Of a stretch of DNA of 64,000 nucleotides, positions 1 through 64,000 are shown piece after piece (the stretch's first letter is position 1; each line of letters starts with the position of its first letter). The notes under the pieces are model-generated. The model was not told the DNA's origin. It ran no database searches and worked only from the letters and a program-made list of their open reading frames with translations. Origin of the DNA: a virus; IMG/VR virus record IMGVR_UViG_3300037245_002163, positions 37,301-101,300 of that record; one strand, given 5' to 3'. Position numbers and translations under genes: made by a program.

Positions 1-2
1 CG

Positions 3-722
3 ACGCAAGCGACGCTCGCCACGCGCGCTAGCGAAGCCACGCTCGAAGCGGCGCGAGTGCTGTTGGTATCCCTGGACGGTAAAGACTTCGCCACGGAGAC
101 GACCCAAGTGGCCTTGGGCGTCATTCTGAGCGCCATCGAAGTCAAGGTGGCCACGGAGACTACGCTTGCGACGCGGGCCAGCGAAACCACGCTGGCTCTG
201 ACGAAGGGTGTGCTGGACACGATCTACACACGACAGAACGACCGCAACCAGAAGACCCAGCTCACCAACGGAACCCTCGACGTAACCGTTACGGCCGACG
301 CGTCGATCAACCGCCTACAGATCGCTGGCAAGGTATCGGTCACTGGCGCAATCGCACCCCCGGCCACGACACAAGTGCTCATCCATGCCGACACTCCGCT
401 GACAGTAGGTAGTCACGATTCGGTCTACGTGATTCCTGATGGGGAGGTGTTTCATATTCAAGAGATTCACCAAGGCAATGAAGATCCAACGAAGGGCGCA
501 TCTGTTGAAATCATCTACTACAACGGGACAGAGCACTTGCTTGAACGGGTCTACTCCGCAGGCTCAACGGTGACGATTGGCTACCCGGAGATCAACGCGG
601 CGAGGGATGGAACGTCGATGGTCGGCAACGCAGGCGGCACGAACACGATCATCACTCGCCGCCTAAAGTATTCAGGTTCCAACATTGCAATCGAAACAGA
701 GGTCGTGGGGTACGTTGTATGA
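3..722 (+). CDS. 5'-truncated virion/tail-fibre-like protein with TLATRASE[A/T]TL repeats
   Basis: Frame is open from the window edge; ATLATRASEATL and TTLATRASETTL repeats, then a beta-rich C-terminus. Confidence 0.5.
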   Translation, partial: TQATLATRASEATLEAARVLLVSLDGKDFATETTQVALGVILSAIEVKVATETTLATRASETTLALTKGVLDTIYTRQNDRNQKTQLTNGTLDVTVTADASINRLQIAGKVSVTGAIAPPATTQVLIHADTPLTVGSHDSVYVIPDGEVFHIQEIHQGNEDPTKGASVEIIYYNGTEHLLERVYSAGSTVTIGYPEINAARDGTSMVGNAGGTNTIITRRLKYSGSNIAIETEVVGYVV

Positions 723-1966
723 GGGTGCTCTACATCGAGTACGCGCTTTGGAAGCAGATCACGCAGACGCGGGGCTTCACCGCGTTCCATGAGGTCGTCA
801 CAACGGATACCTTGCGGGTGTGGTCGGGAATGCCCGAAGTGGTCTACGCCGCCGACGTGGAGCCCGCCAACTTCGCGGACTGGCAGGCCGCCTTCCCCAG
901 CTCGACCCTTGTGCTGGGCGAGGATACTGCGCTTGCGAATATCGCGGGCCTTGGCGCTACGCTGCAACCCCGAAGTGCGGATGGCACGCCGCAAACGGCG
1001 GGTCAAAATCTCACGCTGGGCCAGCTCGCTTTCACGCGAGCGGACGACGGCACTGAGCCCATGAACGTCAACGGCGAGGCTTCCGGCACTCCCGTGAACC
1101 TTTGGAACGGCACGGGTGGCGGTGATACCGGAGCTGACTGGCCCGCATCGGGCACCGGATCAGAGCAAGCCGCAGCGGACGCCGGGGCCGGCACAAACGG
1201 CTGGGATACCGGGGTCGCTGCGCAGAACGACGCTACCGATTTCGACAACGGCTCCCTAGTGGATGTGGATGCGCTCTACGGCGATTTGCAGTTTCAGATC
1301 AATCCGCAGGCGTGGCCCGCAACTTCACGGCTTCGGGTCGGGTTTCTCGATGCGTCGAACAATCTCGTGGGCAACTGGCGTCGGGCCGAAAACTACACGA
1401 CGAATATGGATCTCGGCATTTGGCAGCCCGTGTCGATTCCGATCGTGGACTTTGCGCTCACAGGGCAAGTGCAAAAGCTCCACTTTGAGTACCGGAGTAC
1501 CAGCGGGCAGCACCACTACTTCGACGATATCAAGCTCGTGCCATCGGGTGGGAACGGTCCCTACCGCTTTCGGGTGGCCGCGCCTAATGCGCTCACGCGC
1601 TACCACGTATCGATGATTGTGTTCATGGTGAGCGGCCCAACCGCGGGCTGGACTTCGACCAGCTTTGCGAACATTTCGGCGCTCTCGAAGGGGGTCATTT
1701 TGCGCCAGCGCCGGATCTCCGATGGGGCCGTGCTTTGGAGCTTCAACTCAAAGGATAATGTGGAGCTGTTCGGTCGCTACCATCCCCAAGACGATATTGA
1801 GTTCGCCGATGGCACTTTGCTTGTCGGGTTCATGGTCAAGCCCGGCAAGGCGAGCATCGTGGTGAGCGATGACGCGGTGTTGGAGTTCGTAGTGCGGGAT
1901 GACTTGAGCGCACTGGCCGCCGCCCGCGCATTCGCGCACTACGGGGTAGAGGTACTAGAGCCATGA
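719..1966 (+). CDS. putative virion protein with a beta-sandwich, carbohydrate-binding-like region
   Basis: 415 aa, ATGA-coupled; G/T/W-rich; WQPVSIPIVDF...YFDDIKL resembles CBM/galactose-binding-like domains. Confidence 0.45.
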   Translation: MRVLYIEYALWKQITQTRGFTAFHEVVTTDTLRVWSGMPEVVYAADVEPANFADWQAAFPSSTLVLGEDTALANIAGLGATLQPRSADGTPQTAGQNLTLGQLAFTRADDGTEPMNVNGEASGTPVNLWNGTGGGDTGADWPASGTGSEQAAADAGAGTNGWDTGVAAQNDATDFDNGSLVDVDALYGDLQFQINPQAWPATSRLRVGFLDASNNLVGNWRRAENYTTNMDLGIWQPVSIPIVDFALTGQVQKLHFEYRSTSGQHHYFDDIKLVPSGGNGPYRFRVAAPNALTRYHVSMIVFMVSGPTAGWTSTSFANISALSKGVILRQRRISDGAVLWSFNSKDNVELFGRYHPQDDIEFADGTLLVGFMVKPGKASIVVSDDAVLEFVVRDDLSALAAARAFAHYGVEVLEP

Positions 1967-2685
1967 GTATCAGCATGAAGCGGTCGCCCGTGACGAGCGA
2001 TGGTCGACCCATCTACCTCACGAGCCGATTTCGAGGCAACGTCGATCCGTTCTTCGCGGGCTCAGGGGATAATGAGAACGGGCGCGGGCAAGACGATCTG
2101 TTTTGCTTGCATTGGGCGACGGCGCCAACCGAGGCCGAAGACAAGACGCAAACCTTTGGGTTCTGCGACTGGATCTACATCGCCAAGGGCACGGTGCAGT
2201 GGTGCAACGCGGGGCCGGGGGATTACGTGAGCTTTCACGCGTTCGCGCCAGCGACCACGGTCACGCCGAACACGGATGCGGGCAACTGCAATCTCGTAGC
2301 CACGGGCTTGGGGTTCAACACCATTATCCCCGCAGCGGGCAACGGCTCACACGACTACGCCGACCCCGTTCCGGTCCCGGCCTTCAATGCAGCCGGCGAG
2401 CCCAACGGGCACTGGCTATGGAGCGAGCCCGACGCCGGCAAGGGCGACATGACGTTCAAGGGCGACGGCGCTCAAATGTATAACCTCTACGACGCTACGC
2501 TCCCGTTGGTCTATTGGATCAAAAAGCTCCCGTTGATCGGCAACCATAGTGCGTTGCTCCAACCCGAAACCAAGGCCCGTAAGGTGCTCCCCCATTGGAA
2601 GTTCAAAGTGACCGTCCACAACGAATCGCTAGGCGCGCTCCAAGCGACCTGGCATTTGGATTGCGCACGGAAGAGCACGTTATGA
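1963..2685 (+). CDS. hypothetical, probably virion-associated protein
   Basis: 240 aa, ATGA overlap with the upstream gene. Confidence 0.55.
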   Translation: MSISMKRSPVTSDGRPIYLTSRFRGNVDPFFAGSGDNENGRGQDDLFCLHWATAPTEAEDKTQTFGFCDWIYIAKGTVQWCNAGPGDYVSFHAFAPATTVTPNTDAGNCNLVATGLGFNTIIPAAGNGSHDYADPVPVPAFNAAGEPNGHWLWSEPDAGKGDMTFKGDGAQMYNLYDATLPLVYWIKKLPLIGNHSALLQPETKARKVLPHWKFKVTVHNESLGALQATWHLDCARKSTL

Positions 2686-2706
2686 GTAGCACGCAAAGGG
2701 GGGTTT

Positions 2707-3612
2707 ATGCGCGCACTGGTTTTAGGGGGAGGGGGCAGTAAGGGTCCGTATCATTTAGGTGCGATCACTTCGCTGCTTTCGCAGGGATACCGATTTGACT
2801 TGTTCGCGGGGGTGAGCGTGGGGGCGCTCATGGCCGCATACCTAGCGCAGTTCGATGACCGCGATGTGCTCATAGGCCATCGCGCGTTGGTCGATATCAT
2901 GATGCGGCTCAACACGACTGACGTGTGGCGCAATTGGAAGTTCTGGCGTCGCGTCGCCGGCCTTTGGAAGACGAGCATCTACAACTCATCGGGGCTCCAT
3001 GCGCTCATCGAAAAGAGCGTGGACCCAAAGAAGATCCGTGAGAGCGGTAAGAAGCTGCGCATCGGCGCCGTGGATCTCTACAGTCGCGGGTACGAAGTGT
3101 TCGATGAGACCTATGTTCCGCTCAACAAAGCCATCGCCGCCAGTGCTTCACTGCCGTTCGCATTCTCGCCCGTGAGCATGGGCGGGAGCTTGTGGGTCGA
3201 CGGGGGTGTACGCGCCATGACGCCTTTGGCATCGGCTATCGAAGCGGGAGCAACCGACATAGTGGCGATCACGCTACAGCCCAAAGAGGCGAGCTTGAAG
3301 TTCAAAGACAAACCGAACGCGCTCGACATTGGGCTGCATTCGATTGATCTCATGAGCGACGAGATCGTGACGAAGGATATCAAGATCGCGCAGCTCTACA
3401 CGAAGATCAGGGGCCTAGAGCTACAGCTCGCCGGGGCGTGCGGCCATGCGCTCGACCACACCACGAACAAGCGGGCCGTGAAGGTGCTGCACATCCGGCC
3501 GCAGTTCGCCTTGAACGAGGATAGCGCCAAGTTCATGCCCGCCGAAGCCGTTCGCCTGTACCAACAGGGCCAGGAAGACGCTCAGCATGCGGTGTTTTTG
3601 GCCACGCCTTGA
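2707..3612 (+). CDS. patatin-like phospholipase
   Basis: LVLGGGGSKG oxyanion motif, GVSVG nucleophile elbow, VDGG catalytic Asp. Confidence 0.92.
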   Translation: MRALVLGGGGSKGPYHLGAITSLLSQGYRFDLFAGVSVGALMAAYLAQFDDRDVLIGHRALVDIMMRLNTTDVWRNWKFWRRVAGLWKTSIYNSSGLHALIEKSVDPKKIRESGKKLRIGAVDLYSRGYEVFDETYVPLNKAIAASASLPFAFSPVSMGGSLWVDGGVRAMTPLASAIEAGATDIVAITLQPKEASLKFKDKPNALDIGLHSIDLMSDEIVTKDIKIAQLYTKIRGLELQLAGACGHALDHTTNKRAVKVLHIRPQFALNEDSAKFMPAEAVRLYQQGQEDAQHAVFLATP

Positions 3613-3638
3613 CTACCTAATCGACCGTCTATTATGCT
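3609..3638 (+). promoter_or_regulatory. sigma70-like promoter, probably leaderless transcript
   Basis: TTGACT-18-TATGCT, with ATG 3645 six nt after the -10 box. Confidence 0.55.
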
Positions 3639-3644
3639 GGGGAT

Positions 3645-4301
3645 ATGGAGCCCCACTACCCATGGGACGATGAGCCCAACGTCGGCGCGACCGATGCGTA
3701 CGGGTATCGCTGCCGGCTGCGGCGCAATACGGACCTAGGAACGTGGTGCGGCTACGTGGTTATCCCCGCCGATCATCCGTGGTACGGGGTCTCGCTCTCC
3801 GACCTTGACGACGTGCGCGTGCATGGCGGCGTGACCTACTCCGGCGATAATCTGTACGAAGGGGAATGGGTCATAGGCTTCGACTGCGGCCATGCGTTCG
3901 ATCTGATCCCCAAGCTCATGACGGGCGAGCTGGGGAACGAGCCCCCGCTAGGCCCGCAAGGGATCTACCGGGACTACGACTACGCGATGGGCGAAGCCGC
4001 CGCGATAGCGCAGCAAGCGCAGCAAGCCGTGGCCAATCCCGATGACCCGCTCGACCGCAGCGACGAAGAGCTGACGCGTGCGCTCAAAAGGCTCCGCGGC
4101 GAAGTCGTGGCAAAGGCTCCCGAGCCCGGAGCGCCGCCAGAGTACGTGCGGCACCCGGACGAGACCGATGGGGAGTTCAAGCGGCGTATCATCGAAGACA
4201 ATGCCCGCGTCGCTGCCGGCATGGCGCCCCGTAGGCGCCCCAAGCTCTCCGCCGCCGCCGAAGCACGCATCGATGACCCGGAGCGCAAAGACCCATGGTA
4301 G
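3645..4301 (+). CDS. conserved-type phage hypothetical protein with a C-terminal extension
   Basis: WCGYV, HPWYG, VHGGVTY and WVIGFDCGH motifs typical of a common phage family. Confidence 0.75.
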   Translation: MEPHYPWDDEPNVGATDAYGYRCRLRRNTDLGTWCGYVVIPADHPWYGVSLSDLDDVRVHGGVTYSGDNLYEGEWVIGFDCGHAFDLIPKLMTGELGNEPPLGPQGIYRDYDYAMGEAAAIAQQAQQAVANPDDPLDRSDEELTRALKRLRGEVVAKAPEPGAPPEYVRHPDETDGEFKRRIIEDNARVAAGMAPRRRPKLSAAAEARIDDPERKDPW

Positions 4302-4999
4302 GGGATAATGACGACACCACGGATCTGAGCGATGCGGCGCTCATGCGACGGCTCAAAAGGCTACGCGGCGAAGACGCACCAGAGCCCGAACCCAAGCCGA
4401 AGCGCGAGCGCAGCGCGTTCGATGGGATCGATCTGGGGATCGCGCCCCCGTATGAGCTGCCCGACTTGCATGAGCATGGGCTCATCGCGATGGATCATGA
4501 AATGAGCCGTTCGGAGCGGCACGATGCGATCGAGCATCGGCTCACGTGCAAGGTCATTCACGATGACATGGCCGAAGAGATTCAGAAGAGCATGCGCTTC
4601 GACCTACGGCTGCACCTTCCCGGCATGTTCCAACATACCAGCGCGGTTGTGTGCGAACGCTACGATGCTGGCACGCGCACGGCCGTGTTCCGGCCCATCG
4701 AAGAGCTGCCCCCGGTCCCGAAGCTCGTGCCCATGCCGGAGCCCACGGAGCCCGTGCTGTTGATCATCGGTCGAAGTGACCGCGCCGAAGAGTTTGCGCG
4801 GGTCCGCAATGTGGCTTGGAAGTCGGTTCGAACGAGCCGCGATTTGCGGGGCCATGCGCCCGGTACGAAGCTGATCGTGCTCGATGAGGGCTACCCGCAC
4901 AGCCCCGAAGAGCTGGAAAAGCTGTTGGCGTTGGCCGCCGACCGCGGCTACGAAGCGGAGATGGTGACCTTCGGCCGCACGTCCCCCTCCGAGTTCTGA
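4295..4999 (+). CDS. hypothetical protein
   Basis: 234 aa; shares the DxSDxxL..RLKRLRGE motif with its neighbours. Confidence 0.65.
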   Translation: MVGDNDDTTDLSDAALMRRLKRLRGEDAPEPEPKPKRERSAFDGIDLGIAPPYELPDLHEHGLIAMDHEMSRSERHDAIEHRLTCKVIHDDMAEEIQKSMRFDLRLHLPGMFQHTSAVVCERYDAGTRTAVFRPIEELPPVPKLVPMPEPTEPVLLIIGRSDRAEEFARVRNVAWKSVRTSRDLRGHAPGTKLIVLDEGYPHSPEELEKLLALAADRGYEAEMVTFGRTSPSEF

Positions 5000-5096
5000 T
5001 TATCCTTTGGTTGCGGTGGTGGCTTGGGAGCCTTGTCCGCTTCGTTTAGTTCCCCCCATTTGCTCATACTTCATAGTCTGGCGTACGATGAGCCGT

Positions 5097-5486
5097 ATGG
5101 CCTCAGAAGAGAGCACTGTTGACCTGAGCGACGAAGAGCTGACGCAACGGCTTCGACTCGCGCGTGGGCAGAGTGCGGTGCGGGCTGCCACGGCCGACTC
5201 GATTGCCGATCAGCTTCGCAAGGGAGCCGACGCGATGAAGATCCGCGGCGTGAGCATTGACTCCGTGCTCATCGATGATCCGATCAGGGATATCGATCTC
5301 GTTCCGCTGCCGTCGATTACCGACCCTTACGACCCGAGCGTGTACGAACACAAGATCGAGCCCTATTGGGGAACGAGCACGGGGCGAATCACGACGCCGT
5401 ACGTTAGCCACACGGATATTGACGTGAAGGTGAGCGCCAACAGCACCGACCTACGCTTCGACAATTGCACCGGGGAAACGAAATGA
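5097..5486 (+). CDS. hypothetical protein
   Basis: Start chosen at the ATG 7 nt after a TACGAT -10-like box; contains DLSDEELTQRL. Confidence 0.6.
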   Translation: MASEESTVDLSDEELTQRLRLARGQSAVRAATADSIADQLRKGADAMKIRGVSIDSVLIDDPIRDIDLVPLPSITDPYDPSVYEHKIEPYWGTSTGRITTPYVSHTDIDVKVSANSTDLRFDNCTGETK

Positions 5487-5704
5487 GCGTCGAAGACCGC
5501 AGAGTACGCGACGCCGCTATCGAGTTAGCCGAAGCCACGCTCGACATGCTGAGCCGCCGCAACGCCCATCCGGTGTTGCACGTGAAACGTGCTTATCGCG
5601 CCGAAGTGACCGCGCTCAAAGAAGAGCAGTTCATGGTCAAGCTCATGACGTACCAACAGCGCAAGCGGCGACTGACGAGCGAAGCCTCAAAAGACCGTGT
5701 ATAA
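5483..5704 (+). CDS. hypothetical protein
   Basis: ATGA-coupled; helical composition. Confidence 0.55.
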   Translation: MSVEDRRVRDAAIELAEATLDMLSRRNAHPVLHVKRAYRAEVTALKEEQFMVKLMTYQQRKRRLTSEASKDRV

Positions 5705-5718
5705 AGCCCGCGGGGGCC

Positions 5719-5931
5719 ATGGATCTGGAGACGTTCGTAGAGCACGCGGCACGTTATGCCGCGTTGCAAAAGAAGCTCACTCGTAAAGCGTTGCTGCAAG
5801 CGATTGACGGGCGGGATAGTCTGCACCCGGAGGACGCGGATCACTTGGCTGACTTTCTCGATGAGATCAGTGCTGACTTGAGCGATGAGGGGGAGACCCT
5901 TCGACTCGCAGAAGCGGTGCGCGGAAGATAA
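5719..5931 (+). CDS. hypothetical protein
   Basis: 70 aa, GGGGG RBS, operon-like spacing. Confidence 0.6.
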   Translation: MDLETFVEHAARYAALQKKLTRKALLQAIDGRDSLHPEDADHLADFLDEISADLSDEGETLRLAEAVRGR

Positions 5932-5938
5932 CCCAGCC

Positions 5939-6121
5939 ATGGAACCGAACGACCTTCGATGCTTGGTGACAAACAACGCGTGCAGCGCGGATTGCACGTG
6001 CGTCAACTGCCAGCTTCACGCGCAGTTCAATCAGCATTTCAGCGGTACGGCGAGCGGACCCCATGAGGCGCCAAAGGATAATGAGCCTGAGTGGTGGGAG
6101 TTACCGGGGGGTAGCTTGTGA
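5939..6121 (+). CDS. small Cys-rich hypothetical protein
   Basis: C-x5-C-x3-C-x-C-x2-C cluster; stop overlaps the next start. Confidence 0.5.
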   Translation: MEPNDLRCLVTNNACSADCTCVNCQLHAQFNQHFSGTASGPHEAPKDNEPEWWELPGGSL

Positions 6122-6489
6122 GTGTGCAGAGCGCCTTCGACAAGTTGAACGCCCGCCGCATCGCCCTTGTCGTCCGTAAGCTGGACGGTGGGCTCGATGC
6201 GGAGCACACGGCGGAGCTAGAGGCCGTGACGGTGCGCTGCGATGCGGTGGTCAACGCGCTGTTCCCCGTGCCGAGTCTCGAAGAGATTGGGAAGCGTCTT
6301 GGCCTTGCCGGGCTCGAAGACCGGGAAGACCGCCAGCTCGAAATGCTCTTCGCATGTGCGCCACCCGATTGCTCATGGTGCGGAGCCCCGCATGAGGGAG
6401 GGCCGGAGTGTTGCGAGGATAATGAGCGGAGCGAGGGGCCAGCCGGGGGAGCCGCTGAGAGCCAGTGCAGCCGAACGGGACCGTCCTAA
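6118..6489 (+). CDS. hypothetical protein with a C-terminal Cys cluster
   Basis: 123 aa; CSWCGAPH..GPECC. Confidence 0.5.
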   Translation: MSVQSAFDKLNARRIALVVRKLDGGLDAEHTAELEAVTVRCDAVVNALFPVPSLEEIGKRLGLAGLEDREDRQLEMLFACAPPDCSWCGAPHEGGPECCEDNERSEGPAGGAAESQCSRTGPS

Positions 6490-6903
6490 ATGGGCCGAAA
6501 GAAGATATCTACGACCGTTTATGTGGAACCTGAGCAAGACATTGCGCTCAAAAAGCTCCGTGATCGCACGGGTATTCCGATGGCCGTGCTCATCCGTGAC
6601 GCCATCGATACGATGCTCCGCCGCTGGGAGAACGAGCATGACGTGCTCGACCACGTGGATCAGCTTGTGGCTGAGAAGCGCAAAGAGGCCGACGATGCGC
6701 ACCGCCACGCCGATATCATGGTCGAAGAGCTGGACGTGCTGGCGGAGCACTGCCGGCAAGTCGAGTCAGAGCGCGATCAGTGCCGCAATCTGGTCCAGCA
6801 CTACCGTGGCGCGCTCAGAGGGGTCCAGGGCCGCCTGAGCGACCTTCTGACGGCTTCGCCGAGCTTCTACCTAGACCAAGACGATGAAAAAGAAGAGCCC
6901 TAA
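6490..6903 (+). CDS. ribbon-helix-helix DNA-binding protein with a C-terminal coiled coil
   Basis: RKKISTTVYVEPEQDIALKKLRDRTGIPMAVLIRDAIDTML fits the RHH strand-helix-helix pattern. Confidence 0.8.
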   Translation: MGRKKISTTVYVEPEQDIALKKLRDRTGIPMAVLIRDAIDTMLRRWENEHDVLDHVDQLVAEKRKEADDAHRHADIMVEELDVLAEHCRQVESERDQCRNLVQHYRGALRGVQGRLSDLLTASPSFYLDQDDEKEEP

Positions 6904-6905
6904 GC

Positions 6906-7091
6906 GTGGCTGATAGGCCCCCGCGCGAAGATATCCTGTTGGAGCGTATCGAGCGGGCCAAAGAGGCCCTTGTGCGGCTACGCTCCAACTGCGCCCAACA
7001 AGTGGCTTTCGTCGAATCGCTCGAAGAGACCTACACGAAGTGGTTCGGCGACAAAGAGGATACCAAGCCTCAGAAGCTCCCCGAACGCTAG
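6906..7091 (+). CDS. hypothetical coiled-coil protein
   Basis: 61 aa, last gene of the plus-strand run. Confidence 0.5.
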   Translation: MADRPPREDILLERIERAKEALVRLRSNCAQQVAFVESLEETYTKWFGDKEDTKPQKLPER

Positions 7092-7252
7092 GCGTAGCGC
7101 CCCTTGAACCACGTGTGGCATCCGCAGTGCTCACAGACGGCGGGATTGGTGACGACGTGCACGGGCTTCTGGCACGAGGCGCAGCGAGGGATGGGACGGT
7201 AGCGAGGCCGGCGAACCTTGCGCACGAGCCAAAACAGCAACCGACCCCCCAT
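7088..7252 (-). CDS. small Zn-ribbon protein, 54 aa (not in the ORF track)
   Basis: Hand translation MGGRLLFWLVRKVRRPRYRPIPRCASCQKPVHVVTNPAVCEHCGCHTWFKGRYA; two CxxC pairs. Confidence 0.55.
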   Translation of the reverse strand: MGGRLLFWLVRKVRRPRYRPIPRCASCQKPVHVVTNPAVCEHCGCHTWFKGRYA

Positions 7253-7277
7253 GAATCAAGGGTGTCATAAGCCGCTG

Positions 7278-7384
7278 AAAAAATCCTTGGCGTCGCCCGT
7301 GCGGTGAATCTGATCCCGTGTGAGGGGGTCACGCTGAACCCGACCCTGTTTTTGCGCTGCGGGCGATCACCAAGGAAGGGGAAT
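7278..7384 (-). ncRNA. candidate small structured RNA or attenuator leader
   Basis: 5' TCCTTGGTGATCGCCCG pairs with 3' CGGGCGACGCCAAGGA (16 bp, one bulged A), followed by U6; internal GGGTCG/TGACCC hairpin; promoter directly upstream. Confidence 0.55.
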
Positions 7385-7390
7385 GACCGT

Positions 7391-7419
7391 AACCTAAGCG
7401 CCGCCCAAGGTAGTGTCAA
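7391..7419 (-). promoter_or_regulatory. sigma70-like promoter
   Basis: TTGACA-17-TAGGTT. Confidence 0.65.
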
Positions 7420-7509
7420 TATCCCTTAGCAGCTCGACACAAGCGTGGCGATGATGAAGCCGGCGGCCATGGTCAAGCCGAATGCGGTTTCGAGGTCCAC
7501 ACTTGAAGG

Positions 7510-7638
7510 CTACGTGATCACGCACCCGACCGCAGCGGCGCCGAGCACTGCGCCCAAAAGACTTCCGCTCATGAGGTAGAGCGAGACGAGCGTAAAGCCC
7601 AAGCACGTCAATCCACGAAATGGTCGATTCATAATCAT
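7510..7638 (-). CDS. small hydrophobic membrane peptide, 42 aa
   Basis: MIMNRPFRGLTCLGFTLVSLYLMSGSLLGAVLGAAAVGCVIT. Confidence 0.4.
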   Translation of the reverse strand: MIMNRPFRGLTCLGFTLVSLYLMSGSLLGAVLGAAAVGCVIT

Positions 7639-7702
7639 CCCCAAGCCCCCTGCGGACACACGCTAGCATGCGGTACACTCACTCGCTGGGGGGACACAAC
7701 CT

Positions 7703-7792
7703 ATGCTTACCGATGAACGCAACGGGCTCGCATTGCTCATGATCTCAGGGATGGTCGCGCTCGCGTACCAAACCGTCGCAGTAGGGTGGTGA
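7703..7792 (+). CDS. small hydrophobic peptide, 29 aa
   Basis: MLTDERNGLALLMISGMVALAYQTVAVGW; GGGGGA RBS; TACACT -10 box at 7674-7679. Confidence 0.45.
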   Translation: MLTDERNGLALLMISGMVALAYQTVAVGW

Positions 7793-7799
7793 CGCCGGC

Positions 7800-8039
7800 T
7801 TAGTGCGTGGTCCGTATATCCCCGGTCTCGATGAACGCGAGCGCCAGATCGTCGGAGCATCCTTCGGCGAAAAAGCGTTCTGCGCCATTGAGACCGGGGC
7901 GGAACAAGAGCCATCCATGAGTGGTGTAGCGGGCGAATCGGTCGCCCTTGATGGCGCTTACGTGACGAAAACCGACGTGTAAATGCGCATCCGCTTCGCC
8001 GAATGCGGTACGGAGTTGCGCGAGTCGATCAGGGGACAT
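7800..8039 (-). CDS. hypothetical protein
   Basis: 79 aa with AGGA upstream. Confidence 0.5.
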   Translation of the reverse strand: MSPDRLAQLRTAFGEADAHLHVGFRHVSAIKGDRFARYTTHGWLLFRPGLNGAERFFAEGCSDDLALAFIETGDIRTTH

Positions 8040-8138
8040 GGGGGATCGTCCTTTCGATGTTCATGAGCGCATTGTTTGCGTGTGTCGTCCAGTACGTGCT
8101 GTAAGTTCGCGCGATCATTTGGCAACCCCCACACCCGA

Positions 8139-8717
8139 TTAGAACAGGTGGGCTTTTGCAGTGCGCACGCGAAACTTCGGCGCTCCGTTGCGGCGTAACA
8201 CGACTTCGGTCACGCCGGCAGCGATGGCGTCTTTATCACGGGCGACCGCCACATCCGTGGCCCATTCCCAGCGCGTGAGCGAGGGTGAGGGGTCACGGTA
8301 GTCGCACCAAAAGTGCAGCCCTTCGACCGCGAAGATGCACACGACGTGCCCCTTGCTCTTCTGGCCCTCGCGCCCGTACCAAACGGTGCCGAGCCATGCG
8401 GCGCTTGCGAGCCCGCTTTGCAAGAGCGCCGTACACCAATAGAGCGCGTGATCATCGCAGTCCCCAAACTCCGTGTCGCCGGCATTGATCTTTGCCTGAA
8501 ACTTGCCGGGGCACATGAGCACATCGAGCACGCCCTTGATCGGATCGGGGCGCCAGTGCTGTCCCCATTTCAAGGCTTCGACGATCTCCCGCGTGGTGTA
8601 GTAGTGGTCGAGGTCGGGCCATCGTCGCCAGCCAGTGAGCCATTGGGTGAGCCCGTACCAAAGCGGCACGAGCCAGTAGAGGCGCTTGTAGAAAAAGCGC
8701 ACGAGCTTGTCAGTCAT
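8139..8717 (-). CDS. transglutaminase/papain-like cysteine protease with a hydrophobic N-terminus
   Basis: GDCDDHA ... GHVVC ... WCD gives a Cys-His-Asp triad pattern. Confidence 0.65.
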   Translation of the reverse strand: MTDKLVRFFYKRLYWLVPLWYGLTQWLTGWRRWPDLDHYYTTREIVEALKWGQHWRPDPIKGVLDVLMCPGKFQAKINAGDTEFGDCDDHALYWCTALLQSGLASAAWLGTVWYGREGQKSKGHVVCIFAVEGLHFWCDYRDPSPSLTRWEWATDVAVARDKDAIAAGVTEVVLRRNGAPKFRVRTAKAHLF

Positions 8718-8739
8718 TGTGAATCCCCCTGAGCGTAGG

Positions 8740-9000
8740 TTAGCTCTTGCGGGGCGTTGCCCGCCACGGGCTAGGCCCGATCGTGTCGACGTGCTCTTGT
8801 TGCGTGAAGGTGCACAGAGCGTCGGGATGGCGGTTGTACCAATCGAAGACTTCGCGGATGGGGTGGCCTACGAAGCGTTTCGTGGCCGGGATCGAACGGT
8901 ACACATGGCCAAGCACGACCACGAAATCGATGTTCAATTCGTGTGTTTGGAAGTTGGCGACTCCCGTGAAGCTAGACCAGCCAAGCAAAGGGGTACGCAT
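8740..9000 (-). CDS. hypothetical protein
   Basis: 86 aa in the minus-strand run. Confidence 0.45.
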   Translation of the reverse strand: MRTPLLGWSSFTGVANFQTHELNIDFVVVLGHVYRSIPATKRFVGHPIREVFDWYNRHPDALCTFTQQEHVDTIGPSPWRATPRKS

Positions 9001-9030
9001 GCTCCGATTACTAACCCAAGCGCCCCGTGC

Positions 9031-17037: not shown

Positions 17038-17262
17038 GTGGTGAAGACCCCCGCCATCGAAATCGATATCGACAAGGTGCTCTCCAAGAGTGAGAGCGCC
17101 TTTCGCGTTATGACGCAAGGCAAGGTGGTGTGGCTCCCGAAGAGCCAGCTCGAAGCGTTGAACATCGAAGCGTTGAACGAGGCGCACGGCAACCGCACGA
17201 CGCTTTGCTGTTTGCAGATCCCGAAGTGGCTTGCTGACAAGATGCAGCTCAAAGGGATCTAG
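17038..17262 (+). CDS. hypothetical protein
   Basis: SESAFRV...VWLPKSQ...IPKWLA motif common in phage small proteins. Confidence 0.65.
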   Translation: MVKTPAIEIDIDKVLSKSESAFRVMTQGKVVWLPKSQLEALNIEALNEAHGNRTTLCCLQIPKWLADKMQLKGI

Positions 17263-18848
17263 GTGCCGAATGCGGCGTCTTCTTCGTCTTCGCCAAGCAT
17301 GACGCTTTCCCAATCGCCTTCACCCTCTTGATCGTCTTCGTCGCCATCGTCTTCGTCGCCGAACGCAAACGAAAAGCCACCGGCCTTGGCCGCTTCGTTC
17401 GCAAACCACCACGCCATTACGAGATCGTCGTGCGCCCCGATGCCTTGTAGCTTGCCTTCGATGTAGCCGAACATGCTCATTTCTTCGATCCAGAGATCCG
17501 TTTGCTGCCGGCTGTACGCGTCGCCGCGGGGGATGATGACCTTCTGGTTCTCTAGTAGGATGCGGAGCCCCGGAACGCCGCGGTCGAGCGGGTACTTGTT
17601 CGTCGCGAGCGTGACAAACTCTTTGACGGGGAGATCGGTCAAGCGCCGCATTTCGTCCGTGTAAATCTGTTGCATCGCATTCGACTCGATGAAGATCAGA
17701 CCAGGGTCGTACGCCAGTGCGTCGCGCGTGATTTGCTCTAGCTGTTGGTTGAACGGCAAGCCTTTGGTGCGGTTGATCTCGACGGGGATCACATTGCCTT
17801 GGCGATCCTTGGCGATGGTGTAGACAACGAAGTAGTCGGCGCCGACGTTGGCACTGCGCGCGATATCGACGCCCATGTACGTTTGCCAGCCGCGTTGCTT
17901 GATCTCCGCAAGCGAGGGGCGCAACTTGAGCACGGGGTCGAAGAGCGGTGGGAACAAGTGTGTTGGAAAGATGCTCAGCTCATCGCTGATCGGTTCGCAT
18001 AGAATCTCGCGTGTGAAGCTGACGGTGCCGATCTCTTCGCGCTTGTCATAGAGCCGTTTCAGCGTCCATCGCCAAGGGAACAGCGCGCGCTCGTCGCCGG
18101 TATCCTTGTCGCGGATAATGCCGGGGTACTTTTTGAACACGTATTGCGTATTGTGCCGAAGGAACCCCCATAGGTCGGCGGCGTGGTACGGCGTCCCGAC
18201 GCACACGAGCTGGCCTTCGGGCGTGAGCATGTTTGTGATCGCGCTCTTGAAGTATTCGATGTTCTTTTTGCGGACGGTTTCGCTCCACATATCCTCATCG
18301 TTTAGAACGTCGTCAGCGATGATGTACTTGGGGTGACGACCGCGCACCTTTTTGCCGTAGCCGATGGCCCGGATGCGCGAGCCGTTGGTAAGCCGCGCGT
18401 CGCTTCTGTTGAGCCGTGTGCGCGTGCCCTTGCCTTCGTTCTGCGGAACCAAGTGTTGCAGCTCAGGGATATCGATCATCCCCCGCAAGTTGTCGCGTCC
18501 ATAGATGATGATATCGAGGAATTCCATCGCACCATCGAGCGTCGCGCTAAACATGTAGACTTCGCATCCGGGCTCCGACCATGCGCGCCAGATCGGGTAC
18601 GCGTACGAAAAGAACGTGCTCTTCGAATGGTCACGTGCGGCGTTGATTGCGATGCGCCGGTTGTCGTGAACCAAGTCGCCCCAATCCATGAGATGCGGCC
18701 CGATCTCTAGCCCCAGAATATCCTTTGCGAACAAGCAAAGATCATTCTTTAGAAGCTCTTGATACAGGGCTTGCCAGTAAGGGTCGTCTTCGGCCCCCTG
18801 CATTTCGAGGATCAGCTCATCGACTTCGGCGGTGCTCAGGCTCGACAC
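17259..18848 (-). CDS. terL: terminase large subunit
   Basis: Walker A AARDHSKS, Walker B YIIADD, VGTP coupling motif, RNase H-like MGVD and HDDLVMA. Confidence 0.93.
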   Translation of the reverse strand: MSSLSTAEVDELILEMQGAEDDPYWQALYQELLKNDLCLFAKDILGLEIGPHLMDWGDLVHDNRRIAINAARDHSKSTFFSYAYPIWRAWSEPGCEVYMFSATLDGAMEFLDIIIYGRDNLRGMIDIPELQHLVPQNEGKGTRTRLNRSDARLTNGSRIRAIGYGKKVRGRHPKYIIADDVLNDEDMWSETVRKKNIEYFKSAITNMLTPEGQLVCVGTPYHAADLWGFLRHNTQYVFKKYPGIIRDKDTGDERALFPWRWTLKRLYDKREEIGTVSFTREILCEPISDELSIFPTHLFPPLFDPVLKLRPSLAEIKQRGWQTYMGVDIARSANVGADYFVVYTIAKDRQGNVIPVEINRTKGLPFNQQLEQITRDALAYDPGLIFIESNAMQQIYTDEMRRLTDLPVKEFVTLATNKYPLDRGVPGLRILLENQKVIIPRGDAYSRQQTDLWIEEMSMFGYIEGKLQGIGAHDDLVMAWWFANEAAKAGGFSFAFGDEDDGDEDDQEGEGDWESVMLGEDEEDAAFGT

Positions 18849-19011
18849 GATCCGTAGTCTTACACGCTTTGTACCGTTCGATCACAGCACGCGGCGGCTC
18901 CGCGGCGCGCAGCGGTAAGTGATCCTTGCCGTACCACCGTTCCATTGGACCGATGCGCAGAAGTGCCGTCCCACTAGGCACGTCTTTGAATACAATCGTG
19001 GCTTTTGCCAT
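18817..19011 (-). CDS. hypothetical protein
   Basis: 64 aa immediately upstream of terL. Confidence 0.4.
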   Translation of the reverse strand: MAKATIVFKDVPSGTALLRIGPMERWYGKDHLPLRAAEPPRAVIERYKACKTTDRVEPEHRRSR

Positions 19012-19306
19012 GAGTATCGTCCCCCTAAGTTGTCAGTTGTTTGCCGGTCTCAGACGCGGGGCTGCTTTTGCCCTACGTGTAACGGACGGGGGCGTTTCGG
19101 TGGTTTCTTTTCGTAGGCGTCACACGGGAACCGCGCACCTACGAAGATATTGGACCGCTCCATCCAACAGAGTTTGCAACGTACACGACCGCCATGAGCT
19201 TCCCACCAATGCGATGCGTGATAAGGCTTGTCACTCCAATGAATCCCCACGGCCATCTGTTTAGCCAAACGAAGTGGCCACGTCCAGGGATGACGGCATT
19301 TTCCTG

Positions 19307-19675
19307 TTATGGGCGCTCGCCGCTCGACCCGCCTGTAGGCGTGTAGCGACTGAGCCAACGCTCTTCGACGGGGCGCTGGTGCCGGCGTGCGTGCTTGATC
19401 CCCTCTTGCATGCCGTCCGTGAGCCCGCGGTCCATGTAGACCGCCGTGAGGTCGGAGCGCAGCATGATCTCGCGCGCAGCGAGCATGCCCAGCACGCGGT
19501 GCTCAGGGATCGTGTCGTCCAGCACCCGCGTGTACAGCAAATGACTGGCGAACGGGCTCTCTCCGCGCAGAAGCGAATCGAACAAGCACGCTTCGGCATA
19601 CGCCTCATTATCCTCTACTTCGCCGGAGTACGGCGATTCGATGATCACGATCTTCAAGCGTGGCTCGTCAGACAT
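19307..19675 (-). CDS. DUF4406/nucleoside 2-deoxyribosyltransferase-like protein
   Basis: IIESPYSG..N..YA, ESPFASHLLY, D.G.T.GM motifs. Confidence 0.75.
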   Translation of the reverse strand: MSDEPRLKIVIIESPYSGEVEDNEAYAEACLFDSLLRGESPFASHLLYTRVLDDTIPEHRVLGMLAAREIMLRSDLTAVYMDRGLTDGMQEGIKHARRHQRPVEERWLSRYTPTGGSSGERP

Positions 19676-20040
19676 TCCACACGCCGTTCCATGATGTGAT
19701 CTTCGGGGTAGGACTGGACGAGCGCGTAGCTTGTGACTCGCCGGCACGATGGCGAGCACGCGTACAGCTCATACTTCGGATTGCTCTCCGCCCAAAGCGC
19801 GCGCCAGTGCGATGGGATATCTGGTGTACCGTCGTTGTCGGTCGCGGGCTCTTCGGTTTTGCACGCGGCGCACTGCACATAGATCAGGGGCACTCCGCTA
19901 TCGTGCCTCAGCTCAGGGGCGCGGGTCCAGTTTGGCGCCAGAGGATAATGAGCCTTCACCGTTGCGTTGGCGTACCCTTGCGGGCAGCATTGTGACGCGC
20001 GCACAACCCAACGGGCGCTAAAAGAGGGAAGGTCTATCCG

Positions 20041-20451
20041 ATGGCAAGAGACAATTACGCACAATCGCAAATTCCGACTTCGCAGGATTCAGTTCCGTAC
20101 GCGGATCACCGGGAGATCGCGCAAGGGCTTGGCCGGCACATGACGGATTCGTTTGTGGGCGAAGTTGTCGGCGCTGGCGGCGCAGGCGGGAGCCTCACGG
20201 GCATCCCATTCGATCCGGCTGTTATCTATCTGAGCGAGGCCACTGGTCCCGCATTGCAGCTCCAGCTTCCGGGCTCGGCTGCAAAGGTGGATCTCAACAT
20301 GATCACGGGTGCCGCGGCAGGAACCGCGATCCCCGATGCAACCCAAGAGGTAGATGGCACCTGGACCATCGCTCTTCCGACCGCGCTCGCGCCCGATGGC
20401 GATACCGTGTCGGCGTGGTGCTTGGGCTTTAGCTCAAACAACAGTCTCTAA
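20041..20451 (+). CDS. hypothetical, probably virion protein
   Basis: 136 aa, G/A/T-rich; first gene of the plus-strand head block. Confidence 0.6.
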   Translation: MARDNYAQSQIPTSQDSVPYADHREIAQGLGRHMTDSFVGEVVGAGGAGGSLTGIPFDPAVIYLSEATGPALQLQLPGSAAKVDLNMITGAAAGTAIPDATQEVDGTWTIALPTALAPDGDTVSAWCLGFSSNNSL

Positions 20452-20541
20452 TCGGGGGATCGTCCGTACGCGTGCTTCGCAAATCAGATTCGGGGGAATC
20501 CGAGGCGCATGAATGAAGCCGCGTACGGGCGGTGATTTTTC

Positions 20542-23500
20542 GTGGCCTTTCGCAAAGCAGAACGCTCGCGTTGGCACACCAACGCTTCGTCGGGCTTCCC
20601 GACGATGGCCCCCACGAACAAGATTCGTGCGCGCCTTGCTGCGGGCAAGGGGGGACTTTTAGACCCCCAACTTGTCGCGAACCGCATCTTTCGGCAGAAC
20701 ATGACCACGGAGGATGCTCCGCTGCCCCGGCATATCGTCACCCTAGAAGACGTGACCGCCGGCTTGGGGCTCGACTCCGCCGATGAGCAAGCGGTCCAGC
20801 GGCTCATCGTTGATACCAACGCGCACTTCGACCAGACCCAGCAAACGCAACGCATCGCGCTCGCTCGCGAACGCTTTGTGACCACGCTGCGGGCCATGCC
20901 GTATATCAGTTCCGACATTCGCATGGAGCTAACCAAGCGCGTGATCGCGTACTGGCGCCGAACCGTGCAAACCGACTACGGCAAGGTGCCCACGATCCGG
21001 TCGATCGCGGTCAAGAGCGAGCCCACGCTAGTGATCGGCGCGGAATTGCGCAAAGCAGGGGCCTACGTCGGGCCTAGGGGCGGCAAATGGGCCGATGCGA
21101 AGCACACTATACCTTGGAAAGACCCCGTTTTAGAGCGCAAACGGAGCCTGTTGACGCAAGTCGAGGGCGGTCTCACGGCTGCCACCCGCTCAGCGAGCCG
21201 ATCGCTCGACTCACGGGACGATGATGCCATGCGCGCGGCCGGTCACGACGTGCGCATGGTCCGTGAACGCTTGGCGCGGGTCGCTGGGGAGCATGAGATC
21301 CACGCCAAGAGCCCCGGCACGCTCGGAAAGCAGTACCGGACGCTCGACAAGCGGCTCAAAGGGCTTGAAGCGGAGCTGCGGGGCACGCCATCGAAGGAAA
21401 TGGAAGCCGCGGCAACGAAGACGATCCGTTCGGAGCTGACGGCCGACTCACGGGACGAGCAATACCGCACGCAAGACACTGATTTCATTCGCGGCGATGG
21501 GTCCGTGGACGAAGCGGCGCTCTTCCAAGAGGCCGGCATGGCACTTCGGGGCCTTCGGTTGCTCCCAGAGCGCGCGAACCTTACGTGGCTCCGCAAGCTC
21601 GTCAAAAAAGAAGCCGCGTTGCATGAGCGCAAGGTTACCAAGCCGCTCCACCGGCAGCCCAAAAAGAAAAGCTCTGCAAAGCGCGGCTCCGTAGAATGGC
21701 TACTCGCGCAATCGCCTGTAAGCCCCGATCAAGCCAAAGCGCAGCTTGCTAAGTTCGCGCAAGGACAAGAGGCCGATGCGTGGGTCACGCAAAACGGCTT
21801 TCATGTTCGCGTAGGGAGTAAAACCAGTCGTTCGGAAGCGAGCTTTGAACGCGCTATCGGGCAACTCCAAAGTCGCTTGCGCAAGGCCGACAAGATCCCA
21901 GGCGGTCTCGCCGACAAAAAGAAGCCTTCCGACTTCGATTCTAAGAAGCTCGCCGCGGGCGTCAAAGTTGAGATGGAACACACGAGCGATCGTGCCATCG
22001 CGACTGAGATCGCCATGGATCACTTGACCGAAGACCTGGACTACTACGAAAAGCTCGCGACCATCGAGAAGGCGGAGCAGTTCGGGCTCGACTTCACGGG
22101 CGACACGACTCCCAAAGAGGGGCCGCCGGCCGGCTACGCGGCGATTCCCAGCGGCAAGCACGGGGGATACCGCAAACGCGTCGGCGGGAAGTGGCAGTAT
22201 TGGTATCCCGATGGCGCCAAGCCGAAGAGCAAGGGGCGCAAAAAGAAGCGTGCGAAGCGTGAGAACGTGTGGGGACCGTTGTCGCATGAGGCGGTCAATC
22301 AGTGGCGCAAAGACTTCCGCCAAGCCAGCAAGATCCAGAAGCAGATCATGGATGAGGCCGAAACGATCTTCCGGCCGCAGTGGGATGCGTACAACGCGGT
22401 TGAACCATCGAAGCGCGGCTTCTTTGAAGCCGAAGTGCCCGAAGAGTTTGCGGAGCGTTTCTACGAAGCCAAGACCGTCGTGGAAAACATAGGGATGCAG
22501 TTGCGCGGGTGGGCGGCGAGCCACGTGCTTGGGCTAGAGGGCAGAGCCCTACTGACGAAGCCGGAGGATATTCCTGAGATCGGCCGGCGCGACATAGCTA
22601 CCAAGCTGAAAGACTTGCACTTTTCAGGGGGCTTCCCCGAAGCGATGAGCCACAAAGAGAGCGTGACGTACGCGCCCGGTATCGAGATGGGGGAGTACGC
22701 CGCGACAAGTTGGAAGCAGACTCAGCGGCGCGTGCGGGGCTTGCTGAATGCGGTCGACACGTTCATTTCAGATACCCACGCGGGGCAGACAAGTCGCACC
22801 CCGGTCGGGACGTTCAATAAGCAGGGCATTCAGTTCGCCGTACACGGGGAAGGCTTCGAAGGCACGGCCGCGGGGGATGCGGAGATCGCGGGCGTGGTCG
22901 AGACGGCACTCCGGGTCAAAACGAAGCTCGACAAGATGGGGCTCGGCAAGACCATGGACGGGCTGCGCGTGCACGTGCACAACGAAACGCGGCGCTCCGC
23001 CGAAGGGCATGAGCACCAAGGGCGCGAAAACTTCACGACGGCCGGCTATTACAACGTGCAGGACGACCATGTGCGGCTGTTCAACAGCGGGCACACGCAA
23101 CGCGTGGTCACGCATGAGCTAGGGCACCGCGTGTACTACCAGCTCATGGGCAGCAAGGCGCGTGCGGAATGGGCCAACTTCTACGAAAGCCGGCGTGAGA
23201 AGATCACGAATGACGACGTAGAAGAGCTGGCCGACTTGCTCGAAGAAAACTCCGTAGGGCGCCCCAGAGTCAACGTACTCCAGAACCTCAAAGAGCTTGA
23301 AAAGCGGGGCACGCCCGAAGCGAAGCGTCAGAAGTTCCTACTCCAACAGCTAAAGCTCGGCAGCGACAAGCTCGATAAGTGGGGGAACGTGCCGCACTAC
23401 GGGCAGACCGCGGAGCAAATGGGGGAGTCGTTTCGGCAAGCGGTCAAGGCCGGGACCGTCAACGCATCGATCCCCGATGAGTTCGTGACGCAGTATGCGG

Positions 23501-26328
23501 AGACCGACAACGGCGAGTTGTTCGCCGAAGCCTTTGACCACTACGTGCGCAAGGGGCCAAGCTCGTTGAAACCCCGCGTCCGTGATCAGCTTGAACGCGC
23601 GCTGCGGTCGACGGGTATGAAGCTCCAGAAGTCAGAGGATAATGAGCCCATCCTTGTGACCACGCTGAGCAAAGCGGAGCAAGCCGCGCGCGGGGGCAAG
23701 TACATCAAGCGAGTGCCGTACTACGTGAACGGCAAGCGCAAGTTTCGCTACTACTACCGGGAGAGCGCAGCGGCCCGTGACGTGACCGTGGGCGAGACCG
23801 TGAAGCTCGGCAAGCGTGTCGCCGAAGTGCTCGGGATCGACAAAGACGGGAAGATCACGATCCGTGAGGGCAAGCGCAAGCGCACCGTGACCGCCGACCA
23901 GTGGTCGAAGCTCATGGCCAAGCACTACGGGGATCGGTACTTCGAATGGGCGGAGAAGCGGGCTTCGCAGACCGTGAACGCCGTGCTCCGCCACGTGCCC
24001 CGTGAGATGCTGGCTGACTTGAAGGGCTCCGATGCGGAGCGCATGGCGCAGCTCGAAAAGCGGGTGCCCGAAGTCTACGCCAAGCTCCGCGCGAGCTTTC
24101 AGCGTTCCGGGGTGAGCCCGTTCGAAGCGAAGCGCGTGCTTGGCACCGTCCTAGAGCGCAAGGGCTGGGAGCCCGAAGCTCGCGCGGCGGTCATTGGGAA
24201 CGTCATAGAGCACCGGAACATGGCCTACCGCCAGACCATTCAGGGGGCGGAGAACCTAGCCGGCGGCGGCAAGGTCAAGGCGGGTCACGTCCAGGCGATG
24301 GCCGATATCCTCGCTCCGCCCGACAAGTCGCTCAAAGCCGAAGTTGACGACTTGGCAAGTAAGGCTGAAACGGAGCTGGCGGCGCTCAGCGCGGCACTGG
24401 CCAAAGCGCGGGACGGCAGCCCCGAAGATGCGGCAAAAGCCCTAGAGGAAGCTCTCAATAGCCCCGCGATGGCGCGGCTCGCGCTCGTCGCTCAGGCGAT
24501 GCCAGGGCTCAAAGACAAGGCCATCGAGCCGACCCGCGATGCGCTGGCCCAAGTGCAAGCGGTCATTCCGCGCTCTCAGCCGACGCGTGAGGGCGCTTCG
24601 GCCGTGGTGTACGTAGCGGGTGAGAACGGCGCTCCGCGGGCTCTCAAAGCCCGCTACAAGCTCGTAGAAGCCTCTGAGGCCATCGCGTCGCACGACCCCA
24701 ACTCGTTCAAGCAACGGGAGGGGTATCCCGAAGGGGTGCAAGAGCGCGCCTACCATCGGGATCGGGACGAGCAAGCCAAGGTCATGCGGAATGCGAACAA
24801 GCTAAATCCCGCGTTCCTGGTCAATACGAACCCCGATGCGGTCAACGGGCCGCCCATTCTGGACCAGAACGGCGTGGTGCTGGGGGGCAACTCGCGCACC
24901 ATGAGCATGCAACTCGCCTACGAGAAGCATCCCGATCGGGCCAAAGAGCTTCGGGCCTACATGGCAGCCCACGCCCATGAGACCGGGTTCACCCCCGAAG
25001 ACGTGAAGGCGCTGAAAAACCCCGTGCTTGTGCGCGTGGTCGAGACCACGGGCACGGATGACCAGAAGCTCCTAGTGCGGCAAATGAACGAGTCGTTCAC
25101 TCAGGGGATGGACCCGCGAACGATGCAGGTGGCCATGGGCCGCAAGCTGGACGATGCAGCGGTCAAGCAACTTGGCGATTCGATGGAAGCCGACGAGACC
25201 TTGAACGCGTTTCTTGATTCGAAGCGGGCCGAAGGGTTCATCAACGCGCTCACCCGCGTTGGCGTGATCGACCAGCGCAACTCGAATCAGTACATGGTCA
25301 AGGGCACCAAACGGTTGAACGAAGACGGCAAGCAACTGGTCGAGCGCGTGCTTGTCGGGCGCACGGTCGGCGACGCTGACTTGCTCAGCAATACGACCGC
25401 CAAGATCGTCGGGAATATCGCCCGCAGCGTGCCGTTCATGGCGCAAGCCAAGGCGCACGGTGCCACGTATGACCTAGGGGATGATCTCAAAGTCGCACTC
25501 GATCAGTTCAACGATCTGAGCTTCCGGGCTCGGCAAGGGCACCGGGCAGCTCTGAATGCCGACATGAGCGACAAAGAGTTCAAGGGGCTCTTCGCGCAGA
25601 CTGAGATGTTCGGGGAGCGAAACCCCATTCTCGACAACCCCCGCGCCATGACCTTGCTTGAAGTGCTCATCCGCAAGAATGGCCCCCAAAAGATGAGCGC
25701 CGTCTTCCGTGACTACGCTGCGCTCGCTGCCCAGCACCCCGAAGATCAAGACAGCATGTTCGGCGACAAGCCATCGCCCGAAGCGTTGCTAGAGCGGGCC
25801 ATGAAGGGCGACGCTAAGAAGAGCATGGAGCCGACCCTGATCGTCAAGCGCGAGCCCACACTGATCGTCAAGGCCCGTTCGATCCTCACACCGAACATTC
25901 AGGTGGGCGAAGCACGGGGCGCGCCGCGCTTCGACACGCCCCCGATGCCCGACTACCAAGGCATCTATTATCCCCCGGAAGACGAAGACGCCCACAAGCG
26001 CGAGCGGGACCATGCGCAGAACCGCCGCCAAGCCGATGCGGAACGCGCGCGGGGCAAATGGGGCTTCCATGGCAAGGTGCTCAGCGCCAAGCCGGCCATC
26101 AAATGGGAGCTGGACCGGGAGGAAAGCGAGCCCGCGTTCAAGCAACCGAAAGACCGGGAAACAGGCAAGCCGCTCCGCGTGAGCCCCAAGCTGAATGCAC
26201 GCACCCGCGAAGAGAAGGGGAAGCCGACCTACGCGGATGCAGACGTAGAGCTAGAGGGTGAGGGCAAGCCGAAATCAAAGCGGAAAAAGAAGAAGAAGCG
26301 AGTTAGGCTCACAGCGAGGAAACGGTAA
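20542..26328 (+). CDS. giant polyvalent protein A (DUF5661-like + zincin + DdrB-like ParB domain)
   Basis: GVKVEMEHT..IAMDHL.E..DYY; AGYY..HELGH..ELFAEAF; YKLVEA..SHD..Q.R.Y..L.P..NGPPI..V.GGNSR. Confidence 0.8.
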   Translation: MAFRKAERSRWHTNASSGFPTMAPTNKIRARLAAGKGGLLDPQLVANRIFRQNMTTEDAPLPRHIVTLEDVTAGLGLDSADEQAVQRLIVDTNAHFDQTQQTQRIALARERFVTTLRAMPYISSDIRMELTKRVIAYWRRTVQTDYGKVPTIRSIAVKSEPTLVIGAELRKAGAYVGPRGGKWADAKHTIPWKDPVLERKRSLLTQVEGGLTAATRSASRSLDSRDDDAMRAAGHDVRMVRERLARVAGEHEIHAKSPGTLGKQYRTLDKRLKGLEAELRGTPSKEMEAAATKTIRSELTADSRDEQYRTQDTDFIRGDGSVDEAALFQEAGMALRGLRLLPERANLTWLRKLVKKEAALHERKVTKPLHRQPKKKSSAKRGSVEWLLAQSPVSPDQAKAQLAKFAQGQEADAWVTQNGFHVRVGSKTSRSEASFERAIGQLQSRLRKADKIPGGLADKKKPSDFDSKKLAAGVKVEMEHTSDRAIATEIAMDHLTEDLDYYEKLATIEKAEQFGLDFTGDTTPKEGPPAGYAAIPSGKHGGYRKRVGGKWQYWYPDGAKPKSKGRKKKRAKRENVWGPLSHEAVNQWRKDFRQASKIQKQIMDEAETIFRPQWDAYNAVEPSKRGFFEAEVPEEFAERFYEAKTVVENIGMQLRGWAASHVLGLEGRALLTKPEDIPEIGRRDIATKLKDLHFSGGFPEAMSHKESVTYAPGIEMGEYAATSWKQTQRRVRGLLNAVDTFISDTHAGQTSRTPVGTFNKQGIQFAVHGEGFEGTAAGDAEIAGVVETALRVKTKLDKMGLGKTMDGLRVHVHNETRRSAEGHEHQGRENFTTAGYYNVQDDHVRLFNSGHTQRVVTHELGHRVYYQLMGSKARAEWANFYESRREKITNDDVEELADLLEENSVGRPRVNVLQNLKELEKRGTPEAKRQKFLLQQLKLGSDKLDKWGNVPHYGQTAEQMGESFRQAVKAGTVNASIPDEFVTQYAETDNGELFAEAFDHYVRKGPSSLKPRVRDQLERALRSTGMKLQKSEDNEPILVTTLSKAEQAARGGKYIKRVPYYVNGKRKFRYYYRESAAARDVTVGETVKLGKRVAEVLGIDKDGKITIREGKRKRTVTADQWSKLMAKHYGDRYFEWAEKRASQTVNAVLRHVPREMLADLKGSDAERMAQLEKRVPEVYAKLRASFQRSGVSPFEAKRVLGTVLERKGWEPEARAAVIGNVIEHRNMAYRQTIQGAENLAGGGKVKAGHVQAMADILAPPDKSLKAEVDDLASKAETELAALSAALAKARDGSPEDAAKALEEALNSPAMARLALVAQAMPGLKDKAIEPTRDALAQVQAVIPRSQPTREGASAVVYVAGENGAPRALKARYKLVEASEAIASHDPNSFKQREGYPEGVQERAYHRDRDEQAKVMRNANKLNPAFLVNTNPDAVNGPPILDQNGVVLGGNSRTMSMQLAYEKHPDRAKELRAYMAAHAHETGFTPEDVKALKNPVLVRVVETTGTDDQKLLVRQMNESFTQGMDPRTMQVAMGRKLDDAAVKQLGDSMEADETLNAFLDSKRAEGFINALTRVGVIDQRNSNQYMVKGTKRLNEDGKQLVERVLVGRTVGDADLLSNTTAKIVGNIARSVPFMAQAKAHGATYDLGDDLKVALDQFNDLSFRARQGHRAALNADMSDKEFKGLFAQTEMFGERNPILDNPRAMTLLEVLIRKNGPQKMSAVFRDYAALAAQHPEDQDSMFGDKPSPEALLERAMKGDAKKSMEPTLIVKREPTLIVKARSILTPNIQVGEARGAPRFDTPPMPDYQGIYYPPEDEDAHKRERDHAQNRRQADAERARGKWGFHGKVLSAKPAIKWELDREESEPAFKQPKDRETGKPLRVSPKLNARTREEKGKPTYADADVELEGEGKPKSKRKKKKKRVRLTARKR

Positions 26329-29300
26329 ATGGCGGGGAGACTACCGATCGGGGACGCGGCTTCGTTGCGTTCCATCATGGAGCGCGGGCTCCAAAAGGGT
26401 AAGGGCGGATGGCAGTCCGTGCCGAAGGGCAAGCACGGCGGGCAGCGCCGTCGCAAGGGCAATTCCTACGAGTACCGCTACCCCGATGGGCAAGGCGGAT
26501 GGCGCAGTAGCCCCGGCCGACGCCAAGCCACTTCCGGCGCCCCGAAGCAGGGCCTAAAGACCCGGCTCGCAAGGCACAAAGAGCAGAAGATCGCCGACAT
26601 GCGCCGCCGTGACAAAGAGGCGGCTGGGAAGCGTTTGGACGCGTCTATCGAAGAGAGCCGTAGGCAGAACGCCGCCCGCGGCCCGGTCACCCGCCGGTCG
26701 CTCAACTTCGACGAGTACCAACAGCGCGCCTACCGGATGACAAATCAGGGGCTTGCCGGCGCGCTCGATGACATTCGCGCCACGCTCCCAAGCGCCGATT
26801 CGATGGACCGTGAGATGAACACGGACAACGGCGGCTACTACCGTGACCAGGCGAGCGTGCTCGTCCAAGAGCAAAAGAAGCGCACTGAGAACCCAAAGCG
26901 CGAGACAGAGAGCGCCATTCTACGCACGCGGGATGAGATCGCCGTGCGCTCATGGCGCATCGAAGAGAACGCGGGCAACACTTCGCAGGCCGCGAAGACC
27001 CAGACGGGTATCGATCAGCGCGAGCTATCTAAGCTGTACGAACGCACCGCGAGCCTTGAAGCGAAGATCGCGCCGGCCAAGCAAGACCCGACCAAAAAGC
27101 TCCCGCCGCACACGAAAAACAGGTGGGATTCAGCGGACGGCAAACGCAATATCGTCGGGATGCACGCGAGCGGGAAGTACCTAGTGGCCACCGCGGGCCG
27201 TACGACGCTAGAGCTGATCGACCCCAAAGACCTCATGGACGAGCAGAACCTAGACATGCGGCAGCTAGAGAGCCGTCGCAAGATGGGCCGCGCAGTCCAG
27301 GCGGAAAAGGACCGTGCCGCCGCAGAGAAGCGGGTCGCCGAAGACACGCAAGGCTTCACGGACAAGATGACTCCCGCGCGCAAGGCCAAGGTCAACGCGA
27401 CGCTCAATAAGCAACGGCACATCAGCGGCTACGTCACGACGCTCAAAACGTACATGCAAGCCGCCGTCGCAGACGGTGCCAAGGTCACGACGCACAGATC
27501 CTTCGGGCGCATCCTGACGACCGCCACCGGGTCGTTCTTTACGCAAAAAGACCTGACGAAGACCGGGCTCGACTTCGCGGAGCATCTTAGCGCGCTACCG
27601 CCGCGCAAAGGCCAGTACGGCGAAGCGTGGCCCATGGCTAAGCCATCGCGCGCAGTCACGGCCGTGAACGTGGCTGACGCACTGAAAACAGCGTCCCACA
27701 ATCTCGTCTACCTCACGGAAAAACTGACGGGCTCCAAAGACGAGAAGTCAGTCAGTGACATTCGCTCCATGGTAGAGGCGATGCAGGACCAGGGGCGCGC
27801 GATCATCTTTCGGGATCGCGATGGCGACGAGATCGTAGATATCCCAGGCCGGCACGGGACGAGCAAGAGCCTCTACAGCGTGCCCCTACGTAGGTTCGTA
27901 GTCGGCGACCTAGAGAAAGCTGGGGGCTGGGGGAACATTCCCGCCGGTAGGCGCGGGGGCCAGCGTAAGCGCGTGGGCATGAAGTGGGTCTACCGCTATC
28001 CCGATGGCAAGGGTGGTTGGCAGAGCGGCGCGGCGCGCGAGCGAAGCGCCACCAAAAAGAAGGCCGCGGCTAAGAAGCAAGCGGCGCAGACCACGCTCGA
28101 CTTCGGCGCAGCCGGCGAGCCCGACGAGCCTACAGCCACGCCCGATATCGTGCATCTTGCGGCGGCGTTCATAAAGCCGGGCGACGTGCTGCACCCCTTC
28201 GGCGATGAACAGTACCGGATCATCGCGTCGGGTAAGAAGGGCTTCAAGATCCACCTTGCGACCATGAACGTCGCAACGGGCGAATCGCTCGCGCTCACAG
28301 TGAGCGCCACGGACAAGATGTGGGTCCAGCAAGTGGGCGAGCAACGCAAGACGGATGTGGAGACGCAGCCGCCTAAGAAGGCCCCCGCTTCCACGCCACG
28401 CGGCAAGGCGTCGCACACGACTGAATCGATGATCGAAGAGGGCGAGTACGTCAACGATCGGGAAAGCAACGTACGCCAGATCGGCGAAGACGTGTTCGGC
28501 AGTGCGCGCCACCGGGCGATGAATTGGAAGAGCCTACGTGAAGCTCTTGATTCAGAAGACGCGCCCGCCATGTTCACGCGCAAGTTCCTGCTACGCGAGA
28601 AGCCCATCGGGTTCATTGGGCGCGCTCAGGCGGCGGAAGGCGCAGACGGGGTGCTCAACCAAGCGCACTACTACTTCGCGATGAACAAGTTCCCAGCGAA
28701 GCCGCCCAAGTTTGGCTCTTCGCCGCAACGTGGTTGGTTTTTCAGGGACGTGAAGCGTGAAGGCCGGGGCACCTACGACTATCACAATAGCCCGGAGTAC
28801 AAGGCGAAAGCGGTAGAGCTAGAAGAGGCACGGAACAACCCTGAGAAGTGGGCGGAAGTCTCAAAGGAATGGCAGCGCGCCGGGCTTGAAGGCTACTACA
28901 ACGCGTACGCGACGGTTCAAGGGATCATCGAGGGGCACTCCGCGTCGGGCAACGCTCCCGAAGGCCCTCCGCAGATCCGGTATCCCAGCTACACAAAGCC
29001 GAACGCGGATTCGCCAAGGCTCGAAGACAAGCTCCGGGCGGCGTTGTGGCAAGCCAAGGCCGATGGCAAGCACCCCGTGGAGATCGAGAGCTTGCGCAAG
29101 ACGTTCAACGGCCAAGTGAGCGGCAAGACACGACCATCGAGGCAAGTCGACGATATCCGATCCCGCGCCACTAGAAAGCACGGGCCAGACGCCGATGCGA
29201 TCAATAGCGCGACCATCGAAGCGGCGATGCTGGTCATGGAAGGCAAGAGCATCAACGCGGCCTTCGGGGAAAAGAAGAGCGGCAAGGGCTACGCGGTCAA

Positions 29301-30195
29301 CCTTCGGGACATGTACGACACGGACAAGATGGAACGGAAGGGGCCGGAGAGCCGCTACGAGCACATCGAACAAGGCCGTAAGCTCATGAGCAAGGGCGGC
29401 CCGTTCAAGATGCGCGGCCTACAGCTCGGCAAGAGCGTCACGGACCAAGAGCGCGTCCACCATCTAAAGAGTCTGGTCGATAGCTTCGATGACATGGCGG
29501 AGTTGACCGGCTTGCCGGTGGGCATGATGGGCTACAACGGCAAGCTCGCGATGGCCGTGGGCGCACGTGGGGTCGCCGGGGCGCTCGCGCACTACGAGCC
29601 CACCGCGAACGCGATCAACCTGACGCGGCTAAACGGTGCGGGCTCGCTCGCGCACGAATGGGGTCACTTCTTTGATTCGAACGCGGGCGCAGCCGACCTA
29701 AATGGCGGTCGCAACCGGGAGAACAACCTCACGGGAAGCCGTGTTCCACGCGGTGCCAGCCAAGGCTTGCCGTCGCCTACGCGCGAAGCCGTGACGGCGC
29801 TCCGTGATAGCGAGGCGTTCCAAAAGTTCGATGCCCGGATCACGACGGCCATGGACAAGAATCCGCTCTACTCTCCGCCGGAGAAGCAGTATTGGCGGAG
29901 CCACGTCGAAATGTTCGCCCGGAGTTTCGAGCGGCACTTACAGCGTAAGATGGCCAAGCAGGGGCGCAGCAATACGTACCTTGTGGCGCTGCGGAAGGCG
30001 GCTAGCTCGCCTGACGGGCTTTGGCCGACCGATGAGGAAGCCGATGCGATGGCTCCGCTTTTCGAGAACATCTTTGCGAAGTTCAAAGAGTCGGGACTAC
30101 TTGAAAAGATGATGCGCCAGCTCGAAGGGGATACTCTTCGCAAAGCGGCGTTCACCGTGCCCAAAAAGCGGTTCGTTGTGGGGGATATTCGATGA
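26329..30195 (+). CDS. giant polyvalent protein B with a C-terminal LPD1-like zincin domain
   Basis: LAMAVGARG..A.AHYEP..INLT..GAGSLAHEWGH ... YW...EMFARSFE. Confidence 0.8.
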   Translation: MAGRLPIGDAASLRSIMERGLQKGKGGWQSVPKGKHGGQRRRKGNSYEYRYPDGQGGWRSSPGRRQATSGAPKQGLKTRLARHKEQKIADMRRRDKEAAGKRLDASIEESRRQNAARGPVTRRSLNFDEYQQRAYRMTNQGLAGALDDIRATLPSADSMDREMNTDNGGYYRDQASVLVQEQKKRTENPKRETESAILRTRDEIAVRSWRIEENAGNTSQAAKTQTGIDQRELSKLYERTASLEAKIAPAKQDPTKKLPPHTKNRWDSADGKRNIVGMHASGKYLVATAGRTTLELIDPKDLMDEQNLDMRQLESRRKMGRAVQAEKDRAAAEKRVAEDTQGFTDKMTPARKAKVNATLNKQRHISGYVTTLKTYMQAAVADGAKVTTHRSFGRILTTATGSFFTQKDLTKTGLDFAEHLSALPPRKGQYGEAWPMAKPSRAVTAVNVADALKTASHNLVYLTEKLTGSKDEKSVSDIRSMVEAMQDQGRAIIFRDRDGDEIVDIPGRHGTSKSLYSVPLRRFVVGDLEKAGGWGNIPAGRRGGQRKRVGMKWVYRYPDGKGGWQSGAARERSATKKKAAAKKQAAQTTLDFGAAGEPDEPTATPDIVHLAAAFIKPGDVLHPFGDEQYRIIASGKKGFKIHLATMNVATGESLALTVSATDKMWVQQVGEQRKTDVETQPPKKAPASTPRGKASHTTESMIEEGEYVNDRESNVRQIGEDVFGSARHRAMNWKSLREALDSEDAPAMFTRKFLLREKPIGFIGRAQAAEGADGVLNQAHYYFAMNKFPAKPPKFGSSPQRGWFFRDVKREGRGTYDYHNSPEYKAKAVELEEARNNPEKWAEVSKEWQRAGLEGYYNAYATVQGIIEGHSASGNAPEGPPQIRYPSYTKPNADSPRLEDKLRAALWQAKADGKHPVEIESLRKTFNGQVSGKTRPSRQVDDIRSRATRKHGPDADAINSATIEAAMLVMEGKSINAAFGEKKSGKGYAVNLRDMYDTDKMERKGPESRYEHIEQGRKLMSKGGPFKMRGLQLGKSVTDQERVHHLKSLVDSFDDMAELTGLPVGMMGYNGKLAMAVGARGVAGALAHYEPTANAINLTRLNGAGSLAHEWGHFFDSNAGAADLNGGRNRENNLTGSRVPRGASQGLPSPTREAVTALRDSEAFQKFDARITTAMDKNPLYSPPEKQYWRSHVEMFARSFERHLQRKMAKQGRSNTYLVALRKAASSPDGLWPTDEEADAMAPLFENIFAKFKESGLLEKMMRQLEGDTLRKAAFTVPKKRFVVGDIR

Positions 30196-33100
30196 GAGAT
30201 GCAATCGATGGCCTAGTGAAGCTCGTCAAGGGCGCAGCGGCGGGCAGTGGCGGCGGCTGGGGCAATATCCCCAAGGGCACTAGGGGTGGGCAGCGCAAGC
30301 GCGTCGGCGGCAAGTATCAATACCGCTACCCTGACGGCAAGGGCGGTTGGCAGAGTAGCCCTAGCAAGGGCGGCAAGGGCGGCAGGCGCAAAGCCAAAGC
30401 CAAAGCCAAGAGCAAGGCCGGCAAGTGGACTTCCCCGGAGCAAGCTCGCGAGCGTGGCGCAGCGGCGCACGCGGAAGGCATCAGCGCACCCGCCCAAGAC
30501 AAAGCGTACATGGATAGCGTGCCTTGGGGCGCCGTGGGCGACTCCATACCCTATGCCGACGCGTGGTCGAAGGGCTGGCACGCGGCCAACACCAAAGCGA
30601 ACGATGCGAGCCCCGAAGGCCGGGCACTCGCCGCCGACATGGCGCGCACAAAGTTGGAACAGCACGCGTGGTATGCAGAGCATTCCGACTTTCGAAGCAC
30701 GGTCAAAGGCGTTCGGCACATCATGGTGCTCGATGCGGCAACTGGCGGAACCATGCTCACCCCGCTCACTGAGGCCACGGATTTCGAGCTAGCCAAGCTC
30801 CTCGCTAAGAACCAGAACGACGCCGCGGATGCTATCGATCCGCTGAATCCTTCCGAGGGCGAGAAGGCGCGCATCATAGACGCCGCCGACAAGCTATGGG
30901 ATAGCGAGCGCGCCTATGACGGCTCCGTACAGTGGCCCGTGAAGTACGCGGCCTACCGGGAGCTTGCGCGGGGCATTGAAGTCGCCGACAAGCGGTTCGG
31001 CCCCAAGCACCACGTCGTGCCCCCCTCGCTTCGGGACCGGGTAGCGGAGATGCGCAACGTGTTCGCAGAGCGTGAATCAGAGGCGCGTAAGCGATACGCG
31101 AACGATCACAAGCGGATGGCGCGCAATGGGTCCGTGCATATCGACTCTTTCCGAGGCGCGAATATCATTAGCCCCAGCAAGGCCATGATCGACCTGGCTG
31201 ATCAGCTTGGGAAGCAGGGGGCGTATGGCAACGTCCACGAAAAGCTCACGGCGATGGCTGAGCAGTACACCAACTACTTAGATTCGTGGAGCGCCGATCA
31301 GCATAAGTCAGCATCCAATGTGCTTTCGCACTACGCCCATGAGCACCGCGCCGACGACGCCGTGCGCCAAGCGGCGATCGTGCTCGCGCGGGCTCACGAT
31401 GCAAAGGGCAACGCGAAAGCGAAGAGCCAGAAGCCCGGCCCGGCGGCTACGAACAAAGAAATTGCCGCGGCGATGCGCTTGAACAAGGTCGAGGCGCTTT
31501 CGACGGGCGAGACAAAGGCCATGCGCGCGCAGCTCAAACGGAACGCAAAGAACGGCGTAGCCGGCGGCAACGCGGGTCGTGTCAAAGCGGGCCAGCGCGT
31601 CGCATTGGATGGCAAGGGCTGGAAAGTCGCAGACTTCGATGCGGACGCTGCGGCGCCCGAAGGCTCGACCCTTGTGCTCTTAGCCGACGATGGCCGGAGC
31701 ATGATGAGCGGCGTGCGGCTCGATAACCCGGCGTTGCGCTACGGCAAGCATCAACCGGGCGATCCCAAAGACGATCTTTCTGGCGTTTTCGATGAGGGCA
31801 AGGGCAAGGGCCGTTGGCCGAAGGGCACCAAGGTCAAGAGCCCCGAAGAGCGCGGCCGAGACCGTGCGAAGGGCCGTCGCTCCGATGCGGACCTTGCGGA
31901 GAACAAGAGGCGCAACGTCAGAACGCGCGCGGAGAGCGGCTACCGCAGTTCGACCGATGCGGAGCTGGCAGAGACCGTGCGCCGGAACAAAGAGAAGAGC
32001 GGCGGTATGAAGGGCGCAGATCCGCTCGAAGTGTGGCGGAAAAAGAAGGCCGAAATGGACGCTAAGAAGAGTGCCGACGCGATCGAAGGGCTCGAAGTGT
32101 TGCTCAAAGGTGTGCAGCGCGGCGGCAAATACTACAAGCGCGTCCCCAAGAGCGGCGGCAAAAAGGGCTACGACTACTACTACACCAAAGAGAAGTACGA
32201 CGCGCGCCCCGGAGCCACGAAAGACACCGATCCGAACGCGCGCGCCAAGACGCAAAAGATCGTCGACCTCTTTCACGACCACCACTTGAACCAGTGGAAC
32301 GCGAACGCCGCGGAAAAGCTCAAAGCGTTCACGGACGTACCCAAAGAGGATATCGAAACGGCGGTAAGCTGGGCCAAAGAGCACGGCGACGCGAAGATCC
32401 AGCGGGCGATGGAAAGCGCCAAGAATGCGCACTTCGATGCGATCCATTTGAAGCCGCATGCTGACAAGCGCCGCGAAGAGGCCAAGGCCAAGCACGCCGC
32501 GATCGACATTTCCCCGGACACCTACAACTCAAAGAAGTTCCGGGTGAAGGGCATGAGCGGAGAAGCCTCATTCAGCCAAGCTAAGGACAAGAGCGCGGGC
32601 GCGCGCATCGTCAACTTGCTCTTCCCTGAGCACACCGCGTCGGATCACTACGGCGCGTCGCACAAGCACCGCGATGCCATGCGTGACAACATGACCGAAC
32701 ACCGCAAGCTCATCGCGGACGCGCAGAACAAAGCCTACGGTAAGAAGCTGGGTATCGGGGAAGGCCCGAACATTTCAGGCGGCACCGACCCGAAGTTCGG
32801 GAAGGAAACCAACGACAAGATCCGGGTCGCGGTGAAGGCTTTGCAGTTCCACCAGGACGCCGCTGACGCCCATGAGCACGCCGCACGGTACACCCGGAAA
32901 GCAAAGAAGAGCGGCGACGCTATCGATGGGCTCGAATCGCTGAGCAAGGGCGGCGGCTGGCACAGCGCACCGGGCTCCAAGAAAGGCCGGCAGCGCACGC
33001 GTGGTGCCGGGGGTAAGTGGATCTACCGGGATGCTCCGGGTGCGGGCGGTGGCAAGGTCAAGCGCGGCAGCGATGCCCGCAGTGTCTTGGGTGGCGGTTG

Positions 33101-34436
33101 GGCGGTCGGCGTTATCGAGGGGCTTCCCAAGGATCTCAAAGACTTCACCGAGGCCGTCGAAGCCGGCAACGATGAGATCAGCATCGATGGCATCGGTAGG
33201 GCGATCAAAAACAAGCTCGATATCGCGGACGTTCGATCTTCGCAGATTGTCGCGCACTCGATGCGCGAAGACATACCGGACGGGCTTCTTTCGATGCGGA
33301 CTGCGCCGACGCAAATGAAGCAGCGGATTGCGAGCGAGAAGAGCAAGATGGCGGAACGAGACCGCCTACGGACGCAGGTGCGGAAGTTCGCACTAGCCGC
33401 GCTCGACAAGATCGACCGCTCGAAAGAAGTCAGCTTCCAAAAAGAGTCAGACAAGGGCTACGGCGAGAAGCGCGACCAAGATCGGCGGGCGCGTTTCAGG
33501 GATAACCGGGAAGACCATAGCAAGAGCGGCGACGCTATCGAGGGCTTGGAAGGGCTCAGCAAAGCCCGGTACTACGATATGGACTACGGGTCGGGTAAGA
33601 TGACCGCCAAGAAAGAGAGCGCATCCATGGGGAAGAGCAAGGGCGATATCATCCAAGAGCTGATTGCCAAGATGAAGTCTGGGGATATTACCAAAGAGTT
33701 GATCGGCAAAATGAAGGCTGCGGGCCTTGCTGACGACGTGGTTCAACAGCTCATCGGCCGATGCAATACGCGCAAGAGCCACTTCGAACCCTCACTCAAA
33801 AAGGGGCTCTATGCTTTCGAGCTGGGTGGATCGGAGAGCAAGAGCCGCAAGCTCCCTGACAATCTCTTGCCTCAGTACCTTGGGGCCTTTGTGGAGCAAG
33901 CCTACGAGCATGAGAAGCAAGAGTGTGAGCACCAAAAGGTCAAGCCCGTGAGCTACGACGATCAGATCAACTTCTTTGCCATGCGCGTCATGAATGAGCT
34001 GGTCGTTTACATGCGGAACAACCCCGATCTCATGGCAGCCGGCAAGGATGCGACGGCCGTCAGCATCGCCGCGATCCTCCGTAACTCCGGGCTCGTGCAG
34101 CCCGACGTGAGCGGCTTTACGAACAACGAAGGCAACGGATACATGGGCGAAGTGGCCCACTACTCAAAGAAGGCCCCTTGGATTCAGGAAGATCCCACAG
34201 CTCGCCCGATGGCGCAGCTCGCCGATCGCCATGAGCAAGGGTCGTTCACGGACGACACCGCAGACCCGGCCATTGCGCTCCGCAAGGCTCAGGTCGAAGA
34301 GACCCGGCGCGCATTTACCGCCCCAGAACCGAAGTTCATGGTAAAGGGGGATGGCGACTGCCCGGTACACGGCTACCACGATCTCACCAAGATGCAGACT
34401 CTTCTGATCCCGCCCGGACATTGCACGTGTAACTAA
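30192..34436 (+). CDS. giant modular basic protein C, putative internal head protein
   Basis: 1414 aa; four DAI[D/E]GLxxLxK[G/A] linkers; stop overlaps the portal start. Confidence 0.75.
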   Translation: MRDAIDGLVKLVKGAAAGSGGGWGNIPKGTRGGQRKRVGGKYQYRYPDGKGGWQSSPSKGGKGGRRKAKAKAKSKAGKWTSPEQARERGAAAHAEGISAPAQDKAYMDSVPWGAVGDSIPYADAWSKGWHAANTKANDASPEGRALAADMARTKLEQHAWYAEHSDFRSTVKGVRHIMVLDAATGGTMLTPLTEATDFELAKLLAKNQNDAADAIDPLNPSEGEKARIIDAADKLWDSERAYDGSVQWPVKYAAYRELARGIEVADKRFGPKHHVVPPSLRDRVAEMRNVFAERESEARKRYANDHKRMARNGSVHIDSFRGANIISPSKAMIDLADQLGKQGAYGNVHEKLTAMAEQYTNYLDSWSADQHKSASNVLSHYAHEHRADDAVRQAAIVLARAHDAKGNAKAKSQKPGPAATNKEIAAAMRLNKVEALSTGETKAMRAQLKRNAKNGVAGGNAGRVKAGQRVALDGKGWKVADFDADAAAPEGSTLVLLADDGRSMMSGVRLDNPALRYGKHQPGDPKDDLSGVFDEGKGKGRWPKGTKVKSPEERGRDRAKGRRSDADLAENKRRNVRTRAESGYRSSTDAELAETVRRNKEKSGGMKGADPLEVWRKKKAEMDAKKSADAIEGLEVLLKGVQRGGKYYKRVPKSGGKKGYDYYYTKEKYDARPGATKDTDPNARAKTQKIVDLFHDHHLNQWNANAAEKLKAFTDVPKEDIETAVSWAKEHGDAKIQRAMESAKNAHFDAIHLKPHADKRREEAKAKHAAIDISPDTYNSKKFRVKGMSGEASFSQAKDKSAGARIVNLLFPEHTASDHYGASHKHRDAMRDNMTEHRKLIADAQNKAYGKKLGIGEGPNISGGTDPKFGKETNDKIRVAVKALQFHQDAADAHEHAARYTRKAKKSGDAIDGLESLSKGGGWHSAPGSKKGRQRTRGAGGKWIYRDAPGAGGGKVKRGSDARSVLGGGWAVGVIEGLPKDLKDFTEAVEAGNDEISIDGIGRAIKNKLDIADVRSSQIVAHSMREDIPDGLLSMRTAPTQMKQRIASEKSKMAERDRLRTQVRKFALAALDKIDRSKEVSFQKESDKGYGEKRDQDRRARFRDNREDHSKSGDAIEGLEGLSKARYYDMDYGSGKMTAKKESASMGKSKGDIIQELIAKMKSGDITKELIGKMKAAGLADDVVQQLIGRCNTRKSHFEPSLKKGLYAFELGGSESKSRKLPDNLLPQYLGAFVEQAYEHEKQECEHQKVKPVSYDDQINFFAMRVMNELVVYMRNNPDLMAAGKDATAVSIAAILRNSGLVQPDVSGFTNNEGNGYMGEVAHYSKKAPWIQEDPTARPMAQLADRHEQGSFTDDTADPAIALRKAQVEETRRAFTAPEPKFMVKGDGDCPVHGYHDLTKMQTLLIPPGHCTCN

Positions 34437-36232
34437 TGGGGCTCCTAGACGATATCCGAACGGCGGGGACGGGTGCTCTTGACGGCGCGATGCAGTCATT
34501 GCGCAAGGCCGACGATCTAGGCGACGACGTGCCGTTCGATGAGATGCAAGACGCGCTCATGAAGGGCGGGCTCGCTGAGCCCACGGAAGAGAAGCCCCGT
34601 GGTCTCTTTCATGATCCCTACAGCGTCATGGATTGGGGCGGCTGGCGTCAGCGTCCCAGCATTCTCACGTACGATACGCTCCGCCAAATGAGCATATCGA
34701 ACACCGTGATCGCGGCCATCATTCAGACCCGCGTGAATCAGCTCAGCCAGTTCGCCGTGCCGCAGCAAGGCGACTACGACCGGGGCTACCGCATTATCCT
34801 TCGGGACCGTCGCGACAAAACCAAGGTCATGACGAAGGCTCAGCAAACCAAGGCGACTGAGCTGGAGCGCATGATCGAAACCACCGGGTACATGCTCCCC
34901 GATGAGAAGTCGTACGACCGCGATAGCTTTCGCGCGTTCCTAAAGAAGATCGTGCGGGATTGCCTCACCTACGATCAAATCTGTATCGAGAAGATCCGCG
35001 ACCGCAAAGGCCGGATCAGTCGCTTCATCGCACTGCCCACGGAGACCATTCGTCCCGCTGTTGCGGACGTGGAGCACATGGACCCCGAAGAGCGCCGCAA
35101 CCGCGTTGCGTATGTTCAGGTGTACGAAGATTCAGTTATAGCCGAATTCGGACCCGATGACCTTGCGTGGAGTGTCATGAACCCACGTTCGGATCTGCGC
35201 GTGAATGGCTTCGGGTTCGCTCCCATCGAACAGCTCATTCGCATGATCACAAGCTGGCTCTATGGCTTCGAATACAATACCAAGTTCTTTTCGCAGGGCT
35301 CCGCAATCAAGGGCGTGATCAACGTCAAGGGCGCCATTCCCGATCGCCAGCTCCGCGCGTTCCGACGCATGTGGTACTCGATGGTCACGGGCGTCCAGAA
35401 CAGTTGGAAGACGCCCATCTTGAACGCCGAAGACTTGCAATGGGTCTCGCTCCATTCGACGAACCGCGAAATGGAGTTTGGCCAGTGGCTCGACTTCCTA
35501 ACCAAGAGCATTTGTTCGGTCTACGGGATCGACCCCCTGGAGATCGGGTTCATTTACGGCTCCGGTGGTGGCGGCTCGTCGCTCTTCGAATCCCGGCCGA
35601 ACCAAGCCGAAGTGCAAGAGTCGAAGGACAAGGGGCTCCGCCCGCTCATCGAGCACATCGAAGACACGATCAACCAGCACATCGTATGGGAGCTGGAGCC
35701 CGACTTTGAATTCGAGTTCACCGGCTTCGATGCCAAGGCCGAAGACAAAGAGCGTGAGGCTCGGATGCTTGAAGTTACCAAGGTCAAGACGGTCGACGAG
35801 ATCCGGGCCGAGATGGATCAAGATCCGCTGCCCGATGGGCTTGGGGAGATCATTCTCGACCCGACGTTCCTGCAATGGGTCCAGGGCAAGCAAGGCATGG
35901 ACGAGGAAGGCGGCGAGGGCGGCTTCGGCGAGGAAGGCGACGGCGACGAAGACGGCGACTCCGGCGACCTTCCCGACTGGTTCGGCGGTGGCAAAGACAA
36001 AGACAAGGGCGACGACAAGGAAAAGCAGGAAGGCCCCCCAGGCGCCAAGAGCGGCGACAAGGGCTCGGCTCCGGGGAAAGACCTACCTTCGGGGGTCAAG
36101 GGCGGTAAGGCGTCCCAGAAGGAAGCCCTAGCGGCCTCTGAGTCGGCCATCCGTACCGTCGAAGTGTTGCGGAAGAGCCAAAGGGTGCAGAATGATCGCC
36201 AGATCATCGATGTAGAGATCGTGGGGGAATGA
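34436..36232 (+). CDS. portal protein
   Basis: AIIQTRVNQ, RDCLTYDQ..EK, NPRSD..G.G..P.E, FFSQG, ICSVYGIDP.EIG, SKDKGLRPL; SPO1/Twort-type. Confidence 0.92.
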   Translation: MGLLDDIRTAGTGALDGAMQSLRKADDLGDDVPFDEMQDALMKGGLAEPTEEKPRGLFHDPYSVMDWGGWRQRPSILTYDTLRQMSISNTVIAAIIQTRVNQLSQFAVPQQGDYDRGYRIILRDRRDKTKVMTKAQQTKATELERMIETTGYMLPDEKSYDRDSFRAFLKKIVRDCLTYDQICIEKIRDRKGRISRFIALPTETIRPAVADVEHMDPEERRNRVAYVQVYEDSVIAEFGPDDLAWSVMNPRSDLRVNGFGFAPIEQLIRMITSWLYGFEYNTKFFSQGSAIKGVINVKGAIPDRQLRAFRRMWYSMVTGVQNSWKTPILNAEDLQWVSLHSTNREMEFGQWLDFLTKSICSVYGIDPLEIGFIYGSGGGGSSLFESRPNQAEVQESKDKGLRPLIEHIEDTINQHIVWELEPDFEFEFTGFDAKAEDKEREARMLEVTKVKTVDEIRAEMDQDPLPDGLGEIILDPTFLQWVQGKQGMDEEGGEGGFGEEGDGDEDGDSGDLPDWFGGGKDKDKGDDKEKQEGPPGAKSGDKGSAPGKDLPSGVKGGKASQKEALAASESAIRTVEVLRKSQRVQNDRQIIDVEIVGE

Positions 36233-36984
36233 TGGGGGTACGAACCAGCACAGTGCTATCGCTTGAAGTGGGTCTCAATAACTCGCTTGACGATTGCCTT
36301 TTCGAGCGGAGCTTCACGGAGCTATTAGACACGCTCGACCATGGGGTTTCCCAAGTGCTCACGGTCGAAGCGGGCACTTCGAATCTTGCGGTCGACATGG
36401 GCGACGTGGCGCAAGCCCGGCTCATCTACATCGAAAGCAACCTGGAGATCGAAGTCACCTTCGGGGGCGCGCTCGCCACGGGCGCGATTGTCGACGGCTC
36501 CGGCGGCACCTACCCGACTGGCTTTGCCGGCGGCGAGACCCTGAATCTGGTCGTGGACAACGGCGGGCTGGTCTCATGTAGCTTCGATGCGGCCGACCAG
36601 TCGCTCGCTCAGGTGATCAACCGCATCAACTCATGCCTAGCGTTGAACGGCCAAGCGCCCGTCGCGTCGGATAGCGGGGGTGAGCTACGGCTCGCGAGCA
36701 CCACGACCGGCACCGGGTCGGAGATCGACATTCAGAGCGGCACCGGGCTGGCCATCTTGGGCCATAGCATCGGCGTCACCAATGGCATCAACAGCACTCC
36801 GGGCGCGAGCGCATTGCAGCTCCAGCGGCCCGCAGACGCGTCGGGCGCGGACGCCGCCCAAGACGTGCTCGCCTACGTGCTCGCCACGATCAACACAAGT
36901 TCGGTATCGATCAGCAATACATCGCTCACGGCCAATGCGCGCGTGAGGCTCATGATCGCCGGGGATCTGGTCGTAGCGCCGTAA
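36229..36984 (+). CDS. putative virion structural protein
   Basis: 251 aa, beta-rich; INRIN..L..LRLASTTTGTGSEI insert. Confidence 0.6.
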   Translation: MMGVRTSTVLSLEVGLNNSLDDCLFERSFTELLDTLDHGVSQVLTVEAGTSNLAVDMGDVAQARLIYIESNLEIEVTFGGALATGAIVDGSGGTYPTGFAGGETLNLVVDNGGLVSCSFDAADQSLAQVINRINSCLALNGQAPVASDSGGELRLASTTTGTGSEIDIQSGTGLAILGHSIGVTNGINSTPGASALQLQRPADASGADAAQDVLAYVLATINTSSVSISNTSLTANARVRLMIAGDLVVAP

Positions 36985-38759
36985 TGCAGGGGGGCGACGT
37001 GGCGGCGAAGGCCAAGATTCGAATACACGCGCCCGCAAACCTAGATCCTCTTGAAATCGCCCAAGCGGTGGTGGGCAACGGGCTTCTGGTCAAAGCGGAG
37101 CCCGTGCCGCGCTACGGCAAGGGCACGTTCCGCCGCTACAAGGCGATGCTGACGAGCGTGGGACGCTTTGAACGCGCCTACGATAAGCAGCTCGACAAGA
37201 TGGTGTCGGAGATGCGGCGCTACATCGAAGAGACGATCAAGGTGAAGCTCGCCAAGGCCGACACCCCGAAGCCTCTGATCACGCCGGGGGAGCTGTATGA
37301 GCTGACTCAGATCGTCGAAGACTACCACCACGCGTTCATCGCCGGGACCATCGGCCCTGAAACCCTACCGCCGGGCACTGTAGAGCGCCTAATCGACGCC
37401 GGGATACTCCCCGAAGACCTACGGCATACCTTCGTCCCAACGGCCTCAGAGCTGCCCCCAGCGACCATGGACGCCATCGAAGACGCCTACCGCTACGGGC
37501 ACGTCCTGAGTGCGTCGCGGTCCTACAAAGAGAAAAAGCGCCGCCACGGGCTCACCTACAAGCAATTCGTGAGCGACTATGCCCCGAAGATCCCGATCGG
37601 CCCGAACGAGAAGCACGCGCTCGAATGGGCCAAGCACTCCGCCGCCACGGAGATCAAGGGGCTCGGAAACAAGATATCTGACGACTTTTCGACCATCGCC
37701 ATCGAAGCCGACAAGGATCTGCGCCGCCGCTACGAGGGCGTGATCCGTGACTCGACCGCGGAGAACATTCAGCGCCAGCAAACGTGGCGCCAGCTCGCGA
37801 GCGACTTGGGCGACAAGACCGGGGATTGGTCTCGCGACTTCAAGCGCATCGCGGCGACTGAGAAGCAGAAGGCCATGCAAGAGGGCATCGTCCAGGGGCT
37901 CGCTTCACGGTACGGCGATCCCGACGATATCCGGGTCGCCAAGATGCCAAACCCGGATGCGTGCCCGCATTGCATGCGGCTGCACAAGCTGCCCACGGGC
38001 CAACTGCGGATCTTCAAGATGAGCGAGCTAGTGGAGAACGGCAGTAACGTCGGCCGTAAGGCACGCGATTGGAAGGCCACGGTCGGCCCCGTCCATCCGT
38101 GGTGTGGCTGCGATATCATTCACGTGCCCGAAGGTTGGGCCTTCGACGACACGGGCGAGATGGTGCCGGAGTCATTGCTGCGAAGCGACTGGCTGAATTG
38201 GGATCTGCGCAAGGCGCTCCCGAAGCCGACACCCGATGCGCCCGTGCTGAGCTACGGGGATAGCCGGCCCGACAAGGGGATCAGCGTGCGCGTCGGCGAC
38301 CCCACCATGGTCGACGAGATCCAAAAGGTACTCGACCGGACACCCCCCGAAATCTTTGACAAAGACGTAGGTATCACGTTTGTTACCACTGATATCCCGC
38401 GGGTGCAGAACCCGCTAGATGAGCACGACTTCGCGTATTGGAGCGGCAACGAGATCCGTATCTCGCAAACGCTTCCCGCGGAGCGCATCGCGCGCGTGCT
38501 CCCGCATGAGATTGGGCACTCGCTAAACGTCTACCTCATCCGGCAACTTGGCAGCATCGCGGCGGTCAAGGCGTGGCACGCATCGCTCGACACGATCAGC
38601 AAAGACGAAGGCTACGTGAGCGACTACGCGGAGCGCGAGCCTATCGAGAACGCGGCCGAAGTCACGATGCTCTATCTGTACCACCGGCAGCGGCTTATGC
38701 TGCGCTGGCCACGGCAGTTCGCATTCGCGCACAAAGCGTACCGAAAAATCTGGGCATGA
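36984..38759 (+). CDS. MuF/SPP1 gp7-like minor head protein with a C-terminal zincin
   Basis: RIAATE, ACPHC, GPVHPWCGC; then HEIGH..VSDYA..ENAAE. Confidence 0.8.
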   Translation: MQGGDVAAKAKIRIHAPANLDPLEIAQAVVGNGLLVKAEPVPRYGKGTFRRYKAMLTSVGRFERAYDKQLDKMVSEMRRYIEETIKVKLAKADTPKPLITPGELYELTQIVEDYHHAFIAGTIGPETLPPGTVERLIDAGILPEDLRHTFVPTASELPPATMDAIEDAYRYGHVLSASRSYKEKKRRHGLTYKQFVSDYAPKIPIGPNEKHALEWAKHSAATEIKGLGNKISDDFSTIAIEADKDLRRRYEGVIRDSTAENIQRQQTWRQLASDLGDKTGDWSRDFKRIAATEKQKAMQEGIVQGLASRYGDPDDIRVAKMPNPDACPHCMRLHKLPTGQLRIFKMSELVENGSNVGRKARDWKATVGPVHPWCGCDIIHVPEGWAFDDTGEMVPESLLRSDWLNWDLRKALPKPTPDAPVLSYGDSRPDKGISVRVGDPTMVDEIQKVLDRTPPEIFDKDVGITFVTTDIPRVQNPLDEHDFAYWSGNEIRISQTLPAERIARVLPHEIGHSLNVYLIRQLGSIAAVKAWHASLDTISKDEGYVSDYAEREPIENAAEVTMLYLYHRQRLMLRWPRQFAFAHKAYRKIWA

Positions 38760-38989
38760 CTAGCCAAGGGATAATGAACGGCGACAAGCACTTGCACTGC
38801 CCGCACTGCGATCGCCCCATCTTCCGCAAGAGTAGTTCTGGCGCACGTTACAAAGCGAAAACGTCGATCGTCGTGTTGCACAAAAGCGGTGACGTGGAGA
38901 TCAACTGCGGCGCATGCAAGCGCGCGGTTATCCTTACGCGAGCGAAGATCGAGCTGCGAAAGGCTGTTTTCACCGTCCCCAAGAGTTGA
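38756..38989 (+). CDS. small Zn-ribbon (Com-like) protein
   Basis: LHCPHC ... EINCGACK; ATGA-coupled. Confidence 0.65.
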   Translation: MTSQGIMNGDKHLHCPHCDRPIFRKSSSGARYKAKTSIVVLHKSGDVEINCGACKRAVILTRAKIELRKAVFTVPKS

Positions 38990-39055
38990 CACGCCCTAGG
39001 GGATACTGTCAGATCATCATCGGGGCCTAGGCTGCGCGGGGGCGTGGTCATTAGA

Positions 39056-39090
39056 GGCGGTTCAACCATCGACGGTTGGCCGCCTTTTTT
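39056..39090 (+). terminator. intrinsic terminator-like hairpin upstream of the protease gene
   Basis: GGCGGTTCAACC-ATCGAC-GGTTGGCCGCC then TTTTTT. Confidence 0.7.
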
Positions 39091-39107
39091 GCGTTCTGGG
39101 GGCGACA

Positions 39108-39848
39108 TTGACGACAACACCTTTCAAATTCGATGTTCAAGTTGAGTGCTTTGAAAAGGCGGGTGTCGATCCCTCCAAAGAGCGCCGCATCGGGGGTATC
39201 GTGTCGACCGGCGAAGTTGACCGGCAAGGCGAGCGCCTGATCCAGAAGGGGCTGGATTTTAGCCCGTTCCTAAAGGGCGGCTGGTTCAACGATAACCACG
39301 ACCATTCGACCGAAGCCCTAGTCGGTTATCCCGACCTTTGCGAGCTTCGGGAGCTGCCCGATGGGGAGCAAGGTTGGTACGTCGAAGGCTACTTACTCAA
39401 AGGCCACACGCGCTCCGACAACCTTTGGAACATTGCTCAGGCTCTCCAGAAGAGCGACCGCCGGCTTGGGTTTAGCGTCGAAGGCCAGATCGAAGAGCGC
39501 GACGCTTCGAACCCCAAGGTCGTTCGCAAAGCCACGGTGCGCGAAGTCGCGATTACGCGCTGCCCCGTGAACAACGGCACCGGGCTCGATGTGCTCGCCA
39601 AGTCGCTCAGTGCTGGCAGCGCCGTGAGCGACCCCGGCACAGCACCCGGTGAAGGCTTCCCGCTTCGCGACGAATCGCTCGAAGGCGGCAAGAAAAAGAA
39701 GAAAAAGAAGCGCCTCTACAAAGCAACTGAGGCGCTTGAAAGACTCCGCGCAATCCGGCCAAACCTGGACGGCGCGCTAGCAGAGAAAATCGTGGCGTAC
39801 GCGATGAAGTGGCACGCCGAAACGGAGGATAGTGAACATGCCGGATGA
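39108..39848 (+). CDS. prohead protease
   Basis: IGGIVST..DRQGE, GWFNDNH, LGFSVEG, VAITRCPVN; TTG start. Confidence 0.9.
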   Translation: MTTTPFKFDVQVECFEKAGVDPSKERRIGGIVSTGEVDRQGERLIQKGLDFSPFLKGGWFNDNHDHSTEALVGYPDLCELRELPDGEQGWYVEGYLLKGHTRSDNLWNIAQALQKSDRRLGFSVEGQIEERDASNPKVVRKATVREVAITRCPVNNGTGLDVLAKSLSAGSAVSDPGTAPGEGFPLRDESLEGGKKKKKKKRLYKATEALERLRAIRPNLDGALAEKIVAYAMKWHAETEDSEHAG

Positions 39849-40767
39849 GATTCAGGCTCCAGCGGAGCCGCAAGTGACTGACGACGGTCTTGGGAATGCT
39901 CTTGACGAGCTTCTAAAGGCTGCGGACGCCACGAGCTTGACCAAAGCGTACGGCGGCACATCGGTGGAGACCGGCGGCCGGGTGGACGAGCGAGGAGCAA
40001 GCTCAGGCACATTGGCCGGTGGTGGTGACGTAGGCGGGCTTGACGATCTCATGATCGCCAAGATGAGCGCCGCGGGCATTCCTGCCGGAACGATTAGCGC
40101 CTTCGCCGCTTTCATGAGCGACGAAGAGGAAGAGGAAGAGGAAGAGGGCGACGACGAGGATGAGAAGGACAAGGACAAGAAGGATAATCCCTTCGACAAG
40201 TCTGAGGCTCACTCGTTCCAAAAGAGCATGGATGTGTACCGGGAAGATCCTGATCTCTCCGACACCATCGATGTGTCACCGTTCCTAGAGGCGCTGACTG
40301 CCCGCACGGCAGATCAGCTCGATGCGATTCGCAAGAGTGCGGGAGCCTTCGAAGGCCAGCAGTCTCATGTGAACCAGAAGCTCGCCGCGGCACTTCACCA
40401 GATCGGTGGATTGCTCAAGAGCCAGAGCAACGTCATTCAGGTTCTCGGAGAGCGCCTGAATATCGTGGAGCGCACACCGGCCGAACCCAAGGGAGCTACC
40501 CAGCTTTCCGGGGCGCAGCCGCTTCACAAGGCACTGCCCGGTGAGCTTGGCCAGGGTGGCCCGGATCTTCGCAAGAGCGAGATCCTTTCGACCCTCACGT
40601 ACATGAACCTTGAAAAAGGCATGAACGAGATCAATGGCCACCGAACGTCCGAATTGGTCGGGCTGTTCGAGGGGGGCAACGTCATCGATCAGAAGACGAT
40701 CGGCGCCGTTCACAACTTCCTCCAGACCCATCCAAATGAGGCGGACGCGGCTCGGCAGTACGCCTAA
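39838..40767 (+). CDS. scaffold-like protein
   Basis: Between protease and capsid; poly-E tract; many xxK[S/A] sites. Confidence 0.65.
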   Translation: MPDEIQAPAEPQVTDDGLGNALDELLKAADATSLTKAYGGTSVETGGRVDERGASSGTLAGGGDVGGLDDLMIAKMSAAGIPAGTISAFAAFMSDEEEEEEEEGDDEDEKDKDKKDNPFDKSEAHSFQKSMDVYREDPDLSDTIDVSPFLEALTARTADQLDAIRKSAGAFEGQQSHVNQKLAAALHQIGGLLKSQSNVIQVLGERLNIVERTPAEPKGATQLSGAQPLHKALPGELGQGGPDLRKSEILSTLTYMNLEKGMNEINGHRTSELVGLFEGGNVIDQKTIGAVHNFLQTHPNEADAARQYA

Positions 40768-40797
40768 CGCGCCTAGAAAGAACAAAGGAAAAACAAG

Positions 40798-42207
40798 ATG
40801 AGTGTAGGATCATTTGTTTCGGCGCGTGACTACCGCGATTACGGCGGTTGGGGCACATCATCGCCCGACGAGCTAGCTGAGCTGCGCAAGGCCCTTACGG
40901 CCGGCAGTGACGTGAACGACCCAGGCGTTGCGCCCGGTGTCGGTTTTCCGTTGAGGACGGAAAGTCTCGAATCACAACTCAAAAACCTGACGTTTGAAAT
41001 GTCAGAGATCAAGTTGTTCCGCAGCATTTCCAAGGTGAGTGCGCAGAATACAGTTGAAGAATTCAACCGTTTGGTAAGCTATTCTCGTTCGGGCAGCCGG
41101 CGCTTCAACATGGGTTGGATGAGCGAGGGAGCACTTCCCGAGGAAGAGGACAGCACGTACGAACGTGTGACCGTCCTCACGAAATTTTTGGGAGTTGTGG
41201 GGAGGGTCACACATGTGGCCAACACCATTCGGGCCGCTCACGGTAACGTGATCGCGCTCGAAACCATGAACAAGACGATGGATCTGTTGAAGAATCTGGA
41301 GAACAGCCTGTTCTTCGGCAACTCTTCGCTCATCCCCGAACAGCTCGATGGTCTCGAAAAGCTGATCACGGATGCGGCCCCGGATAACGTGGTCGACCTT
41401 CGTGGCGCTGCGCTCACTGAGGGCGCGATGAACGACATGCTGTTGCAGATTCGTCAAAACTACGGGATGGCGACCGACGCCTACTTTAGTGCCGGCGCAT
41501 TTGGCGACCTCGCAAAGCAGGTCTACGAGCGTCAACGATTCGCCATTGCACCGGCACCCGGTGTGCTTGGCGCTTCCGTCACGGCTTTCCAGGGCCAGCA
41601 CGGCAAGATCAACTTGCACGACCACGTGTTCTTTGAAGACTCCCAGACGCCGCTTACAAACGGCTTGGGCGACGCTTCGAAGCGCCCGCTCACTCCGACC
41701 ATTACCGTTGCTCCGGCAGCGGCCGGTACGGGCAGCCAGTTCGTCGCGGCTGACATTGGTGTGTACATCTACCAAGTCATGGCGGGCAACCGCTACGGCG
41801 TCAGCTCTCCGGTCACCACGGCTGGGGTCACGGTTGCGGTAGGCGAGAACGTCACCTTCACGGTGGCAGACGGCGGGCAGGGCACGACCTTCTACGAGCT
41901 GTACCGTTCCACGGTCGGCGGCGCAGCGGACACCGCTCAGCTCATGACACGCGTCGCGCGCACTGGCGCAACGCAGGTCATCACGGACAGCAACGGCGAC
42001 ATTCCGGGGACCACTAAGGGCTTCGTTTTGCAACAGAATCAGCGGTCAATGTCATGGGCTCAGCTCTTGCCAATGACCCGGATTCCCCTCGCAACCATTG
42101 ATACTTCGATCAGGTGGGCACAGGTAGTCTATGGTGCGATAAAGCTCTACACGCCCGCACGTAACATCGTGGTCAAGAACATCGGCCGCGAACCGGGTAG
42201 CCTCTAA
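40798..42207 (+). CDS. major capsid protein
   Basis: ELRKALTAG..G.PLRTESLE; A511/K/SPO1-type organisation; ends YGAIKLYTP..IVVKNI. Confidence 0.92.
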   Translation: MSVGSFVSARDYRDYGGWGTSSPDELAELRKALTAGSDVNDPGVAPGVGFPLRTESLESQLKNLTFEMSEIKLFRSISKVSAQNTVEEFNRLVSYSRSGSRRFNMGWMSEGALPEEEDSTYERVTVLTKFLGVVGRVTHVANTIRAAHGNVIALETMNKTMDLLKNLENSLFFGNSSLIPEQLDGLEKLITDAAPDNVVDLRGAALTEGAMNDMLLQIRQNYGMATDAYFSAGAFGDLAKQVYERQRFAIAPAPGVLGASVTAFQGQHGKINLHDHVFFEDSQTPLTNGLGDASKRPLTPTITVAPAAAGTGSQFVAADIGVYIYQVMAGNRYGVSSPVTTAGVTVAVGENVTFTVADGGQGTTFYELYRSTVGGAADTAQLMTRVARTGATQVITDSNGDIPGTTKGFVLQQNQRSMSWAQLLPMTRIPLATIDTSIRWAQVVYGAIKLYTPARNIVVKNIGREPGSL

Positions 42208-42241
42208 GGGAGGAAGCCCATAGCGAAAGCTGGTAGAACGG

Positions 42242-42280
42242 GGGCGAGCGGGCATTAGTTCGCTCGCCCTTTCTGCTTTT
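42242..42280 (+). terminator. intrinsic terminator after the capsid gene
   Basis: GGGCGAGCGGGC-ATTA-GTTCGCTCGCCC then TTTCTGCTTTT. Confidence 0.75.
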
Positions 42281-42297
42281 CGGAGGGAACAAAGGTA

Positions 42298-42741
42298 ATG
42301 AAAATCAAGAATCCAAGTCTGGCCGGCATGGAGCTGGGCCTCAAGTACGGTACGGGGACTGTAACGGGGGATGCGGACGGCGTGTTCGATGTACCGGACA
42401 AAGACGCGGAGTTCCTTCTGAGCACTCCGGGCTGGGCCAAGCCCAAGATGGGTCGTTCCGTGGCCCCAGCGGCCCCTGAGCCGGCCCCGGAGCCTGAGCC
42501 CGAACCAGCGGCCGTCGAACCAGAACCGGCCCCTGAGCCCGCCTCAGAGCCCGAAATGGGCGATGAGGGGGACGACGCTGCCGATGAGGGCGAGGAAGGC
42601 CCCGATCTCGAAGCCATGACCAAAGCGGAGCTTCTGGCGTGCGCGGCGGAGTACGGGGTCGACGACGTGGACGCGCACATGCGCAAAGACGATATCAAGG
42701 CTGCGGTCGAAGCTGCGCTCTTCGAAGATGAGGGGGAATAA
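42298..42741 (+). CDS. PE-repeat protein with a C-terminal HeH/Rho-N-like domain
   Basis: PEPAPEPEPEP linker; LEAMTKAELL..A.EYGV...MRKDDI. Confidence 0.65.
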   Translation: MKIKNPSLAGMELGLKYGTGTVTGDADGVFDVPDKDAEFLLSTPGWAKPKMGRSVAPAAPEPAPEPEPEPAAVEPEPAPEPASEPEMGDEGDDAADEGEEGPDLEAMTKAELLACAAEYGVDDVDAHMRKDDIKAAVEAALFEDEGE

Positions 42742-43112
42742 TGGCCGCCCATGCTGACGATCTGCGGTACTTTTACGCGGAGCACTTGGGAGACTCGGTA
42801 CAGGTCACGACGCCTTCGGGCGGCGCGGTCGCACTGCCCGAACCACTGACGCCGGGGCGCTACGAAATCCGCGTGCCCGCCTACGGGGGCGGGGACTTGT
42901 GGGTTCGCCAAGGGCCGTTCGGCGACGTGCTAGCCGATGATGAGACCCCTTCCACGCAATTCGTGGTGCACACGGACAGTGCGCATCTCAACTATCCGAT
43001 CTTCACGCTCATGGTGCGTGGGAGTGGGAATGGCGACGATGGGCTTTCGTTCTACGGGGACGGGGGCACGGTGCTGGTCCAGGTCACCAAGGTTTCAAGG
43101 GACAAGCGATAA
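42741..43112 (+). CDS. hypothetical virion protein
   Basis: TAATG coupling. Confidence 0.6.
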   Translation: MAAHADDLRYFYAEHLGDSVQVTTPSGGAVALPEPLTPGRYEIRVPAYGGGDLWVRQGPFGDVLADDETPSTQFVVHTDSAHLNYPIFTLMVRGSGNGDDGLSFYGDGGTVLVQVTKVSRDKR

Positions 43113-43432
43113 TGCCACGCAAAAAGACAGGCACCGCGGAGAAGCGCACGCTCAAAGAGCACGCTAAGCCGGTGGTGGTCGAAGTACCGGAGCCTACTGA
43201 GGTCGAAGTCTCGTTGGATCAACAGCGCGTTTCGCGCGTGGTGATCGTGCCGACCACGGAAGGGGCTTGCTTAGCGACCGTGGACGTAGAGAACGGCTAC
43301 CTGGACACGGATGGCGACTTCCGGCGTGTTGGGCGCGACCGCTTCGTCTACAAAGAAGACGCGGGGCTAGGTGCTCCATGGGCCGCGGTAGAAGCTGCAA
43401 TCTGGGCGTTGATCGACGCCGGGAGTGAGTGA
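43112..43432 (+). CDS. hypothetical protein
   Basis: TAATG coupling. Confidence 0.6.
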   Translation: MPRKKTGTAEKRTLKEHAKPVVVEVPEPTEVEVSLDQQRVSRVVIVPTTEGACLATVDVENGYLDTDGDFRRVGRDRFVYKEDAGLGAPWAAVEAAIWALIDAGSE

Positions 43433-43785
43433 TTGAACAGAAGGCGAGCATACGCCCGTACCGCAAGGTCGATATGGGCCGGGAGCTGGAAGAGCATGAC
43501 GCTCGGCTCCGCAAACTTGAAAAGCTCGAAACTCAGGTTCGGGTCTTTCAAGTGCTCGCCGGGATGCTTTTGATCACATTGCTCGGCTCGTGGCAGCGCG
43601 CGTGCGTCGATGTAGACAGTAGAAAGCTAGAGCAAGCCGGGGTGAGGCAGTCGATTGAAGCGCACGCGAAGCAGCCGCACGGGGTAGATCAAGCCACGCT
43701 CGATAGCATGCAGAACACGGATAAAGAGCACGGGGAACGGCTGATCACCATCGAGAAGCGCCTCTACATCCGAAGGAAAAAGTGA
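43429..43785 (+). CDS. single-TM coiled-coil membrane protein
   Basis: VFQVLAGMLLITLLGSW flanked by helical segments. Confidence 0.55.
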   Translation: MIEQKASIRPYRKVDMGRELEEHDARLRKLEKLETQVRVFQVLAGMLLITLLGSWQRACVDVDSRKLEQAGVRQSIEAHAKQPHGVDQATLDSMQNTDKEHGERLITIEKRLYIRRKK

Positions 43786-43958
43786 TGCAGCACATGATCA
43801 ACGTACCGGAGGATATTGAGGGGCGGCTCGCGAGCGAAGCGGACAAGCAAAAGCTCTTCGTAAAGGATCTGATCCCGTTGATCATCGCTGAGTATTTCCG
43901 CATGTGGGACGACCTGGAAAGTGGCGCTGCACTTTTGAAGAGCGATGTACCAGAATGA
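43785..43958 (+). CDS. small RHH-like protein, 57 aa (not in the ORF track)
   Basis: MQHMINVPEDIEGRLASEADKQKLFVKDLIPLIIAEYFRMWDD...; TGATG coupling. Confidence 0.55.
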   Translation: MQHMINVPEDIEGRLASEADKQKLFVKDLIPLIIAEYFRMWDDLESGAALLKSDVPE

Positions 43959-43971
43959 GTGAGGGGGGCGC

Positions 43972-45057
43972 ATGGCTCAGGTAAATCCACTAGACCCGGC
44001 AGAGAACAGCGGCATTGACACACGTGCGTCGGGCAACGTCATTCGAGTCACGACCAATGACCCGAACGTGGCCATCGCCATCAAAGCGGGCATGGAACGG
44101 CTCGTAGTCGAGCGGAGCACGGACCAGGGCCTCACGTACCAAGAGATCACGCACGCCTCAGAGCGGCCCGTGCTTGAAGCCGAACAGTTCGTCTACGAGT
44201 TTTTCGACCGCTGCGGCAGCCCGTCCTACCTGTACCGCACGCGCTACGCGGGCACGATCAAGGGCGAGAAGATGTGCACGGAAGCGAGCCCCCCGATCCT
44301 TGGGGCGGGCTTGGCCGTGCGCAATATCCTCACGGTCGACGACTTGAAGTCGCGCTACATGTTCGGGCTCGACCTTACGAACGACAAAGGCGTGCCGCTC
44401 GAAGACGCCGTGTACCTGAGCTACATCATGGCCGCGATTCGCGGCTTCGAGAAGCAAGTCGATATCCCGCTGTTGCCGTCGACCTTCGTAGAGAAGCACG
44501 ACTACTACCGGCACGACTATCACTCGTTCAACTTCATTCACCTGGATAACACCCCGGTGATCAGCGTTGACGAGTTTCGCGTTCAATATCCTTCGGGGCA
44601 GAACGTGATCATCTTTCCCGGCGAATGGATTCGCTTGAACAAGCTCGAAGGGCACGTACAGATCGTCCCGACCAGCGGCACGCTCAGCGAGATCCTTGTC
44701 GGCCAAGGCGGCTCGTTCTTACCGGCGATCTACAACGGGCTCGACTATCTCCCGCATCTCTTCGAAGTGAGCTACACGGCCGGCTTCGAAGACGGGCAGA
44801 TCCCAGCCGATATCGTGAACGTGATCGGCATGATGGCGAGCATCGGCCCCTTCCATATTTTTGGTGATCTCATCGCGGGGGCTGGCATCGCGAATATCAG
44901 TCTGAGCATGGACGGGCTGAGCCAGTCCATCGGCACTACCAGCTCGGCAACCAACTCCGGTTACGGCGCGCGAGTCGGCAACTATCTGAAAGAGATCAAG
45001 GCCGCGATCCCGCTGTACAAGCAATACTACCGCGGTCTCAAAATGACTTGGGCATAG
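43972..45057 (+). CDS. head completion/adaptor (neck) protein
   Basis: RYMFG.DL, E.HDYY, VSYTAG, GAGIA..SLSMDGLSQSIGTT.SA..GYGAR; SPO1/Twort-type gene after the capsid. Confidence 0.75.
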   Translation: MAQVNPLDPAENSGIDTRASGNVIRVTTNDPNVAIAIKAGMERLVVERSTDQGLTYQEITHASERPVLEAEQFVYEFFDRCGSPSYLYRTRYAGTIKGEKMCTEASPPILGAGLAVRNILTVDDLKSRYMFGLDLTNDKGVPLEDAVYLSYIMAAIRGFEKQVDIPLLPSTFVEKHDYYRHDYHSFNFIHLDNTPVISVDEFRVQYPSGQNVIIFPGEWIRLNKLEGHVQIVPTSGTLSEILVGQGGSFLPAIYNGLDYLPHLFEVSYTAGFEDGQIPADIVNVIGMMASIGPFHIFGDLIAGAGIANISLSMDGLSQSIGTTSSATNSGYGARVGNYLKEIKAAIPLYKQYYRGLKMTWA

Positions 45058-45081
45058 CGACGGCCCAGCGTATAAGCGGGC

Positions 45082-45435
45082 ATGCCCACCCCCCATTCCC
45101 CCGATCCGCAGTTCACGCTGCGCTTCCCCGTCCTAGAGTCTCGTGCCGACCAGATCGAACGGGATGCGCACGCCTTTTTGAAACGGAACCCCGACTTCTG
45201 GGATGAGTTTTGCCGCCGTGCGTTTCTCATTCGCAAGCGCGGGCACAAGCACTATTCCGCGATGGTCGTGGTGCAGAACATTCGTTGGCATACCGACCTT
45301 GGCGACTGCAAAGACTTCAAGATCAATAACAACTACACGCCTATTTTCGCGCGCGTGTTCAACAGCTCATACCCGGAGCTGAACGACTTTTTCAAGACTC
45401 GGGAGCAAACGAGCAGACGATCGGTGGCGCGATGA
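45082..45435 (+). CDS. conserved-type phage hypothetical protein
   Basis: NP..W..F..A..G..HYSA..IRWH..FKINNNY..AR..FF.TR. Confidence 0.7.
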   Translation: MPTPHSPDPQFTLRFPVLESRADQIERDAHAFLKRNPDFWDEFCRRAFLIRKRGHKHYSAMVVVQNIRWHTDLGDCKDFKINNNYTPIFARVFNSSYPELNDFFKTREQTSRRSVAR

Positions 45436-46688
45436 GCGTCGCCCCCGGCACCCTGATCACCACGTCGAAGGGGCTCATGCCCGTCGAAGCCCTCACCACG
45501 GCCCCGTTCAAGGTCTGGACGGGCCAGCAATACGAGGAAGCCATGGCCTACTCCGCGGGGGTCGAGCCTGTTGCCCGCGTGAAGCTCGCTAACGGGCTCT
45601 CTGCGCTTGTAAGCCCATTGCAGGCTCTAGCGGTCGTTCCCTCAGAGAGCGCCCTAGGAGCCGCCTTGTGGCGCGAGCAACGGGCACTCAAAGCGGGCGA
45701 CCGCGTGCTCATGGGCTACCAGCGCGAAGACACCTTGCTCGATACCGACTTGCTGGGATGCGGCTACCGGGACCGGGCGATGCTCGAAGATCCCGGCATT
45801 TGGCACCTACTCGGCTACGCCCTTGGCAGCGGCTACTTCCCCGGAGCCCCGCCTAGCACGGAGTCATTCAGCGTTTTCGCCTACAACCGGCTGGACGAGC
45901 CCTTGCTAGAAGACTTCGCGGCGACGTGCGACGCCCACTTCATTCCCGCACTGGCGACCGAAGGCGACCACGCCATGCTTTCGATCCATGACCGGGACTT
46001 CCATCGATGGCTGCGCGATCTGGGGTTTCAGTCGGCCGCGGAAGGCCAGTCGATCCCGAACCGCTTCTTTCGGGCGCCGGCTTGGATTCGTGGCGCGCTT
46101 CTGAGGGGGCTCTTCGCCAGCGCATCGAAGTGGGATGAGACCTACAACGCGCCCGTGCTCTACCTTCATGACTCCCGGCTCCGGCAGTCCGCGCTCCGAT
46201 GCCTATGGTCCATCGGCGTGGCGGCGCATGAGAAGCAGAGCGATACCGTCGACCATAAGATCCGCGTTTCCGATGTAGCGGCGTGGCAGGACCACGTAGG
46301 GGAGCTACAAGAGGGCGAGCCCCGCGAAGCCAAGCGAGCACCCGGCTATGAGAACCGCTGGGACGTGCTTCCGGTGTCGACGGCGCAGACGGTTATCCGC
46401 GCCATGATGGCGAGCCCCGTTTGGAAGACGCTGACGGGTGACGAGCGCGAGAAGATCGCACGGCTGGAGCGCCGTGGCCTAGCCATCCGGCGCCCCCTAG
46501 CAATCGAGTATCTACGCAAGGTCCATGCGGAAGTGCCCGCGGCGCTCCACTACCACCACGCCAAAGTGGGCATGGTGGACGTGGAACCCATTCACCGGGC
46601 GCTCATGTATCGCGTGGAAGTGGCGAATGAGGCGGCCCTGTTTCTCGCCAATCACATCGCGATGGGCGACTCACGCGCGGTGCTGTAG
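45432..46688 (+). CDS. free-standing intein-like Hint + LAGLIDADG protein, catalytically degenerate
   Basis: Block A SVAPGTLITTSKGLMPVEAL; LKAGDRV; LLGYALGSG and LLRGLFASAS; block F/G MYRVEV..FLANHIAMGDS. Confidence 0.8.
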   Translation: MSVAPGTLITTSKGLMPVEALTTAPFKVWTGQQYEEAMAYSAGVEPVARVKLANGLSALVSPLQALAVVPSESALGAALWREQRALKAGDRVLMGYQREDTLLDTDLLGCGYRDRAMLEDPGIWHLLGYALGSGYFPGAPPSTESFSVFAYNRLDEPLLEDFAATCDAHFIPALATEGDHAMLSIHDRDFHRWLRDLGFQSAAEGQSIPNRFFRAPAWIRGALLRGLFASASKWDETYNAPVLYLHDSRLRQSALRCLWSIGVAAHEKQSDTVDHKIRVSDVAAWQDHVGELQEGEPREAKRAPGYENRWDVLPVSTAQTVIRAMMASPVWKTLTGDEREKIARLERRGLAIRRPLAIEYLRKVHAEVPAALHYHHAKVGMVDVEPIHRALMYRVEVANEAALFLANHIAMGDSRAVL

Positions 46689-47003
46689 CTCTTGGATCAT
46701 TAGGAGCTGGTCGACGACCATGTTCCGAAGCTGTTGATTCTCAGCTTCAAGATGATTCGTCTTCGCGTACTGGACGAGCTTATTGCTCCGGGTACGCGTC
46801 TTGCGCCGTGCCTTCGGCTTGGAAGTCGGAGGGGCTGCGGTTTCGATCTGCGCCTTCCACTTGTAGATCAACGCGGAGCTGAGCTTGTGCTTCGCAGCGA
46901 CCGCCATCGCGCTTGTGCGGTTCGCTTCGGCTACGTACCGTTGCTTCTGCGCGGGGGTAAACTTGCGCCGTACGACGCGTTTGGTGCTTGCCTTTTTGGG
47001 CAT
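46671..47003 (-). CDS. IS3-family OrfA-like HTH + leucine-zipper protein, orphan
   Basis: RRKFTPAQK..V...VAAKHKLSSALIYKWK ... LEAENQQLRNMV. Confidence 0.65.
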   Translation of the reverse strand: MPKKASTKRVVRRKFTPAQKQRYVAEANRTSAMAVAAKHKLSSALIYKWKAQIETAAPPTSKPKARRKTRTRSNKLVQYAKTNHLEAENQQLRNMVVDQLLMIQELQHRA

Positions 47004-47075
47004 ACTAGGGACTCTCTTTCGTTGTAGGATACGACGCATCATAGTCGACGCGCCGTATTCGATTGTCAAGCCGAC

Positions 47076-47324
47076 CTAGTTCAAGGTCGGATCAGGCTCG
47101 CCGCCATCCTCCGCGTCTTCTTCTTTGGCGGCGTAGTAGTTGATCACGTTATCTAGGCCGGTGTCGGCCTCAAAGCGGCTCAAAGCCTTGTCGCGAAAGA
47201 TGCCCGTGATCTCGCCTTCCGCATCGATTACCACCACGTCTTGCTCGAAGCGAGGCTCGTCAGCGACGGGCACCGCGGGGCTTCGGCGCCAGTAGATGGT
47301 GAAGGTTCGGAGTTCGATCCGCAT
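47076..47324 (-). CDS. hypothetical protein
   Basis: TAATG coupling with the upstream gene. Confidence 0.55.
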   Translation of the reverse strand: MRIELRTFTIYWRRSPAVPVADEPRFEQDVVVIDAEGEITGIFRDKALSRFEADTGLDNVINYYAAKEEDAEDGGEPDPTLN

Positions 47325-47785
47325 TACTGCCCCGCGCCCGCGCACACGGGGCCTAGGCCGCGCTCGATGCTCGCCGGGACCGTGAGCTTGCGCCCGCAGC
47401 GACCGCAGCGACCTTCATGCCAAAACTCCGCGGGGGCGAAGTCAGTGTCGGCAGCCAAGCGGCTCCAAAGCCACGTGAAGGCTCGCGCGCTGGGGGCGTC
47501 CGTGCCGACTCGGCTCTTGCGTCCGTGAACAAATTTTTCCGCGTCGAAGATCGTTCCGAGAAACGAGTAGTCCGCATCGTTGTCGGGTCCGCTCAGCAAG
47601 CCGACAAAGAACAGCTCTTTGGGCTCCGCTTCCGTACCCACATCCTTGCGCTTCACCTTGAACGTGTAGCGGTTGCCCGTGTCGGGATTCAGCACGGTGA
47701 ACGTGGCGTTGCCGGCGAGCGCGTAGGCTTTCGCGAAAAGCGGGGTGTGGAGCTGGCCTCTTAGTTCGTTTGGAATGGTGGTCAT
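47324..47785 (-). CDS. DUF6011-type Zn-finger protein
   Basis: EGRCGRCGRKLTVPASIERGLGPVCA. Confidence 0.85.
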   Translation of the reverse strand: MTTIPNELRGQLHTPLFAKAYALAGNATFTVLNPDTGNRYTFKVKRKDVGTEAEPKELFFVGLLSGPDNDADYSFLGTIFDAEKFVHGRKSRVGTDAPSARAFTWLWSRLAADTDFAPAEFWHEGRCGRCGRKLTVPASIERGLGPVCAGAGQ

Positions 47786-47836
47786 GGTCTTCGTTCCCTT
47801 CATCTAAAGAGTACGGTGCGTCGGCTAGCGTGTCAA
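47783..47836 (-). promoter_or_regulatory. promoter/5'UTR cassette, copy 4
   Basis: TTGACA-17-TACTCT then TGAAGGGAACGAAGACCATG. Confidence 0.75.
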
Positions 47837-47893
47837 ATCGACCGTATACGCTGCCTTTTTGCGGTCGTATACGATCCATGCTATACTAGGGGG

Positions 47894-48433
47894 ATGAAAC
47901 GGATGACGCGATCGAAGCAATATGCGCGCCTTGTCGCGCGGCTTCCCGGTATCGTGTTCGCGGAGTACGGGCGAAAGGACGTGTGCATTCCCGCCGCGTA
48001 CCACGCGCTAGAAACGCTGCGCGCATGGGGCATTTCGGGGCGGCTGGTGAGCATGAACACCACCGCGATGAATTGGCCTTTCGTCGAATGGGTTAGCCGG
48101 CGCGCGGACGGGCACTACGACCCGATGCCCAACTACGGATGGTCGGTAGGTATCAGGCACGACAATCCAGATCGGGACGGCTACCTGAGCCACCTTGTTT
48201 GTGTTTCGAAGGGCAAGGTGCTCGACTGCGCAGCCGGAGCACTGTCACGCCCTGAGCGCGGGATGCCAGTCCCCGAAGGGCTCATGGTGGTGAACGGCGA
48301 ATGGTACGATGACACGACGGTGGTCACGTACATGCCGTCGCCAGAGCCCGTCCCGCCGATGTGGGTACTCGACCCGGTAGCCACGGAGTGCGTGCGAAGA
48401 CGGATCAAAAAAGAGATCCTAGAGGGGAGCTGA
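47894..48433 (+). CDS. hypothetical protein, possible papain/transglutaminase-like fold
   Basis: Extended -10 TGCTATACT 6 nt before the ATG; CIPAA..HLVC..VLD. Confidence 0.55.
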   Translation: MKRMTRSKQYARLVARLPGIVFAEYGRKDVCIPAAYHALETLRAWGISGRLVSMNTTAMNWPFVEWVSRRADGHYDPMPNYGWSVGIRHDNPDRDGYLSHLVCVSKGKVLDCAAGALSRPERGMPVPEGLMVVNGEWYDDTTVVTYMPSPEPVPPMWVLDPVATECVRRRIKKEILEGS

Positions 48434-48467
48434 TTATCCTGAGCCCCTGAGCTAACCTTGCGGGGCC

Positions 48468-49319
48468 ATGGCCGACCCTTCGAAGCTCGCTCCCCCAGCG
48501 CCCGTCGATCACGCCGATCGGGTGGTCGACGTGCCGCCTACCGTGGGCGAGTACGACACGTCCGAAGACTACCCGGCCAAGCAAAAGACGCGGGCCGACT
48601 TCCGCCCCCAAGAGTTCGAACGGGTCATTGGGCAGCACGGCAAATTCGTGGTGTGGCGCAAAGCCCTGCTTTGCCCGTGTGAGAACCGGGACACGGGGCA
48701 GCCCCAAGTCGACTGCGAAGACTGCGATGGCTCCGGCTACATCTACGTGGACGGGCACCGCATCCGGGCGCACATGGTGAGCTTCGACAAGACCACCAAA
48801 ATCTACGAAAAGTTCGGGATGTGGCTTGAAGGCAACGTCCAGATCACCGTGCTCCCGCAGTACCGGCTCGGCTTCCGTGACTCCATTGAAATGGAAGACT
48901 CGCTCATGAGCTTCAATGAGCTGTTGCGGAAGGGCAACCGGCGCGGCCGGCGGAGCAAGCTCCCCGATGGGGTCGACTCCGCGCGCTACCGGGTCACAAG
49001 CGTCACCCGGCTGGCAGTGCATACCGGAGACTCGTTCACCTTGCTCGAATCGGGCTATCATTTCGAAGTGACCGATGAGGGGTGGATCAAGTGGCTCGCG
49101 CAAGGCAGCAACGCCGTGAGCGACGGGACGACCTACAGCGTGCTCTACGACTTCCACCCCGTTTTCCAGATCATTAGCCACCCGCACTCGACTCGCGACG
49201 ACGTGCGGGGCACCAAACAGCCCAAAGACACCGTGACGGCGCTCCCGATTCAGGCAGCCGCGCGGCTCGACTACCTCATCGATATCAACTCGGCTGCGGT
49301 GCCGCCGGTCACGGGATAA
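48468..49319 (+). CDS. head closure/neck protein with a Zn motif
   Basis: WRKALLCPC..C..CDGSG.IY; SPO1/Twort-type. Confidence 0.7.
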   Translation: MADPSKLAPPAPVDHADRVVDVPPTVGEYDTSEDYPAKQKTRADFRPQEFERVIGQHGKFVVWRKALLCPCENRDTGQPQVDCEDCDGSGYIYVDGHRIRAHMVSFDKTTKIYEKFGMWLEGNVQITVLPQYRLGFRDSIEMEDSLMSFNELLRKGNRRGRRSKLPDGVDSARYRVTSVTRLAVHTGDSFTLLESGYHFEVTDEGWIKWLAQGSNAVSDGTTYSVLYDFHPVFQIISHPHSTRDDVRGTKQPKDTVTALPIQAAARLDYLIDINSAAVPPVTG

Positions 49320-50140
49320 TGGCGCTCATCAAAATCGACATGAGCCAGGTAGTTGCGAACGTCACGCGCTCGCTCCCGCGCATGACAGACACACGCCGGC
49401 TCCAGGCGGAGCTAGGCTCCAAGGCGATGGAATACTGGACCCATCTAGCCAAAACCAAGCTGGGAAGCTCTTCGCGCGCTTACATCCATGAGCTGAGCCA
49501 CCGCTCCACGGAGAACCGGGAGTACATCGTGCTCACGGGCGTGCTCCCGAACATGATCGAGAACGGCTGGCGCGGCGGCGACATGCGCGATTGGATGCTC
49601 AAAGGGCCGAAGGCCAAGACGGCCGCCGATGGGAGCAAGTACCTCACGATCCCCTTCCAACACGGCACGCCGGGCACCGGGGGGCGCAACGTGGGCGCGG
49701 TCATGCCCAAGCCCATCTACAACGCGGCCAAAAAGCTGGACGGTACGAAGTCGCGAGCCAAAAAGCTCGAAGGCCCCAGCACTTTGACGGCCCGTAGCAC
49801 GAAAGATACACGGATCGACAAGATCCACGGGAAGCGGCTAGAGCCGACGATGCGCGGGATCAGTAAGCAGGTCTCCACCATGCTGAAAACGAAGCGCCAA
49901 GACTGGCACACCACGAGCATTTGGACGGGGATGCAGCGCGACTCGAAGCAGTATGAGAACGCGAACCAGACCAGCGGCTACACGACGTTCCGGCGGATCA
50001 GCTCGAAGGTGCGCCCTGGCACGGAGGGCAAGAGCTGGCACCATCCGGGGATCGAAGGGAAGCGATTCGCGCCCCAAGTGCAGAAGCGAATCGAGCTGTT
50101 CGCGCCGATCATCATGCGGCAGATCATAGAGGGCAAATGA
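49319..50140 (+). CDS. neck/tail completion protein
   Basis: KYLTIPF, YTTFRRIS..SWHHPG. Confidence 0.65.
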   Translation: MALIKIDMSQVVANVTRSLPRMTDTRRLQAELGSKAMEYWTHLAKTKLGSSSRAYIHELSHRSTENREYIVLTGVLPNMIENGWRGGDMRDWMLKGPKAKTAADGSKYLTIPFQHGTPGTGGRNVGAVMPKPIYNAAKKLDGTKSRAKKLEGPSTLTARSTKDTRIDKIHGKRLEPTMRGISKQVSTMLKTKRQDWHTTSIWTGMQRDSKQYENANQTSGYTTFRRISSKVRPGTEGKSWHHPGIEGKRFAPQVQKRIELFAPIIMRQIIEGK

Positions 50141-50922
50141 GTCGCAAAGACAAGGCCAACCCCCGCAATCTGGGTGGCACCCTAGAGAACAGCATCGAGC
50201 CCTTTTTCGAAGGGCCGGCGCTCGCCAACGCGCGCACAAGCATCGTACTGTTGGAGCGCATTATCTTGAACCTTTTGCGCTCCGAAGTCGCACGGCTGTC
50301 AGTGAACGAGCCGGAGCTGACTCGGTTTTTCAGTCACTTCTTTGACCCCACGGCCGGCGCCGAAGAGCGCGCGCGGTTCGTGACCAACTTCATGCGCGAG
50401 CCGCCGGTCACAGTCATTGGCTACCCGCGGGCGTCGGGCGACTTTCCATGCTTCGCCATTATCCTCGAAAGCGAGGAAGAGACCGACCCCCAACTCATGG
50501 GCGACTACATGGGCATGACGCTCGATGGGGAGCCCGGTGAAGCGGCGGAGTACGAAGGCGGCTTCTTTCAGAACACCTACGGGATCTACATCTATGCGCA
50601 GAACAGCGACGTAGCGGTGTACCTCTACCAGTTCGCCAAGATGGTGCTTTTTAGTGCAAAAACGGCGCTTCAATGCGCTGGCTTTACGGGACTCGCTTTC
50701 AGCGGCGGCGAGCTGAGCCCCGAAGAGATGTACTTGCCCGATAACATGTACGCGCGCGTGCTGCGCATTCAGGCGACGGCTCCGATGAGCGTGCCGAAGC
50801 TCGTAATCGACCCGGCCAAGGTTCGCATCTTGGGGCTCCACATGGATGATATCGTAGTGGACGGCATGCGAGGGACCGTGACACCGTACGTACCGGAAGG
50901 ATCTGATGATGGCGAATGCTAA
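50137..50922 (+). CDS. putative tail terminator
   Basis: Position before the sheath gene; IGYPR...FP pattern. Confidence 0.55.
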   Translation: MSRKDKANPRNLGGTLENSIEPFFEGPALANARTSIVLLERIILNLLRSEVARLSVNEPELTRFFSHFFDPTAGAEERARFVTNFMREPPVTVIGYPRASGDFPCFAIILESEEETDPQLMGDYMGMTLDGEPGEAAEYEGGFFQNTYGIYIYAQNSDVAVYLYQFAKMVLFSAKTALQCAGFTGLAFSGGELSPEEMYLPDNMYARVLRIQATAPMSVPKLVIDPAKVRILGLHMDDIVVDGMRGTVTPYVPEGSDDGEC

Positions 50923-51235
50923 GCGGCGCTCCGGGGGGAGCACTAAAGGCGTGTCGGAGCCCCGCAAGTCGGAGCCGGCGCTAGAGGATATTGAGGCCGT
51001 GTCGGAGCCCGTTCCATCGGAGCCAGCGCCCGCAAAGAGCCCTTCTACCGTTAGTTTGGCGCAAGAGCTGCCAGACCGAACGCCACGCGTTACGATCCAG
51101 TCATTCGTGCGGGGAACCAGAGATCCAATCTTGCGTTCATTCGCGAGTCAAGAGCGACTGTCAAAGGCCGTCCGCAAGCTCACACGGGATGAGTGGAAGA
51201 CGGCATTCGAAGCCTTCAAGAGTGAACCTAGGTAG
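50906..51235 (+). CDS. small protein preceding the sheath gene
   Basis: Ends EWKTAFEAF; syntenic position. Confidence 0.55.
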   Translation: MMANAKRRSGGSTKGVSEPRKSEPALEDIEAVSEPVPSEPAPAKSPSTVSLAQELPDRTPRVTIQSFVRGTRDPILRSFASQERLSKAVRKLTRDEWKTAFEAFKSEPR

Positions 51236-51249
51236 GGGGTAAGGGGTAC

Positions 51250-53520
51250 ATGGCTACTGCAATCTTTTTCAACGGGCGACGTATCAACGTGCCGCAAGTC
51301 ACGTCGAAGATCGACGCGAGTGCGCTCAGCACGATTAGCCCTTCTGCGGTGGGGATCGTGGCCCTCGTAGGCACGGCCGAAGGCGGCGTGCCGCTGACTG
51401 TTGACGAGACCTTTTCCGACATGAGTCGAAGCGGCCAAGTCTACACCCGGTATCGCACGGGCGACTTGAAAACCGCTTCGCTCTTCGCGTTCGAACCGTC
51501 CAGCGATGAAGCCGTGCCGAACGGCGCGCAGAAGATCGTCGCCGTGAAGGTCAACCCCGCGACTCAGAGCGTGGGCGTGCTTCAAGACGACTTCGCGGCC
51601 AATGCCGTGGATCTCACAAGCCGCGATTACGGGCTGTTCACGGAGCAGATCAATATCACGGTCGCCACCGGCACCAATCAGGGGAAGCAGATCACCATCG
51701 TCTTCGAAGACGAGTCGGAAGTCTTTGACGACGTGGGCGGCGACGCCGCGTTCACCGTGGGCTACACGGCGGGCAGCGACGGCTACGACACGATCACGGG
51801 CCAGATCACGGCAACTCAGTTCATCGCTGCGGCGACCAAAGACGAGCTAGGCCGTGTCACGGAGCGCACTGCCGATATCCCGGCACCGGGTGTGCTCGAT
51901 GTGGCCAGCGACAACGTGGCTGACACGACCCAGACGATCACGGTCTACGGGCTCGATGCGTCGAATGTGCCGATCAAAGAGAGCATCGCTCTGAATGGCA
52001 CTACGAACGTCACGGGCTCCGTGAGCTTCACTAAGGTGCTCGGATGCGTGCTCGATGCGGCCGGCGCCGGCACCGTCACGGTTAGCGACTCGCCAATCAG
52101 CGCGTCGCTGTTCGTACTTGCGGCTGCCGTGCTCACCCGCGGCGTAACGCTCACCACTGCCACCCCGGTCAACGGCGTGGTCACGGTCACCATCGATACG
52201 GACGACGCAACCGATTGCGTGATCCGAGGCGCCAACGCTTCGGGAGTCGAAGTCGCGGAGCGCATCGATCTGGCAGCCGCGAACACGACGCCGGTTGTCG
52301 GCACCGTGGTGTTCGCCAGAATCACGCAAATCGAGCTGGGGGATACCGCCGCGGCGCGTACGGTCTCGATTAGCTGTAATGCGGAAGCTGTGGGCCATAG
52401 CACCTACAATACGGTGTCGAAGCTCGTAGACCGGCTCAACACCCTCGATGGGTTCACTGCCGCCGCTTTGGTGAGCAATCCGACGACGTTCGCCATGACT
52501 GACATGGACTACGAGGCGGCGGTGAATCTCTTGGCGGTCACGGCCAACTTCACGGCCGACCTTTACGCCGTGATCAAAAAGATCAACACGGAGAGCGCCT
52601 ACGTGAGCGCAGCGCGAGCCACGAGCGCCACAAGCGTGCCCGCGAACACCGTCGTTCCCGCGTTTCTCACGGGGGGCGTCGAAGGCGTCACCACGATCGC
52701 GGAATGGCAAGCGGCTTTCGAGCTTCTACGCAGGCGCCGCGTGACCACCATCGTGCCGCTCACACGCGACCCCGCGGTACACAACCTGCTTCTGAGCCAC
52801 CTTGTGGAGCGGGCGGGTCGACTTCGCAGCGAGGCCAACGGCTACGTGGGCATCGGCAACACGGACGGCGCGGGCGAAGCACGGGCCACGATCAAGAGCG
52901 AGATTCAGGTACTCCAGAGCCGGCATATCAGCGCGATCAGCGAAGAGTGCCAACGCTTCGACCCGGAGACCGGCGACGCGACTTGGTATCCGCCCTACAT
53001 CTACGCGAGCATCGCGGCGGGTATGCAGGCGGGCAGCCCCATCGGCGAGCCTCTGACGCGCAAGCGCCCGGCCGTCACGGACGTGCGGAACGACTCTTCG
53101 TGGTCGGTTGAAAACGACGTGGAAGAGCTGATCGATGCAGGGCTCATGATGAGCGAGAAAGTCGATAACGTCGGCATTCGCTGGATTCGGTCGATCACGA
53201 CCCACTTGGCTGACGACAACGTAGTGTTTACGGAAGTGAGCGCGAACGAAGCGGCCAACACCGCGGTATTCGAGCTGCGCCGGCAGCTAGAGCTGAAAAT
53301 CGGGCAGCGTGGGCTGGCGGGTTCGGCGGCTGCAATCAAGGGCTTGGCCAACGATGTGCTGGGGCGGCTCATCGATGACGAGATCATTGTGGCGTACAAG
53401 GCGTTGCAAGTAGACCAAATCGGCGACGTGTTCCCGGTCTCAGTCGAGATCGCTCCAGTGCTGCCGATCAACTTCATTCCAATCACCGTGCATCTCGTAG
53501 CGGTGCGGGCAGCGGCGTAA
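51250..53520 (+). CDS. contractile tail sheath protein
   Basis: ALVGTAEGG, LTSRDYG, FLTGG.EG, IVPLT, IGEPLT, PVLPINFI. Confidence 0.92.
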   Translation: MATAIFFNGRRINVPQVTSKIDASALSTISPSAVGIVALVGTAEGGVPLTVDETFSDMSRSGQVYTRYRTGDLKTASLFAFEPSSDEAVPNGAQKIVAVKVNPATQSVGVLQDDFAANAVDLTSRDYGLFTEQINITVATGTNQGKQITIVFEDESEVFDDVGGDAAFTVGYTAGSDGYDTITGQITATQFIAAATKDELGRVTERTADIPAPGVLDVASDNVADTTQTITVYGLDASNVPIKESIALNGTTNVTGSVSFTKVLGCVLDAAGAGTVTVSDSPISASLFVLAAAVLTRGVTLTTATPVNGVVTVTIDTDDATDCVIRGANASGVEVAERIDLAAANTTPVVGTVVFARITQIELGDTAAARTVSISCNAEAVGHSTYNTVSKLVDRLNTLDGFTAAALVSNPTTFAMTDMDYEAAVNLLAVTANFTADLYAVIKKINTESAYVSAARATSATSVPANTVVPAFLTGGVEGVTTIAEWQAAFELLRRRRVTTIVPLTRDPAVHNLLLSHLVERAGRLRSEANGYVGIGNTDGAGEARATIKSEIQVLQSRHISAISEECQRFDPETGDATWYPPYIYASIAAGMQAGSPIGEPLTRKRPAVTDVRNDSSWSVENDVEELIDAGLMMSEKVDNVGIRWIRSITTHLADDNVVFTEVSANEAANTAVFELRRQLELKIGQRGLAGSAAAIKGLANDVLGRLIDDEIIVAYKALQVDQIGDVFPVSVEIAPVLPINFIPITVHLVAVRAAA

Positions 53521-53534
53521 GGTAGGGGGCATCA

Positions 53535-53969
53535 ATGGCCGGTAGAGGATTAGTTCTTTCAGGCGCGCGAGCGCGACTCATGATCGAAGGGGTCAAGGTC
53601 ATGTACGCCACCAATGTGTCGTACAGCGAAGAAATTTCGATGGAAGGGATTGAAATTCTCGACCAGTTCGAAGTCGCGGAGCACGTGCCGACCGGCTACC
53701 GCGTCACGTTCACCGCGCAAATGGTCCGGGTCATTACGAACCCGATCAAGTTGCGCGATGGCGTGGTGATCCAGCCCCGGCTCGAAGACATTCTCACAAG
53801 CCCGGAGCTTACGGCGTCGATTGAAGATCGTGCATCGGGCGCCGTGGTGGCAAATATCGAGCGTGTGCGGGCGACCCGCTACTCGCAAAACATCGGCGCA
53901 CGGGGCATCGTCCTGAATGATGTGGAGTTCGTTGCGATCCGCATCCGAGACGAATCCGAAATTGCGTAG
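53535..53969 (+). CDS. tail tube protein
   Basis: 144 aa directly after the sheath; EHVPTGY. Confidence 0.85.
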   Translation: MAGRGLVLSGARARLMIEGVKVMYATNVSYSEEISMEGIEILDQFEVAEHVPTGYRVTFTAQMVRVITNPIKLRDGVVIQPRLEDILTSPELTASIEDRASGAVVANIERVRATRYSQNIGARGIVLNDVEFVAIRIRDESEIA

Positions 53970-53981
53970 TAAGAGGGGGTC

Positions 53982-54533
53982 ATGACTCAACCCCCCTCCC
54001 CCGAAGACGTTCTGAAACAGTTCGCATCCGTAGACGCGCCTGAAAAGGACGAAGACGACCTACTGCCGGCGATCACGCGCTTGCAAATCGATGTGACCGG
54101 GATTCGCGGCATGCGCTACCAAGGTGATTTCGTCTACAAGGTGCCGACCTTGGCCGACCAAATCTCGATTGGCCGGCTCAAAAATACCTACTTGCCGCAA
54201 GGTGGCGCAGCCGATGCCAACGCGTCGATCCTAGTCGAGCAAATCAGCTACTTGGCCGTGACGATCCAAGACCCCAAGCCCGATTGGTGGGAACCCTTCG
54301 GGAGCTACGATGCGACCCCGCTCTCCGCTCTTTACAAGGAGGCGCTCTCTTATGAGCAACGGTTTCACGGCGAGCTTGCGAACCGCGGAACAGCTCAAAG
54401 CGGAGCTGCGGGAGCTGGACATGACGACGCTTCCCGCGATGACACGGATGGTGAAGCTAATGTGGGCCGAAAAGTACAGCCTACCGCCGAACGACGAGAG
54501 ACTATTGTCGCTCACTCTCAAAGAAGCGGCTGA
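53982..54533 (+). CDS. tail assembly chaperone, G-like
   Basis: Between tube and tape measure; KPDWW motif. Confidence 0.7.
   Translation: MTQPPSPEDVLKQFASVDAPEKDEDDLLPAITRLQIDVTGIRGMRYQGDFVYKVPTLADQISIGRLKNTYLPQGGAADANASILVEQISYLAVTIQDPKPDWWEPFGSYDATPLSALYKEALSYEQRFHGELANRGTAQSGAAGAGHDDASRDDTDGEANVGRKVQPTAERRETIVAHSQRSG

Positions 54534-64000: not shown

What the first reader, a model, noticed from the sequence alone, without database searches (positions are those of the whole stretch)
20542..34436. Three giant head-region proteins look like protease-processed polyproteins built from repeated cassettes
Seen: each protein has its own short repeated linker, usually opened by KS and closed by xxK[A/G], placed at domain boundaries. 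A: VKSEPTLVIGAELRKA, QKSEDNEPILVTTLSKA, KKSMEPTLIVKREPTLIVKA. B: SKSLYSVPLRRFVVGDLEKA and C-terminal LRKAAFTVPKKRFVVGDIR. C: MRDAIDGLVKLVKG, KKSADAIEGLEVLLKG (~32061), KKSGDAIDGLESLSKG (~32901), SKSGDAIEGLEGLSKA (~33518). The capsid has ELRK|ALTAG. Established: A511/K-type capsid proteins mature by cleavage at a Lys-Ser-type bond in this position, and T4 internal proteins use cleavable capsid-targeting peptides. Inference: about 14 kb encodes a modular cargo-loading system yielding ten or more separate ejected effectors.
Basis: partly seen in the sequence, partly recalled or inferred. Interest (0 to 1): 0.85.

Follow-up and report, generated by a model that had tools for sequence, protein, structure and literature searches.

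The report
Phage head-cargo polyproteins with Lys-cut linkers
Three giant genes next to the portal gene of an uncultured 101-kb phage string swappable protein modules together with short peptides ending in the same Leu-x-Lys signal at which this type of capsid protein is cut, so the head protease probably cuts them into about a dozen packaged proteins, though no cut has been measured.

Summary
In detail: every quoted linker is present at the stated place. A (20542-26328), B (26329-30195) and C (30192-34436) are phage-type polyvalent proteins (ddrB-ParB, DUF5661, LPD1, HExxH zincins), translationally coupled to the portal gene. Their junctions end in hydrophobic-x-Lys followed by Ala/Gly/Ser. 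In the capsid protein this motif aligns with the mapped maturation cut of Listeria phage A511. L-x-K-[AGS] occurs 34 times against 9.3 expected in the head module, and 20 against 17.5 in the rest of the genome. In three relatives whose portals are about 90% identical, cassette content differs and every homology breakpoint falls in a junction. Each junction is followed by a small basic/aromatic beta-meander tag. A profile of that tag finds 300 protein clusters, many of them giant polyvalent proteins, and 60% of tags have the Lys motif just upstream (11% expected). Cleavage, packaging and ejection remain inferred. The published concepts exist separately: polyvalent proteins, and prohead-protease processing of internal head proteins. 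Their combination, the gene-specific linkers and the tag were not found in the papers searched. This scan has noted analogous polyprotein systems in at least 75 other genomes. Verdict: new variant of a known kind, interest 0.6.

The parts
20542..26328 (+). Giant protein A, 1928 aa. Predicted pieces: 1-171, 172-448, 449-510 (DUF5661), 511-1044 (HELGH zincin), 1045-1777 (ddrB-ParB), 1778-1928.
   Evidence: breakpoints against relatives at 168-174, 444-448, 574-578 and 1771
21010..21054 (+). A-type linker 1 (ends LRK|A), followed by a T2 tag at 21055-21126
21874..22071 (+). DUF5661 mini-cassette bracketed by sites LRK|A (residue 448) and IEK|A (residue 510)
   Evidence: a stand-alone DUF5661 gene in L012 starts at the equivalent point
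22120..22221 (+). T1 tag of cassette A3
23629..23766 (+). A-type linker 2 (23629-23673) and T3 tag (23686-23766)
25816..25872 (+). Doubled A-type linker 3 in front of the conserved C-terminal piece of A
26329..30195 (+). Giant protein B, 1288 aa. Propeptide 1-23, pieces 24-530 and 531-1272 (HEWGH zincin plus LPD1), C-terminal peptide 1273-1288.
26329..26508 (+). N-terminal propeptide of B ending LQK|G, then a T1 tag
27856..28026 (+). B-type linker (27856-27918, ends LEK|A) and T1 tag (27922-28026)
30133..30192 (+). Site LRK|A and the B-type peptide as the C-terminus of B
30192..34436 (+). Giant protein C, 1414 aa. Propeptide 1-13, pieces 14-639, 640-919, 920-1124 and 1125-1414 (conserved in all relatives).
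30192..30359 (+). C-type N-terminal propeptide (13 aa, ends LVK|G) and T1 tag
32064..32186 (+). C-type linker 1 and T3 tag
32904..33041 (+). C-type linker 2 and T1-like tag
33519..33563 (+). C-type linker 3, the border of the conserved C-terminal cassette
34436..36232 (+). Portal protein. Its start overlaps the stop of C. Candidate sites LRK|A (residue 24) and LRK|S (residue 580).
36984..38759 (+). 591-aa head-block protein with a C-terminal HEIGH zincin. Junction DLRK|A at residue 410. In relative G002 a T2-tagged cassette is inserted exactly there.
   Evidence: a MuF domain was not detected
38756..38989 (+). 77-aa Zn-ribbon ORF ending in LRK|A plus a B-type peptide
39108..39848 (+). Prohead serine protease. 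Its C-terminal part (from LAK|S, residue 165) copies the capsid protein's post-cut N-terminus.
39832..40767 (+). Scaffold-like acidic protein, six L.K[AGS] sites against 0.35 expected
40798..42207 (+). SPO1/A511-type major capsid protein, predicted cut K31|A32

Best explanation
A, B and C are phage polyvalent proteins made with the head genes and loaded into the procapsid. Each is a chain of swappable cassettes. A junction consists of an 8-20 residue linker specific to that gene, ending in hydrophobic-x-Lys, then Ala/Gly/Ser, then a roughly 25-40 residue basic/aromatic beta-meander tag, then a basic stretch, then the cargo domain. The phage's HK97/A511-type prohead serine protease (39108-39848) cuts after the Lys. 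The same rule trims the capsid protein, and probably the portal, scaffold, p591, the Zn-ribbon protein and the protease's own tail. Cutting would free 11-12 pieces, most of which start with a tag. Most linkers also open with K|S, so they may be excised as small peptides. Shown here: the anatomy, the motif statistics, the alignment to a mapped cut, and cassette exchange at junctions. Inferred: cleavage, packaging, ejection, and the role of the tag.
For: 1) The genes overlap or abut each other and the portal gene. 2) Signature polyvalent domains are present. A polyvalent protein with an LPD1 domain is found in phi24B virions by proteomics. 3) RefSeq marks the mature A511 capsid protein as starting after 23 residues, at L-K|S, and that Lys aligns with K31 of the window capsid protein. 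SPO1 gp6.1 has LNK|A in the same column. 4) The protease tail mimics the capsid N-terminus from the cut onward, both here and in A511. 5) L.K[AGS] is 34 against 9.3 expected in the head module and 20 against 17.5 elsewhere. 6) Every homology breakpoint against three relatives lies in a junction. The p591 junction carries an extra tagged cassette in G002. 7) DNA copies of linkers and tags are only 62-83% identical, so the peptide is what is conserved. 8) B and C start with the linker itself as a 23- or 13-residue leader, like a propeptide. 9) In the wider set of tag-bearing proteins, 145 of 242 tags have the Lys motif within 14 residues upstream, against 27 expected. 66 tags sit at N-termini, either bare or behind short leaders ending in K-[AGS]. 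10) A 251-aa head-block protein has no lysine at all.
Against: There is no proteomic or biochemical datum for this phage or any close relative. On the P' side, capsid-type sites have a hydrophobic P2' residue while the cassette junctions mostly have Gly/Ala. The giant proteins are 8-10% Lys, so specificity must rest on more than the three-residue motif, and that was not modelled. The Lys motif could be a conserved part of the tag module with another role. The protease reaches only 17.6 bits on Pfam S78, below the 21-bit cut-off. Three HExxH domains in the head block are alternative processing enzymes.
Confidence: 0.6

Rival explanations
1. The junctions are module borders and recombination joints that are not cut. 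The linker and tag would then be a structural or binding adaptor, for example for docking to scaffold, portal or DNA, and the giant proteins would stay intact in the head, as proposed for phi24B gp47 and known for N4 vRNAP.
For: Breakpoints at junctions fit recombination alone. The Lys motif sits at a fixed distance from the tag (peak 5-7 residues), so it could belong to the module. Intact giant polyvalent proteins are reported in virions.
Against: This does not explain why the same motif marks the mapped capsid cut, the protease tail, the portal ends and the scaffold but not tail or early proteins. It also does not explain why the linkers recur as N-terminal leaders and as C-terminal peptides after LRK|A.
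Confidence: 0.2
2. Processing occurs but is carried out by the embedded zincin (MPTase-like) domains of A, B or p591, as Iyer et al. proposed for polyvalent proteins, and not by the prohead protease.
For: Three HExxH domains lie in the head block. The published model is in PMC5512222.
Against: The motif is shared with the capsid propeptide cut, which in A511/HK97-type phages is attributed to the prohead serine protease. Relatives keep the junction grammar while exchanging the zincin-bearing cassettes.
Confidence: 0.1
3. A, B and C are not virion proteins. They would be late cytoplasmic multi-enzyme proteins that only happen to lie next to the head genes.
For: There are no virion data. C has no recognised domain.
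Against: They are translationally coupled to the portal gene, share head-specific motifs, carry ddrB-ParB and LPD1 (families tied to phage late genes and virions), and keep the same position upstream of the portal in every relative examined.
Confidence: 0.05

Closest known systems
Polyvalent proteins of phages and conjugative elements (Iyer, Burroughs, Anand, de Souza, Aravind 2017, PMC5512222)
   Same: Giant multi-domain proteins next to portal and packaging genes, with ddrB-ParB, LPD1 and metallopeptidase domains and mosaic domain content. They are proposed to be packaged and injected.
   Different: That paper proposes self-processing by the embedded metallopeptidase. My term searches of it found no mention of linkers, domain boundaries, a prohead-protease cutting rule or the tag.
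T4 prohead protease gp21 with capsid-targeting sequences of internal proteins IPI-III and Alt
   Same: Short leader peptides bring cargo into the prohead and are clipped by the head protease at a three-residue rule that the capsid protein shares.
   Different: T4 cuts after Glu (L/I-x-E). It handles one N-terminal leader per separate small gene, not chains of cassettes. The leader is removed and no retained tag is known (own knowledge; reviews PMC9958956 and PMC3012670 were listed but not read).
Giant-phage head maturation (SPN3US gp245, phiKZ gp175)
   Same: Many internal or ejection proteins are cut by the prohead protease at a short motif, the protease removes its own C-terminal propeptide, and propeptides are cut several times (PMC10052503).
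   Different: Those cuts follow Glu. All 13 substrate cuts remove N-terminal propeptides and keep one mature product. No multi-product polyproteins are reported.
A511/SPO1/HK97-type capsid maturation
   Same: Homologous capsid, portal and protease proteins (about 30-38% identity), an N-terminal propeptide cut after Lys (A511 mat_peptide), and a protease tail that copies the capsid N-terminus.
   Different: No giant ORFs are annotated upstream of the portal gene in A511. The other cultured Herelleviridae were not checked.
phi24B gp47, a 2811-aa LPD1/LPD5/LPD38 polyvalent protein detected in virions (bioRxiv 10.64898/2026.04.10.717836)
   Same: A giant LPD1-bearing protein that is physically present in phage particles and is proposed to be an ejection protein.
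   Different: It is treated as an intact protein, and that phage's capsid protein is not cleaved.

Membership tests
Polyvalent proteins (Iyer et al. 2017) | Two or more unrelated conflict-type domains in one polypeptide, including signature LPD or ddrB-ParB domains | tested here: met
   A has DUF5661, an HExxH zincin and ddrB-ParB (E 4.5e-19). B has an HExxH zincin and LPD1 (E 4.3e-15).. C has no Pfam match, so for C alone this is inconclusive.
Polyvalent proteins (Iyer et al. 2017) | Phage late-gene context with a portal-terminase packaging system | tested here: met
   A, B and C abut each other and overlap the portal start. The arrangement is the same in all relatives.
HK97/A511-type prohead serine protease (Pfam Peptidase_S78) | Profile match over the curated cut-off | tested here: inconclusive
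   Pfam S78 gives 17.6 bits against a 21-bit cut-off. PHROG 1028 'head maturation protease' gives E 4.4e-42. The protein aligns with the A511 protease, sharing the GFS-x-EG stretch. There is no PDB sequence match.
HK97/A511-type prohead serine protease | Cuts the capsid propeptide after Lys | not testable with these tools
   Only the alignment of K31 with the annotated A511 cut is available.
SPO1/A511-type major capsid protein | Full-length homology and an N-terminal propeptide with a Lys cut site in the aligned column | tested here: met
   PHROG 752 E 8e-89; SPO1 gp6.1 (9vel) E 1.3e-53; A511 mat_peptide alignment.
T4 capsid-targeting-sequence system | gp21-type protease cutting after Glu at L/I-x-E | tested here: not met
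   The junctions end in Lys, and the head-block protease matches HK97/A511-type models, not T4 gp21. The system works like T4's but is not a member of it.
MuF / SPP1 gp7 minor head protein (PF04233), for p591 | Phage_Mu_F domain match | tested here: not met
   No match at E <= 10 in p591 and none in the whole genome at E <= 1.

The most novel reading that the evidence does not exclude
The junction grammar is an address code used across a large uncultured phage clade. In this reading, the gene-specific linker peptides are excisable procapsid-targeting signals that can sit at the N-terminus, internally or at the C-terminus. The retained N-terminal beta-meander tag (300 clusters, in no library searched) would be a new signal that keeps each freed cargo with the DNA or routes it out through the tail. 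If so, any domain placed behind linker plus tag would be packaged and injected.
Probability: 0.3. Interest if true: 0.75.

Novelty: new variant of a known kind. Interest (0 to 1): 0.6.

Why it matters
Polyvalent proteins are widespread, but how a protein of up to about 3000 residues is loaded, stored and turned into working enzymes is unsettled. The published idea is self-cleavage by an embedded metallopeptidase. Here a simple Lys rule, anchored to a mapped capsid cut, predicts exactly where each chain is cut and by which enzyme, and it makes the question testable with one protease and one substrate fragment. The linker and tag could also serve as portable signals for loading chosen proteins into phage heads. 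The tag profile also gives a handle for finding cargo cassettes that domain libraries miss.

Tried and rejected
1) DNA search of the head block against cultured phages found no match. Only protein-level relatives at 30-38% identity exist, all Herelleviridae-like.
2) Recent duplication as the source of the repeats was rejected, because the DNA copies are only 62-83% identical.
3) The AlphaFold model of the T1 tag (pLDDT 77, a 3-4 strand meander) gave only weak fold matches, the best at Z 3.8, mostly single beta-propeller blades. No function could be read from it.
4) The AlphaFold model of the conserved C-terminal cassette of C was too poor to use (pLDDT 51.6), so no fold search was run.
5) A tblastn of the tag against cultured phages and a tag pattern scan of 185,579 reference genomes found nothing. 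The tag is so far seen only in metagenomic phage contigs.
6) A full-text search for five tag peptides found no paper.
7) The MuF assignment for p591 was not supported.
All of those lay beside a homologous portal gene.
9) NCBIfam added only a sub-threshold CLCA_X match in B.
Full report
OBSERVATION. The window is the last 64 kb of a 101.3-kb IMG/VR virus record. Three abutting plus-strand ORFs encode proteins of 1928 (A), 1288 (B) and 1414 (C) residues. The stop of C overlaps the start of a portal gene. Each gene has its own linker type:
- A uses KSEPTLVIK|A-like peptides, three times, the last one doubled.
- B uses a peptide with the core FTVPxKRFVV, once internally and once as its C-terminus after LRK|A.
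- C uses DAIxGLExLxK|G/A, once as a 13-residue N-terminal leader and three times internally.
Most internal copies open with K|S.

WHAT THE GENES ARE. Pfam finds DUF5661 and ddrB-ParB in A and LPD1 in B. Both also carry HExxH zincin regions. These are the signature domains of the polyvalent proteins of Iyer et al. 2017 (PMC5512222). C has no recognised domain. Downstream lie:
- the portal gene;
- a 251-aa protein with no lysine;
- a 591-aa protein with a C-terminal HExxH domain, in which a MuF domain was sought and not found;
- a 77-aa Zn-ribbon ORF;
- a prohead protease (PHROG 1028, E 4e-42; Pfam S78 below its cut-off);
- an acidic scaffold-like protein;
- an SPO1-type major capsid protein.
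The nearest cultured relatives are Herelleviridae, at 30-38% protein identity.

ANCHORING THE CUT. The RefSeq record of Listeria phage A511 annotates the mature capsid protein as starting 23 residues in, after DALK|SFTTG. In a four-way alignment that Lys falls in the same column as K31 of the window capsid protein. SPO1 gp6.1 (PDB 9vel) has LNK|A at that position. A deposited staphylococcal-phage capsid chain (9row, 439 residues) matches 24 positions further along than the 463-residue chain 5lii. In both A511 and this phage, the protease's C-terminal part repeats the capsid sequence from the cut onward (here VLAK|SLSAG, followed by about 25 similar residues). The rule "hydrophobic, any residue, Lys, then a small residue" is therefore tied to a mapped maturation event in a homologous head.

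STATISTICS.
- With per-protein shuffles as expectation, L.K[AGS] occurs 34 times against 9.3 in the eight head-module proteins (A 5, B 5, C 6, portal 4, p591 3, protease 4, scaffold-like 6, capsid 1).
- It occurs 20 times against 17.5 in the other 97 ORFs, and the tail genes show no excess.
- The three linker peptide types occur nowhere else in the genome except the C-terminus of the Zn-ribbon ORF and a B-type-like copy near the end of C.

CASSETTES. Three related contigs were examined (G001 complete at 107.8 kb, G002, G003; portals 91-97% identical). They carry A, B and C homologues of very different length, for example A of 1928, 1765, 1182 and 974 residues. The blastp segments of A against its homologues end at residues 166-174, 444-448, 574-578 and 1771. 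Those of C against G1 and G2 start at 1111. Each of these ends lies in a linker, a tag or the basic stretch behind a tag, and these zones cover only about a tenth of the proteins. The segment of C against G3 ends at 1046 only because the G3 gene is split there. In G002 the p591 homologue has an extra tagged cassette inserted exactly at its DLRK|A site. The last cassette of C (1125-1414) is conserved in ten protein clusters behind unrelated N-terminal cassettes, always after a C-type linker. Within the window, the DNA copies of linkers and tags are only 62-83% identical, so selection acts on the peptide.

TAGS. Directly after the cut position comes one of three related basic/aromatic modules:
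- T1: GGW..IP.G..GG.RKR.G.KW.YRYPDG
- T2: core GPRGGKWAD
- T3: core GGKY.KR.P, then aromatic residues
All 14 T2 copies in the window and its relatives follow hydrophobic-x-K without a gap. A 42-column T1 profile searched against 1.84 billion representative proteins found 300 with E <= 0.001. Many are giant (up to 3298 residues) with up to six copies. Those scanned include ART-PolyVal + N6-methylase + SNF2, ddrB-ParB and InPase architectures. Of 242 tags in the best 150 proteins, 145 have hydrophobic-x-K-[AGS] within 14 residues upstream. Random positions give a mean of 27 and a maximum of 45 in 200 trials. 66 tags lie at protein N-termini, either bare or behind short leaders ending in K-[AGS]. 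Tag-bearing proteins recoverable from IMG/VR lie immediately upstream of, or next after, a portal gene homologous to this one (phmmer E about 1e-120 to 1e-129 for full-length matches), and they show the same grammar. AlphaFold folds T1 as a small 3-4 strand meander (pLDDT 77) with no informative fold match. The tag matches no Pfam or NCBIfam model in the proteins scanned, and none of five tag peptides appears in the paper library.

MECHANISM. The most likely reading (0.6) has four steps. The chains are made with the head proteins and enter the procapsid. The prohead serine protease cuts after the junction lysines. The short linkers leave as peptides. About 11-12 pieces, most headed by a tag, stay with the DNA. 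The anatomy, the statistics, the aligned cut and the cassette exchange are shown here. Cleavage, loading, ejection and any role of the tag are inferred. The rivals are uncut junction adaptors (0.2), cutting by the embedded zincins as in the published model (0.1), and non-virion proteins (0.05). Three weak points remain. Capsid-type sites have a hydrophobic P2' residue that most cassette junctions lack. The giant proteins are Lys-rich, so extra determinants are needed. The Lys motif could belong to the tag module.

COMPARISON AND NOVELTY. Each ingredient is published on its own:
- polyvalent proteins (PMC5512222);
- leader peptides clipped by T4 gp21;
- wide processing of internal head proteins in SPN3US and phiKZ, where all 13 substrate cuts remove an N-terminal propeptide and none yields a multi-product chain (PMC10052503);
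- a giant LPD1 protein detected in phi24B virions.
In the papers searched I found none of the following: polyvalent chains punctuated by the prohead protease's own cutting rule, gene-specific linkers that also occur as terminal peptides, or the retained tag. This scan has already noted analogous cargo polyproteins in at least 75 genomes, including Mx1-like phages with a Leu-x-Lys rule. The theme therefore recurs in the scan's own notes, though these are unchecked AI notes. I class it as a new variant of a known kind.

The model of the conserved C-terminal cassette was unusable. No experimental data exist for this clade.

Noticed in passing
window 36229-36984 (+): The 251-aa protein between the portal gene and p591 contains no lysine at all, against a genome mean of 5.0% Lys. 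Its homologues in four relatives have 0, 0, 0 and 1 Lys. This would fit a head-interior protein that must survive a Lys-specific protease. It has no family match.
   Followed up: partly
window 22072-22095 (A, just after IEK|A) and about 28110-28130 (B); many tag-bearing proteins P0004-P0153: A motif of the form Q-[LM]-[GS]-[LMF]-F (QLGLF, QMGLF, QLSLF), which looks like the bacterial sliding-clamp binding motif, lies within 45 residues upstream of 33 of 224 T1 tags (3.6 expected). It often sits directly after the K|A site. The window has weaker versions (QFGLDF, QTTLDF).
   Followed up: partly
window 39591-39700 (+) versus 40879-40990 (+): The protease C-terminal region repeats about 30 residues of the capsid protein's post-cut N-terminus (64% identity over 36 residues). 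The same arrangement is seen in Listeria phage A511.
   Followed up: yes
window 38756-38989 (+): A 77-aa Zn-ribbon ORF whose start overlaps the p591 stop. It ends in LRK|A plus a short peptide nearly identical to the C-terminus of B, which suggests a shared terminal targeting peptide.
   Followed up: partly
window 34350-34433 (+), end of C: The extreme C-terminus of C has invariant Cys/His residues (C-x2-H ... C-x-C) in all ten homologue clusters, probably a small metal-binding knuckle right before the portal gene.
   Followed up: no
window 26260-26325 (end of A) and 39690-39725 (protease): Runs of 5-7 lysines lie close to predicted cut sites: at the C-terminus of A, and in the protease just before LYK|A.
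   Followed up: no
L003 6068-10001 / L015 (relative G003): The C homologue of G003 is split into 1105-aa and 277-aa frames, through a frameshift or an assembly error, within the stretch just ahead of the conserved last cassette.
   Followed up: no
L012 6574-8079: A distant relative (portal 35% identical, GC 50%) has a 501-aa head-block ORF with a long run of QDPMA-like repeats, a stand-alone DUF5661 gene, and a 1001-aa protein that starts with a C-type-like linker and a T3 tag.
   Followed up: partly

Follow-up and report, generated by a model that had tools for sequence, protein, structure and literature searches.

Domesticated inteins are textbook rarities, and the known cases, HO and its WHO relatives in yeast, are active nucleases. 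These extein-less intein derivatives combine a working endonuclease with a C-terminal zinc-finger domain (Coughlan et al. 2020, PMC7282813). WhiA (DUF199) is a LAGLIDADG protein that is catalytically dead, is fused to a C-terminal HTH and has no Hint domain (Taylor & Stoddard 2012, PMC3384342); its saddle is partly acidic and may no longer bind DNA, and the LAGLIDADG part may act through protein contacts instead (PMC3384342). Inteins that remain in place have been reported in the portal proteins of actinobacteriophages (bioRxiv 10.1101/2025.01.02.630785).

Here we describe a phage protein of 418 aa that clearly descends from an intein and a LAGLIDADG nuclease and no longer qualifies as either. 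It is encoded in a 64,000-nucleotide (nt) stretch of DNA (the window) from a 101.3-kb IMG/VR virus record with 61% G+C that CheckV rates as complete and to which cultured phages are only distant kin, with capsid identities of 32% or less. With HO and WHO the protein shares intein ancestry, the absence of exteins, a free-standing gene and the lack of splicing, but it is carried by a phage and not by a eukaryote, appears nuclease-dead from its catalytic positions, keeps a degenerate motif G and, ending five residues past block G, has no zinc finger. Like WhiA, it has a LAGLIDADG fold without the acidic and basic catalytic residues, has a partly acidic saddle and has been kept as a non-nuclease; unlike WhiA, it retains a Hint domain and gives no Pfam match to WhiA or to an HTH, the HTH being encoded by a separate neighbouring gene. 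Its closest counterparts are class 1 LAGLIDADG portal inteins (P0010, P0017 and P0009), which have the same fold, length and block order, whereas the protein described here has no exteins, has replacements at the splicing and nuclease residues, has a shortened hairpin and is encoded separately, by a gene that lies 9 kb away from that of the portal.

A non-exhaustive literature search returned no account, from phages or from bacteria, of an intein that stands alone and is dead in both activities. The protein belongs to a conserved phage clade in which a selfish portal-gene element has become an ordinary protein of the phage, with the whole intein fold kept, both activities apparently lost and the ancestor traceable to portal inteins of the same lineage. 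The clade offers an expressible protein with which to ask how a dead intein scaffold is reused, be it in DNA recognition, homing-site shielding or regulation.

The locus and its reading frame

The intein-like gene lies among structural genes of the phage. The features of the region are as follows.

34436–36232, plus strand: the phage's own portal gene, without an intein (PF04860, 87 bits, uninterrupted match)
40798–42207: SU10/SPO1-type major capsid protein, with a prohead protease-like gene also nearby
43972–45057, plus strand: tail-fibre-like gene, immediately 5′ of the island (phrog_772)
45082–48433: accessory island between two conserved structural genes, absent as a block from more distant relatives
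45082–45435, plus strand: upstream gene of 117 aa and unknown function (phrog_13625), ATGA-coupled to the intein-like gene
45432–46688, plus strand: intein-derived free-standing gene, 418 aa, consisting of Met, the intein fold and the tail SRAVL
46671–47069, minus strand: convergent HTH_Tnp_1 (IS3 OrfA-like) gene (Pfam, 34.3 bits)

An earlier sequence-only reading of the window had proposed that this ORF is an intein without exteins, and its description of the gene boundaries stands. The frame runs unbroken through 418 codons (45432–46688, plus strand), and its 4-nt overlap with the ORF at 45082–45435 is the ATGA coupling that had been described. A long N-extein had been thought absent, and indeed a TAA at 45327–45329 shuts the upstream frame, no ATG, GTG or TTG lies between this stop and 45432, and the open frame around the ORF comprises 452 aa. 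In the alignment with 14 embedded inteins, Cys1 of the inteins falls on Ser2, placing the start of block A at residue 2 as claimed and leaving Met alone as an N-extein; at the other end the alignment gives GD|SRAVL-stop, so that only SRAVL follows block G, again as claimed. The protein is thus not an in-frame insertion inside a host protein. Homologues from independently assembled metagenomes have this start (M-x-x-x-PGT) and this end as well, and an assembly error that hides an extein, which the sequence-only reading had named as a refuting outcome along with a lack of homologues and neutral evolution, is therefore excluded.

In L047 and L048, two relatives with capsids approximately 70% identical to that of the window, the orthologue of 48468–49319 comes immediately after the tail-fibre-like gene. 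These phages lack the block 45082–48433, which thus forms an accessory island within the module of structural genes. Six IMG/VR contigs (L001–L006) carry the intein-like gene with the same neighbours: the tail-fibre-like gene on the 5′ side and, on the 3′ side, the convergent HTH_Tnp_1 gene, a small ORF, a DUF6011 gene and more structural genes. The 117-aa gene at 45082–45435 is missing from L001–L005 in the synteny comparison. An association of the DUF6011 neighbour with the intein-like gene was considered and rejected, as 45 other viral loci have a DUF6011 homologue and no intein-like gene nearby.

The tail-fibre-like gene contains an empty intein site of its own (ATN|SGYG, nt 44955/44956), which in some relatives is occupied by a 140-aa mini-intein, recognized in the translation of L002 with a Pfam Intein_splicing match below the cut-off. 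Descent of the intein-like gene from this adjacent mini-intein was likewise rejected, as the mini-inteins form a separate lineage in the tree. A search across the whole 101-kb phage genome found no other intein-like sequence.

Fold and catalytic positions

Profile and PDB sequence searches with the 418-aa protein matched no family in Pfam (E ≤ 1), PHROGs, NCBIfam or the PDB, and the sole row returned was a chance-level PDB match (E 0.31); intein surveys that rely on Pfam models and on embedded context overlook derivatives of this kind. A phmmer search that covered all 1.84 billion representatives gave 99 matches. The best long ones are inserts of approximately 430 aa within proteins of approximately 1000 to 2100 aa, as in P0010, where residues 286–712 of 1014 are matched, and the embedded inteins align along the full query with E = 1e-52 to 1e-76. 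In Pfam, the host proteins show a Phage_portal match broken at profile position ~155, together with Intein_splicing and LAGLIDADG_3. A MAFFT alignment places residues 2–413 of the window protein against these portal inserts. A metagenome contig scan added only L008 and L009, a genome contig scan for further homologues added nothing, viral contig scans with P0007 and P0011 as queries gave no match, and cultured phage records contained no match to the intein-like protein.

An AlphaFold2 model built from 35 sequences has a mean pLDDT of 91.2 and a pTM of 0.92. Foldseek matches the model along its full length to solved inteins that contain a homing endonuclease, namely TliVMA (7qss), PI-PfuI (1dq3) and PI-SceI (1vde), with E values from 2.5e-15 (TliVMA, the best) to 1e-07, TM scores of 0.5–0.65 and identities of 10–16%, as well as PI-TkoII, and the middle part of the model matches I-DmoI. 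The best Foldseek matches in a viral structure library are again inserts inside long proteins. Hint blocks A, B, F and G follow in order, as seen in the alignment with the 14 embedded inteins and in the AlphaFold2 and Foldseek results, and a LAGLIDADG homing endonuclease fold is present, as seen in the secondary structure and in the Foldseek matches to I-DmoI and to intein endonuclease domains. The window protein comprises a complete intein fold, Hint and LAGLIDADG parts included, and essentially nothing else; with the suggested structure prediction made, the full-length phmmer and Foldseek matches bear out the claim that the ORF is essentially one intein. Its layout is as follows.

Residues 2–100 (45435–45731, plus strand): N-terminal Hint part, with block A S-V-A-P-G-T-L-I and block B S-P-L-Q
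Residues 120–285 (45789–46286, plus strand): double LAGLIDADG domain, from the alignment and I-DmoI-type fold matches
Residues 313–373 (46368–46550, plus strand): three-helix insert domain, from the AlphaFold2 secondary structure and the alignment
Residues 374–413 and tail (46551–46685, plus strand): C-terminal Hint part, from the alignment

The helical insert contains an R-R-P motif that is common to the embedded inteins (S-R-P-R).

TliVMA, PI-PfuI and PI-SceI both splice and cut, whereas the window protein, similar to them in whole-chain structure, is without the residues for either reaction. We compared the free-standing clade with the 14 embedded portal inteins, which are intact at nearly all catalytic positions: all begin with Cys, and all end in His-Asn followed by Ser or Thr, save P0010 (Ala-Asn-Thr).

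Intein residue 1: Cys in the embedded inteins; Ser2 in the window protein; Ala or Pro in the other free-standing members
Block B: S-P-E-His in the embedded inteins; S-P-L-Gln in the window protein
LAGLIDADG-1: G-Asp-G in the embedded inteins; G-Ser-G (Ser133) in the window protein
Block D: Lys in the embedded inteins; Gln206 in the window protein
LAGLIDADG-2: S-A-Asp-G in the embedded inteins; A-S-Ala-S (Ala231) in the window protein
Block F: Asp and His in the embedded inteins; Arg and Ala in the window protein
C-terminal end: His-Asn then Ser/Thr in the embedded inteins; Gly-Asp then S-R-A-V-L-stop in the window protein

The alignment agrees with three substitutions noted before: a degenerate block B (SPLQ against SPEH), a terminal GD in place of HN (GD|S against HN|S/T) and the loss of the catalytic Asp from both LAGLIDADG helices (GSG against GDG, and ASAS against SADG). 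Of the full set of splicing residues, only Ser at positions 1 and +1 is found. Neither LAGLIDADG helix ends in an acidic residue, the active-site Lys is absent, and the alignment offers no nearby substitutes for the lost acidic residues or for the block D Lys. In all, six catalytic positions carry a replacement. Judged by these positions, the window protein is without the residues needed for splicing or for DNA cutting, and the Ser residues at positions 1 and +1 may leave room for residual N- or C-terminal chemistry.

Three further changes had escaped the earlier reading: Lys to Gln in block D, Asp/His to Arg/Ala in block F and a shortened basic β-hairpin. The hairpin, in the first LAGLIDADG half, carries a deletion of approximately 10 residues that is common to all free-standing members. 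The predicted β-saddle strands of the window protein have a net charge of −6; in the free-standing clade as a whole the value ranges from −6 to +2, and in the embedded inteins from −3 to +6. In three distant free-standing members (P0007, P0011 and P0022) the last-strand HN is gone altogether, and in P0007 and P0011 the first LAGLIDADG Asp is still present.

Descent from portal inteins and retention under selection

Nine free-standing homologues with 32–94% identity to the window protein were found, so the lack of such homologues that would have spoken against a domesticated protein does not apply. The close ones have 417–424 aa and 59–94% identity, and three distant ones have 423–425 aa and 32–40% identity. 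All free-standing members start M-x-x-x-P/F-G/D/S-T, and those of the close clade end G-D-S-R-x-V-L, with the exception of P0006, whose C-terminal third is divergent and looks frameshifted.

In a maximum-likelihood tree of 82 inteins the nine free-standing proteins form one clade (SH-aLRT 100). A careful tree of 31 rows gives the same clade with support of 100/100 and groups it with the portal inteins P0010, P0017, P0009 and P0012 (89/93), and a tree from the Hint columns alone yields the same placement. The stand-alone form arose once, and the stem branch of its clade measures 0.56 substitutions per site.

The nearest active inteins and their host genes, which the sequence-only reading had advised seeking, proved to be inteins of portal proteins related to that of the window. 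These embedded inteins are 32–41% identical to the window protein over its whole length. Compared with the portal encoded in the window, spliced P0010 exteins show 70% identity across 484 aa, and the P0017 exteins show 55–71%. Portal inteins are inserted at either of two sites, YN|[ST]K/R.F and F|SQGS, which lie four codons from each other; in the window's portal gene both are empty, at nt 35278/35279 (YN|TKFF) and 35290/35291 (F|SQGS). In the simplest history, a portal intein of the phage's own lineage escaped just once to become a gene in its own right and then diverged for a long time. A full-size intein with Hint and LAGLIDADG parts would once have resided in the portal gene of this lineage; it would then have become a separate gene, lost its splicing and DNA-cleavage chemistry and, as a dead intein, been retained as an ordinary phage protein.

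Pairwise Nei–Gojobori estimates for orthologues with unsaturated dS give the intein-like gene a dN/dS of 0.16–0.26, with bootstrap 95% upper bounds of 0.24–0.34 in four pairs. These values are comparable to those of several neighbour genes, and the constraint is weaker than that on the capsid (0.06–0.17). By region, dN/dS is lowest in the LAGLIDADG core (0.00–0.31, with 0.05–0.13 in the second LAGLIDADG half) and reaches 0.15–0.45 in the N-terminal Hint part and 0.17–0.47 in the helical insert. The low values across regions therefore indicate purifying selection on the whole fold and not a neutral relic, and the neutral evolution that had been named as a refuting outcome is not what we see. 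The protein does change faster than its structural neighbours, with 63% identity among relatives against 87–92%.

A single free-standing clade within the portal inteins, conserved synteny and purifying selection together support domestication, which had been put forward in preference to decay. We consider it very probable that the protein is a functional domesticated intein that neither splices nor cuts.

Possible roles of the retained protein

Our best overall explanation, to which we give about an even chance, is that an exapted portal intein has been kept as a phage protein with a non-catalytic binding role, DNA being the best guess for its target. The protein would use the preserved LAGLIDADG and Hint scaffold for binding and would be made late, alongside the structural genes. 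Sequence-specific DNA binding as its mode of action seems to us possible at somewhat less than an even chance. Three features favour retained DNA recognition: the constraint on the protein, which is strongest in the LAGLIDADG core; the presence of several conserved His, Lys and Arg residues on predicted strands; and the R-R-P motif. However, the shortened basic hairpin and the acidic saddle of the model would argue against it and call for caution.

The best single guess for a target is the empty intein homing site, or sites, of the phage's own portal gene. By occupying it, the protein would keep intein-bearing relatives that co-infect the cell from cleaving and converting the intein-less allele and linked markers, and expression from the end of the late structural operon would place it in the cell simultaneously with the incoming portal-borne endonuclease. 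Such shielding fits the ancestry of the protein, the empty portal sites and the late-operon position. Among gene-carrying phages, synonymous positions of the portal site are not unusually conserved (58th percentile). DNA binding or homing-site shielding is plausible, and as a specific function we hold that of a homing-site shield, or anti-homing immunity factor, to be rather unlikely; if it is true, it represents a new defence against selfish elements, made from a selfish element itself.

Other roles have to be weighed against non-catalytic DNA binding by the intein-derived protein itself. It might instead work together with the product of the convergent HTH_Tnp_1 gene as a ‘split WhiA-like’ module of two genes, in which the dead intein would be a scaffold or co-regulator, the HTH would bind DNA and the pair would regulate the accessory island or late genes. 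In its acidic saddle and shortened hairpin the protein is reminiscent of WhiA, in which DNA binding by the LAGLIDADG part may have been abandoned (PMC3384342). The convergent, overlapping pairing recurs in the window (18 nt shared between the 3′ ends), in L001–L006 and in L009, whose P0011-like protein is 35% identical and whose HTH_Tnp_1 neighbour (32.2 bits) overlaps by 4 nt at the 3′ ends. Yet this context comes from only two deep subclades, L009 being the sole one recovered for the distant subclade; the HTH proteins of the window and L009 have limited similarity (E = 8e-7 over 54 aa), a physical interaction is putative, and adjacency within a shared island may reflect shared history only. 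We regard this module as unlikely, with a modest chance of being correct. An improbable alternative is a virion-assembly or portal-associated factor, in which the Hint scaffold would attach in trans to the portal protein or to a different structural protein. Descent from a portal insert, strong conservation of the N-terminal Hint part inside the clade and a position within the structural block, directly after a tail-fibre-like or adaptor-like gene, agree with this role, but the whole island is dispensable in L047 and L048, and the protein matches no structural-protein family in Pfam or PHROGs. We also know of no inteins that bind their own mature host protein.

The remaining explanations invoke no domesticated role. 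The loss of all catalytic residues, the location in an accessory island that some relatives lack, the faster evolution than neighbour genes and the seemingly frameshifted P0006 could all mark a selfish remnant in slow decay, a functionless homing endonuclease gene past its invasion cycle. We think this very improbable in view of the dN/dS of 0.16–0.26 with upper bounds of 0.34 or less, the intact frames across a clade diverged to 32% identity and the conserved ends, including the five-residue tail. Least probable of all is a still mobile endonuclease, WHO-like or engaged in ‘collaborative homing’, that would cut the tail-fibre-like or portal gene with a non-canonical active site and thereby drive itself or the nearby mini-intein, which has no homing endonuclease. 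The gene does lie approximately 130 nt 3′ of the polymorphic mini-intein site in the adjacent gene, a layout that resembles WHO elements beside FBA1 (PMC7282813). However, other residues stand in place of the two LAGLIDADG acidic residues and the block D Lys, and a search of the island for a duplicated portal or tail-fibre-like fragment, the footprint expected of a WHO-like element, gave only chance-level matches of 10–15 nt. The carriers, moreover, have empty target sites, which such an enzyme would cut in its own genome.

Accessory island and its HTH_Tnp_1 gene

The structural module is interrupted by an accessory island, in which the free-standing intein-like gene lies together with a leftward trio (DUF6011, an 89-aa ORF and HTH_Tnp_1) and a 205-aa ORF, the last of which has no family match.

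45082-48433: accessory island within the structural module, missing from two related contigs, L047 and L048
46671-47069 (-): HTH_Tnp_1 protein, 132 aa, in which an HTH precedes a leucine-rich C-terminal helix

In L047 and L048, the structural genes that flank the island position directly adjoin each other. The HTH_Tnp_1 protein looks like IS3 OrfA, and no transposase catalytic gene is present near its gene in the window. Its counterpart in the related contig L009 is a 214-aa protein with two HTH repeats.

Aberrant homologues of the intein-like protein

P0006, a close free-standing homologue of 408 aa, diverges completely from approximately residue 335 onward, a pattern that either a frameshift in this allele or a faulty assembly could explain. 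L009, a short contig, carries a gene resembling that of the distant free-standing homologue P0011, in which a different, open-ended N-terminal stretch (L009:1-130) replaces block A; the difference may stem from recombination, from a chimera at the end of the contig or from a variant form that has additional sequence upstream.

Inteins in the tail-fibre-like and portal genes

The tail-fibre-like gene upstream of the intein-like gene has an orthologue in the related contig L002 that contains a 140-aa mini-intein (L002:9454-9876), placed 33 codons ahead of the stop and characterized by Cys1, S-P-D-H and a terminal HN|S. The element has no endonuclease of its own yet is polymorphic, because approximately three related contigs carry it (L002, L001 and L042), whereas the window, L003 and L005 do not; the empty site in the window lies at 44955/44956.

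A related mini-intein, 57% identical to that of the tail-fibre-like gene, occupies a third site in the portal genes of L010 (9686-10102) and L014, at portal residue ~356, which brings the intein sites in this group's portal genes to at least three. The portals of these two phages are ~65% identical to the intein-less portal of the window. The other two sites, YN| and F|SQGS, are separated by just four codons. Certain portal homologues (P0008, P0009, P0012 and P0017) reach 1600-2100 aa, with two or more inteins inside; P0017 combines a mini-intein at portal residue ~183 with a full-size intein at an F|SQGS-type site. Immediately upstream of the window's portal gene lies a run of very large ORFs.

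20542-34436: three very large ORFs, of 1928, 1288 and 1414 aa
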